Assembly: GCA_036172245.1 (NCBI GenBank)
Contig: JAYWIR010000003.1
Span: 7,192,001-7,256,000 of the forward strand
Length of the DNA: 64,000 bases
Direction: 5' to 3'
DNA from: Raillietiella orientalis
Lineage: Eukaryota
Position 1 is the stretch's first letter; each line of letters begins with the position of its first letter. Positions 1-64,000 of this stretch are shown in pieces. The position numbers and the translations under genes were made by a program. The notes under the pieces are model-generated. The model saw only the letters and a program-made list of their open reading frames with translations. It was not told the origin of the DNA and did not search any database.

Positions 1-2100
1 TTAATTCAAGGGAACGTGCCTTTTTGAGCTGCGGGACTGCTGCCCCCTTTCCACGGGTTTTCTCGACCCTTCGAGACATCCGTGGTTTTCGGAAAGCCAC
101 GCTTGCAGCTTGCTGATGTCCTTAAGTTCGCAAAGGGCTCTCTTCCAGTCACTCTGCCCACTGATGCAAAAGCAATCAGCAAGGAGCCATCAGTTGCAAG
201 AGCCTCCATGCACATTAGGTCACACGGGGACGAGGAAGTGTCCTCACCCGATTTTCCCCTTTCCACGAGCTCCCATCCCTGAAAAGAGACAAGCAGCCTC
301 CACCCTCGAAGACTATCAGTGAATCCCTCCTCACTCCGACAGTAATGACGGCAGGCGGCAGAACGCAGTCGATTCCTCGGAGCGACAGGTGGCGCCATCC
401 TGTCTGGATCTTCAAGGAGATCCAGCCAGGCACACAAGGGCGAGCACAGAACAGCGCTCTAGATAGCCTCTGGCTCTCGGCTGGAGAACAGAAGCAGCTT
501 TCTTCTCTGTTACCCCTTCTCTGTTCCTTCTCTGGACCCAAGCTACCGTCAGGTATCCGGCTTCCCACGGTTGGCCACTCCACGGCAAAGAAACGGGAGC
601 AGTCTGCGAATGAGATGACAGTTTCCGTGGACTCCACCGTGATGGTGACCTGACACACTGTCCGAGGAACAAGCTGGCTGAGGCAACCACCCCTAGAGAC
701 TACCCTGCGGCATCGGGATGAGTAAGGGAGAGACAGAAAGAGAGTCAAGGACTCGTACCCGAAGTGCAGCATCCCACATCCAAAACGTTGTGGAACCAAT
801 CCGCCTCTTCCGGGCATCATCGATTTTTTTTTTTTCCGATGGCGACCAGTACCAGCTTTGAGGGAAGGTGCCTGCCCTTCGTCTTGCAGGAGAGGCCAAG
901 ACGCCGCACGGGCGCATGCGCACTTGGACGTACGCGAGCGCAACGGAGCCACCCGGTCCGCTGGAGGTGCCGCGTCAATGGGTCCCTCCCAGGAGGAAAC
1001 GCGGCGAAGACGACGAAGAAACGGCTCCACAGGGAAGCATCTTGAATCGTCCTCTTCCCAATATTCTCCGAGACCCTTTCCGCGTCACCAGCTTCAGTAT
1101 ACCTACCATTTAGACAGCCCTCCTCCCTGGAAGTACCGGACCACCAGTATTCGGTCTGCGCTCTCCGAGCTGAAGATGAGCACCTGAAGTGGATTCCAGA
1201 CTAGACCGTCTGAACCGAGATCCCAGTGACATGGTGACGCACTTCCTGCTGCAGCACGCGAGTCGGAATAGCCGGGTTCTGAGCTAGCTCCCGTAAGAGA
1301 GGAAGCCGTCCTTCCTCTTGGGCTCATGCGAAGCCTGCATACGGCTGCAGGACGGCTCACCCTCTCGGAGAAACGCCGACCCTCCCGAATGGGTTGCACC
1401 AAAGGAGCGGGAAACCATTCCGTGACAAGGGTGGTTTGGCTGCACGGAGGCAACAGGGCTTGTGCAGAAAAAAAATCTTTGGCTGCTAGAAAAAAAGAAA
1501 GGTTGCGTTCCCTGGAAACTACAGTTCCTGTTTTTGACCCTTTCAAGGAGGGAAGTGCTCTCGAAAGCATCCGCCTCCAAAGAAGAGCATGGGGTCATCG
1601 AAAATGACCGAGATCCCAATCGAAGGAATCCTGAACTGGCTTCCGTTGACATCATCGAAAAGGCGCGAGGCGAGATGCCTTCATTCATCTCTGACAGTCC
1701 CCAGTCGATCCCCTGGAGGGGCTGCTGTTTGCTCACTCCTTCCTGCCGATCGCTGCTTCTCCCCCCCCCCTTCTCTTCCAGCGCTCCAGCTGCCGCGCCA
1801 TCTCGCGGAAACCCTGCCGAACCTTCGTCATGCTGAGCCTTCGCGAGCCTCACGGAGCGGGGCAGGCACTCTTCCGCGACCCTCTTGTCTGCTTCCGCCA
1901 CCCTCCTCCACGGAAGAACGGACTCCGCCTGTCAGTCAGGGACGCTCCCTGACAATGGAATTCGACGCGTCGCTCCCTGGAGCTCCGCCGATACGTCCGT
2001 CTCGGTGTTGGCTCCGATGCCGGCGCGAAAGCGCCTAGAACAGCCACGCACCATCGAGTTCCCCTGCAGCCAAATGGCTGGGGAAGTAAAGCTGGGATCT
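1..2100 (-). mobile_element. Decayed L1/Tx1-like LINE ORF2 fragment (APE end to RT N-terminus), runs off the window start
   Basis: Frameshifted minus-strand motifs occur in the expected order: MLFFGGGCF (GGDFN-like, ~1580), GRGRFKM (G-WKLN-like, ~1050), FFAVEWPTVG (~580), WRHLSLRGID (RPISLLN-D-like, ~385), LIAFASV...RGFP (KAFD-V...GF-like, ~170-95). Boundaries approximate. Confidence 0.5.
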
Positions 2101-2794
2101 GCTGTTTGCTTCTCCACCACGTCTAATCGTGTCACCTGTCACTTGCTAGGAGACGATCGCCTCAATTTTTCAAGTCGTAACCGAAATTTTGTTGATCAAG
2201 TTTCGATCCACCAATGGGACCATCGCATGCTCAGAAAAGAAGTTCCAAGAGTAAAATATGGATGATGGAAGAGCGGATCCTTTTCGGCAAGAACCCTTCC
2301 TTGCAAGAACGGAAAAAGGAAGTTGGGAGTCGCAGAGCGCAAAGGAAATGGGAATTTTCCACTGGCGGTCCCCCACCGGGAAACCTCCTCGACATCCTTG
2401 CAGAAAGCACCGGCGCACCGTCACCTGCTCTGCGCTCGTTACGAGATTCCGTACTTGGACTGTTTCCCTCTTGCGCGCGTGCTGATGCTTTCCTTCTCAT
2501 CACGGTGGCCCACCGCTTGCTACCACCGGATGGGTGAAGAGCGCCGTACGATTTTCATCCCGACCATTGGAACACCTCGAAACCCTCTGGGACTGGAGCT
2601 GTCAACTCACCTGCGATTCTCTGTCAGTCTGGTCAACGCGACCCCAGGATTCCCGCGGAAGTTTGAAGGCGCAGGTCAACGTTACGTTTAGCGCACGATG
2701 CGTCGGTTTGACGCGTCACCGACTTCACAAATTTTCCGGGCTCTCTGCGCGCGGAACGGCTGTTGAAGATGGAGGCCGTTTCCCGCGCAGCGAG

Positions 2795-2979
2795 GGCAAC
2801 AATGGAATGCAGCCTACGTATCCATGGTAGGCAACAATGAAATGAAGCCTACGTATCCATGGTAGGCAACAATGAAATGAAGCCTACGTATCCATGGTAG
2901 GCAACAATGAAATGAAGCCTACGTATCCATGGGAGGCAACAATGGAATGAAACCTACGTATCCATGGGAGGCAATAATG
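2795..2979. repeat. 35-bp tandem minisatellite, ~5.3 copies (GGCAACAATGAAATGAAGCCTACGTATCCATGGTA)
   Basis: Units start at 2795, 2830, 2865, 2900, 2935 and partially 2970, with 0-3 substitutions per unit and no spacers. Confidence 0.97.
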
Positions 2980-3799
2980 CTGACATCGCGCCCCGAAGTC
3001 GCTGCCAGAGCGGAAAAGGCACTTTTGCCCTTCCACCAGCATCTGGTACTGGGAACTGAAAGGAACGAGATCCTCCGAGCTTCTCGTGTTTTCTGGTCCA
3101 TATCACACGCGGCAGAACTCAAATCGCATCCAGAAAGTTCGTCGAGATTCGCTTGGAGACGACCTGCGGAAGGTGCTTCCGAACGGGATCGCATCCTCCC
3201 CTCCCACCGCCTTTCTCAATGGCACGACCCGCTCCAGGAAGCATCTTGCTCGTGTATCCTGAAGAACACATGCGTAAAATCGGAGAAAACTGCCCACCTC
3301 TCCCCGTGCGCGTCTTTCCTCCACAGCGATTGGGGCAAGTGTGATGCCCGGCTGCTGCCGCCTGGTGAGATGATTTGAAAGCTCCCCGGCTGGCTCCATG
3401 CCAACAATGGGAAATCAAATTTCCTCGATTTTTTCGAAAGTTGCTTTCCATGTTTCTCGGGCCCCTCCTTTTCTTTTTCCAGCGATGAGAAAAGTCCGTC
3501 CCGTGACAAGGAGAATCAAAGAGAAAATCTCTCAGACTCTTGCTCTCGCGATGATTAGAAAACCTCTGTATCGTGTCCCCTGCGCGTTTTTGAGAAAGAA
3601 GGTACAGCCTTCGTGATGAGAATGGAAACGAAGGAGCCCCTCTGCGTGAGCTACTGGAAACCCGCTCGCAAACAGCCTTTCCACGGGGCCGCAAAATCCA
3701 CGCAAGCGTGTGGGAAGGAAGCTGGGACGGACGGTGGACCCGAGCGAGGTGGAAGAGTTATCGAGACATCGAGACAATGAACTTCCAATGGTCCTACTA

Positions 3800-6000
3800 C
3801 GCTTCATTTAACAATGAACGCCGAGTTGCTGGTTACCGTTGCCGAGCAACCTCGTCGGTTGCTGGTGCGCAGGCCGGCGAGGTCCACCTCGGAGGAGATG
3901 GAGAGGGGGGAGGAAAAAGCAAAAAGAAAAGGAGGGAAAAAAATAAAAAAATTAACAGAAAAACCCAATGGAGGGTCGGGAAGCGAGTCCTCTGCATCCT
4001 TTCCGGGATGCCGGCTTCGCTCCAGGCCGCCACAGTCCCGAGGCTGCGGCTGGCGGTAGGGCATCCGGCGCAAAGAAAGAGAAGTTGTGCAAAGTCACCC
4101 GGGGATGCCAGCCGGGGTCCGCAGGGCCGTCCCCGAACGTTCACCTAGAAGCGGGAGGGCGACGACGCAGTCCACGAGCAGGTGCGGGCGGAACTATCCC
4201 GTTCCCGGCACCTGCGGCAGTCCCTCCGGCGCTCGCACGCCCCAGCGTCCAGCGGTGTCGGCGTGCGTCGCAGGGAAGTGGAGACACACTCTCGGTGCGA
4301 CAGCGCGAGTGAAGAAGACTCCTGCCGCCACAGAGGAAGGGCAACCTGCTGTCCACGGACACCGGGGGCCACCCCTGGTGTTCGTCGAGGAGACCGGGCA
4401 GCTCGTCCCGGAGTGAAAGTCCGCGCGGAAGGGCATCTGAAGTCGCAGCATCTGCCAGCTGCCCCGTGGTCCAAACGTTCGCTTCCTTCTTCCAAGGAGG
4501 GGCAACCCCCACGCCCTCCGGTGACGAGTTGCTGTACACCTGGTTGCCTCGCAGGAGAGGCCTCTCCGAGGTGACAGCTGCCCTTGCTCGCGGCGGCATG
4601 GGGTCTCACGAGCTGCTGGTTCCGTCTTTCTGTTGGTTGGGGCCATGTCCATTTCCGCTCAGGCACCCGGCATCTCAGGAGGGAGACTGTCCTTGTCCTT
4701 GCTCAGCCACGGTTCTCCTTCCTTAATCTTTCGCTTTTCCGAGGCTGTTGGACGGAACCTGCGGCCTTCCTTCCGCTGATGTGTTTGAGCGGCTCCGTGG
4801 TTCCCCTTCCACCCGGGACGGACGATTGCGCTCTCCCTCGTCCCCCGCATAGGTATTCTCGCTGCGTCCGTTACCGGGCTACCAATGGTGCCCTCCGTCC
4901 GGGTCACGCCTCGCAAGGAAGGGAATTGGGAGCGGAAAGAGCCCCCGTTCGTTCGGTTCCTCCGTGCCGGCGGATGAGCCTTGGGCCGACCGTCTTGTGC
5001 CACCTGCGGCCCTGCTCCGGGCTTCAGGGGTGCCGGAAACGCAGCTAGTCCCTCAGCGGCGAGGGAGGTCGTCGTTGCCCTCGTCGCACGAAGTCCCGGG
5101 GCCGGAGGGGCCGCCATAGGCGAGCCACCGTTCGTTTTCGGCTGCCGTTCCTCCCCCCCTCCCCCTCCCGCAAGAGTTCCTCTGGGAACTCGGCGTCTTC
5201 CCGACGTGTTTGCTTACCAGTGGGCGGACGGCCTCTGCGACTGGCATGAGAAGCGCCTGCGGCCTGCTCGCCTCCGCTGGGCACGACTGGCTCTTCCCGA
5301 TCGGCGCTCCGCGGCTGCTCCTCCGCCTGCCCTCCAGCGAAACTGCAAGGGAAACTTCCTCAGCGGCAAGGGGCGGGAGCCTTCTTTCTGCGCGCTCCCA
5401 GCGGCCGCACGGCGCGGTCGGCGTACCCTGCCCGAGCCAGGAAGCTTCCTCCCGGGGGCGACGAGTCCTCCAAGAGTTCTGCGGCGCTCGCTGTCCCCGC
5501 CGTTCTGCGGGGGAAGAAAGCCGGGTCCCTACAGAGTCGGGTCGCTGCTGCCGGAGTTTCCATGAGCAGCACCGGTAGGGACGCCTCTCCGGGCAGGAGA
5601 GGAAAGTACTGGGACGGAACCCGGCGAGCTGCAGCCACGTCCGCGACGTCTGCAGGCGTTGCGCCCGACGGGCGACGAGTCCGCGTGGCTTGGTCGACCG
5701 GCGACTCCTCTCGGAGCGTCCGCTGGTGAACGTCGCCTCCTCCTGCAGACGAGAGCCTCCAGCAGTCTTCTTGCGAACGCCGCCTGCCTTGAATCCGGGA
5801 GCCATCGAAGACTGCGCCAGAAGGAGGCGGCCAGCGCCTCGGCGCCTCCTTCCCATTGTTCGAGGCGTTCCGCGGCCTGCCTGGCTACATGCGGAGTTCT
5901 CCGGGATGCGAACAGCAAGCTGGGAGAGCTGGCGAGGACCACCGAGGACTCAGCCTCCGCCGCCCACGCAGGAGCTGGGCGTTCTATCTTGCTGTCGGCG
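3800..6000 (-). mobile_element. Tx1/L1-like LINE copy 1 (degenerate RT, zf-RVT C-terminus, 3' UTR)
   Basis: GYADR (YADD-like, ~5430); WTTGQLADAAT matching WKTGQLINAAT of copy 3; LPCDARRHRWT...CRRCRER zinc finger (~4190-4280); family 3' UTR (T-rich tract, CTGCG-loop hairpin) at ~3850-3960. Confidence 0.75.
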
Positions 6001-6009
6001 GGCGTTGCA

Positions 6010-6300
6010 GGGGACACCCCAGCCCAGCAGCAGAAGTGCCGACTTCCGCCACTTCAAGGGAGGGGCGCTGCCGCCTCCCAAGAACACCGAGGACCACTTC
6101 AGGTGTTCACAAAGAAAACCGTGCAGCACGCCTCAGCCGTTGAAGCCCTCGTGGAAGGGCACTCGGAGTCGCAGCGTCCGCCAGCCGCCCCGTGGTCCAG
6201 CAACTCATCTGCTTCCTCCTGCACAGACTCGGTTGCAGCGCCAGTCGGTGTAGCTATTCGTCCCGTCAAGTCCGGTCACTGGGGGGCGCTGACGAGGTCC
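6010..6300 (-). mobile_element. Internal fragment of the same Tx1-like family (region just upstream of the zinc finger)
   Basis: CCACTTCAAGGG...GGACCACTTCAGGTGTTC at ~6048-6108 is shared with ~33923-33979; the CACTTCAAGGGGAGG part recurs at ~59926-59940. Confidence 0.6.
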
Positions 6301-7579
6301 ACAACATCAGGAGGGAGTCAAGAGATCAGGAAAAATAAAAAGAAAAAAAGTACGCTAGAGGGCAGGGCTCTCGAGGGTGCTCCACGCGGAAGGAAGCGCG
6401 AAAGGTGAGGTGCGCACCTCCCACCTGCTTCCTTAGCGCTGGCGGGAGGCTATAGGATCCAACCCTTAGCTCGCGAACGCCCAGGGACTTTTTGACCAGC
6501 TCTGGCGCCGAGGGAGGAAGGGAGAAAACGGGAGGGAGGAGGAAGGGGGGCAGAGGAAGGCGCACGCGAATCAGGGAAGCTCAGCACGAAAACGGGGACG
6601 GGGCAAATGAGGGGCTGCCTGGCGGGACGCGCGCGGGGAGATGATGAGGTCGGGCGAATTTGCATGCCGGTGCTTGCGCGCGTGCGAAATTTCCCTCCCC
6701 CCATGCGCTCGAAGTTTCCGACCGGGCCATAATCGCCGGCCGTCTTGACGCAATTACCGGCCCCTCCGTCACCCCTTCCAGCTCAGGGGCGCCTGCGATC
6801 GAGTTTCCGCGTCGCTGCTCTGACTGCAGCTGCAGGAAGCGGCGGTCACCACCCGCAAGCAGCGGCGATCCTGGCGATCGGAAAGAAAAGTTTCCTCTGG
6901 AAAGAGCAGGCCGGGTTCCCGGGGGTCTCGTGGTCACGACGGTATGCACGGAGATTGCGTGTTCGGACGGGCGTCGCCGACCTCCGCAAAGACAGCCATC
7001 CCCATCCGCACACTCGGTCCAGCGAAGCCCTTCCTCCCCAGTCGCGGTAAGGGGAGAGACTTCCGGTCGATCGGATGGCCGCGAATCCACGTGCGACCCA
7101 AGCAGCGCGCATGCGTTCCACGTCAGCGCGTGGTCCCGGGGAGGAGGCGAGGTCCGGTCGCCGCTTGCGTGCCAGAGCTACGCCTCCACCGTCCGCCCTC
7201 CCTTGCCCGACGGGCTCCGAGCGGGCGGATGGCGGGCGTATCTTCTGCAGGAGAGTCGGGACAGGAATCGGAACTCTTCCTTCCTCTCCCTCCCCGGAGG
7301 TCCAACTGCCACGGTTCGCTCTCGCGCGCACCGCACGCGGACAGGAACGGAGGGCGTTCTCGCGGAGCGAGGATGCACGGCAGAGGCCACTGGCTCCGTC
7401 ACTCTCGACCACCTTCCTCCGGTACCCGTCCGTTCTTCCAGGAAGGGGACATCGCGCGACGAGGACTGGAATGGAGCTCTCCGGGACGTCCGCCTGCGCT
7501 TCACGGAAGGCGCGATCCGCTTGAATCCAAGCAACTGGGGGAGCATTCTCGAATAGCAGTGGCACGCAGCGAAACGAAG

Positions 7580-8530
7580 GCCCGGGTGTGCCGGGGCATT
7601 TACTGAAGGTCAATAAACATGCAAGTGTCGTAGTGGGGCACGTAGCCCTACCACGGCACATCCTACAATTGACCTGCCGGGTCGCCAGTGCGCAGACCGG
7701 CTGGGCTCACCTCAGCAGCGGAGGGGGATGGGGGAAAAAAAGAAAAAGAAAATAAAAATAAATAAATGAAGCTTATTTATTTTTATTTTCTGGAGAATTG
7801 GCGAGGGATCACAGTCCTCTGGAAGGAATCCTCTGCGCCCTTTCCAGGATGCCGGCTAGGTCGTTCCGTACATTGTCCAGGTGGGGCCGTCTGGACTCTA
7901 CCGGCAGAAAGCGAACTGCGAACAGGAAGGCGTCCCTATCGTTCCTCCCCTCGTTGACTTCGTTCCACGCCGCCACGATCCTCGAAGGCAGCAAAGTGTT
8001 GCTAGGGCTGCGGCTGGCTGCAGGGCATCCCGCACAAAGAGGAGGAGCCGTACAACGTCCCTGGGGTTGCCGCCGGGGGTTCCAAGGGTAGCAACAAAGC
8101 GTTCCCGGTGGGGATAGATGGCAACACAGTCCACTAGTAGGTGAGGGAAGGACTCTCGCTCCCTGCACCTGGCACAGTTCGGGTCCAGACCCGCCCAACC
8201 CCGAGTCCAGTGATTCAGAGGACGTTGCACGAGAGGCTCCCCAGTTCAGCAGCATCAACGCCGGCTTCTGCTACTTCAATGGGTGGGCGCAGGTGTCCAT
8301 AAGCACCGAGGGGAAGCCATCCAGGGGTTAGCTACTTGATGACCCATCGGAACATCCGGTAGCAAGTCCCAGCTCAAGTCCAGGGAGGCTGCTCGAAGGG
8401 CAGAACGGTCACACCTGGCGCGCTGCGTCCTCGAGCAGCCCCAGTAATGGCGCGCGCTCCAGACCGGCAACCCGTCCGTCCTGAGGTCCCCCGGAACCCG
8501 GAGGCTCGCGACAGCAGTCGTCCCGATCCC
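7580..8530 (-). mobile_element. Tx1/L1-like LINE copy 2, 5'-truncated (zf-RVT plus 3' UTR)
   Basis: HWTRGWAGLDPNCARCRERESFPHLLVDC is a C-x2-C-x7-H-x4-C finger; ORF2 stop TGA at 7809-7811 followed by TCCC; structured 3' UTR down to ~7580. Confidence 0.85.
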
Positions 8531-8949
8531 ATTTTCTCCCTCGCATGAATTTAAATCGCGCGAAACGCGCGGCACCGCAATTTATGATGGCGATCGTAAA
8601 TCACCAGCGCCATCGTGACCCGGCTTGATGTTTCCACCGGAAGACTCCCAGAAATTCTTCTGTTTCCCGTGATTTGTGAGGGACGCAGTTGTAATTTCAA
8701 ATGTTTTCAGGGAAGGCTTGAGGAAGGAATTTGATTGGTTATTGACGGTGTACTTTATAGATTCGCGAGCATCCGTCTAAAAAAAAGGAAAAGAAAGAAA
8801 GAAAGGTGGAAATCACCAACCGAAAGCAACGCGAGGCTGGCGGGGGCAGTCTGGTTCCGTTCCACGAGCTGAAGAATGCGGCGTCCCGGACAGAGCTGCG
8901 CCAACGACTCCGGAGGGTGAAGATGTGAGCTATTTTCCATCTCGGTCTG

Positions 8950-11900
8950 ATTTATGGATTCGTGAATCCACCGTGCAAGGTGCTGCTCGCTGAAGAGCAG
9001 CGTGCAGGTGCTTTCAACTGCTTATTCATCCTAGCAGATGCGACGGCGGCCGACTCCCGTCTGGAACACTCGCGGAGATTAATGGCGCAGTGCAAGATGG
9101 GGCTGCTACTTTCCCGCACAACAAGTGTTCCGAAGTGTCTGAGCCGTGAGATGACACGGACATGGTGCATCGTCCCGGAGAGTACACGGTGAAGAGCTGT
9201 GGAGACGCAGGTCGTCCGATCGATGACGCGGGATGCGAGAGGCTGAGACGGCCCGATGTCACAGATGAGAGATGCAGTTTGGGAAAGGATGGTCGCCCCA
9301 GGCTGCAAAGTAAAAACGGATGAAGCTGCGAGCTCGTGCGCTTGGTTACGAATGAAGATGGCTAGCGCGCGCAACTGATGATTCGGGGTTGTCGTCCGTT
9401 GCCCGGAGTTCTGTGAGTAGCGCAGGCAAGCCTCGGTAAGCATCCCTCACCGTCCCGTGACTCCTGCCTCCCCCTCATACAGCCGGATTCGATCTCCACA
9501 TTTAAATTCGATGTTGCTGGAGTACGCTGTGCACTCCGGCCTACTTTGGGGTTGCGGAGAGCCACGGGACCGTGAGGGTGTCTTTGAATCGAGGGCTCTT
9601 TCGTACGCCCCCATGCACGTCGTTGACAGGTTGCGTTCGCGCCCGTCCAGCTCGCCGGTTGCCTGCAGGAGATCACAGGCTAGAGACCCTGGGAAAGTGG
9701 CACCTGGGAAGGACCACGGACCAGAAGCTCATTTCGATTATCGATTCCTTGGAGTTCCGCTTGGAGGCGCTACACTCTTCACCGGGATTTGAGTCATGGC
9801 TCCGCCACGCAAGTGGAACACATGAAATGCTCGTGGGATGCTTGATGCGAGGAGTTTTATCTCCATCTCAAGTCTACTTACTGCCTTCTTTTCCCTCTAA
9901 GAGCATACGGGAGAACGCAAAAAAAAAACAAAAAACTATCACGTTCCCCAGGATGCAAGCCCACGTAGAAGCACCCCCTATTAGCCTTCATTGGCTATTT
10001 CGTTCCATGCGCTTGCAAATGCAAGGAATTGGGAGGGTACCGCAATACAGTTCCGTCCTGCCCGGTACGAAATTGCGGCGGGAAGCGGAAATTCCACTGG
10101 CGTTCTGGAAAAATCCGAAGATCGTAAAGCTGTGGAACACCATCAAATGGAGGCATTAAGCTCCGAGCAAAGTTCCTGATCCTCGTTTTTTTCGTCTCAT
10201 TCCGGCAGACCTTAGGTTGCTCGCAGAACCTGGGACTACGTACGTTCGGCCGGGTCGTTTCCACAAGAGAAAGGTCATCGGGGGCGCAGGAAGCGACTGA
10301 TCCGACGCAGTTCCTAGGGCGAAACGAAACTACCTCCTCTCCCCTCCCCCCCACCCCCGTCGGGAAATGTGACCGTCTCTTTAGGAAGATCAAGTTGCCA
10401 GCTGGCGGCACCTGCCTCCTTTCCACCCCTTCGTTCGGTCGGCGGCAGCTCGTTCACGACTGACTGAAAGACTCCAGGCAAAAAAATCAGCATGCAATGA
10501 GTGGCTCCTGCGCAGCCCAGCGTTGGTGTGCCGCGCCCCTCCATCGTGGTCCATTGGTCTCTGACTCGCTTGGGACCCACCCAACAGAAGTTGTATTTCT
10601 GTTTTTCTTTCGGGCGACTTTCAGCCAACTGCACCAGCAGCAGCATCGCGGGAAGGGCAACACGAAAGAAGCCGGAGCTCTGCCGTCCCTCAAGTTACCA
10701 AGTCTCCCTTCCGCTCCAGCGCCGCCGCCGACCGCGCGTGCGCAGCAAAAGCAGTTGTTCCGCTCACACGGGAGAGGCAGGCGAACGTTGGTTAATTTCT
10801 GGCAAGTTTTAAAGCAGGATGAGCGCAACTTCCTTCTGACAGTGTGTTTACTCAGTGGCCACGTGTGCATCCGTTCCTCGTGCGGCAGCCGGAAGTCGAC
10901 TGCAGCTGCAAGGATGCCACCTCCGATGCCTTCTTGCGCTGCACGTTTGGCATTCAATCCTGTGATATGAGAAACCTGCTTTCCTCGCGTTTGCTGCTCC
11001 GAAAGCCTCTGAAAGACCATGCGTGTGACCCGCAGCCCCCCACGGGCCAGTTCGCCGCCGTGCGTCCTGCCCGATGAGTCCGCTTGTCCCGACGCACGAA
11101 AGCCTTTCGTCCAGAAGGAAATGCCAGACTCTTCCAGATCGTCGTTCTGATTCGCACGTCAATGGATCACCGTAGCCGACTTTCAGCCTTGGCGCTTTTG
11201 CTGCTGTTCAGTCAGGGATGCGACACTTTGGCTTCCGGTAAGCAGCAGTGCTCAGAGATGCTCCGACCTTTTTTTGGAAAAGGGACGACCTCCTCGGAGG
11301 GTTTGCTGAATGAGTCATTGAGGAATGGCTGCATTTTCATCCGAGCTCTTGGGGGCTCCAAGCTGGGGAGGGGGGTAGGGGCAAATGAGCGGATTGCCCT
11401 GGGGTAGATGCGATCTTGCCGGATCTCGGATGCGCTGCTGCGTTTCACCACGCGCTGTTCGCGGTGCCCCATTTCGCGAGTGGGGTGCGGAAGCACAATT
11501 CGTGCACCCGGCACTGAGATGTCTGGAAGCAGCGCAGGATGGCGATGACTGTTTACCTGGAAGCTTAACCCTGTCGGACCTCGAACAACTGGACTCCTGT
11601 AACGGATTAGGCGGCTTCTCCTGCAACTGGGGACTTGGCGTCGATGGAGGGGATGAGGAGAGGACCTTTTTGTACTTTTGCTGGCCGACGCTGAGCGCAT
11701 CATGGAACGATGCCCACAAAATGCGTTGGCAGTTTGATTCTTGAGCTTCAATTCATCAATTTGTTTTCTTTTCTTTTCTTTTCTTTTGGAGGGGGGGAGG
11801 CGGAAGCTCAAGAATCAAATTGATGAATTGGTCACGGCAGTGGCCAGACCTGCCTCCCCTCTTCGAGACGTGAGCTGCGTTTCGCCGATATGTCGAGTGC

Positions 11901-12100
11901 TTCGGGTTCCGATAGCCGTTGTGATTTTAGGCAGCATTATCTTCCCATGCAGCATCAGTACCTTCGATGCATGCGAGAGGTACATTCCCCGTCTGGGAGA
12001 TTCGGCCTTACGAGAATCCCCGAACTTGGTATTCTCGTCCACTCGTGGCGAAGGTTAGCTCGGGAACGTGTGGCCCCTGAACCAGTTTCCTCGAACTTGG
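8950..12100 (-). mobile_element. Heavily decayed L1/Tx1-like ORF2 (APE to RT)
   Basis: Ordered degenerate motifs: RGEAGLA (~11855), RQDRIY (~11410), SISEHC (SDH-like, ~11255), IWKSL (~11130), GGVRK (~9608), AYSSNI (YADD-like, ~9520), YSQNSGQ (~9410). Many stops and frameshifts. Confidence 0.5.
11162..11237 (+). CDS. Candidate first (signal peptide) exon of the Dpr-family gene
   Basis: ATG at 11162 encodes MDHRSRLSALALLLLFSQGCDTLAS, followed by donor CCG|GTAAGC in phase 1, which matches the phase-1 acceptor at 20285. It lies inside antisense LINE-like DNA, so it may be coincidental. Confidence 0.35.
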
Positions 12101-13404
12101 CATTCGCGCTACGTCTACCATTTGTGTCTTTGCGGCCTCTGTGCACTTACGAGGGGAGTGCGTGCGTTCTCTCTCCAGAAATTGCTTAAAACCCGGGGGA
12201 GGGCGTCCGGAGCTCCACGATCTGGAAATTGGCCACTCGAAGACGCGTCCTTTCCGCTTCTGTTGAGGGAGAGTCTACGGAGCAAGCCCGGGACAAAGAC
12301 GCCCTTGCCGGTGGGCATACCGACCAGTGAAGACGCCTCCTGCGTACTCAGCCGATGATGCTCTTTTCGGAGGTGCCTCCAAACGGTGGGCACCCGTTTC
12401 CCCAGGCGGATGCGAGGAGGGCACGAACAGCACACAGGGTTCGGGGAGTGGGGAATGGAAATGGTGACTAAATAGGTCTCCCGCTGTCGACTTCGATCCG
12501 TGGCTACGGCGGTCCGCTGTGCGACGAGCACGAAGTTTTCCTCTGCGCGGTCCAGGCAGAGTGACTGCAGTGAGCCGATTTCTTAGTCGTCCGAAACAAA
12601 AAATCGTGGAAGAGCGAAAAGAGCGCGGGCTCCCCCCCCCCATGGCAGGGCACGGAAGGGAACAGCTGCACTTTTTTTTTTTCTTGTTCCACCGTCTTGA
12701 TGTCTTGATTCGCGCACCTCTTCTCGGCTTCGCAGTCCGCGGTTCCTCCTTGTCGATCTGGGAGAAAAAGAGAAGGTAGCTGGCAACTGTCAGCGACCTG
12801 CCGCAAGGAGAACGTCATCGGCTGTCACTTTCGTTTCTCCTTTGTGACCCCGTTCGACTCGTGACTTTTCGAGGATGGGCACCCTGTCTGGGAGCTGCGG
12901 AGACTCCATTCCGAGCCGAAAGACCCCCGGCCCTGTTTGTATGGGTTTTTCGTTTAACGAAGCAGAAGGGCCCCGTGCAACCCGAAAGGGTTGCACGGGG
13001 GATGCTTGGAGACCGCGCTTTCGCCTTTCTCGCGCGAAGCGAGGTAAAGGCGGAGGAACGCACGCGCGTTTCCCCGGGTGGTCGCTCACCGACGGAAGCA
13101 AGTGGAAAGTCAAAGAAGGGGAACGCAACTGGCTCCTGAAGCTCCCGAAAGAAAAACTTCATAACGGAGCAGCTTCGTGCAGCCCGGGTTCTCCAGGGCT
13201 GCCCACAAAAAGAAACCCGTGCTGCGAGGAAAGCGCGTGCGGTTGGGCTGCTGCAAAGCTAGAGTTCGGGTAAACTTCGGGTCCTAGGTGACTGTGGACG
13301 AAAGAGGGAGGGGGAAGAACGGAAGGGGATTCTTCACGCTGCTATGGTGTTGTGTTGCTTTCCGGATGTCAAGGGCGAGGCGATTCCAAAAAGAGGAGGA
13401 TTTG

Positions 13405-13960
13405 TACCCGGTCACGCTGGGACGCTTACTTAAAAAATAAACAGGGGAACGATGACCTCTGAAGACGGCAAAAAAAATAAAGTTCATTGAGATGACCACC
13501 GGCACGCAGGCCGGTTTGTATGAAAATTCGGATAGAAGGGAGAGGTCAATAAATAAATAAAAAAAGATGAGAGGAAGGGACAGGGAGTCCTTGGTTTCAA
13601 TCGTTCCTTGCTTCCTAAAAAGCGGCTCTGTATGGATGTGATCTCCTTGGTGACTCCACTCGGAGGTGGGGGCACCGCTGCAGCCTCCCTCATGCTGGTG
13701 GCCTCCCTTCGCTGCGAGAGACTCCGACACATGGCGGACCGTTACTATGGTGCGGATGCAACGGATCGTTGCAATCGCAGCGCCCGTCTTCAGCTCTCCT
13801 CGAGTGGAGAAGCGCCGCAGCGAGTCCCAAGATGCGTCCTCCGAGGTGGTAGGCCGCTGCATGTCCACGAGGGCGCTGCTGCAGTCCAACAGGAGACGCG
13901 GGAACAACTCCATCTTCCCGTACCCTTGAACAGTTTGTGGAGGCGACTCCCCCGCAGGAA
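13405..13960 (-). mobile_element. Diverged Tx1-like 3' end (copy 7; related subfamily)
   Basis: NCSR / GKMELFPRLLLDC degenerate finger (~13880-13935); T-rich UTR; hairpin ACCGGC-CTGCGT-GCCGGT (13498-13515); terminal ACCGGGT at ~13406. Confidence 0.65.
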
Positions 13961-14479
13961 GAGGAGGAGGAAGAAGATGACGCGAGTACACCTTCCGATG
14001 TTCTCCTTTCCAGGGTTTGGGTTTCAGCACGTGCTCCTAGGGACGAAGAACTCACCAAAGAGCCGGAACGGAGTGAGTGGAAAGGAGGACGATGAGGGTG
14101 CCTGGGGTCCTGGGAACCCACCCTGTGCCCCATAGCCCCCCTCCCTTCCCTGGCACCACCTTTCCTTCGACTTTCCCGTTTTTCTCTTGCCCCTTTCCTC
14201 CTCGTAACCCCCCTCTTCTAGCTTCCCAATCACCTCATTGGGAAGCAGCGCGCGTGATTCACCAGGAAGGCAAAACCAAGAAGCGCCCCTCGCAGCCGTC
14301 GTCCGAGAAACGACCTGCGTGGTCGACGGCCGTCCTACTTCCCCCCTATTCCCTCCCTACCCTATTCCTCGCATATTCTTTCTCTTTCGTCAGGGGCTCT
14401 GAGGCCTTGACAGCAACACCTACTGCTTCAGAGGCGTCGGTTTCTCTCTAGACGGGCTTTTTCAGGAAAAATTTTTTTT

Positions 14480-16990
14480 TTTCCCCAAAAGCTTTAATGG
14501 GGAAGCCCAGCGATCTCTGCCCAAGCATGGGGAGCAAACGCACTTCCTCAGGGCTAACTCCTGCAGAGCCCCTTTCAAACCTATGGACGGCAGGACGCTC
14601 TTCCCTTTCCCGCATCACATCCCAGACATCCGACTGAAGACATGTCGCTTTCTGTTCTTGCGGTGTCTCCCCCCCCCCTCCCTTGAGATGTGTCCAGCTA
14701 CCGCAGTTCCGCCTGATTTTAGACGGTGGGGCTAGAGGGACGTGACTTGCATCCACAGATGGAGGGAGGGTGGTTGGAAAACAAATCCATCGGGAATGCT
14801 GCTGCATTGTGTATTATCCTTGCGCAGGGGCCATGCTAATCTCTGTATCGTTCCAATTTTAGTATATGTACCGCCGAAGCAGGTAGTGCGACCCTAAGGG
14901 TGGTTCTTCGTGCACTGCTGGTCGCAGGGAACGAGGAAAGGGGGAGGGAGGTCAAGAAAAAGGTTGGGGTGACATCACACTCCTTCTGCCGAAGTGCTTT
15001 CGACTCGGCTAACTTTCCACAGGTTGTCTGGCGCTTTGCCCGCGCACGTCCAAAATTAAAAATTTCCTGCGCACCCTGATGGCTGTCTCTGCTTTCTGAC
15101 CTCGCCAGCGGCTTGCTCGCCTTGATCATTCATTCGACCCGTGCGACCGATTCTCGAGCACCACTCCGTACACCACCACCCGAAGCCTGCGGTGGATGGC
15201 CGCTCTTCCGTCACCGGCTCCCTGAGCCGACACGCGCGCATGCGCTCTTCCTCCGAAGGTGTGGACACCGCCCCATGAAATTCTGTTTTGCACGATCATT
15301 CTCTTCGTTGGTAGCCCTGCTTTAAGTCGTTCTTGGCAACATGGCTGCCCTCGCACACCGTATGTTTCACTCCCTTGGCGAGGGAGGAAAAATCCAACGA
15401 CTCTGGGATAGGAAGACGGTGAGTTAGAAGGATAAGAGGACGAAGAGGCAATGCTCTGCGAGTGACCACGGCACGATCGAGGCGTGCGGTGCTGTGACCG
15501 CGTCGTGTGCACGCGTCGCGTGTAGGCAATAGCCTCAAGTGGCACGAACGTGTTCCCAGAAAGTACCAGGAAGGTTTGTTCCTGCGAAGGTGCGAGGAAC
15601 CATGGAAGTGGTCCCTACAAGGCACTCCGTCCCCAGCCCAACAATTCAATGAATGCTTTTCTCGCCCTTCGATGGCAGCTCAACACAAGAAGAGGGGCGT
15701 GCAGTCTTTTTGGCACGTCTCTTTGACGTTTGCCTGAACTCTTGCACGAGAGGAGGCCGCGGTGGATGGCCTCTTTGCGAATCCATGCCGGCGGGCAGGA
15801 GGAGCCATCGTGGTGCTCCTGTTCGCGTCTTCAGCTCGCTCTGTGCCATGCCCCAAAGCAAGCCGTCGCTAACGGCGTATTTCCCCCAGAGCAGCTCGTC
15901 TTTATCGTTTCTTGACGTGGGGAGCACTTCAGCAGGACCGGGACTAGGCTGCAAATCGCCTTCCACCCCGGTCACTCTTCCCTGCGGAAACCTGGCGGTC
16001 TTGCGATCGGCAGCGGCTGCTCGCGGTGGCGTTCTCAACGTTGACGAGGGCGCACTACGCTGGCGGATCGCTGGCGCTCCTGGGGATATCAGCGTCCCCC
16101 ATCCCAGTTGTCGAACGTGAGACCCATCCGCCTAATCCTCTGGTCGAGTCCATTCGACTTTCGCTCAGAGGCGACCGCTTTGTGCGATCCACGTTCAGCG
16201 TGCCACCGGAAGTGCTTCGTGCTTTCCACTTGAGAGGGAACCCCGAAGAGTAGCTCTTCCTTATTCTCTCCGGAGGGAACCCACCCGCAAGGGAACCTCT
16301 CCTCGTTTCCTCTGAAGAGAGCCGCTAAGGGCTGCTTCCTGATTTCTCTAAAGGGCGCTCCCCGAAGGGAGCAGCGCGCTTCTTTGCACACTAGAGAGTA
16401 CACCAGCTCCATGGAACGCGATGGAGGGCCCCTTCTACGAGGAAGGGTCAGGGATCCTTTTTCGCAACCGAAAGAAAGCTCCGAAGGGCTCCTTGATTTC
16501 TAGGAGGACCCCGGAGGGTCCACTTCCAATTCCGGAGGCCAGTCAACAGGGGCATCCGGAGGTTTCTAGTTCTTCCACCAGTGCCACCCCTCCCGAATAC
16601 AGGCCGACCTGCGTCAATTTACGGCGGGATTCGAAACCCACGACTTACCCCCCGTTTCTCGGCGTCGATCCTTCCCCGGAAGGGATTCGAACCTACGACG
16701 CTAGGTAGTGTCACGCGCGGAGTCCGTGGTCGCCGCACACGTCCTCCAACGCGGTCCAGACATCTTTGGGTTTCAATGAGACGTTGCTTCCTTTGCGCGA
16801 GCCAGGCACTTAGGTTCGCGAAGCTGCAGCGGACCGATCGAGCCGACTTGTCTCTCCTCGGGAGAGCAGCGACCTTGAATCATAAAGAGACATTGCCAGT
16901 CTCCTCGTTGGGAACCGGTTCATTATGCAAACTTGTTCCGTATGCTGAAAGTTTCTCAAAGGCAACGGTGTGGTGCAGATGAATGGCTTG
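14480..16990 (-). mobile_element. Ty3/Gypsy pol remnant (RNase H plus integrase), interrupted by a SINE at 16230-16755
   Basis: RNase H motifs KPFICTT, YDSRSLLSRGE (YASR-L---E), KHFR...SHKAV...RIRRMGL. Integrase motifs YAVSDGLLW...RWLLLP, H...H zinc-finger remnant, PESLDF, RMNDQG (SDQG), QTTCGKLAE, LPLSSFPATSSARRTT. All are in Gypsy order. No LTRs recognised. Confidence 0.7.
16230..16755 (-). mobile_element. tRNA-derived SINE-like family, copy D (3'-truncated)
   Basis: B-box GGTTCGAATCC (16683-16693, minus) and a second T-arm-like GGGTTTCGAATCCC (16626-16639); body alignable by eye with the copies at 18.4k, 25.2k, 27.3k, 33.1k and 38.9k. Confidence 0.8.
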
Positions 16991-17199
16991 CAGAATCCCC
17001 TCCTTCCTTCCCCCCTCCCCTCTCCCCCCACACAAATGAAAAAAAAAAAAAATCACCAGGAAACCGGAACGCGGAAAAGCGTCATTACAGATGTCAGAGA
17101 CATCTCAGCTCTCGAAGAAGCCGGAAGAAAATGATGGAAGATCGTTTCATCCATAGGACCGCGGGGTCTCAGAAGGACAAGCGAACTACTCAGGGCTCT

Positions 17200-18230
17200 T
17201 AGCAGCCGGGGAGGCGAGTGGAGTCTGCCCGTCTTGTTTTCCAGCAGTAGATGCAAGAAGTTTGATTTCCGGAGCTGCAGGTGAAAGCTGCAAGGGTTCC
17301 CGGTTTCCAAAGGATAGGATGAGCGGAGGCGAAGGCACTTCGCAGCCGAGTTCTGGTCCTGTTGAAGTGCTTCTCACACCAGGGAGCGATGGAGCCTTTT
17401 CTTGAATAGGAAATCAACCACGAGGTCGCTGAAAGGACGAGGGAAGGACTCTCTTCTCTGAACGGATCTGTTGCCTCTCTGGAGAGCCCAGAGCTGCTCC
17501 TGGGAAGGAGCTGAATTTCCCATTGTCGCCCAGCGGCGCCGACTCAGAGTTCGAGGATTTCGCATGAACGTTGGGGCGGTCTCCTCGCCGAGTCCTCGGA
17601 GTCCTCCTGCGCACTGGGGACTCAGCGACAGCTTTTCGTTCCCGTCTTTCTGCCCCAAATCGCGAAAATCTGCTGCTCCTATTTTCCGCCGACTGGGCAA
17701 GTCGGTTCTTCGATCTCGCTCGCAAGCCTGGAAAGTTTCCCCTTCCCTGCTGTCCGCAGTCCTCGTGGAAGTCCCCATATCTCTCCTGCGGTCCGACGGA
17801 TGTGGGTCGCTTCCCGTCTGCAGATTCCGCCGATGGATCGGCCGTTCTTTTTCTTTCTGAGAAAGCACCATCGCAACCCGCGCCCGTTCTTCCCCGCCGC
17901 GTCCTTCTGTCGGTCAATCTTCTCGCTACTTTGTGGGGCGTCCTCTTCGGAGCTATCGTCATGCCGACTCAGTGCAGACTTCGGTCCCATGTACTTGCCT
18001 ACCGATCCGAAGCAGAAGAAGGCAATGAGGTCGCCCGCCAAAGATCAGCATCCTCCCCCTCCGGACGACAGTGACCTGGTCCTCTTGTCGGCCGGGCAAG
18101 CCGTCATCCTTGGGAAGGAAACCCGCTTCGGAGAGCTCCCAGAAGCCTCCACCCATGCCCTTTCGGGTTGGTCCGTTTCTTGAAGACGGGCGGTGTTGGT
18201 GGGGAGGTGCCACGACGCTACCCTCGCCAC
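17200..18230 (-). mobile_element. Possible APE endonuclease remnant of an RTE/CR1/Jockey-type LINE
   Basis: AGDLIA...GKYMG...GKNGRGLRWCFL resembles GDFNA..G...N.NG..L..F. Weak and frameshifted. Confidence 0.35.
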
Positions 18231-18444
18231 ACACAGTGCGCCACGTTGTCACCACTGCGGCTCGCTCCCCACCCCGCCCACCCCTCCCTAACAGGCGCCG
18301 GTGAAAAGAAGCGGATGGCGCAGAGGCAAGCGCTGCGCCAGCAAAAGGCTTCCGGAAGCTCCTAGGAGGACAGCGGCGAGGAGGACTCCCCGTTGGGCCC
18401 ACCTTCGTCCCGGTGGCGGCGGCCGTCCCGGTGGAACTCCGCAG

Positions 18445-18990
18445 GTTCCGCGCCCTCCCAAGGGACCGTCCGCGCAGGGGCTCGCGAAACTCTTCGATAG
18501 TGTCCACTCCAGCCGAGGGTGCGCGTGTCGATTCTTCGGTTCCTAGGGGGTGACCCCCTAGGAACCACCCTATAAATTCGGGAAGGAGCTTGTTCCTCTC
18601 CCTCTTCGAAGAAATTGGGATCCATTTCTTCGAAGGGTGCTTCCCGAAGAGAGCAGCGCGCTTCCTGACACTCTGGAGAGGCAATCCTTTCCGAGAAGGC
18701 TATCAGTGTACTCCGTGGGACGGGTAACTCCGAAGGGCTCTTTGAATTCCCGGAAGGACCCTCCATAGAACGAACTTCCTATTCCGAACAACCAACGGGG
18801 GCATCCGGGGTTTCCGACTTTCCCGTCGGTGCCTCCTCACCCGAATACAGGCCGACCAGCGTCATCTTGCGGACGGACTCGAAACTCATGACGTATCCCC
18901 CGTTCTCGGAGTCGACCTTCCCCCGGGCAGGATTCGAACCCGCGAGGTTTGGTGGCGCCACGCGGCGGAGGCAGCAGCTGCACGAACTGG
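18445..18990 (-). mobile_element. tRNA-derived SINE-like family, copy C
   Basis: B-box at 18930-18940 (minus: GCGGGTTCGAATCCTGCCC); body and tail homologous to copies A, B and E. Confidence 0.85.
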
Positions 18991-20284
18991 AAGGGGGGGT
19001 CGGGGAGGTCCAGGCAGTGATACTGAGGTGTCGCGCCTTTTCCATGTGAGCGGTGGCGATGGAGATGAACTGGAAGCTCCAAGCGGGGTCTAGCCGTGCT
19101 TCTCGCGCCAGCGTGACTCCGCTGCATCCACCGGGTGCCTGGCGATTGGAGTGTCGCGCCTTGCAGGCGCTCCTTGCAAGAACCTCGGGGCCCTATGGGA
19201 CCTTGTCGGCACCCGCCCTTGTTGCCATCACCCTCTCTTCGCTGCCGGGTCGCAGTCGCCCCGAAGTTCAGGAACCAGCGACTGCGGTTCTCGGCAGGGA
19301 GGCTGCAGGCACTTCGGCGCGACAACGGCGAGTGTCCGCTCCTTCCCTCCGCTGAAGGCCGCGTCTCTTCGTGACCTGGCCGTCGGGGATGCACGATCTG
19401 AAGAGATGAGGAAGAAACAGTCGGCCGCTGGTCGCTCCTGCCTTGGGGCGAGGCGAGAAGGCTCCTCCGTGAGGACTAGGGATGGAGAGGAACTCGGAAG
19501 TGCGCGTTGCAGGATGCAACGGGAGCGCCGCTTTCAGCATCTCCGTCCTTGGTCAGCGGCTGTTTCTGGAGGCGAGCCGACGCAGACCCTTCAGCTGGTA
19601 GGCGGCCCGCGGGAAAGACACACACAAACGCACAGAAGACGGCAGCACCGTCCACGATCCTTAGAAGTCGGGGAAGAGCACGTGAGCGCGCGTACCCTTG
19701 GCGACCTCGGAAGTCGACGGACGGAATCGCCCGCCGCTTCTCCGTTGCCAAGGGCGGCCTCGCCGGCAGAGAGGCGTCCCGAGAGCTTTCTCTTCCCCTT
19801 GTCACTTCGTCACCGAGGATGTCCCTTTCCAATAAGGGTCGGTTCCCTTGGAGGAGGAACCTGGGCGTCGGATCCGTCCGCCGGAACAGACCGCACCTTC
19901 CCCGCAGAAGAGGGGAAGGGAGGGACATGGGACAACACAAGCAACGAAGGAAGAGTGGAAATTTTGCCCGGGGACTCCTTGCTGCCTCCGTGTCCGCGTC
20001 TCGAATAAAACCGAATAGCTCTTCCCTTGTCTCCAAGGGATTCTTGAGGGTGCGACCCCGCGGGTGGAAAATGAAGGAGCGGACTTCTGCCGGGATCCCT
20101 GCCCCCCGCATCTGGACGCTCGAGGAGGAGGGGGAGGAGGGGGCAGACAAGGATGAAAAGAAGGGGACGGGAGCGTCCGGGCAGAGGAGCTCGTCACGCA
20201 CCCGTCTCCAGAGACACATGAGGGTTTCTGCCAGTCGCCGGCACCTCCAGTGGCCACTGTCAAAGCTCTGTGCCCTCGTTTCAG

Positions 20285-20466
20285 GCCTTCCCGGACCAGC
20301 AGCACCAGCGGACCCGCTCCGAGAGCACCTTCTGAACGGCACCGCACGAGTCCCGGACGGCACGAAGCCGGTGATCCTGGACGCGTCCAGGCGGGTGAGG
20401 GCGTTCGTCGGGCAGAAGGCGCACCTGCGCTGCCAAGTGAGGAACATCAGGGGTCACCTTCTCCGG
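20285..20466 (+). CDS. Dpr/ZIG-8-family Ig protein, exon encoding the N-terminal half of Ig1
   Basis: TTTCAG| acceptor (phase 1); ...PVILDASRRVRAFVGQKAHLRCQVRNIRGHLLR; donor CGG|GTGAGT (phase 0). V-A-VG--A-L-C-V-N followed by a phase-0 intron before VSW is typical of Dpr genes. Confidence 0.85.
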
Positions 20467-23444
20467 GTGAGTTTACACTGCTACGCGCGCAGGACGGCTC
20501 CACCGTGCCCTCGCACCAGGCGCCCGGAGGCGGTACTACCGGGAGGACGAGGAAGAGGCCGGGGAGAGGTGGAAGGGTCGTGTAGGAGGAGAGAGCGGAG
20601 TTCGGCGGGCCAGGGCCTCTCTTTCCGGGGACGGACCCTTCTGTGGGGGTCAAGCCTCAGCATTCTCGTGAATAGGCCAGGTTCATCGCTGCCTGTAGCC
20701 TCTGCTCCCTTCCTCCCACCCCGAGGGGACGCTCCCGCGTGGGTCGTCTGCCGTCGATCACGACCTCGGCGCCGGCGGCTGCGGGGGGAATCGCGACCAG
20801 ATCGGAAAGGGTGGGTCTCCCCCCCACTCGGTGGGGAGCTCCTGCCTCGCCCTCTCGCAGGAGGGTCATGGGAGCCCGGCCTGGAGGTTCTCTCTCTCCA
20901 CACCCAGCAAGAACAGGCCCGGGTTTTGGCTGCGGAAGTCCCCTCGGCTTCCTGCCTGTTCTGCGCACCGGGAGAGAGCAGGACGCGTCCCCAGAGGGAG
21001 GGAGATCAATGGGCATTGGGGCTTCCCTGCGGTAGCCCCGATTCCACTCTACCTAGTCCGAACGCTCTCCGAAGGGAAAGGTGGGAGCTGGGCAGGGTGA
21101 CGGCCGCGGGGCGGATAGGGACGGAGGTCGCCCACAGAAGTAGTGCCGTGCCGCGGATACGGGCGAGGTCACTGTCAGTCCCCATGGGATCCAGGGGGAG
21201 ATAGGCAGACGAGTCACTGGCCTGGATGGCCAGGCGGGTCGAGACGACCCGGAAGCCGAAGGTTTTTCGGGGACCTCCTGTGCTTTCCCGAGTGACCGAG
21301 GTTAGCGCCCTGGGGCGGGAGTTCCATCGGTCGAAAGGCACCCGCGGTGAAAAGGCGGCACCCCAGACACTCCTTCGGGAGCGAGAGCCAGCTCTCTGTG
21401 TCTCCCGCAGCGGGAGGCTGGGCCGTGGCCCTTCGCCGCTCCCTCCGCGCTGGAGGTGGCATCACCCAATAATCTCTTCCCGTGTTTGCTCTCCTTCCGA
21501 TTCGCCTCCTCTCCCACTGCCCTGAAGAGCGCGGTTGAGTGGCTACGCCCGGCTGTTATTGCAGTAGCCTCGCCGCTCGAGTGGCTGCGAGGGGCTTGGG
21601 CAGCCCCACGCTGGAGTGCAGGAACCTTCGACCGCGAGCGGGTCTGCCCAGCCATGCCGGCGTTGCCTGAACCTGAAGTCCCTCCCTCTGCTCGCGGTTC
21701 GTCTGACCCCCGCCGAGCAACGAAGGAAGGAGGGCGGCGGAAAGAGGGAGGACGGTCGTTCCCGTCACCGGCATCCTCTTTTCTTCGGGCGGCGAAGGGA
21801 AGCCATTTCGGTCCACCCGAAAGGGGGAGGAGCTTCCTCCTTGGTCTGTCTGCTGGGTCCGCGCGGATGGAGTGCGCGGGAGGAAGGATCGGGCGGGGCG
21901 CTCCCCTTCCGGCGCGCTTGCTGCCTCAGGAGGGGTCACCCTTTTTTGTCGTGGGCTCCGGTGCCACGGAATCCGCAGCAGCTCTCCTCGCCGCGAGGTC
22001 AGAAGAGCCCGGTCTAGAAGAACCGTGGAGGCGGCGATTTCCCGGTCGTGCCGCGCCTCGGCCGAACGCTGCCTCCACCCCCCCGTCGACTCGATCGCAC
22101 GCGGGGGGGGGGAGAAGGAGGAGGGGGAAAAAGTCCCGGGATCCCGGTGCCATCGCGGTCTTCGTCTCTTAAAACTCGGTTCCCAAGGAAACCCCGAGGC
22201 GCCGTCAATGGGATTTTTCGAGTTTCGCCCGCGACTTTGGAGGCGAGAGCGCCCTCCTACGTGAGGCGCCTCCCAGTTTCCCAAGTTGGGGCTGCAGGCT
22301 CCCCAGTTCCCGAGGCATCCCGCCTGATATCTTATTCATAAGTGGGATGAATTTCCGCAGGCCTAGCGAAAACTTCCGGCGGGATGGCTGGCGCGCGAGT
22401 CCTCCCTCCTCTCCCGCGGAAAGTTTCAAACCATGCGGGAAAACCGTTCCCCTCTCTCCCCCAGTCGGCACTCCCGCGCGAACGGGCGCGCGCAACGAGT
22501 TCCCCCACGCAGGCAGGCAGGGCTGCCTCCTCTCCGGGAACACCCCTTCGTTCGCTGCGCCCACGCCCTTTCGCACCCCTCCCCCGGGAGCTCGCGTTCC
22601 TCTCCCGGCGGCGCCGCTGGCTGTGCCGCTGGGGCTCGAGGCAAGATGGCGCCGCCGTCGCCGAGAGGGTCCCCAATTTCGACTCGGCGAGGGGCGGCGA
22701 GTCACCTGGCCGCCTCGATCGCTGTCGCAGCCCTCCCCGACCGTCCTGTCAAGGGGTGCGGGTGATGGAAAGCTGCTGTCTCCTTCTATCGCGGAAGGTG
22801 GCAGTTGGAAAGAAAAATTGCGCCAGAAGGTTATCGCCTGATGGTTGCACGCCAAGTGGGGGGAAATTCCGCTCCGTTCCCGGTTCCCGCGGAAGGAAAA
22901 CTCAAGCCTTCCGTGCGCTTAGCTGATAATAAGAAAAAATCGCTCCTTCGCAGTCACAATCGGAGTCCAAATGCGTTTTCCCGGCAAACGGCTGTTCCCG
23001 CTGCTTTCATCCCCATTCATCCTGAAAGGAAGCGTAATTCCTCCCCCCCCCCGCTTCCTCTCTCTCCTCCCTCCCCCTTTCTTTTCCGTTCCTGATCCGA
23101 GAGATATTTCATTTTGAAGTAATGAGCGGCTTGTTGTCGCGAAATGCGCCAGGCTGACGGCGCGCCAGCGGGACAGTTGAGGCGCAACCCACCCGCCGCC
23201 ACCTCCGGCCTGACCCTCTGGAAGTTCGTTCCCCGTGCTCATCGCTGCATCACCGCGTCGTCGCACCTGTTGCCCTGTTGCCTTTTCTTTCCGCGTTCCC
23301 GATCCTTCCCACGTTGCGCACTTCCCTGTTCAGTCCCGGCAGAGTGAGCCAGAGATGGCACCAGAAGCGCCAGATCCTGGATGCCTTTCCCGAGCACCGA
23401 AAACCGAAAGCTCACTCATCAGCAATCGGAAAACGCGCAAAACG

Positions 23445-23515
23445 CACGGACACGGACACACACGCACGCGCACGCACGCACGCACGCACGCACGGGCACG
23501 TGGACGGACGGACAC
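23445..23515. repeat. (CACG)n-type imperfect microsatellite
   Basis: cacggacacggacacacacgcacgcgcacgcacgcacgcacgcacgcacg... Confidence 0.8.
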
Positions 23516-25244
23516 ACCGGTCCGCGAAGCGAATCTTCCTTCCATTTTGCTCGCCCGTCCAAGATCTTTCGGCTCCCCCGACCGTTTGTACGCAAAAGCA
23601 TCCCTGATTGGAATTTGATCTCTGGCTGGGATTTCCCTTTCCCGCCCGAGACGAAAGATGCCTTCCATCCTTCATCCGAAGGCAAGCGTAATCTGAACCG
23701 CTTACAGAGAGGACTGACGCTGCGAGGCGGGCTGGAAGCTCCGCCGAGGAACTTTCCTGAGGAAAGTTTCCACTCGGCCTTCCGGCGTCTCACCGGAAGG
23801 GTTGGCGGTCGGTAAGCGACCTCTGGGATCACGGCAGGGGGGAAAGGGAGAAAAGGAAATGGGAGCGGAGTTTTCGTGAACAGAATCGGCGAATTTTCGA
23901 CGCGAAGGTCGAAGCGTCGACCGTCGAGCGGGAGGACGCGAGATGGGAACGGAAATCTGATCCACGGCGCGAGACGCACTTTCGAAGATGATGCAGAAAA
24001 GGAGAGAGGGGAAGGGGAGGCGAGAAGGACCACGGACGCGCGTAGACGGTTGCAGGGACTTCTTCCGAGTCGCCGGAAACTTCTCGGTTCTTCTCGGCTG
24101 GACAACCTCACGCATGAGCTGCTTGCCGTCTGCAGCCAGAAAGCTCATTTTTTTCTTCTTTTTTTTTTTTCGCTCGGCTTCTTTTATTTGCGCTCGGCCG
24201 ACGCCCACGCGCCATTCCATCAACATCCAGTTTTGCTGTGTATCTCCTGCAATGGTCAGCCCTGCCCCTTCTGCTCCTCCCGGGGAGACCATCAGACACA
24301 GGTCTGTCGATTCCGGGATCGGACCCGGTGTTCGATGGGGAAGCTGCCGAGTCGAAGGTTCGAGTGCGCCAGGGAGAGCAAACACTGCGTTGACGGATGG
24401 GGCAGCTGCGCCAAGCAACCCTCCTCTGTTCCTCGGGGAAGCGGCGGTCACTTTGCCCGGAGCGCATGCGCAGGAACCGGCGCCGAGCGCCTTCCCGAAA
24501 GAGAAGGCGGCAGCAAGTCCCTGCGGGGAGAACACCGTCCGTCCGTTCGTTCTGCTCGCTTCAGGAGAGGGCGCCCTGGCGCGCGCCCGTTCACTCGGTT
24601 GCCGTCTCGAGTGCTTCAGCTTCCGCCCCGAAGGCAAACATCCGGAACGCGCGGCTCGTCTCCCCGATGACGCCAACTTCCTTCCTTCGCCCTTTCGCGC
24701 GGGTTCCTATCGAGGCCTCCTCCTTCCCGTGCCCTTCCCCCGCTGCGGGGAGTCTCGGATGCCGAGGAACCTTCCGTCTCTGTCCCATACCTTCGGCACG
24801 AACGTGGGGCATCGCCCGTTCCGTTTTCTCGCCGGCAGTGGCGCTGCTGCGGCTTCCCGGGATGCCGAGCGGCGGGGGACGGGGATTTTAAGAGGTCCCC
24901 GCCGCGAGGGGAAAAGGCATCCATCCCTACGACGACGAGGCGCCGGATCCATCTGGCTGGATCCGGCGGCACGTGAGTGCGCCGCGACTCCGCAGAGGAC
25001 GGGAGCGTCTGTCGCCTGATGGTGGCTCCGTGGCTCTGCGTTTCCGGGAGCCAGAGACGGAGGCATCGCGACTGCCGACCGGAAGCGGGGGAACAGGGTG
25101 CACACGCACAAAAAGGGAGTGCGGAGGGTCCCCCCTCCTCCCGCCTAGAGCTCCGGCGCGCAGCCTTCCTGCAGGACGCATGCGCAGCCGCCTGGAGGCT
25201 TCCGGAGCTGCCGGGCACGAGTAGGAGCACCGAACGTCGCAAAC

Positions 25245-25900
25245 ATCTTTGGCCACGTTAACGGCCGCGGGCTCCGCCGCGTGGCACCGCCAAGCGTTGC
25301 GGGTTCGAATCCTGCCCGGGAAGAGAAGGACCGACGCCAGAGAAACAGAGGGTGCGTCGTGAGTTTCGAGTCTGCTCGCGAGATGACACTGGTCGGCTTG
25401 TGTTCGGGTGGGGAGGCACTGACGGAAGAGCCAGAAACCTCCAGATGCTCCAGTTGGCTGCCCGGGATGGGAAGTTCGCACTACGGGGTCCCTCCAGGAA
25501 TCAAAGAGGTCCTTCGGTGTTGCGAAAAGGGGAGCTGGTTGGTGCCCCCCTGGGGGGTCGCCTCTCCAGAGTGACAAGAAGCGCGCCGCTCCTTGCGGGG
25601 TTCTCAGAGGAGGAGAAAAGAAGGGAAGGATCCTTTTGGGGGGTCCCTCCATAGAGAATAGGGAAGAGGATCCCTCTGGAGACAACCAGGGCGAGGATTC
25701 CGTTCGAGATCCTCCTACTAGGCGTAGGAGGAACGCACTCCTTCCTCCGGGGCGCTCCTTGGATTCATAGGTTGGTCCCTACGGGGTTACCCCTATGAAT
25801 TGAAGAGTGGACACTCACCCTCGGCTGGCGTAGAGCTTTAAGAAGCTTCGTGGCCTCCGTAGGCAACGAACGGACGGTTCTTCAACACTTGACGAACTCC
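25245..25900 (+). mobile_element. tRNA-derived SINE-like family, copy A
   Basis: B-box GGTTCGAATCC at 25302-25312; second GTTTCGAGTC ~50 nt downstream; hairpin module array; shared tail GAGCTTCGTG...GACGGTTCTTCA. Confidence 0.85.
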
Positions 25901-27304
25901 CCCCTCCCTCTCCCCTTCCCCCTAGAAAAAATAAAAATTCCGAAAAAACGGGAAAAGCTGTCAGGGAAGCAGACATCTTTGTAGGGCAGCACGAAGCCCT
26001 GCTCCTTGCGATGCGCACCGCTCGTCCGCACGTAAACGTGCGCGCATGGACGCCTTCCGGAGCACTCGGGTCACCTGCTCGCCACCGCGTGATGGGAGCC
26101 CCGCGTGGCCTGCGCACGCGGAACGAGCACCCTCGCGTGCATGCGCCTATCCTGCGTGTCGCGTGCTTCCGCCCGCGGGCGCCGGCGCTCACACGCCGTC
26201 CGCACGCGCGCGCGAGCATGGGTTCCCGCCCTACCGCGCTAAATCCGAAGAGGTGACCTCCCTATGCGCGCGCCCTTCCCCCTGCTAGTGAGGAGGGAGG
26301 GAGATCCTGCCGGGAAGGGTGCGCGGGCTACGAGAAGGGAGCGTCGAGGACAGGCGTGCTCCTCGCGCGCGCTGACCCCCTGGCAGGAGGTGGACAGCGT
26401 TCCGGGCTACCGGAACGTTATCCCGAGTCCCCGGGGACGATGCCGGCACGTCGTCCGCGCTAGATTTTTCGATCCGGACGTGCCTTCTTCTTGGCTGCTT
26501 CCCGTTCCCTAGGCTGAGGGAACACAGGAGGACTCCCCTCGCCATTCCTCGTCGGGAGAGAGAGAAAGGAGGAGGAGGGGAGACTCGTGCCTCCATTTCA
26601 CTTCTTCTCCTGGCGCTCCGGGAGGAGTCCAGAGGAGCAGCGGAAGGGGAAAAGAAAATCCCAGGCGGCTCCTGCAGAGAAGAAAATCCGACGACGCTCT
26701 GGAAGCAGCCGCGGAGGCCGCCAGGCAGCTCTCCCGAAGAAAGGCGTGGCCACGTGGACCCGGGTCGGGACCCTTACGCGGGCCGAATCCCTTGTGGGCG
26801 GCGCTTTCTCGGCGACGCAAGGTGCGGAGCGCTCCCCGGGTTCCGGAAAAGAGGGGCTGGGATGGGAGCTGCTCCTGCCTGAGAGCAGGTCGCCGCTTGG
26901 GGACCGCCGCCGGCATGTTGGTTAGCGTCAGGTACCAGCAGGCCGAGGAGCGTTGGGGGACCTCCGGCGTGGGTGGGAGGGGAAGGAGAACCATCCTCCC
27001 GGCGACTGGACTGCGGTGAGGCTGGTCGAGCGGGGAGCAGAGTTTCTGGAATGTTCCCCCGTACAAATCGGGACGCTTGTCACGGAAACCTGCTCCGGGG
27101 CAGGTCCACGGGGGGGCGGGGAAGGAAGGGATGCCACTAACGTGAGGGGGAAGTCGACCACTGATCCGTGCCCCACGGCGGTGTTCCCTGTCCCTCCTCG
27201 AAAAATCTCCCTGGTCCACTGCGGCGCGCCGAAAGGTCCCGTGGCCCAACGTCGCTCAGGGCTCTGTTCCCAAGCGGAGAGATGCTGGATTCCTCCGCGG
27301 TCCT

Positions 27305-28060
27305 CGTTGGTGGCCGTGCGGTTGCTGCGACCTCTGCCGTGTGGCACCACCAAGCGTTACGGGTTTGAATCCCTCCCGGGGGAAGGACCGACGCCGAGAA
27401 ACCGGGAGCGCGCCTTGGATTTCGAGTTCTCCGCGCAAGACGACTCTGGTCAGTCTGTGTTCGAACGGGTTGGCACGGGTAGAAGAGCTGGAGACCCCCC
27501 CAGATGCCCCCCCGTTGACTGGTCGGAATGGGAAGTTCGCCCTAAAGGGGGTCTCTCCAGGAATCGAAGAGCCCTTTGAGGTTCCCCTCCGGTTGTGCAG
27601 ATGGAACTTCCCTGCCCTCCCCCTCAGGGGGAACCCTCCATCGCGTACCAGGCGGCGTCTCCAGAGCGTAAGAAGCGCGCTGCTCCCTTCGGGGAAATTT
27701 GGGAGCGCCCCTCCCGGGTTCTCTTCAGAGGAGGAGAAAAGAAGGGGCGGATCCTTTTAAGGGTCCCTCCGAAGAAGAAACAAAGAGTGTTTCCCTCTCT
27801 GGGGGATCCCTCCGGAGAAAATAGGGAAGAGGATTCGAACCAGTGCGCGGATTTTGTTCGGGGTCCCCCTACCAGGCGTAGGAGGAACACACTCCTTCTT
27901 CCGGAGCCCTTCCTGGATCCGTAGGGTGGTCCCTACGATGCCATCCCCTGTAACTTGGCACGCACTCTCGAGTGGGTGGACAGCACCAGAGAGCTTCGTG
28001 AGCCTCCAGGCGAACGACGCCCTTGAGTGCGTGACGAACCAGAGAGAAAAAAAAAAAAAC
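27305..28060 (+). mobile_element. tRNA-derived SINE-like family, copy B (near full length, A-rich end)
   Basis: A-box-like TGGCCGTGCGG 27311-27321; B-box GGTTTGAATCC 27362-27372; collinear with copy A; ends in an A run at ~28046-28059. Confidence 0.85.
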
Positions 28061-29173
28061 ATCCGGAAGGAGAACAGCGGTAGCAGAAAAGAACCCAAAA
28101 GGATGTTCGTCATCCTAGAGGTCGATAGATGGTGCCACCAAATGGCATCATTCGTTCTTTTTTTTCCTTTTTTTGAAAAAAAAAGTAACAGAGGAAGAAA
28201 AGGGGAGAGGGATTTTCATTCCAAAATAGAAGAGCCTTCTAATTGGAAGTGCGTGCGTTGCGCAGGAAGATCGGTCCCCCCACGGAGGAGGAGGCGGACC
28301 ATCGGAACTGGAGAGGCATGCCAAGTAGGAGACGCTGCCTTGGGCTGGGGCCGGCCATCGGGCCCGATAGTCACCAATCAGAACGGGGAACCGAATTGAA
28401 AGTGGCATCTGACGAAGCGATGACGCGAAGTCCATAAAAGCGTCGTGGAGACCTGGATTTTCACGGGATCTTCAAAATTGGCAGGGAACGGGCTGGAAAT
28501 CGGAAAAGCCGGAATATTCCCCCTCCCCTCTCCCCTCAGCCTTTTTTTTTTTTTTTTATGCTTTGCTTCTGGAGACCGAACAAATCGTGAAGCAAGCAAA
28601 CACGCAATGGAGAACATGCGGGGGAACCTGGTATGCCTGACTCGCAGCAGCATTTATAAATCTGCAGGCTTTTTCTTTCGTTTTCGCTTTCTATTTTTTT
28701 CCTTTTTATGGATACTAATCTACTTTTCTAAAAATTCGTTTTGAGTGCGCCTGACCATGAACTGACCTGTATTACAACACAGCGGAAAATCTCTGTGCAT
28801 CGTCCCATATTTGAATGAGTTACGCTAGGATGCCTTGAAGGAAATGCGAACGTGCAGTTTCGTCCTGAAACAGATGAGGGATTTTTCCCTGTACAGATGG
28901 GAAAAATGGATGAAGGAAAACAGGCATTTCATCTAAAGAAAACGTCGGGAAAAAAAAGAAAAAAAGAAAAAACAGTCTTTGCAAAGTACCAGGAACCACT
29001 GATTCATCGAAAGCGTACATGGATACTTAGGAATCTCAGCTCGGATTTTTCAATTTGAGTTCGCTGCTGCTACCCCAAAGTTCGATATGCGAAGCAGACA
29101 GAAGGAATGCCTTCTTTTTTTTTTTTCCATCCTCCCCCCATCTCTCTCCCTTAAAATCCACTGCCTGCGTGTT

Positions 29174-29215
29174 TCCTATAGTACCAAGAGCGCATCCTAT
29201 AGTACCAAGGGCGCT
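29174..29215. repeat. 21-bp tandem duplication
   Basis: TCCTATAGTACCAAGAGCGCA followed by TCCTATAGTACCAAGGGCGCT. Confidence 0.85.
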
Positions 29216-29299
29216 GTCAGATTGCGGGTCGTTCGCAGCTCAGGTGCGCAACAATAACTGGGGCCTTGGCGTAGTCTCTTTTTAACAATGGTTTCCCGA

Positions 29300-30360
29300 A
29301 GCACTGTTTCACCTATCCATTTTATGCTTTTTGGGGGGAGGGGGATCCTGGGTATTTTCCGCCACAGGTGGTGTCTGGCAATGCGCGAACTAACAGAGTG
29401 ACACGAAAACGCCGACGCGCTATTGATCAAAGGTCACACCGTCACCAAGGGAAACGAGAGGGGGACACTGCTGAAATGGCGGAGTAAGGAGGAGGAAGCG
29501 CTGCGACGGGTATCTTGCCCAAAGAACGCCTTGCCTACGTGCGGCGGCAACGTTCCGCGTCTCGAGAACAGTGGGCGCGTGGTAAGGCGAATGAAAGTCC
29601 TCGTTTCTTGAGGAATCTGAGCATCCTTTCTTGGCGGGAGCCCTGGACGAGGGTGACCGTGGGGTGCAGCCAACAAGACGCTGAACAGGCAAAGCCTCGG
29701 GGAGGGAAGAAGCACAGGCATGGCTGTCTGCTGCCATCGACCGAAGAGCACGCCATCACGGGCGCTGCTGCTCGCTGTGCCCGCAAACGCGAACGTCGTG
29801 CTGTGAGCTGAAAAGGCGGAGAAAAGTGTGGCTCTTCGAGAAGGCAAGGAGGCGTGCGGATGGTAGGAACGTGGGAAGTGCCGAACGCGAGAGGGAGGGT
29901 GCTCACCCAACCGCTAGTGACACATCCGATGTCCTCTACCTCCTTGCATCCGGTTGTCGGATTTGTTCTTCCTGGTCCCCTTTTCGGCATCCCAGCGCGA
30001 GATGCAGCTTCACAGTGGCTTCTGGACGAAAAGCTTTCTTTGAAAAGATACGGCATGGCGGGACGCACGACGACGATGACGAACCCCAAACCGGAGATTC
30101 GTAGGAAAGGCTTCGATGGGAGAGTACCGACGTCTGAATAAGTCTGGTCTCTGAACAGGCCAGTATCGCACAAAGAATCCCAGGAAGCGGCGGAGAACGT
30201 GGAGCCTGCGGACGAAGAGCTAGTCTGTCTTCCTGAGGCACCCACGAAGCAGTGGGCTCTCCCTGGCGCAGGAGGGCGAGTGAATTCGGTCAAGACGAGG
30301 TCTCGCAGGCTACAGAGGAGGTAACGACTGTGCATCCTGTATCGCGAGAATCAGGTCGTG
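29300..30360 (+). mobile_element. Ty3/Gypsy pol remnant (RNase H end plus integrase)
   Basis: RWCLAMRE..HENADAL (RW-L...NADALSR), AYVR, EPWTRVTV, WLSAAIDRRAR, STSLHPVVGFVLPGPLFGIPAR (NTS-H--TG-SP--LFG). Frameshifted and internally deleted. Confidence 0.6.
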
Positions 30361-32420
30361 CCCGTTCCTTGGGGCTCCTAGGAGGAAAGGAAGTCTCTTC
30401 GCCACATCAGCCTCCAGGAAGAGAGACATGTTTTTTCCTGTGCCAGAACGCCTTCCCCCGCTGCCGGAAAGGCAGCGGGAAGACTGCTGCGCGCGTGGAT
30501 TCTCTGTAACAAGCATGGTTCGTAGGAGAAGGTGCAAAAGCGCACCCCCCTACGGAGTTGGTTCGGCGTTTTTCCGCTAGGAGCCGTTCTGCACGATCCT
30601 CCCGCTGAACGCAGTCTTAAGGCTGATGATCAGAGGCGGCGAGTGGACCGCTCCTTCGCTTGATTAGGTGTGCTGCGTCCACTCCACGGAAGGATGAGGC
30701 TCTCTGCTCTGTCCGTGTCAGGCCGAGAGCTCTCTGTGCTCCATTCACGGAAGCAGCACGACTTCCAAGTTATCCGCTGACTGTCCTCTCCAAGAAAACC
30801 GAAGGCCCCTCCTCCCTCGTTCTTCGTTCTTCGATGCTGGACGGCTACCATCCACCGGCCACTCTTTGTAACGTGCCTCCCTTTCCTCCGGCGCAGCGTC
30901 AGCAGCACGTGCAAGGGAGGCGAGGCGATCCCCTCTTCCTTTGTGCGGACGAAGCGCACGGGCTGCGTGGCTGCAACGTGACGCTGGGAACTGCCGCGGG
31001 TTCTCGCGACCGCTGCTGCTCCCCGCCGACACCGCAGCGGCTACCGACGAGGCGGGTTCGCAGCAAGGATGCACCCGCACCAGAGTCACGTTACCGGGAT
31101 TGGCCGGCGCCGCTTAGGCGCCGAGCGTGGTCACAAGAAACGGCCGAGCAGCAGCAGCAACTGACGACGGCGCCTTCCTCCTCCCCCCTCCCCAATCCTC
31201 CAAACTGGAAGTTCCTCTCTTCTGTTTCGGACTGTCCAATCAGAGGCGTCGTGGTACCGATCCGGTGCGCAACTCGGCGTTGCTTGGAATCCATTCGGAA
31301 ACTGCGAACGATACATGGACGGTGACCTCTCACGACTCTTGTTTTCTTCTGTTCATTTCAGAGACCTTCATTAGGAACACTCGGTTCCCCTCCCGATGGA
31401 TGCGATCGTCTTCCACGTGCAGAGCGGATGCGGCGAACCGCCTGCAGGAAGGACTTCCTCAGGGAGCATCCAACACGGGAGTACGGCGGAAAAGATGGCG
31501 AACCCTTCCTGGTTCGCCATCTTTTCTGCCGTACTCTCGAACCAGGGGAAAAAAAAAAAAAAAAAAGCTGGAGGGAGGAGGGGGGGGGGGTCTGGTGCGG
31601 CGCGAACAGGAACTTCCTTCTACCGGGTGCGTCGAAGTAGGAGTAGCCGTGCCGCGCATGGCGGAGGCACTCCATCGGCCGCTGCAGACGAGGAACCTCC
31701 GCCCATCGGAGGGGGCTGCTGCGGTGAGGATAGACGGCTTAGGAGAGGCCGCACGTTCCCAAGGATCGCCCATATCCCCGTTTTCCTGCATCCACGGCAA
31801 CATCGGGGTGTGAAACCTCGCTTCCCCCCCCCTTCTTCCTTCCTTCCCCTCTTTCTCCCCCCGTTGTGGAACGCGCGTTTGCTTCCCCGAAGAAGGAACC
31901 GGTCTCTAGTCCAAGTTGCAACTGGATTGGCCCCGGTCTCATGAGTAGCCAAGATGGCGGGCGCGGCACGTGACCCCGTGGATCGCCACGTCGCTCCTAC
32001 GATTCTGAGCACAAGCACCCGGGTGGGGGTGGTCCCGTCATCTTCCTGCTTAGTTCTAAAGAGCAGCGCTGCACGCTGGACCCCATCCTGCTCTTTTCTC
32101 GCCATCCGTCTTGTTCTGGTCACGTTGGCAGGCGGTCCAGTGAGATCAACGAACCGGGGAACAGGAGGCCCTCCCCCTCCCCCCTTCCGTTCTTCCGTCC
32201 CCTGCAACGCGAATTCGGGCGCTTCTTTTTTTTTGGTCTGCCCCCAGGAGAATTCGCGCGAAAGGCCTCCAGCGCCGCACTCGCTCCCGGAATCGTCACC
32301 GCGACCCCAAGCGGTATCCCGACGCAGTTCCCTTTGCTAGCGGGGGGGGGGGAAGAAAAACCTGCCGCTGGAAGCGAGCGACCACGAAGACCCGGCCGAC
32401 CACGACCGATGTTCAATTTT

Positions 32421-35400
32421 CACCCGGGTGCACCGGGCCGTTTATTTTGCAACAAAATTATTACAAAAAAAAATTGTGGTTGGACAGGTGGTCCAACCAC
32501 GCCCAATTTAAAGGAGACCTGCCGGGTCGCCGGCACGCAGAGCAGCGCGGTCCACCACGGCAGTAGAGGGGAAAGGGCAAACAAAAATAAAAAATAAATA
32601 CACTATGGGAGGGGGGGGCTTCGGGAAGGGATCACTGTCCTCTGGCGGCAGTCCGGTCTATCCTCTCTAGGATGTCGGTAAGATCTTGCTGGGTATTCCT
32701 GTCCAAGTGGGACCATCGCGTTGCCATCCTGATGAAATGGATGGCGGAATGGATCGCATCCCTGTTGCTGGGTCCTCCCGTTGCTTTACTCCAGGCTGTG
32801 ACGATCCCGCGTAGGCAGCACAAGGCTGCAAGGGAGGCCGCTGGCCGAAGGGCGTTGCGAACGAAGAGGGGTTTAAGAGCGTCCCTGGAGTTGCCACCGG
32901 GGGTTCAGGGCCGCGACAGAGGTTTCCAGAGGGATTCGAGGGCAACACAATTAGTGTTGCCCTCGAATCCCTCTGGAAATCCTTCACTAACAAAAATCCA
33001 ACAAAAATCCTTCACCAACAGGGGAGGATTAACGGTCCCCGCACCTGACACAGTTCGGGTCCATACATCCCCGCGTCCAGTAGTGATAAATTATCCAGGA
33101 AGGGCTCGGAGTCCGTTCCTCTCACGCTTGGGGAGGGATCCCACCCGGACGGGGGGATCGCACCTCCCACCCTGGTTGTCTCCGAAGGGGAACCCCGAAG
33201 GGAATCTCCCCTTCCTCATTCTCTCCGGAGGGAAACCCCCCTAACGGGGGGTGGTCCTCTCCATTTTTTCTTCTCCGAAGGGAACCCGGAAAGGATCCGC
33301 TTGTAGGAATTTCTTCTCCGGAGGGAACCCGCAAGGGAACCGCTCCTTTTCACTACTCTGAAGAGAACCCCGAAGGGACGCTTCCGAAACTCAGAAGGGG
33401 TGCTGCAGCTTCCCGCAGGGGGATCGCTCCCGCTTGCTTCCTTGTGCACACTCTGTGAAGAGGCGACGACTCGGAGGGTCCCCCCGCAACAGGAGGGTCC
33501 ACTCCTTTGAACAACTGGAGAGGTGCCCGTGAGGGCTCCTGCTCCATCTTGAAACCGGAGGTGGTCCCCCGGTGACGGAGGTCCGCTCTCCGTTGCACGA
33601 CCGGAGGGGGAACGGAGAGCTCCTTGGATTCCTAAGAGGACCCGAAGGTCGACCCCCATTGTTCCGGCCTTCATCGGGGGGCCTCCGGCTTTATCCACCG
33701 CCGGTGCCACGCCCGAATGTCTCGGCCATCCAGCGCCATCTTGCAGGAGAAACTCGGAACCCAAACGAAGCAGTGGCGTCAGTTATCTGCCGAAGTATTC
33801 GAACCCGCGACGCACGGTGCCACGCGCGGAAGCCTCAACCACAAAGCCTCCGACGCGTCCAATGGTGACGATGGGCGTTGCATAGGAGACCCCAATGCAA
33901 AATCAACAGCACCGGACTGCTGCCACTTCAAGGGGAGGGTGCGGTTGTCCATGAGCAACGGGGACCACTTCAGGTGTTCCACCGGAACATCCAGCAGCTC
34001 GACCCAGCGCAAGAGTCCGTGGGGAGGTGTACTTGGGGTCGCAGCGTTGATGAGCTGTCCCGTCTTCCACTGGCCCAGTCTTTTTTCTCTTCCTGAGTTG
34101 TTCACCTTAACTTCCCATTTTGCCGTGATGCTGCTGCTCAGGTGTCCCCTGAGGGAGGGCAGCACTAGGGTGAGGGAGGTTCTTCCTGTCGACGCGCTTT
34201 TTCGGGGATTCTCCAGGATCTCTCAAAGGGAGAAGCGGTTGTTGCGCACTTACAGGAAGCGGTGCACCTGTTCCGTGCTTTGCTCCTGGCTTCTCGCCCA
34301 CGTGCAAACGGTTTCCTGTAGCCAGGTGCTACCGTTCGCGGGGAGGCAGGAGATCCATCCCGAGTTCTTCCTCGTCATATTGGCCACCCTCTGAAGCTGC
34401 AATCCGCAGTGGGCGATAAGGTGGCGACGGAGTGCACCGAAGGACGCGAATCCCTCGTTGCCGGTGACTTTCTGGATGAGGAGGCGTGCATATACGCATT
34501 AGGTAGTGCTCCATAACTTCGCCGCAAGGGCAAGAATCCTGAACTGGAGCTGAAGCTCCAGATGCTCCAGCGTCAAGAGGCCGAGAATGCAGTCTCGATG
34601 TGGAGCGCACAAGCGGACTCGGGACCTCCCTTTGACCCAAAGGGCGATCCTGAGGAGGTTCTTCGTCCTCTTCTTACCCCCCTCGTTTGGGGAGCATACA
34701 AAAAGCAGGGTCGGAGGAACGGGCCGATCTCCGTCTCTGCTTTCTGGAGGCAGCTGGACCACGCCTCCGCAGGGAGATAGTCCCCCAACGGCACACAGAG
34801 GTACTTACAGTACCATACCGTGGGTGTGCCCAAGCGGATCCAGTCCCACTGCTCTGTCCACGCCGCACCGACTGGCATCACCTCTTTCCTCGCCTGTTTT
34901 TTGTTTCGCCTTCGTCCTGTTCACCCTGAGTTCTGTCCCGCGGCCGAGCAGATCGAAGGAATTCTCGGCTGTGGAAGCTGGGGTGGACATGGGGAGCAGC
35001 AGCAGAAGATCGTCAATCGGCGTACGCTGACACCGCAGGCGTACACAGGCAATCGCGCGGCAGGTGTGCCAGAGTCTTCCTGTACTCTCTCAGCACCAAT
35101 TCAAAATGGACGCTGAAGGCTGTCGCCCTGCCGTATGCCGCGTCTCACCGGCACGCCGTGCACGGTGTGAGCGCATCGCGCCAGCTGGAACGCGGGTCGT
35201 CCAGCCATGCGGCCGGGAAACCCAAGAGTTCCAGCAGCTTCAGAAGCTGCTGCTGGTCGACCTAGCCGGATGCCTTGTGCAAATCGACTGCGGCCACAAG
35301 CGCTCCTTCCCCCGACGGACGCTTCGGAATTCCGACTGCCCATCTTGTTCCTTTCCTGTAGGAGCGCGAACCATGTGCTTGCGTAAAACAGGTTGGCATC

Positions 35401-35540
35401 CCTACTTCGCCCGGGAACAGCGTAGGACTGCCCCGGGCTGATTTAGCTTTCCGCCGCCCGTCCGAGACGCTCGGCCCATAATTTCTCTAGCAACTTGGCG
35501 TCCGCTTTTAACACGGTAGCGACCGATGGTCGAAGGGACC
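32421..35540 (-). mobile_element. Tx1/L1-like LINE copy 3: best-preserved RT through zf-RVT and 3' UTR; interrupted by a SINE
   Basis: LKADAKLLEKLWAERL; SPGQSYAVPGR; AVDLHKASG*VDQQQLLKLLELLGFP; VRRGIRQGDSL; SAYA[4-bp insertion]DDLLLL (~35005-35025); GTELRVNRTK; KYLCVPLG; HYWTRGCMDPNCVRCG; stop at 32632-32634. Confidence 0.92.
33087..33853 (-). mobile_element. tRNA-derived SINE-like family, copy F, with 15-bp target-site duplication
   Basis: Flanked by CGCGTCCAGTAGTGA (33072-33086) and CGCGTCCAATGGTGA (33854-33868), 13/15 identical; B-box remnant at 33797-33806; five hairpin modules. Confidence 0.85.
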
Positions 35541-35797
35541 CTCGGTGTGCTCCGCGCGCGTGGAGCCACCAATGGTCACGCGCATCGCGGGCGGGCGGGA
35601 AGGGGAGCACGCACGCCTGGTTTCGTTTTCTCCTCTGGTCGGAGGCTCGCTTCCGAGGAGCAGGGGTGCCGCCTTCAGCTTTCCCTCTGGTCCACTCTCC
35701 CCTCCTTCCCCCTTCCTTTCCCGATCCTCCCTGTTCGTCTACTTGCGCGTTCCGTCCCCGAGGGCCCCGTTCTAATTGCGCTTTGCATTCTTTCCAG

Positions 35798-36008
35798 GTC
35801 TCCTGGATAAGAGAGAAAGACTTCCAGGTGCTCACTTCCGGGATGCTGACGTACACTAGTGACCGTAGATTTCATTTGCAGCATTTTCAGAATTCCGATG
35901 AGTGGGTTTTGACAATCGACAGCGTCAAGCTTGAAGATGCAGGAGATTATCAGTGTCAAGTGGGAACGCAGCCCAAGCTATCAGTCACGTTCTACCTCGA
36001 GGTGCTCG
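35798..36008 (+). CDS. Dpr/ZIG-8-family Ig protein, exon encoding the C-terminal half of Ig1
   Basis: CTAAT branch point and TTTCCAG| acceptor (phase 0); VSWIREKDFQVLTSGMLTYTSDRRF...DEWVLTIDSVKLEDAGDYQCQVGTQPK is the Dpr Ig1 signature (VSW-R--D--LT-G--TYTSD-RF, D-G-Y-CQV-T-PK); donor G|GTACGG (phase 1). Confidence 0.95.
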
Positions 36009-36349
36009 GTACGGTAAATGGTTCCTGTCACGATCCACATCCATCATTGTGTGATTTTTCTTTTTTTTCCTCTTTCTCTTACTTAACCCCGTTCTCCTCA
36101 GACTGAAGGAATCAGCATAATTAACGGCAAAGTCAGTCGTTTCCCCTTTGTTTCCCAGGTAGCGCGCTTATTTGTTTCTCTCCTCTCAGGATTGGGAGCA
36201 GCGGTGTCTACGTGAACGCGTCGGGGGTGTCGGCTCATTAAAATTAGTTAATTAAGGCCGCTCGCTCGTTGTTTTTTTTTTTTTTGAGCCCAACGCAAAC
36301 GCTTCTACCCTGCACCGGATTTCGGGGGGAGGGGCGGGGGCTCAGTCTT

Positions 36350-36920
36350 CCTCGGTCTCGTTGCCATGTGAACGCTCTCGGAAGGCAGCATCCGGTCTAT
36401 CAACAATCTGTGGATTAATTCAAACGAACCGAGAAATTCGGGATGGTTGCCGCGCATCCGCCAGGAGTCCGTCGGCGCGGAGCCGCTTCCTAATCCTTCC
36501 CCGCGTCGGAGCCGGAGGCTGCGTCTCCTCGGCACTCCGCTTCCTGAGCGAGAAGCCTCTCGCGCCCAAGGAGACTACTGGGATCCATCCCGCGCCGCAT
36601 CCGTGACGGTGACTCCCGTCCCATCCGTGAAATTCGTCATCACGGGAGGAGTGTTTCGAATCGATGAATGTGCTTTCAAATGTGGTCGCAGCCACGGTTC
36701 CGCGAAGCCACGGGAGGGAACTCTGCCAAGGTCCGAGGTCGCTGCTCGGCGAGGACGGGCAAGTCGGTCCCTCCCGTCTCTTCGTCCACTTGAAGTGGCT
36801 CGGCAATCGGGGAAAGTCACGACACCAGGCAGGGCTGGCGTGCTTGTCTGCCTCGAGTGTCAGCAGCAGCAGCGTGTGCTTCCTCTTTGGTAACCATGGC
36901 CACTTGAAGAGCCAGACGTA
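36350..36920 (-). mobile_element. Ty3/Gypsy RT-connection / RNase H N-terminal remnant
   Basis: VTKEEAH..., SPIAEPL, SLPW...TTFE and PPVMTNFTDGTGVTVTDAARDG (PVL...TDAS..G-like), in order. Confidence 0.5.
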
Positions 36921-38914
36921 TTGACCGCCTCGTCCTACTCGGGCGGTAGGCGGGTCGCGCGCGCTTCCCCGAGACGTGGAGGAACTTTAGGCAAAAAGAT
37001 GACGCGCATATTAAGCAAATCTGCGGAAGGGAAAGGAAAAAAAAAAAAAAAAAAAACATGGCGGACGGACGGAGGGGAATCGCACTTGGTAAGATAGCTA
37101 TCTTTCCTAATTTGGCCTCAGTTTTGTGATTTCGGCAAAGTTTGGGAAACTTCAATGGATGCTGTCCTCGTTCTTAACAGATATCATTTCTCTCAAATGC
37201 TTCATTCGCTGCCAGAAAATTGGAACCCCTTTGCGAAGCAGTACGGACAGAATACCGCAGCTGATGAAAGAGGACGATTTTACTCTTTCGATTGCTATGG
37301 AAACTGAAAAAGAGTAATGAGATTTCAATTTTTACACTTTACTGGGTACCAAGATGGAGCGGAAAAAGTTCGAATGCGAAACGAATGGAAAACATACGCA
37401 GCAAGCTCATTTTTCCCATCGTAATATGAAGATGAGAAAAGAAACCTGAAAATCATGCAGTCAGTGGTAGCTAATTTAATGAGAATTTCTATTGTGCCTC
37501 ACGAGGAGGGGAGAGAGAGAGAGAGAAAAAAAAATGTGGCTCAATGCTTTCTTCATATCGAACTCGTTGGAGAACAGACGGATGCAGCATCAAAAGGGGA
37601 GAAAAAAAAAATTCGCGGCTGGAGCTTCCGCAGCTTCTGTTTTCTTTCTTTCTTTTCTTTTTTAATAAAATGCCTCGGTCTTCGAATTTCCATCAGGTAC
37701 ATGTAGTCTTCACTTAATCGGACGCAGGAAAAGTGTAATGGGAAATTCCAATCGGTTTCCATGGGAAACGTGCGACACGTATGTGGGTGGAAGGAGACTC
37801 ATTTTGTTTCAAGTGGTAGGTAAACGGGGAACGCCAGAAGACCTCACTCAGGAAGCTGACCCCTGCAGCAATTTGGGGAAGCAACGGAATCCCCCGGAGC
37901 ACCTTTTCTTTCTTTCTCCCGACGGCACCTTCGCGGGATCCTCGTGGACATCCGAAATCCGCGTGCACATCTTGCGTACGATCCTTCTCATCATTGGGAA
38001 GAAGGAAAAGAAAAAAAAAAGTCGAAGCTGCTGCCTTCCGAGGAAACCGAGAATTTCGTCCCGTTGAAATCGTTGGTCCGATTGGGTCTCCCCCGTCTCG
38101 TCGTCGCCACAGCGAGTTTCCCGGGAAACGGTGCGGAGGGAGGGTCGCGTTGCTGCTCGCCACGCAGACACCTATGGACACCTTGCCCAAGGGAAAGGCC
38201 GGGATCTGATGCCGAGGGGTGAATCCTCCTCCCTCCCCCTCCACCTGGTTGCGTTGTGTACGCAACGCGTTTGTACAGGCCGCGTCGAGTTGCCGGGCGC
38301 GCGGAATTTCCAAAGGAAGGGGAGCTGCATGAAAACGCGGGACGCCTCCCAACGCCCATCCCTTCCGTGCTGGACCAGGCTCATCAATTTTCATCCGGAT
38401 ATCTGCCGGAGGATTAGCGGCACGTACTGAGCGTTTATCGTTCAGTGGACTCATTTTGGCAGAGTGCAGCAGCAGTCGCTGAAGACGAGATCCTCGGCGC
38501 AATCCTTCCTTGCCGTCGAGGGAGGGAGGCTGCCGAACGGTGCTCACGTAGCAGGATGTTTCGCCCACGGGCACGCAGGCCCTCGTGCAAGATCGTGCGG
38601 AGCCGTCGTTGGAACCGCCTGGAAGATGGCGTCTTCATCGGAACTGCTCGTTCGAAGCGTTAACGATTTCCCGTTCAATTGAAGCACCCCTCAAAGTTGA
38701 ACCTGAGGTGGGAAAGAGGTCTGCGTGCATGCAGAAAGAAAAGAAAGTGGTCTCGTAAAATCCAATCTCCCCTCTTCCTTGGGAGAATTTTGCATCACCT
38801 GATCTGCTTCTCTGGTTCGGAACGTTGCCATCCTCAGATTATGGACTTCCCACTAGTCTCGAGAGAAGGGATCGTCTCACGGATCCTGAAAACGGCTGTC
38901 GGCGGCTGCTTTCT

Positions 38915-40055
38915 CCATGCTTGGCACCAAGCACCAAGCGGTTGGAATACCCGTAAAGGGTCGACGCAGAGAAATGGGAGTGCGTCGTGCGTTTCGAGTC
39001 CCTTCCCCCGCAGGGTGACGTTGGCTGGCGTATTCGAGCTCCGCACTGACTGAAACCCGGTCACACTGTTTTTAAAATAAACACCTATGTCCCTGGCAGG
39101 AGGTTCGATCCTGCCCCGCGTCACCTATAACTACGAGGAGGAACCTGCCGGGAATTGGCACGCAGGCCAGCGGGGTTGGCTTCGGCAGCACAGGGGAAGG
39201 AGAGACAAAGAAAAAGAAAAAAAAAAAACATACAGTCAAAAAAAAAATGGGGGGAGGGGGAGATCGGGAAGGGATCACGGTGTGCTGGAGGGTGTCCTCT
39301 GCATCCTTGTATGGATGTCGGCAATTTCCTGTTTCAAGACTCCTAGATGGGGCCATCTTGAGGCTGTGCTCATGAAGAGGACAGCAAAACAGATGGCGTC
39401 GCTGTCGTCCTGGCCTCCTCTGGCGTTGCTGCTCCATGCGGCCACGGTCCCGCCCCGTGGGCAGCACAGTGCTTTTGGGGATGCAACCGGCGTGAGGGCG
39501 TCGCGCAGGAAGAAGCGCTTTAAAATGAGGCACCGGTAGAAGCAGGATGCCCGCTGACTGGCCAGGATTGGAAGTTTCCAATCCTGGCCAGGAGGCCCTC
39601 AGGAGCCCTTTCAAGAAGCAAGGAACCCTTCCCATCCGGTTGGGAAAATGAGGGGCTGCCTCTCCAGAGTGTGCTCCTCTCCTCTGCTCCCTCCAGGTAG
39701 CGCCCTTCAGAGAAATTGGGAAGCATCCCTTCGGGGTTCTCTTCCGAGGAGGAAACGAGAAGCCTCTCCCCGTTTCGGCTCCCTTGCGGGTGAGTACCCT
39801 CCGGAGAAGAAATAATGGAGTGGTCTCCTCCGAAAGTCCCTCCGGAGAGAATAAGGAAGCGGGTTCCTTCGTAGCCCCCCTACCAAGCACGAGAGGAAGC
39901 GACTTTTTCCTCCGGATACTTCCTGTATCCATAGGGCGGTCCCTACGGAGTTATCTCCTGAACTACACGCGCCCTCGGGTGGCGAGGGCGGGGTCAAAGA
40001 GCTTCGTGAGCTCTCCTAAAGAGGCTGACGGTTCTTCAGCACTTGGCGAATTTTG
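38915..40055 (+). mobile_element. tRNA-derived SINE-like family, copy E, split by LINE copy 4
   Basis: Head (GGCACCAAGC...GTCGTGCGTTTCGAGTCC) at 38915-39054; body resumes at ~39528 (GAGGCACC...GGATGCCC) and continues through the module array and tail to ~40055. Confidence 0.8.
39055..39527 (-). mobile_element. Tx1/L1-like LINE copy 4, short 3' fragment
   Basis: ORF2 C-terminal homology (LCCPRG-TVAAW, RWPHL); stop TGA at 39275-39277 followed by TCCC; structured 3' UTR ending CCGGGT at 39055. Confidence 0.85.
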
Positions 40056-40799
40056 AGAAGGAGCAGCTACAGGGAACACACTCGTGAGTCCACGAGTCCC
40101 TGGTGACCTCGCCGACAGTTTCTTCAGAGTCCCGCAATTTCGATTCTGCGAGGGATTCCGGGAAACGAGATCGTATAAGTTCTCTCTGGTGCCGTTTGTC
40201 ACCACCTTTTCCCGAGACGGCCGGGAACAGTGAAGAAAGGAAAAGGTGCTCATAGGACTTTTGCACAACCACGCCTCTCCAGAACCCTTGCTGTGTCCCT
40301 CCCTGAAGACAAGAGGCGGCAAGATCCATCGCACAGCAGTGGTCTGCTGTGGTCACTGCCTACATTTTGGTGTGCATTTTGCGGTCATGCTGGAAGCAGC
40401 AGCAGCCTCAGGATAGAAAGACCAATCCCCCTTACGCCCAAGATGTCATCCCGTTGTTTGTTCCAGCCAAACATCAGAATCCATCTCGATAAGCCGAGAA
40501 GAATCTTGTGACCTCCGAGCGTCCGAAACACCTCCGGCCGTCCCAAGTCGAGGGATGCCGTTTGAGGGGACGCACACTCGTTCCTGGAATGCTCTTTTCC
40601 TTTGTTTTTTGTTTTTGTTTTTTTCTTTTTTTAAAAAAAAAATGCGGAAACAAAAAAAAGGTCACGCTTCTGTCCTCTTCAATTAGCTACTGATGTCGGA
40701 GTGAGAAAGGAGGATTCTCTTCGACGTTTTCAAGAGACAGCACAAAGGACTTCCCGTATACCTTAATTTTCAAGTTTGCGCTGAACCCCAACAGTTACT

Positions 40800-41620
40800 G
40801 CACTGGAATCCCCGTGCGATCACCAGTGGAGGCCTCTAATCCCGTCATTTTTTGCCTCTTGGATTTGCATCTCATTTCCATCGCAAGCATCCAGGGCAGC
40901 AAATGTTATTTTATGCTGCCTGGTTCTTCGCTTCCGAGAGCGTTCAAGGAGAAAGTGCGTGTGTCAGAAGGAGTTCACGTTTGCCGGTAATGTGGTAAAG
41001 TACCTACTCCAGTCTTGCAAAAAGAACAATGACGAGTAATGAAAGGTGAAGTTAGTATTCCAGGGATTCCGGACAGCGAACAGCGAATTCCCCTCAAGTG
41101 CATTCCGTAGGGATTTCCGTGGAATCGCTCAGCGAGCTCGTACAAAACGCGGAAGCCCTTTCCCTGGAAACCAGCCACCGAGCGCGTGGCCCAGGGATCC
41201 GTAGGTCGAGGCAGAGCGGGTTCGAGTGGGGTAGGGGGGGAGTCGGCTACATACGAACAGATGAACAACCATTAATAAGTCGTCGCATGCCCGAGGCAAA
41301 AACGTCTGCGCAGTGCACAGTCGATTGTTCCAGATTAGATCAGCCATCAATACCCGTTAGCCATCGGATGTGCCGCCATTTATCCTGCGGAGCAAGGTCA
41401 TCCAGAATACATAAAGGAACAGATTACCCCAAAGTAAAAACCTCAAGCACATCTGAGAAGAAAGAAGCTCTTTCAGGACTCCGGCAGCAGAATGGCCACT
41501 AAAGCTTTTGGATATCGTGCGTTGTCGTGAGAGTTCTGGGAGGCCGTTCGCCTAATCCACGATTGCCTCGCTTAATTTGGAAGAGTGCAGCTGATCTTGG
41601 AACGATCTACGCAGAAATAG
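40800..41620 (+). mobile_element. RTE/CR1-type LINE reverse transcriptase remnant
   Basis: PVLQK, GISVESLSEL (RGISL-S--K-like), RQSGFEWGRGGVGYI (Q-GFR-GR---D-I), VDCSRLDQPSIPVSH (D--KAFD-V-H-like). Confidence 0.6.
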
Positions 41621-42384
41621 ATCTTTGCGCGGGTTCATAAAGAATTGCGATGCTCAGGAAACGGCAGCAAGGCAAAATCAATCAAGGCTCACCGAGCGTG
41701 CAGCTTCCCTCGGAGCGGGGGAGCTGGCAGGATGCAAAACGAGGCAAGAAAAAAACAAACTCCATCTTCAACTTGCGCAAGGAAGCAAGCAGGAAGGAAG
41801 GAAGGAAGGAAGGAAATACCCGTTCTTCGGCGCTCGCCCCGCGTGTTCTTCCTTTCGTGTCTCCGGCGTTCGGCCGCGTTGGCCGCACTCGCTCGCCCAC
41901 GGGCTTCTCGCTCGCCGTTTCACTTTTTCTGATCCCGCGCAACGTCGAGAGTGGTGACAGCGACCTCGTCGGCGCCTTCTCGTGAGGATGGGGGGACCTG
42001 TACGAATGGTAGCAGGAAAGGCGGCAACCTCCGAAGACGAGTTCGACCTCGCTTTGATTCCAGCGACCGGTTACGGCAACCGCACCTTCGTGAACTGACC
42101 TGCTCTGTTTGGGGAACCCTGCGCTCCTTCTTCTGCTCCCAACTGCCTCGAATTCTTCCCGCTTGCAAACCGCCTAGGCAATTCGCCTCAGGGCAGCAGC
42201 GGGTGCTGTTTCGCCCTAGCCGGTGATTCTGGGACTCTCGTCTGTCTTTTGCTTTCCCCTCAGAATGGAACGTGAGATGTGAACTCTCACTCCCACCCCT
42301 TTGATCCATTCCCTCTAGCAGAAAAAAAAAAAAAAGAATCCTGTTTAGTGTGTGTGGATATTTCTGGAGTAAAAAATTAGAGGA

Positions 42385-42445
42385 ACACACACACACACGC
42401 ACGCACACACACACGCACGCACACACACACATACACACACACACA
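42385..42445. repeat. (CA)n/(CACG)n microsatellite immediately upstream of a splice acceptor
   Basis: Read directly; ends about 17 nt before the AG at 42462-42463. Confidence 0.95.
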
Positions 42446-42463
42446 AACTTCCATCCCTTTTAG

Positions 42464-42772
42464 AGGTGGAATCTAGAATATTGGGTCCTCCCGAAATCCA
42501 CGTGAGACCAGAGACAAAAGTGGAGATCGTGTGCGTGGTGAATTCCTCCCAGAGACTGAATGAAAGAATATTCTCCCACTGGTCCTTCGAAGACCGCGTT
42601 CTGGAGCTGAACAGCACCAGGAAGCAGGTGTACCTGAGCATTCACTGCAACCTGACCTGCGAGACCAGGAGCAAGCTGAACATCTACCACGTCATCATCG
42701 GAGACAGCGGGAAGTACTCTTGCGTCACCGTCGGTGGGACACCTTCCTCTATCCTGATTCACGTCATGGAAG
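42464..42772 (+). CDS. Dpr/ZIG-8-family Ig protein, exon encoding Ig2
   Basis: CCCTTTTAG| acceptor (phase 1); SRILGPPEIHVRPETKVEIVCVV...HW...SKLNIYHVIIGDSGKYSC...SILIHVME; donor AAG|GTAAGG (phase 1). Matches the Dpr Ig2 pattern (I-G--E--V-----I-C, S-L-I----DSG-Y-C). Downstream exon(s) not located. Confidence 0.93.
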
Positions 42773-43447
42773 GTAAGGGCCGCGGGTGAAAGAGCGCCTC
42801 GGGCCTTCGCCGCGTAGTCCGTACGGCGCCAGGACGTGTTCGGCTCCGCGCCGAATTTTTCCGGGAGCGCACGTCTGCAGAATTTATTGCCTTACTAAAT
42901 CAGGACTTTAAAATCCCGGCAGAGGCGGATCGCACGCTATGCTGCCCGGAAACTGCTCAGATCTTCGCAGATTACCGATATCCACAATAAAGCAAAGCAG
43001 CTAACAAAGGTAGATCGTGGTGCTGGTACTTTATGGCCGAAGGGTTTCGTCGTTTCCTCCCTGCGCGAGCCCGGATTCCCTGGAACGGATTGGGGGTGGA
43101 AGAGCTCCGAATCCATCAGACGCGCTACCTTTCCGACGCCCAAAGTGCCCTCGCAGGGGAGGAACACGGGCTTCCTTGCGAAAAGCTTGAATTTGAACGA
43201 TGAATCTGAATTTCGCCGGGAGTTCAATTCTCAGGGATTTCCCCTTTTTCCTTCTTTCCTTTGTTTCGACTCGGGTTCCGGCGTCCCGAAGAGGATTTTT
43301 GAATTCGGGCCGGGTACTCGTACAGGGCGGATGGAGCGCCAAAGCCGAGCTAGCGGATTTCGGTGGCGGAAACCGCCACCACCTCGTACTCGCTTCCCGC
43401 TCGGAAGAGGCTCCCGTGGCACGCGGAGCCACCCGCCGACTTGCTTG

Positions 43448-45450
43448 CACCCGGGTGCGCCGGAACGTTTATTCTTTCGAATAAGCACGTACAAGATCTG
43501 TGGCTGGACCCGCAGTCCAGCCACGCGCTAAATGCTGGAAGCCTGCCGGGTCACCGGTTCGCAGACCGGTGCGGTCCACCTCGGCAGCAGAGGGAAGGGG
43601 GCAAAAACAAAAAGAAACACAAAAATACAAAAATAAATAAAGAAAACGGGGGAGGACACGGTAAGGGATCACGGTCTGCTGGTTAAGCACCGTCACATCC
43701 TTTGGAGGATGCCGGCAAGCTCTTTCTGGATATTGGATTTCAGATGGGGCCATCACGTCTCCATCCTCAAGAACCGGACGGCATATTCGCTGGCATCCCT
43801 ATCGCTGGGTCCTCCCGTCGCGTTGCCCCATGCAGCGACGATCCCGCGTGGGCAGCACAGGGCTGCTAGCGAGGCCGCTGGCGGCAGAGCGTCTCGAACG
43901 AAGAGGGGTCGTATAGCGTCTCTGGGGATGCCTTCGGGGGTTCCCAGGGCCTCGGCAAAGAGTTCCCACAGGGGCTGGAGGGCAGCACAATCCACTAACA
44001 GGTGGGAGAGGGATTCCCTCTCCCCGTACCGAACACAATTAGGGTCGAAAATCCCCCGCGTCCAGTGGTGACGGAGGGCGTTGCACGGGAGACACCAACC
44101 CGCCGACTTGCGGACACCGTCTCGGAGCAATCGGTAGAGCAATGAACGAGAGCGTGCGCCTCGGTGCGTGCCCTACACAGAGGTAGCACGCCAAGGAGCA
44201 CACTTGGCAGCCCCCGTTTTCGAATGCTTTCGTTCCCACCGGATTCTCCTCCTGCGTTATTCCGAAGGGGGTTGTTGCTATGGTGCGCCGATCAGTGATT
44301 CCTTCTCTCCCGCGCTGACCTGCTACGGTCGCTCGTGCAAATCAGCGGTTCCAAGCACGCTTCGTCTCCGGAGTGCCAGACGGGAACGGGATTTCGCTCC
44401 TCGCGCGACTACTGCTCGTCAGACGTGACACACGAAGCGAGAGATTTTCGGCCTCCGCTTCCAGTACGGTAGCTTCTAGCGGAAGCGAGACCGTGGCGGA
44501 AAGGGTCCAAGGTGTCTTCGTATCTGCGTGAACAGAGACACGCATGAAAGGAGCGGGCGTCGCCAACCTACGCGGACTCTGCGTGCCTCGGTGCTAAAGG
44601 ACGATATCTTCTCGACCTCGAGCCCATGCCCACGGAAGAGTAAAGTGCTCCGAGTACAGAGGCCATCGCCAAAGCCAGAGCCCAGCCAGTCGCTCGCAGT
44701 CCCGATGAACTCGCAAAAGTTGTGGAGACTCTACGGGAACACGGATTCGTCCGGAGAGCCCATCCACCGCTCCTTCCAAGCTGCTGCTCCGCGTCCTGCA
44801 TCCCAACGTCCGTGTCCTGTCTCCTGCCCAGAAAGAGATGGAGCACCACCATGCTTTGCTGACCGGAGGAGATTTGTTGAACCCCACCCACAAGAAACGA
44901 GAGGAAGGCACATCTGCACATTTGACCCACGCCGGACGGCTGCTCGAAACGCCGAGCTTCTTGCAGGGCATTGAGCGTTCTCTTCGGCATCTCGTTCAAA
45001 GGTTCCACCCTCAGGCGATGTTCGACCCGTTCGAGTCTTCCGCCAAAGATGCAAACTTCGGCAGAGAAGGGGCTTCTGGAGGCGCGTTCTTTCCGATCCC
45101 CAAGCGACGTAATCCAACAGTGAGATCGTATTGTCCTTTCGCACGCGTTCAGGACCGTTCAGAAAAGAGCGGAAGAAGGAGAGGGCTTCAGCAGAGCGGA
45201 CGGTTGCACGGGCAGCCCCGTCAGTCGCAGTCCACTGGCGCAGTGAGATGCAACGGCTGACAAAGAGATGACAGAAAGCTTTCAGAGGCCTGTTCTTTTT
45301 GTGGCGATCGATCGATCGGTCCAGTCGTTTCCGTCCTCCTCTGCCTGGAAACACCTCTGGCAGGAAGCGGTTCGGAAAGTGTCCGCGCCGTGAAACTTGT
45401 CTGGAGTTCATTGGGATGGAATTTTGTCATCCGGCGGAAAGCGGCACCGA
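43448..45450 (-). mobile_element. Tx1/L1-like LINE copy 5 (well-preserved zf-RVT and 3' UTR, plus decayed RT upstream)
   Basis: LPCNALRHHWTRGIFDPNCVRYGERESLSHLLVDC; stop at 43669-43671. Upstream motifs ISLLDYVAW, GVGQMCRCAFLSF (GVRQGCPLS--LF-like), FASSSGLR. The RT part may belong to a separate, older copy. Confidence 0.8.
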
Positions 45451-47399
45451 CCGGGACTCCTACGCTGCTCCCACATAGCACATATATCAGGAGCAACGGA
45501 AGAGACAGATCTCGAACTCGAGGCGTGGATGAAGAAGCAGCCGAGGCGACAAACCTCGGACTCAAGGCGTGGATATAAACGTCTCCAAGGGTGGATGATA
45601 CTGTTTGCTTCTTGCGCCTTGCTTTTTCCTGCAGCAGTTCTGCGTTCTGCGTGGGTGTTTCTGGGCGAAGCGAGGGTTTCACGGACACTGGCCGGAGGTG
45701 GCAACTGCAAGGGCGCGGTGTGCGCCTTCGCCAGCCCCTCTCGATCAGCATGCTGGGAATCCATGAACCCCTTGGGAGTGACCCTTTCGAAAGGGGTCGC
45801 CGTGCGCCACGAGCATTCCCCGCGTCGGGTGAACGAGCCAAAGGTAGATGTGTCCGCCCACCACCGCCGCACGCGGTGTGGAAGCTCCGGCAGCGCCGCT
45901 CTGCGGTGGGAGACTGCGCGCAGATGGAGCCCGCCACTGCGCACTGAACCGTGGCGCCAACGTCAAAAAACTTTCCCCGCCTCCTTGAGGGAACGGGAAG
46001 GACTCTTTCAAATTTCTCCGGCGTGGCCAGGTTTCTCCATCCTGGGTTCTTTCCTGAGGCATTAATCTTTAATTGGGCGTGCTTTGCGATGGTCCATCCT
46101 CGATCTGATCGACCGATCAAAGGACTTCGCGTATTAATAATCCACGGGGCATTTCTGGTTCAACGTTCTTCGGGCTCGCGATCAGCGGAGAGAAAGGGAA
46201 GCCAAGACTTCGCGGAAGGGTTTCCAAGGTCACGTGACGGCGCGGGAAGCAAGAAGAAGAAGAAAAAACAACAGCGGAAAAGAAAAAAAAGAAGAAGCAA
46301 AAAGAAGAAAATAAAGAAGGCAAGATAAAAAAGGAGAGCATTCGGTCCTTGGAAGCGGTTCACGGAGCTTCCTCGAAAGAGAGCGCCCGCCGCGAAGGCT
46401 ATGCTCGTCAGCGCGTTCTCGTGGCCGGATTTTTTTTCGAAAAAGTCCATTGATGTCGGCAGGAATTCATTCCATCGAATCACCACCAGGGATGAAGGGG
46501 GCATCCGCTCTGGGAACGCCAAGTGGCGCACAGGGCTGCCGTGGAAGCGCAGAGCGTATCCAACGGGATGGCCACAAGCGGGTGCTTCCTGGGTTCCTCC
46601 AGGCCTGCCTGGAGGACCCAGGAGACCTTTGTTCTTCCGCGGCACCGCCCGCTTTTCCCTCCCGCGAGTCCCAGGAATTCCTGCCTCCTCTTTGCATGGA
46701 TCCCGCACGGAATGGCTGACTCCTCTGACCGATGTCCAGGATTGGGCAGCTCCGCTCGTTTTGCATGCGGGAGGGATGCCTGACCTTCCCTCGGGCTGCC
46801 GCACCGCGGAAGACGGCAGCGACTCTCCACTTTGATGGCTCGCCCGGGGCGTTCCCGGAGCGACCTGGTCCAGGGTAAGGGCGACGCTTGAAGATGGAGG
46901 ATGAGTCGAAGGAGGATGGGAAGTTAAGGGGCGTGGCACCGCGAGGGAGAAAGGCGACATCCAAGGACGCGCGTGGCGTGGTTGCCAAGAGGGCTATGAC
47001 CGATTTTTGGTCTGAGTCGTATCGGATCGGAGGAGACGTGTGTTGACCGCGGGGCAGCTGAGATCACAAGACGGTTGCGCCGGCTTGAGTCCGCCGCAGG
47101 GGACGTGTCTCCTAGGAAGACGGCGTCACTCGAAGGAGCATCGGAAGCCTCAGACCGTCCGTGCATGAGCGCGAATGAGCCGTCTGATTCGTCGCGTCCT
47201 TTGGCGGCGGTGACGGAGATGCACGGCGTTTCGCCACAAGCGAATCTCCAAGGCGACAGGAGCTGCCTGCACTCCCTCCTCCCTCGGCCTCCGCTGCTTC
47301 CCCCTGCCTCTCTCCTCCCCCTTCCCGCGGGGGACTTCCTCGCGAATGTTCGCCGCCGCTTCTCCTGCAGGAGGGCGCGCGGGCGAACGTCAGCTTTGC

Positions 47400-50300
47400 G
47401 TGGCTCCCCGGTCCTCCGCTTGCTTACTCCGCCCTTTGACTGCGTCCGCCCCCAGTCCCTGGACCGCTGCACCCGGGGCGACTTCCCGCGCGCTTCCGGT
47501 GTCCTCTGGGAAAACTCCCGAGACTCTCGGACCGACGTCCGACCGAATGACTACCGATCGGGCAACGCCGGAGGCCGACGTGCGTCTGGGCGGCGCTGCT
47601 CCTCCACGGCCCAGCGGCGAGGTCGGGCGGGAGAGGTCGCAGTCTTTCCGTGACCGCAAGGGGCCTCCGCCCGTGCTCGGTTCTTCCTCGCAAAGGCGTG
47701 GCTTTGGCGCACCGCTATTCTTGCTCTTCGCCGCCTTCGGAAGCTGCGCGCGGTCCCACAGCTCTCCTTCGTGACGCACCTCCCCTGGTGACCTCCGTCG
47801 CTGCTGCCGCCTTGCGTCTCGGGACGGCAAAGCGCTGCTCTGACGTCAGCGAAGGTCCGGAACGCGCGGGCGGACCGCGGGCATGGCATCCCCATGTGGC
47901 TCAGGTGGCCAGACGAGCGCTCCTGGTGACCCTTTCGGTCTCGGTGGAGCAGCGCCCGAGTAAACCCCTACTCCTGGTTCCTTTCCATCCTCTCCTCTCT
48001 GTTTCACCCACATCAACCGGCTCCTATTCCGGCTCCGCGCCTTTGCCCTACCCTTTGGGAGGACCTTCTCTCTGTCCCGCCCAGGGCCACCCACAGACCG
48101 TGCACCTCTCCGAATCCGCCCTCTGCGAGGTGACTCGCAAATCGCACCGGCCGACCCGCTCCCTTCCACTGACTATCCTTTCCCTCCGTGGGCCCGCCAG
48201 CGCGAGGGAGGTGGTCACCGCTCGGAGGGGAATGCCTGCTCCCTGCAACTGGACGGTGCGAGCGCAGCTTCTTCAATCGTCAAAGTTCGTCGCCGGCGGC
48301 AGCGACGGGGTGGAGGTCAACTTGTTGATGAGGGGTCACGGATCGGTGACATAGGTGCGAGAGGGGCCGCTTCGGAGGGACGGTTCCAAAGGACCTCGTG
48401 CACCAGGCATCTAAGAAGGACTCTGCGACTTCGCTGCTGCCGCCGGCATGGACCCCGGAGTCTGCGACCCTATCTTCAGCTGCGTTTCCCGGGCAACGCG
48501 TTCGGCACCCGGCGCCCATCGTTTCCATGGAAACAGGAACCTTCCCGGAAGTGGAGGACGACGACGCCCCCCTTTACGACGGCGTGACCACGCGCAGCCT
48601 CCGGAGGGTGGTTGGTCTTCTCGCTCTCCTGAGGCGGCTGTCAGTGCACCGGTCTTCTTCCCCTCCGCAGGGGAAGGAAAGGGATCCTTTTCGATCGGAA
48701 TGAGGACAGGGGCGTCCTTCCCCCTGGAGGCAGGAGGCGCGCAGCGGAAGAAGGCGTGGACATCTTTCGTTGCCTCAACTCTCCAGAGATGGCGCGGTTT
48801 CCCCTCTCGACATGGAGCGAACCACACCCCCAGTGGCAGAGGGTTAGGAAGGGAAGCGAATATGGGCCTCTCAGGATCCTCCGAAACGATCCGCAGGTTG
48901 CCAGGTTGCGTGACCGGGAGGCGGCGGCAGCGGCCGCCAACTCTGACGACGGGCTGGCGAGCAACGTCGGACGTGGTCACCAGAGTGGCATTGGCCTGGA
49001 ATGGAGCACCACGGGAAGGGTTCGATGGAGACGAAAGCGGGGGAGAAGGGGGAGGCACAGCTCCTCCTCCTTTCTAACAGGGGAGGACGGTTGCCCTTTC
49101 TCCGAGGGCAGCGATCTCAGCTGACCCTAGGGGTTCGCTCGTGCTCTCCGAAAGAAGGAAAGGGGAGGATCATCTCGATGCGCGCGTGGGGCGCAAGAGG
49201 ACCCGTAAGTTGTGGCATCCCTCTCCTTGAAGAGTGTTGTTCCGTGTCGCGGGGCTGCAGCAGAGGGATGCGTTAGTCTCTCAGGGAACGGCAGCGCCTC
49301 CCGGAGTGCCTCTTGAGAACCACGCGGCTTCTCGGTTCCCGTGCAACCTGGCCGATCTCAAGAGTGCTCGCAGGAGCTTCGCGGAAGGGAATAGTGCCTA
49401 TTCCCTCCACGTAAACTGCGCGGAAGGGATGGGCGCCTCCTCCCGTTCTCCCGCGGGCTCTTCGGAGGTCTCGACGGGGATAGCAGAGCAGTGCAGCCGC
49501 CCTGTCGGCAGGGGCGGCGACCCTTTAAGCCCTGCCTCGACCCTTTCCCTCCGGCGTGGTGTACTCCTCCCTGCTCACAGTGGTGCCAACGTTTCAGAGT
49601 TCCCTGCAGCGGTGCACCAGGGCGACTCCGCCGCCGCGACCTCGGTGGCGCTGTTCGGCGACCTCATCCTGTTTTTGGCGCTCACTTGGAGACTCTGCCC
49701 GTGATCCGCATCTCCCGAGAGCGGCGGCGGTCGAGCAGAGAAGGAAGGAAGGAAAGGAAGTACGGGCAGACCCTATTGCCTCTCTGCCGGAGGAAAAGAA
49801 CACGGACGCAGCCGCCCCGCGAAACCCCCAGGGGATCTCCACGCCCTCCTAGCTGACCCGCCGCCCGAGCGCGCGCAGCGAAGCCGGAAGAAGAGTACTG
49901 ATCCGACCACCGACCCGGGGCTCGTGGAAGCCTCGCAGATCCCTGTCATCTCTCGCAAATTCCATCCGAGACCTCCCTGCCGACCTCGGCAGTCTGCTGG
50001 TCCTTTCGCCCTGAGGCAGCAGAAGCGGCGAGCTTGCGGATGCCCCTGTGCCTTTCCAAGGAGCCGAAAGGCGGGCTGTACGGTGCAGGCTGCTCCCGGA
50101 TGCTGCTGTCACGGCGTCCCGGGGCTTCGCAGCAGCTTGGATGGAAGGCTCCTTCGACCCGGAAGCTGCATCTCCACGCTCTTCGCACGGATCACCGGCC
50201 CGATGGCAACGGCGGCGCGTCTGCTTCACATGGGCTTCCAAGGTCCAATAAACTGGAATCGGGACGTCGAAGAAGCTTCCGAAGGGGTTTACGCGCGCCT

Positions 50301-51400
50301 TCTTGGGCGACTCGCGTCCACTTCTCGCGCACATACGAGTGAGCGGTCAGCGCCGATGCTCTCCGGGTCGTCTTCTTTTCGCCTACCCTGGGGGAATGAG
50401 CGCTGGACTCACCACCCGACTTCCCCAGGGTCCACACGCGCGACTCTGTGCCGTGGGCGAGCGAAAGGTTGCCAAAGCTCTGCGGCAATGGAATTTCTCC
50501 GATGGCCAGGAAACGGGTCGACGGCTAACAGAGAGCGGACGGGTGGACAACACAAGGAGGGTGCATGGACAGATGGTGGATAGGTTGTGAAAATGGGCAA
50601 TAGGTCTGTGCACGACGGACAGATTGGGAGGTGCACGATGGACCCAAGGAGGGCACCAGAGGAACGGTAGGTGTGCAGGAAGTGTGCAGGAAGTAGGTGG
50701 ATAGGTGATGGAGGATCCTCTTTTTCGAGATTTGGAGGACGCTTCGAGGCGAGCGGGGAAGGGAATCGGCGGAGGCACTCGCGCCGGTGGCCCTCTGGTG
50801 GAGGCACTCGCAGATGTCGAACGGCAGCTGCCCTGCGGCGCAGTCCCGTCCGCTTGTTCCGGAGGGGACGGCGACGCCTCCGATCTGCCCGTCAACAGGC
50901 GACGCGCGTTGCACGCCTCGCGTGATGCGCGGTTTTCACGCTGCTTTCGCCCCGTTGCTAGGAGCGCAGCCTCTCGTTATCTCGTTATATCCCCAAGGTG
51001 ACTCTCAGACACCACTATGGTCTGCTGAAGACTGTCAGAGGACTGCGCTGCCCTCCTGACCATGTCTTCCCTCCCTTCCCTCTTATCCGACCCAAGGAGG
51101 GGCGCACTTGCAGTCCGGCAGAGGATTCGGGATGCGCTCTTGACCGCGAGCCGGTGCACCCTCAGAAAGGATCCCTCTCCCGTCCCGCTCCTTGGCGCCA
51201 TGTGACGTGGCAGTGCCTTATTCCCGGGAGGCTTCGCACCACCTGCTGCCCAAGCGAGCGGGAGGTGGCACGGCTCACGGAACTGTCCGAAGACCCACGA
51301 AGGGCGTGCCACCCAATTCCTCCCGGGGCGAGTTCCGCCGGTAGGGCACCCTTGGGAGGTCTCGGGGGACTAAGTTCGTCCTGACTTGTAGCCGCGGACT
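47400..51400 (+). mobile_element. Decayed L1-like ORF2 in sense orientation (APE end, RT, C-terminus)
   Basis: NWTVRAQLLQSSKF (W-LN--LL---F), DLKSARRSF, GRGGDPLSPA (QGDPLSP), ALFGDLILFL (LFADD-IL), GPINWNR, WRHVTWQC. Confidence 0.65.
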
Positions 51401-52916
51401 TTGGTGGTGCCGGGTATCCTCCCCAGCTGGCGCGAAGGGTGCTGCTTTCTCCGTCGGCACCGCGAGGACGCCAGCATCCGACAGCACCCTCGATGGTGAG
51501 CGGTCGGTCGAGGGGCCATCGGGTAGGGTCGCGACCTCGAAGAAAAGGAGAACAAGGGCAGAAGGGGAGAAAATGGGGTGGCTGCCGATCCCGGTGGCCT
51601 CGGGAGGAGAGATCTCGACTGCTATCGCACGACCTAGGGGGCCCATGGCCTCGTCCCCCCGCCGCTTGCCGCTCTCGAAGGAAAGGAGACGCTCCCTTTC
51701 CTCCAGGGACGTCCTGGACTCTGTTTCTGCTGGTCCGGATAGCCGACGCTCGCACAGTAATCGTAAGGACTTTCCTCAGGATGCACCCTCGGGCGAGCGA
51801 CGGCGCTTGCTCTGCCTCCTGCCCCTTCCATCGGTTGGCTCACGGCAGTTGGAAAACCTTGGATTCTACGTGACTCCTGCGGCGTTTTCTAAGGAATCTT
51901 TCCGGGGAAGTTGCGGGTCGTCTCTGACCAGTTTCGGCCTGCTCTGGGTCGCTGCGAAGGGCGCGAAAGATCCCCAGAGCTCTCAGAGGACTGGCCCACC
52001 GGCATCGGAAGGAGAGTCGGTAGGGGTAGGTCAAGGACGCGTCCAGTGGATGCCGAGATTGGAGGGGGAAGGGGTGTGTGCCGATTCCGTCAGAGGGGTC
52101 GCGCCGATGCGCTCGCACTTCCACGCAGGCGAGTCATTCCGGACGCCGCTCGCGAGGAGAGAAAATCCGGGAAGGGGGCATGGAGGCTGGACATCTCAGC
52201 TGGGGCAGCACCGCTGCCGGATGCTGGAGGAACGAGCACAGGAGAGGGACGCTGGGAGAGGCCGTGGGGATCTGCTGGCCGCGACCTTGGGCACGGACCT
52301 TCCGTAGTTCCCAACTGTGTGGGAGTGGTGAGACGCCCCCGCGAGTGCGGTGGTGCAGGAGGAAGGGACTCGCGCGGCAGGAAGAAGGGCGAGGAATCCG
52401 CTGCCGTCTCGCCCTGCCTCGCTAGCGGGAACCGGGAATCGTCCGCTCACTTCCGGAGTCCTCCCCCCTCTTTGCTTCCCGGACCCGAACCGCTTACGAG
52501 GAACGCTCAAATAGTCTCCCCAAGGAGGAGAGGCGGCCGATCACTGTCCTCACCGAACGCGCTACGCAGCTCGCATCTGAGGCTGGGCAGTGACACCCAT
52601 CCCGTAGCTGTGCAAGCACCTAACGCGGGGCGGGGAGTCGCTGCCCCGAACGAGACCGAGGCTCGGAGAACCCCAAGGATTGGGGGAGGTCGCGGCGAAG
52701 TCTCCGCGCGACCGGTGTTTACGCAGGACACGTGACTCGTTGCTTGCGTGTCCCAGGCGTTCAGCACTCGCGGCATCCATGTGTGACGCAGCATCCACGC
52801 CAGAGGGGAGCACCCGAATTTTCAGAGAAGGCCGGAAAGTCGACCTGCATCTCACACTCACAACCGTGCGATCTCAAAATCTTCTCCCGGTAGGTGGCGG
52901 AGAATGCCACCCACGA

Positions 52917-53025
52917 ATCCTTGCCTCTTTGACCTTTTTGTCCTCAGCCTTCCCATCCACCCATCCTTGCCTCTTTGATACCCTCGTTCCCGCCTTTCCA
53001 TCCCTCATCTCTGCCTCTTTGACCC
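52917..53025. repeat. ~45-bp degenerate tandem repeat, ~2.5 copies
   Basis: ATC(C/T)(T/C)TGCCTCTTTGA recurs at 52917, 52963 and 53007. Confidence 0.75.
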
Positions 53026-53049
53026 CTGTGTTCTTGTGTTCTCTGAGCC

Positions 53050-56000
53050 ACCACCTGATTCGACGGCTGTGTGGATGAGTTGAGGAATGGCCTTAAGCCT
53101 GAAGGGGGTTGCCAAATAGATTCCTGGCAACCCTCGATAGCACACAGACACGCCGCTGCCTACAATTCCACGCACACAGCATCCAAGGCGACTGTGGCAT
53201 TGACACGCGGAAGGTCATGGAGAGGGTCTTAATACTTTCATTCCCAAGAGGGCTGCGTAAGTCGCGGTTACCAGGGGTATCCCTCTCGTCGTTCCTAGAA
53301 TTCCCGAATGCGCATTTAGCTGCCTGCTTGCTGCCAGCTGCTTCCTCTGGGTTTGCGGATAACCCCCATGTCCTAGATTCCTCCTATCCAGCATGTCCGG
53401 CCTTCACACCAATGTTCCACTGATCGTGGACAGGTTATTCCGTCCAGCGGACAGCAAAGGCTCCAACGGCAGAGATGGCTGCAACCCTGAGGCGTGTCTT
53501 AGACGTGAGCCTGGAGATCGCTGCTCCTCCATCCAGATCGAATTGCCTCCCAACGTGCTCCTGTCGCCATCATCACGGAATTTAAGCAATTCTGCTATCG
53601 CAAAAATTCCGCGAGTTGTTCCAGAGTTGACCTCGTCTCTCTGATTCAAGTCAGTCAACAAATTTTTGCTTTTTTCTGGAAGCTTCTCAAAAAGTCACGA
53701 GGAGCAGATCTTCCGCGGTTTCCGCAACCACAGAAACGTTCGCTGGAACTTGACCGGAGAGTAGAATGGCCTCACTCAAGGAGAGAAGAAATTCGGGGCA
53801 GCTCTCGTCTCTGGTGCCGACGCCGAAGATGGCACGAGGCTGTTCGAAGCGCGCGGAGCAACTAGACCAGCGGTCCAGGCAAATGCCAAACGGAATTCCT
53901 CGCTTTCAACAGGCGTTAGCGCGGAGATTGGCTCACGCGGACTGTAGAGAGGGAGGGAGAGTCCATGTGCTGTCAAGGAGACGCTTCTCGCCGCAACGGC
54001 GTCCGGGAACACGGTCGCAGGAGCAGCTCGGAATCGGTCTGCTCCTGCGCGGCTTGAGCAAAGTCTGACTGAGCTCCGAATCCTCTCCTGAGCCTCACAA
54101 GAAGGATGCCGAAGATCTCCTGTCCTTCAGCTCCCTAGGTTAGTCTCAATAGAGACCGCTTCCGCATCATCTGCAGAAAAGAGCCTGCGACATGGAGACG
54201 TGATGAAAGCCTGCATTCCAGTACGTCAATCGTAGGCAGGTCTGCCGCCCACATGCAATGTTGGGGTTCGTCCAGACTGCGGCATCTGAGCAACGCGCTG
54301 CTCAGCGTCACATCGGAAAATCGCCTGACATTGGTCCTGTGAAGGTTTCCTGGATTTCGGTCCATCAAAGCAAGCAGATAGCGCCGTCCCTCTCTTCCTG
54401 ACTGCTGGTTCCATCCCGAGCACATTGCGTTGCATTTCCTTGCACTTGCGTCGTCATCATCTGCAGCAAGGGTTTTTGCTCTTCTTGAGTGCTTCCTCTG
54501 AAAAAGCTGTGGGAGCATGAGGCGGAGTCCTCGTAGGTCAAAGGGGAGGCGCACGATGGTCAGGTGTGCTCCTGGACCCTGTGAGGTCCTCGGCGTCCAA
54601 AATCTGAAGAACACCAAAGCTCCCCAAGTCTTGACCTGGGCTGAAAACGCGTCCGGTATTTTCACCGTAAAAATCTTTGCCGCGAGCATTTCTGCCGCTC
54701 AGCTGGTTGGCCGAGAGGCGATTCTGCCGCATAAGATGAAATCGCTCGTTGGCAGAGCGATTTCCATCTCTCCACGGGTGCGTCGACTGCCTTCGGCAGA
54801 CTTTCAGTGCGTCCCAGCCAGTGCCGGGGCTTGGTTTCCTCTGTCTACCTGGAGGAAGCTCTCGAGCCACTCCCGTCCACCATCCATATGGAGCGCGGAG
54901 CAAGAGAGAGCAAGGAGGCGGATGACATTCCGTAACGAAAGGTGGTCGCAGTCTGTCGGTCAGTCGTGCCTGCCGCCTGCCGTCCCTGAGGGAAGTCAAG
55001 GAAGAGACGGATGCCAACTCCCGACGGAAGCCTCGAGTGCGTCGACTGTGGACTCTTTGTCTCCCTCAGATCCAACTGCTTCTTTTCTCGTGCCGCTCCC
55101 CATCAGGCTTTCCGCTCAGTGCTAGGAGTCGCAAGCAGCAGAAGAATCGAACTCCTCGAGCATTCTACCCCTCCGCTGCTCTCAAGGAAGATTTCTTTAT
55201 GTTGCCACCGACTCTTGACGGTTCCTTGTGTCCTTCCCGGAGTCGTTTCTTCATTTTTCACGATTCTGTATTTCACAGAGATATTGCCACGTGGCCAAAA
55301 TGCTTGCTATGAAGACACTACACCACGAAAACACCTTAAGCCGGCTGAGAACGTCGCTGTCTTCGAGGAAAATGGAGCTGTGGTTCCCAGGAGTGGTTCT
55401 GGCGGACAGCCTAGCGGATTGACGCTGGTGCCTCTCTGAGAAAGACTGAGAGTTACCATCAAATGCCCCGCCGCTTTTCGGCTTCAACGTTAAGGAATGG
55501 CCTTTCCACAGCAATGCATTTCCTATCGGTGATCCGGCTGTCCTCACGTCTTGCGAGATATGGAACGGATGAAGCCGTCTTCCTCCTCCTTACGATTGCT
55601 GCACGCACGCACCAAAGCATCGTCAGTGTTGGCGGTGGGGTTTGAGAGCGTCCCTGTGGGGTAAAATACTTCCACAGATTCTGCCGGAGGAAAGAAAGAA
55701 AGGAAGGGGACGCTCCTGGTGCACGAGGGATGCCTCCATTCGTTGGCATCCGCCACGGACGTACCTGCCTCTAGAATCCGGCGCGAGAGCGATCCGAACG
55801 CCTTGTCCACCTAACACAGTTCAAGAAGACGCTTCCCCCCTCCTCCGATATCGCTGGCGTCTCGGGAAGTTCCATTGCCGCGCTGAAAGTGTCGTCGTCT
55901 GTTGCCACCACCGGCGAGAAAACATCGAATCGTTCAGGACGATGCTGGAGACCCATTCTGTCCCATTCAGGGGAATGTCGAGATTGCCTATCCACCGGTG

Positions 56001-56300
56001 CAGTCCCTGGGCGCCAACACCTAGTGTGGTGGCGTCCAGGAGCTTTCGGGCCGGCTTCCGGGATCCTCGATCCTTCAAGAACCCTCCCTCCAAGCCAGAT
56101 AGGTCTTATAGCAAGGACAGCGCTAGGAGCATGGCGGTGGCAAGTATCCACTTCCCGGGGGTTCCCTCGTGTCCCTTGCAGAAGCTATCCCGAGGCTCCC
56201 ATAAGGGACACGACGAACCCGAGGCTTTAGACGGAAAGGAGCAGCTCGTGGTTGGTCTGCGGGGAAAGAGTATCCAGGTACCCAGCATTTTCCTTCCTCC
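53050..56300 (-). mobile_element. Decayed L1/Tx1-like element: ORF1 zinc-knuckle region, APE, RT N-terminus
   Basis: VPFLSF...VEVFYP...ACSNRKEEEDG (ORF1 knuckle-like, ~55700-55575); TPDHRA (SDH-like, ~54560); LTPVESEEFRLAF...VAPRASNSL (PIT-EE...KAPGPDG-like, ~53900); AEDLLLVTF. Confidence 0.55.
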
Positions 56301-56799
56301 TGACCTATAATTCATCTATCAGCATGGAGTCTACGCGTGCTTCCGCAGCAGGGAGATCGTGTGGTTTACAAGGGGCCCTCCTGCCGGTTTGACCACCCGC
56401 GGGAGGGGAGCCGGAGGGCTGAATCCTCTTCGTCGGGATCCGACTGGTCTTCACCGCTACCGAGGGTGGGACCTACGGGTCGCCCAGTCTCGGTTGGGCG
56501 CGACGGCAGAAGCAGCGCTGCGAGTCTCGGGATGCATCCTTCTGCCCTTCTCTTCCGATGCTGGATTCTCATGGACGGGTGCTTTCGGCGCATCTGCAAG
56601 AGAAGGGCGGAAGCACTCAAAATAGACGAGCGCGGACCCACTGTCTTGAAGAGGTCAAGGGAGCGGCTTGAGGAAGAGCTCGTCTTGCAGGAGAGGCTGG
56701 CAGTTGTCCCCTGCTTTCCTCTTTTCTTCTCCGCTCTCTCGGAGGCATTGGCGAAGGGCTCGCAAGCGGCGTCGGACTCCGGGACGCCCGAGCACTTCC

Positions 56800-59240
56800 T
56801 GAAGCTGCACGCTGATGCTGCGTGCACAGGATGCTTCGAGGATCGCGTCGCCGAGAGAGGCGGACTTCAGGAGCTCAAATTTATCACGACTCCCTCAGGA
56901 GGCATGGGAATGGAGCATTCCTGCCCTTGCTCACGGTGTCTCGTCTCGAGGGCCTCAGGCTCTCGGTCGGCTGTGGAGGGTTGGCATCCCGTCCGCTCCG
57001 TAGCCGCCACAAGACGAATTTGGCACAGAGGGGGATGGCCTCTCTGCAAGAAGGAGACCTGCAGGTGTCGTGCTGTTGCCAGGGAGTTCAGCAATTAGCA
57101 CGGAGAAGGGGTCGACACCTCGGGCACGGACGACGCGGTGTCCGTCCGTAATTGTTGCGTCCTACGTGCCCTTTCGTGAGGGTCTCTCTCGGTGGGGTAA
57201 TGCTGGACCTAGAGAATTCCTCCGCGCCACTATAATGCAGTGTTAGGCATCCTCTAGATGATGACCAGCAGGGCAAGAGTTGCCCTGCAGCATCGCGGGA
57301 GCGACGCCCCTCCCTGCGAATGGGTGGCAGCCCTGCTGACCACCTGAGTCTCTGCAGAAAGGCGGGAGTTACCCGGATCTGCTGGACGTTCTTCAATAGG
57401 AAGCTGGCAGTCTCCCGGTGTGTCTGGGCAGCTCCGTGCCCTTATCCCTTCATCCCAAGACGCAGCAGGCGACACTCACGAAGGACGGCGCACTTCCTGC
57501 ACTGGAGCTCCCCGTGTGCCAGCGCTGCTGAGCTGCCATGGTGTCCTTCTTTCTGTCTGGAGGGGACTAGGCAAACGGTCTTTGGCACCCATGTGATTCT
57601 CCCATTTAACTTTAGCAGGTTTTTATCGTATCGGATGGTGTGGTGCTTTCTCCTGAGCCATCGCTTTGCTGCGTCAGCCCTTCCCTGACGCCTCCGAGTG
57701 AGTTCTTTCGAATTCCAATAGGAGGTCGGAAGAAATGACTAGGAACTGACTAAGAACTTTGCCTACGGCCTCCAACAGGAATCCGAAGGCATAGTTCATG
57801 GTAAGCCATTTCGAAAGAGTGGCTCACGCGTCGCCATGTAGGCAGCGGTCTCCTCGTTCCTGATGGAAGGCTCAGGGCTGTGTTCCTCGAGCACGTGGAT
57901 GCTGCGAAACAGTCCGCCTGCCTCCAAGGCATTATGACCGGCGGGGACGCGCTGTGATGGGCCACACCGGCACGTGGGTTCCGTGCTTTTCTGGGACGGT
58001 GCGCAGAGCAGACTTGTCCGACTCTGAGACAAGAAGCAGCCGCGACCACCATGTTGGCTGAGGTTCAGGGCGCCTTGCGATTTTTCTTGTATTTTTCCCT
58101 CTGCGGGGACGCCTGAAGATGATTCTCGTGCTCAGCGCCTGTTCCCTCGGGCTCGAAGAGAGGAATCCCCCTAGTAACCGGAAGGTTTGGCAACCTCTCC
58201 CCCTTGAGCTTCCCTTCCAACAATAGAGATGCCCTTGTGGCTGCCTCCGTGGTCCATGGGGAAGATTGCAGCTTGATTCCACCGTCAGCCCAACCCTGCA
58301 CAAGAATTCTGTTAACCCAGTGACGTCATGGCGTCATGAAATGAATGCGAGTGGTCGAAAACCATCGGTTCCCACTGCGTGCGCGCACACCGCATATTCG
58401 TGTGAGAGCCCCTTTCCAGCAGTGGGAACGTCCATGTGCTCTGGCACGAGCGCCGGATGCAAGAAAGGACGACCTGCTGGACCCACTAGCTGGTTGGCAA
58501 GGCCGGGGATCTCAGCGCACCAGGGTCAGCCCTTGAGCTCTAAGGGGCTAGCTGTAGACAAGATGATGTGGACAAGGTCCAATAAACCTGAAAAGCGTGG
58601 GGACCGTCCTACGGAGGAGCGACCTACCGTCAGACGTCCAAGACTGCCCCCTGGCGTCCTCTCACGGAGGGTGCCTGCGCGGAATGGTGCCGCAGCACTG
58701 GGAGGGGGAACCCCAACAGCAAAGACCGCCCCACTCACGGCACCACGAAAGACGACCCACACCTGTGCAACTGCGGAACCGTTGTTGCGGACTGGCAAGT
58801 GGTCAGGAAGGCCTTGGGGAAACAGTCGACAGTCCAAGGTCGAAATCCCGCGAGGACTCTTCGAGGAACATGAAACCCCACTTTGAGGACAATTCTCCAT
58901 CCGGAGCATCCTCGTCGGGAGGACCAAAGTCCTGGGGCAGCACGCTTGTACAGCAGAAGGGCATCCTCACCGGTTTGTGAAAATAAAGGAGATCGTGGGC
59001 TGTAGGGGAGGAGTTCCCGCTGCACCCTTCAGGGAATTCAAGGAGGAAAACTACCTTCCCCTCTACTTCCTGGGGGCAGAACCCCGGGTGCAGAATGCAT
59101 TTCCTCCCAAGTCCCGTCCAGTCCCATCTGCTAAACACGCGCCTCTGGGGAGCAACGGCGCCGTTGCCCAGCAGCAGCAAGAACCGAGCGGTGGAAACCC
59201 CTTTCATGCTGACCCGTGGCAACAACCAGCTGTTGACCTG
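56800..59240 (-). mobile_element. Decayed L1/Tx1-like ORF2 (RT to zinc finger)
   Basis: FSGLLDLVHIIL...LELKG (KAFD-V-H--L---L---G-like), CAHAVG (YADD-like), GGIKLQ, VTRGIPL, CPRC...TARHLQV finger (~57060-57125). Confidence 0.6.
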
Positions 59241-59245
59241 GACTC

Positions 59246-59960
59246 TCACCCGGTACGCCGAGGCGTTTATTTATAGATTGAATAAACATTTGCGATTTCT
59301 GTGGTTGGACCGGTGATTCAAACCCGTCCTTTTTTGATCGAAGCTGCCGGGTGATCGGTTCGCAGACCGGTGTCAGGTCCACCACGAGCAGAAGGGAGGG
59401 GCAAACAAAAGGAAAAAAGAAACAAAAATAAAAACAAATAACTAAATTTGGAAGGGGAAAAGAGGGAGTGCAGGAAGGGATCACTGTCTGCTGGGGATGG
59501 TCCTCTGCATCCTTTGGAGGATGCCGGCAAGGTCTTGCTGGATATTCCTGTTCAGGTGGGGCCATCTCGTTGCCATCCCCATGAAGGGGACTGCGAAGTG
59601 GATGTGGTACCCCTATTGCTGGGTCGTCATGCGTTGCTCCAGGCAGAGAGGATCCTGAGCAGGCAGCAGAGAGCTGCCTACTTGGGATCTCATACTGCCG
59701 GCCGAAGGGTGCCGCGAATGAGGAGGGGTTTGAGAGCGTCCCTGGAATTGCCTCAGGGGATCCCTAGGATCGCGCCGAAGCGCCCCCAGAGGAGGGCCAC
59801 TAGCAGTGCAGGAGGGATTCCCTCACCCCACACCTGCCACAGTCTGGGTCTCCCCCCTCCCCCGGCGTCTAGAGATGCCGTTGCACGAGAGTTCCCAGTG
59901 CGACAGCAGCAGTGCCGACTCCGAGCACTTCAAGGGGAGGGTTCACTGTTGACCTGGATG
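59246..59960 (-). mobile_element. Tx1/L1-like LINE copy 6, 5'-truncated
   Basis: Collinear with copies 3 and 5; stop TGA at 59481-59483 followed by TCCC; structured 3' UTR ending CCGGGTGA at 59246. Confidence 0.88.
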
Positions 59961-60849
59961 TGCGCATCCGTCGGGAGCGTTCAGCACCCCACCGCGAGTC
60001 GGACTGGGCAAAGAACCACGGATTTGCATGCACGCACGCAGATGTGTCCAGACACTATGACGTGGATCGTGTAGGCACTGCACTACGTATATTTAGTGGA
60101 GATGCTGCCGCGAATACACGCAGTGCAGTGTTGCGAAGAGATGAGCACTTTTTTTTCTTTGTTTCTTTTTTCTATAGTAGGCTATTTTCTGAAATTCTAT
60201 ACGAACACTCCGCACACTTGCCACAGGGAGGAAAACATGTACTTGGAAATGCCGCCGTTGGACTTGGTACTACACTACGTGTGTATGCGCACGTGGTTCG
60301 TATACTGTGCATTTTTTTTTCTTGTACCCCGTAAAATTCGCTTCGGTTCTGATGCCTCCCTCCGCGTTCCAAATCTTCCCTTGCAAAATTCCAAGCATCT
60401 GTACAATCCATCCGTACACACTTATGCGGGTCATTTCGTTGCGTCTCCTCGATGAGCGGCACCTGCACTTCCAAGAGGCGGGTAGAAGGTCGACTCTGCT
60501 CTGTACAAATATGTGTACAAAACATCCTGGACGAATGTTAGACCGCGTGTGCGCGGAGACCACGCGTGTACCGAGGTGCACGCTCACGAGTGGCATGGTG
60601 CATATCTGTGAATACATGAGATTATATACGATTGCTTTGGGTCACACCCACCTATGCGGTTGGACGCGCGCGACCTACGACACTCACTGTCTGTTGTGCA
60701 GATGCACCGTGGTGCGGCACGAATGTTGTGTTTCGGCTACACTGCAGGAAAGGAGCTGGAATTCGGAAGCGTTTCCTTCAGTTGCGGGGCGAGAGACGGG
60801 GCTGCCAGGCAACGGAAGGCCGCACGCGTGCACCACCCAGAGCGCGTGA

Positions 60850-61250
60850 TGGGGGGGGGGGGGGTTCGTCACTGGGTCGCGGCTCTTCCGAAGGGGCAGG
60901 ACGCCTTCGATGCGCAGCGGCTGAGCGCTTTTCTCCCCGGGTCGCCTGTGAGCCCCGGGAAGTACTCGCGGCCGAATGTCCTTAAGGGGACGCCTCCTGC
61001 ATCCTCCTGCATCCGCGCGCGCTCCCTGGGTAGGGAGCTTGGGAGCGGGGAAGGGGAGGGTGAGCTCCATGGGTTTGGCACCCCAGGGGAAAGGGATGAG
61101 GAAACCGCCTTCCCAGGAGGACTCACGGAGGCAGCTCCTCCGCTACCTGTCAACGCCCTGGGTCTCTGGGGCATGCGCACTTTACAGCAGTCTCAAATGA
61201 CTCGTGTCGGCGATGGTGGACGCGGTCAGAAACCGGACGACCCCAGCGAC
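60850..61250 (-). mobile_element. Possible LINE ORF1 (RRM end / knuckle) remnant
   Basis: RARMQEDAGGVPLRTFGREYFPG...SRCASKASCP is only weakly ORF1-like. Confidence 0.3.
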
Positions 61251-63189
61251 ACCGACCATGGCAGCGGCGGTTGAAGTTTCGCAGAGGAGGCTGGAAAGGG
61301 AGCTGACTGGAGGCTCCTTCCCTTCGGGACGAGGCTCTCCTGGAACCGGAGCTGGCACCTCCCGCTCCTGAGGGCGCCAACCTGAGGATCGAAGCCTCCG
61401 GGAGACGAGGGGCGGGCGGACGGGCTTTCATCTCAGCCTCCAGGCAAGCAGAGACGTCCCCGATCGTCTCAGGAGATGCCGACCAGCCCGCCCTCCAGAG
61501 GAGCGCCTTCCACACCATCCCAATTGTAGGCGGCGCAAGGACGACCGCCTTTGGAGCGCACAGCGGCTCCAGCGCCCCGACGGCAGTCGCCCCGGGAGGC
61601 CGGCGGAGTTCCCTGCTCGACCCTGGAAAAGACCACTCCTGAGTGGGATTCTCGGAAGGGTCCTGCTTGGGCTGGAATAGTTCCTCCCTCCTTCCTCCTC
61701 CTTTCCCTTTCCTTCCCTCTCCCTCCTTTCCTTCTCCTCTTGCTCCCTCCCTTTTCTTTCTCTTGCTTTCCTCCCCCCTCTTTCTTTTCTCGAGATAAGA
61801 GGAAGAAGGGAAGAAAGAGGAGGAGAGGAAGGGAAGGCTCTCTGTCTTTCCTCCCTCTCCTTCACGGGAGCACCAGGCCACTCCCAGTGGGCTAATGATG
61901 GCTCGCACGGTGCAGCCGCCGCTTCCTCTCGAGCTGGATCGAGGACGTCCCGTCGCCACGTGGGTTCTCTGAACGCCCATGGTATCGGCAACTGCAGGCA
62001 TGCACTTCCTATTTGCTGGTGGCTGCCCACTGCCCTGAGGCGCGTCGCCATGGTGCTTCGAAGGAAGCAACCCGGGATCGCGATCGCTGCAGCCGTTGTG
62101 GGTCCTTAAGGCTCTGCTCCGTATGCGGGCGGAAGTGTTGACGCAAGACACTCCCATTCTCAAACGGAGGGTGCCACCGCAGTCCAGCAGCTGGAGCGAG
62201 GGTGATTCCGTCCCCTTTCTCCTCTCTTCCTCTTTCTCTTTCTCAAGGCGCAGCCCCTGTCCGCCGCGGGTGGGCGGCGGGGAAGGATGTTTGGAGTGGG
62301 GAGGAGGAGGAGCAGAACGCTCATGGAAGGACCACTGGGGACCGCGGGTGGGGAGAGTCCACTGCCGTCTCGCCTCGGCAGTTCGCGGAGTGGGACGCCC
62401 TTCCTTTCTTCGCTGAGTCCGCCGCTGCCAGCCGAGGAGGTTTCGACCCCACGGAAGGTGACTCAGAAGAACAGGGGCATTTCGGAGCTCCGACATCCCT
62501 TCACTACCCCTTTCCTGCATAGCGACCCACGGACGTGACCCCCACTCCTTCGTCAGGGTACTCCGGCGGCGCTTCGACACGAAGTCGCAGCGGGATAGGA
62601 GGAGGAACAGAGGGGGGGAGGGCAAGAAGAAAAGGAAGACAGAAAGGGAGGAAGGGTGAGGAAGGGAAGAGAAGCGGAAAGGGAGGAAAGGAAGAGGTGG
62701 AGGAAGGAGAAAGGAGAATGGAATTGCAGCTGCAGCTAAAGGGAAAGATGACTCCATGGCACGTTGCTTGGCGAGCAGCGGACTTCCACTCTGGAAGAAG
62801 GGACCGCACCGATGCTTCTGTGTAGGCGAGGGATAGGGGACGCTCCACTTGGTGTCGGCGCCTTCATTGGGTTGCGTTCGCGTGAGACGTCGCTTGAGAG
62901 AGGGCGCGGCCATCGCTTCCTTTCACCTGCTCCTGATGCAGCCTTCCCGCTCGTGTGTCGCGCTGAGCTGTCCTCTATGACTGCTTCCTCGCAGGCCTCC
63001 CTCTTCGTCTTGTCAGGTCACGGGAACGTATTAATTTTTCTGTTTTTCTCTCGCTCCGAGGAGATGGCAAAAAAAAAAAAAAAAAAGTACGACGAGCGTG
63101 TTCTCCCAACTTCCGCACGAGCACACATTAACTTTCTTCCCTGGGGATCGGCTCTGGCACGCATCCGTTCTTTTCTCTCTCCTTAGTTT

Positions 63190-63640
63190 TTTGGGCACTG
63201 ATGCGTTTTGGAGTGAGAAGCCCCCTCCTGAGGAGATGCCCTAATCAATCCTGGTAGGGTTATAAATACCGGCGTTTCTTGCGTCTTCTTGTAAGCCGAG
63301 CGCTGGAGACCGGATCTCCTGCAAGTGGATCCAGTGTGTCTGCCTTTCGTGCCCGGACGCCGGCGCGTACTCGCCGTAGACCAGATGGAGTCCACGTCTT
63401 GCCTGCGCCAGCCTTCGCTCCTGAGACGCTCCATCACCTCTGGTGCCCCGTGAGCTCGCATGGCTTCCGATCCTTCCGTTTCGGCGAGGACGTGTTCCTC
63501 CGCGCATGCCCATGAGGGGCTGCGCTCCCTCGCGTTCCCATTCCGAAACGCCCACAGCTGGATGCAGGGAAAACCCTCGGCTGGTTCCCGGAAGTTCCGC
63601 TGCATTCGAGTGGGCAACTCTAAGGTTATCTGAAATTGCC
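63190..63640 (-). mobile_element. L1/Tx1-like APE endonuclease N-terminal remnant
   Basis: LRVAHSNA (L---NV-G), VGVSEW (LQET-like), LHLVYGEYAPASGHERQTHWIHL (NVYAP----ER--FW--L). Confidence 0.65.
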
Positions 63641-64000
63641 CCAGGGCTGCCCGCCATCGAGACCGAAAGAAGAGACTTTTTCGGAGCTTTTCGAAACCCT
63701 TTTGGAATCGCTTGCCAACTCGAGAATTTCGAGGCCGCAAGGAGGAACGTTGGGAAGCCACAGGAGGCGAATGGAGACGCCGCTTGCAGGAGCAGATCCA
63801 GTGGGATGGAAACTCGAGTTTGGCCCAGGTGAAACGCCAAGCCTCAGAATCCCGATTCCTCATTTTCTGGAGGATTTGTCCTGCCGACTGGAATCCGCTT
63901 AAGGAACGGACTTTCACGTGCAGGGGAGAACGCGCAAGAACCACCAAGCGAGAACGCGCGAGCCCCATTTCTAAGTGCACCTCTTGGAAAGCGCCAGGAT

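Follow-up and report, generated by a model that had tools for sequence, protein, structure and literature searches.

The repeated terminus around position 43448 of the window (the whole 64,000-nt stretch of DNA that was analysed) raises the question of whether it is a selected RNA structure and, if so, what it serves in the element that carries it. The folded part makes up the final ~150 nt of a ~225-nt 3' UTR that belongs to a non-LTR retrotransposon (LINE), and the evidence is taken below from its copies and junctions to its helices, and from there to the functions that may account for them.

Copies of the family, their junctions and their ORF end

A preliminary description had placed seven minus-strand copies of this terminus in the window, and this was borne out by searches of the full 64 kb. 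An nhmmer profile of the tail returned seven copies, all on the minus strand (E 9e-18 to 9e-48; next match E 0.97), and a covariance model (R1), trained on five copies, retrieved the two that had been left out of training, 13405 (E 1.6e-4) and 3850 (E 6e-3), and nothing else in the window; neither method found an eighth copy there. The DNA identity between pairs of copies is 66-79%, and every copy is 5'-truncated and decayed; the family is known here from seven sequences in one window. The features that define the copies are as follows (tail parts of the 43448 copy are listed further below).

43431..43444, minus strand: 3' copy of the 14-bp target-site duplication (TSD) GCAAGTCGGCGGGT of the 43448 copy, an exact 14-mer; 5' copy at 44098-44111
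43669..44097, minus strand: 5'-truncated LINE ORF end of the 43448 copy (translation; tblastn similarity among five copies)
59243..59945, minus strand: 59246 copy, 703 nt (TSD junctions; model matched full-length)
59946-59958 and 59230-59242: 13-bp TSD TCCAGGTCAACAG of the 59246 copy (exact repeat, junctions read)
32421..32568, minus strand: tail of the 32421 copy, with ORF remnant to about 33100 (nhmmer, tblastn, model)
7581..7723, minus strand: tail of the 7580 copy, with ORF remnant to about 8245 (nhmmer, tblastn, model)
39055..39193, minus strand: tail of the 39055 copy (nhmmer, model, hairpin prediction)
13406..13526, minus strand: divergent tail of the 13405 copy (model E 1.6e-4)
3786..3899, minus strand: divergent tail of the 3850 copy (model E 6e-3)

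The first and last copies had been taken to be partial; the one at 3850 is indeed divergent, but the 59246 copy aligns to the complete model, and it is the 13405 copy that is the other divergent or incomplete member.

Duplications of 14 bp around the 43448 copy and of 13 bp around the 59246 copy identify both as genuine 5'-truncated retrotransposition products of about 650-700 nt. In the 43448 copy the TSD places the 5' junction at 44097/44098 and the 3' end of the element at 43445, which lies 3-4 nt past CCGGGTG and corrects the earlier placement of the end at the terminal CCGGGT, while the 59246 copy terminates in ..CCGGGTGAGAG, 23 nt past AATAAA. Both TSD-defined ends, ..CCGGGUGCAA and ..CCGGGUGAGAG, are thus 23 nt downstream of AAUAAA and carry 0-2 A, and 0-4 A follow the tail in the remaining copies; the poly(A) tail of mammal-type L1 elements is absent from the two TSD-defined ends. 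No common target sequence is seen in the two TSDs, GCAAGTCGGCGGGT and TCCAGGTCAACAG, or in six 3' flanks, all of which are unrelated.

Remnants of an ORF lie directly upstream of the tails, inside the TSD-bounded unit, and in the 43448 copy the stop codon TGA is at 43671-43669, 224 nt before the end of the element. It is possible, judging from translated sequence, that this ORF ends in an L1-like CCHC motif; a motif of the type C-x2-C-x7-H-x4-C can be read in the translation of the 7580 copy, and the zf-RVT domain was matched below threshold in two independent copies (E 0.041 and 0.061; 15.0 and 14.4 bits against a cut-off of 27.5). The window holds neither a full-length element nor an RT domain, and no RT or endonuclease domain was found in ORFs of at least 150 aa (150 of 151 scanned) or in 54 shorter ORFs upstream of the tails. 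With the zf-RVT/CCHC match below threshold and with insertion sites that differ, where a Tx1 element would typically be site-specific, the earlier label 'Tx1-like' was not retained.

Relatives of the protein are scarce in the collections searched. A profile of the ORF run against 1.84 billion representatives found one true relative, P0001 (87 aa), three further matches being to proteins with unrelated Pfam domains and discarded as spurious, and a second ORF profile found P0001 alone. No relative was found when the 139-aa ORF was searched against longer proteins, no match was found for the ORF end in a PDB sequence search, and protein-based locus scans of viral and genome collections returned nothing; an AlphaFold model of the ORF end (pLDDT 37) was unusable. 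A 590-aa ORF elsewhere in the window (61153-62922) likewise yielded no relatives.

Among sequencing data, a DNA run (X1) carries a small share (0.08) of the words, with no RNA run listed as a holder, and it yields 30 contigs on the window, 27 of them less than 90% alike and three at 90-95%; one contig of 189 nt spans 43449-43598 with 22 differences and 4 gaps. The summed contig depth of X1 peaks at 43544-43591, over H0/H1 (see below), a depth that cannot rank parts and was not counted.

Architecture and conservation of the tail

With the 43448 copy as reference, the 3' UTR runs from a stop box through a pyrimidine tract to an outer helix H0 that encloses H1, followed by H2, H3 (which contains AAUAAA), H4 and the CCGGGU end.

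43655..43683, minus strand: stop box (..CAGCAGACCGTGATCCCTTACC..) around the stop codon (mean pairwise identity 84%, five copies)
43588..43654, minus strand: pyrimidine tract immediately 5' of H0, with a T-rich run leading into a C/T-rich box (seven of seven copies)
43543..43587, minus strand: H0/H1 module (MFE fold, RNAalifold)
43500..43524, minus strand: hairpin H2, stem of 10 bp (GUGGCUGGAC/GUCCAGCCAC), loop variable among copies (MFE fold, RNAalifold)
43468..43484, minus strand: hairpin H3, UUAUUC-GAAA-GAAUAA (a hairpin is predicted here in seven of seven copies)
43445..43463, minus strand: H4 (CCGG-CGCAC-CCGG) with terminal GU and a non-conserved GCAA end (RNAalifold; end from TSD)

The stop box is the best conserved stretch of the 3' region (84% against 63% for the ORF, five copies); its pairing with the tail was considered and rejected, as shuffled sequences paired at least as well in a fraction of 0.07-0.85. 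The T-rich tract that had been said to precede the shared terminus is present in every copy, and it keeps its composition rather than its sequence (48% identity).

The outer helix H0, CUGCCG(A)GGU / ACC-CGGCAG, encloses H1, whose arms (43570-43565 and 43558-43553) flank the loop CUGCGA (43564-43559); the enclosing CTGCCG...CGGCAG is exact in three copies and contains a G.U pair in one more. As first noticed, CTGCG (CUGCG in the RNA) is identical in all seven copies, and it forms the longest invariant run in an alignment that has 97 columns occupied by every copy, 14 of them invariant (column-permutation p 0.0027). The stem that carries it reads ACCGGT/ACCGGT in the 43448 copy, GCCGGT/ACTGGC at 7580, ACCGGC/GCCGGT at 13405 and TGGC/GCCA at 39055. 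The stems quoted in the preliminary description are all present in the sequence; its copy numbers are inconsistent, the stem given to 'copy 7' belonging to the third copy. The arms of H2 are GTGGCTGGAC/GTCCAGCCAC at 43500-43524 and GTGGTTGGAC/GTCCAACCAC at 32476-32500.

Three copies depart further from this plan. At 39055, H1 is cut to 4 bp, H2 is GGCAGGA/UCCUGCC and AAUAAA is gone; the 13405 copy retains H1 (ACCGGC/GCCGGU), H3 and the CCGGGU end and lacks both H0 and H2; and the 3850 copy has a variant H0, an H1 with two mismatches, other hairpins in the place of H2, a variant H3 and no CCGGGU end. The AAUAAA hexamer (43473-43468) sits in the 3' arm of H3, where it is exact in three of the seven copies and present as the hexamer or a one-base variant in six. 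The H3 of the 3850 copy shows one compensatory change, U-A to C-G (UUCAUU/AAUGAA), and since the stem is A/U-rich the hairpin counts as weak evidence. The alternative pairings ACCCGG/CCGGGT and CUGC/GCAG are indeed mutually complementary, and because their bases are almost invariant the copies speak neither for nor against them.

Mean pairwise identity among the five full copies is 0.68 in H0/H1, 0.62 in H2, 0.60 in H4 and 0.53 in H3, against 0.63 in the ORF, while the linkers, at 0.28 and 0.39, are at the background level of the 3' flank (0.36). Conservation of the helices (0.53-0.68) is thus higher than that of the neighbouring UTR, and since neutral decay after insertion would be uniform, the difference between helices and linkers arose in active lineages.

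No Rfam family matches the tail. At gathering score, the only Rfam match in the whole window is U6 at 14783-14886, and at E up to 10 the region 43350-43750 gave just three matches at chance level (IRES_mnt, RsmW and MEG8); no tRNA-like fold was found. A U6-LINE chimera at the 13405 copy was rejected, as U6 sits ~800 nt past the probable 5' end of that copy. Scans with the H1/H0 pattern returned 10 metagenome loci, all of them matches of only 25-30 nt, the two that were examined being bacterial coding sequence; six bacterial matches in the genome scan, attributed to chance; and none in the viral scan.

Readings of the tail

The first inspection had proposed a cis-acting RNA under selection, and a structured region of this kind in the 3' UTR is supported, because the helices are kept and the linkers randomised, compensatory changes exceed those in controls, and the TSD-bounded copies end without poly(A). 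The ORF2 protein of stringent LINEs binds to a 3' stem-loop, taking its specificity from the loop and reading the stem in a generic way, as described for ZfL2 (PMC4176376), and the L1 clade includes cases in which the loop is conserved and the stem has changed in a compensatory manner (PMC3472496). The tail resembles these in its near-terminal 3' UTR position, its conservation, its conserved loop on a compensating stem (in a small sample) and its defined A-less end, and we put at about even the chances that it is the 3' tail by which the RT of a stringent-type LINE recognises its RNA; tails of this known kind have also been described in some L1-clade elements. The element RNA would then fold as a row of hairpins, in which H0/H1 would present the invariant CUGCG loop on a stem of freely changing sequence, and this loop could be the specific handle for the reverse transcriptase/ORF2 protein that the element itself encodes. 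H3 with its AAUAAA, together with H4, would be placed at the fixed 3' end 23 nt downstream, where target-primed reverse transcription would begin, essentially without copying poly(A). No tail-only copy, such as a partner SINE, was found in the 64 kb by nhmmer or the covariance model.

It is possible, if rather unlikely, that the hairpins serve the transcript instead, in 3'-end formation, stability, export or translation, with H1 as a site for a host protein rather than for the RT, H3 hiding or presenting AAUAAA, and H4 at the cleavage site. The hexamer or a one-base variant of it in the 3' arm of H3 in six of seven copies, the two TSD-defined ends exactly 23 nt past it, and the distance (~115 nt) of the conserved H1 loop from the 3' end are all consistent with such a role. 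However, it leaves the near-absence of poly(A) in the copies unexplained, and the compensatory change in H3 (UUCAUU/AAUGAA) preserves the pairing while destroying the hexamer. The two roles are compatible with each other.

A more elaborate form of RT recognition, which we regard as improbable, would make the tail a bipartite 3' module of an L1-like lineage in a GC-rich eukaryote without CpG depletion, in which a junction hairpin with a loop/arm switch and a hairpin that masks AAUAAA together lead to RT priming at an exact A-less terminus. The loop CUGCG copies the 5' arm (CUGCCG) of its own enclosing helix, so loop and arm could compete for the GCAG in the opposite, 3' arm and change places, as a conformational switch or pseudoknot, and H3 would mask AAUAAA and fix the RNA end 23 nt further on. 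If true, the L1 superfamily would gain an RT-recognition element of a new structural class, so far undescribed.

We consider it comparably doubtful that the hairpins are functionless palindromes from a common ancestor and their covariation a product of chance in a few related, decayed copies. The RNAalifold consensus contains 29 pairs in four helices, with a covariation term that is slightly unfavourable (+1.08 kcal/mol). Six of the 29 pairs are compensatory, compared to 2.4 ± 1.2 in shuffles (2/500 reach 6) and 0-2 in controls in which the partner was slid, or to 3.3 ± 1.2 (12/500) with seven sequences, in a sample of five to seven decayed copies from one window whose cells are not independent. 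Pairing is found in 88.6% of 140 cells as opposed to 21-46% with the partner slid, and relative to the 43448 copy two-sided changes affect 14 of 138 cells, 2.5 times the 5.5 expected (p 0.0013), with pairing kept in 11 of the 14 (p 0.01). These excesses argue against chance, as do linkers at flank identity beside helices at the level of the ORF and a longest invariant run that coincides exactly with a loop. The small number of copies (n = 5-7) favours it, and so do trials in which related sequences could beat shuffles without structure, and folding scores that are weak in four of six copies (single-sequence folding beats shuffles in two, z -2.5 and -5.2, with the rest at +0.2 to -1.9). By helix, compensatory pairs occur in H1 (3/6) and H2 (3/10, with 86% of cells paired); there are none in H0 (0/9) or H4 (0/4), which have conservation as their sole support and on which chance could also draw.

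Owing to the symmetry of inverted repeats, covariation by itself separates neither RNA from DNA nor sense from antisense, and the repeats might act as DNA or on the opposite strand, whether by binding a dimeric protein, as an antisense promoter or RNA, or as an intronic element exapted by the host. We judge this very unlikely. The sense strand is not significantly singled out by mismatches, G.U against A.C being just 9:5 (p 0.21), and all seven copies are antisense to the only domain-bearing ORF of the window; yet the module always lies within one retrotransposed unit bounded by TSDs, a divergence of ~30% fits descent from diverged active elements over host constraint in place, and the bias to one strand reflects the selection that usually acts against sense LINEs within genes. 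That the tail is a self-cleaving ribozyme setting its own 3' end, as the precise poly(A)-less terminus and a multi-helix fold with an invariant loop might suggest, is scarcely credible: no self-cleaving class in Rfam (hammerhead, HDV-like, twister, pistol and hatchet included) matched in the window at gathering score or over 43350-43750 at E up to 10, AAUAAA at -23 is a simpler account of the end, and small ribozymes are not known to cut at the 3' terminus of their own sequence.

If the RT-recognition reading is right, a poly(A)-less L1-like family joins the few elements of the L1 superfamily in which a specific 3' structure is recognised, with a bearing on whether stringent recognition was ancestral in the L1 clade and became relaxed later (PMC3472496). 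It opens no new kind of biology. The model R1 provides a compact signature for collecting all copies of this poorly annotated family from the source genome.

Comparison with known systems

One close parallel is with UnaL2 of eel and ZfL2-1 and ZfL2-2 of zebrafish, in which a 3' UTR hairpin is loop-specific, its stem is structural and poly(A) is not needed (PMC4176376). The cognate ORF2 protein binds that hairpin (PMC4176376). In the L2-clade UnaL2/ZfL2 tails a lone hairpin near the end precedes short tandem repeats; in the present family, by contrast, the ORF end appears L1-like, four to five helices are present, the loop is ~115 nt from the end, terminal repeats are absent and AAUAAA lies inside a hairpin. 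Among stringent LINEs, those studied in most detail have the recognised hairpin closer to the 3' end than ~115 nt.

Another example comes from monocot lineage 1a/LINE1-1_ZM and Chlamydomonas L1-1_CR, where the 3' end is conserved far above the rest and a hairpin with conserved loop bases shows compensatory stem mutations, as here (PMC3472496, PMC3747384). The plant L1 hairpin, with its UCU loop and CGAG flank, falls within the final ~45-50 nt and also occurs in SINEs, and most such elements keep poly(A). The tail described here differs in sequence, is a larger module, lacks poly(A) and has no SINE partner in 64 kb.

A relationship to the Tx1 group (Xenopus Tx1L and its fish relatives) is possible through the C-terminal CCHC of ORF2, and Tx1 elements are often without long A tails. 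Elements of this group are described as target-specific (PMC3472496, PMC3747384), as opposed to the two TSDs and six 3' flanks seen here, which are unrelated. For human L1 and Alu, a 3' UTR stem-loop has been proposed as conserved (PMC5135761), and the likeness lies in the idea of an L1-type RT that would see a 3' stem-loop. Human L1 is of the 'relaxed' type and depends on poly(A), unlike the present family.

The repeat and its insertions

The stretch 43600-43445 (minus strand) is the terminus of a repeat with seven occurrences in the window, none of them on the plus strand. With the region as query, blastn recovered five further copies in the window at 70-79% identity, and a profile of all seven copies (E 9e-18 to 9e-48) had its next window match at E 0.97. 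R1, a covariance model of the structured tail trained on the five complete copies, recovered both untrained ones, at 13407-13526 (E 1.6e-4) and 3786-3899 (E 6e-3), and with filters off gave no window match beyond the known copies. The seven minus-strand copies with a common terminus that the preliminary description had listed are confirmed.

The repeat is a LINE and its copies are true insertions. Each tail is immediately preceded by a decayed reading frame, with protein-level similarity between copies, which ends in ..ILERMQRT..Q-stop and contains a C-x2-C-x7-H-x4-C motif; zf-RVT was matched below threshold in two independent copies (Pfam, E 0.041 and 0.061). When the 3' flanks were sought by script upstream of their copies, exact duplications emerged, of 14 bp at the 43448 copy (GCAAGTCGGCGGGT, at 44098-44111 and 43431-43444) and 13 bp at the 59246 copy (TCCAGGTCAACAG). 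Each of these two is therefore one retrotransposed unit, 653 and 703 nt long respectively; both are 5'-truncated. The 13405 copy has a weaker candidate of 10 bp, and the remaining three of the six copies searched gave no duplication, the 3850 copy having no defined end to search from. The ORF end has one relative among about 15 billion proteins, an 87-aa fragment (P0001), and no match in PDB, and its AlphaFold model was unusable (pLDDT 37). No RT or endonuclease domain was found in 150 of the 151 window ORFs of at least 150 aa or in 54 shorter ORFs upstream of tails. As far as the data go, clade placement would reach no further than L1-like, by the CCHC end.

The 5' truncation points placed in three copies (44097, 59945 and about 13958) fall within about 60-70 nt in ORF coordinates, and no copy has homology beyond about 0.7 kb; this clustering may be accidental, or reflect either a favoured point of truncation or a separate short derivative.

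The LINE copies, all seven on one strand, are antisense to an immunoglobulin-type ORF at 35447-36103 (plus strand), the only ORF of at least 150 aa with a Pfam match (ig 25.0 bits, cut-off 21.8; V-set E 1.8e-5); such placement is the usual orientation bias if a plus-strand gene carries the copies in its introns. A second repeat family (16359-16757, 18643-18984, 25262-25783 and 27299-27937) occurs in both orientations at 66-75% identity and has no Pfam domain, and a third, weak repeated stretch, seen at the translated level only (34-68% identity; 4144-4605, 6100-6275 and 33780-34220, minus strand), lies upstream of two LINE copies. The window also holds a tandem repeat at 2795-2979 (35-bp unit, 5.3 copies, 96% matches), an (AC)30 tract at 42385-42445 and numerous purine-rich and pyrimidine-rich runs. 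A full-length U6 snRNA match at 14783-14886 (minus strand; 69.4 bits, gathering score 44) is followed by a T run, and its 3' third is presumably unlike usual U6 sequence; a fusion with the nearby LINE copy was rejected.

Anatomy and conservation of the 3' UTR

Features of the 43448 copy, 5' to 3' (all minus strand)
43671-43669: stop codon, inside a strongly conserved stop box
Down to about 43588: pyrimidine tract, T-rich then C/T-rich
43587-43543: predicted helix H0, CUGCCG(A)GGU / ACC-CGGCAG
43570-43553: predicted hairpin H1, ACCGGU, loop CUGCGA, ACCGGU, enclosed by H0
18 nt: linker from the H0/H1 module to H2
43524-43500: predicted hairpin H2, GUGGCUGGAC, loop UGCGG, GUCCAGCCAC
15 nt: linker from H2 to H3
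43484-43468: predicted hairpin H3, UUAUUC-GAAA-GAAUAA, with AAUAAA in its 3' arm
Downstream of H3: predicted hairpin H4, CCGG-CGCAC-CCGG
Ending at 43445: terminus, GU and a short non-conserved GCAA

Both duplication-defined ends lie exactly 23 nt past AAUAAA and have no poly(A) tail; the remaining copies have 0-4 A after the terminus. In the 43448 copy alone, the CUGCG pentamer that is invariant in the H1 loop recurs in the H2 loop region (43510-43514, minus strand; ACUGCGGG).

Mean pairwise identity by segment among the five full copies
ORF: 0.63
Stop box: 0.84
H0/H1: 0.68
H2: 0.62
H4: 0.60
H3: 0.53
Linker 1: 0.28
Linker 2: 0.39
Unrelated 3' flank: 0.36

Among these five copies, the proposal that the element is conserved above the neighbouring UTR holds, with helices at 0.53-0.68 against linkers at 0.28 and 0.39. 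Post-insertion decay is uniform along a dead copy, so this modular contrast must stem from selection in active source lineages. The loop CUGCG, described earlier as invariant, is indeed identical in all seven copies and is the longest invariant run (of the 97 columns without a gap in any copy, 14 are invariant; permutation p 0.0027). Nowhere is the element better conserved than in the stop box (43655-43683, minus strand, and the matching position of four further copies), which reads CCAG...ACNGTGATCCCTTCC and spans the stop codon, its 84% identity including 9 nt past TGA.

Compensatory change and alternative folds

Modular conservation, the invariant loop and pairing maintained through change together say, within the limits of five to seven sequences, that the tail is more than inherited sequence. 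RNAalifold gave 29 pairs in four helices, which pair in 88.6% of 140 cells, a share that falls to 21-46% once partners are shifted by 1-3 columns. Two-sided changes occur in six pairs; shuffles have 2.4 ± 1.2 such pairs, with six reached in 2 of 500, and the shifted controls have 0-2. With all seven sequences, in an alignment fitted to the R1 model, the figure is six against 3.3 ± 1.2 (12 of 500). Relative to the 43448 copy, 14 of 138 cells are changed on both sides, against 5.5 expected from the per-side rate (p 0.0013), and 11 of the 14 still pair (p 0.01), p-values that are optimistic because the cells share ancestry. CpG decay is no special source of false compensation here, given a CpG observed/expected of 0.93 over the whole window (58.7% G+C, TpA 0.42), a composition unlike that of a typical CpG-depleted, CpG-methylated vertebrate genome.

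The claim of covarying stems stands in part. In H1 the compensatory changes affect the outer pair (A-U/G-C) and the closing pair (U-A/C-G), in H2 they affect three pairs, and the 3850 copy adds one more in H3 (UUCAUU/AAUGAA). Neither H0 nor H4 covaries at all in 5-7 sequences, and the RNAalifold covariation term of +1.08 kcal/mol is no net bonus. Only two of six single-sequence folds were clearly better than their own shuffles, and mismatches (nine G.U against five A.C, p 0.21) do not prove the sense strand.

The two alternative pairings raised in the preliminary description, ACCCGG with the terminal CCGGGU and loop CUGC with GCAG, are both complementary, but the bases hardly vary and would be in competition with H0 and H4, so the copies speak neither for nor against them. 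The ribozyme-like fold once entertained was not borne out, as Rfam gave no ribozyme match over 43350-43750; at E up to 10 only three chance-level matches appeared, which leaves the tail without a fit among the known ribozyme classes and other RNA families on record. Across the whole window Rfam matched the U6 gene only, and ARAGORN found no tRNA-like fold. Pairing of the stop box with the tail was rejected, being no better than with shuffled boxes.

Comparison with known LINE 3' ends

The tail is a real RNA structure, probably under selection, and belongs to a known kind. A literature search gave no description of it, though Repbase, Dfam or the supplements of PMC3472496 may contain the family. 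Given an invariant loop on a covarying stem, a 3' end that is defined and A-less, and conservation of the tail amid drifting UTR, H0/H1 may be read as a handle for RT, and H3/H4 would set or present the terminus that lies 23 nt past AAUAAA.

By analogy, this pattern is the signature of stringent-type LINEs, in which likewise the loop is constant, the stem covaries and the 3' end is defined and A-less. In zebrafish ZfL2, a 3' stem-loop is bound by the ORF2 protein, where the loop confers specificity and the stem is read as structure (PMC4176376), and monocots and Chlamydomonas are described as having L1-clade elements in which the loop is conserved and the stem mutates in a compensatory way (PMC3472496; PMC3747384). 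Unlike these cases, the present tail has several helices and an AAUAAA within a hairpin, lacks terminal repeats, and carries its invariant loop about 115 nt before the end. The Tx1 group is described as target-specific (PMC3472496; PMC3747384), whereas here the two duplications and all flanks differ, at odds with target specificity. The tail thus adds a member to a known kind of LINE 3' end, rather than a new principle.
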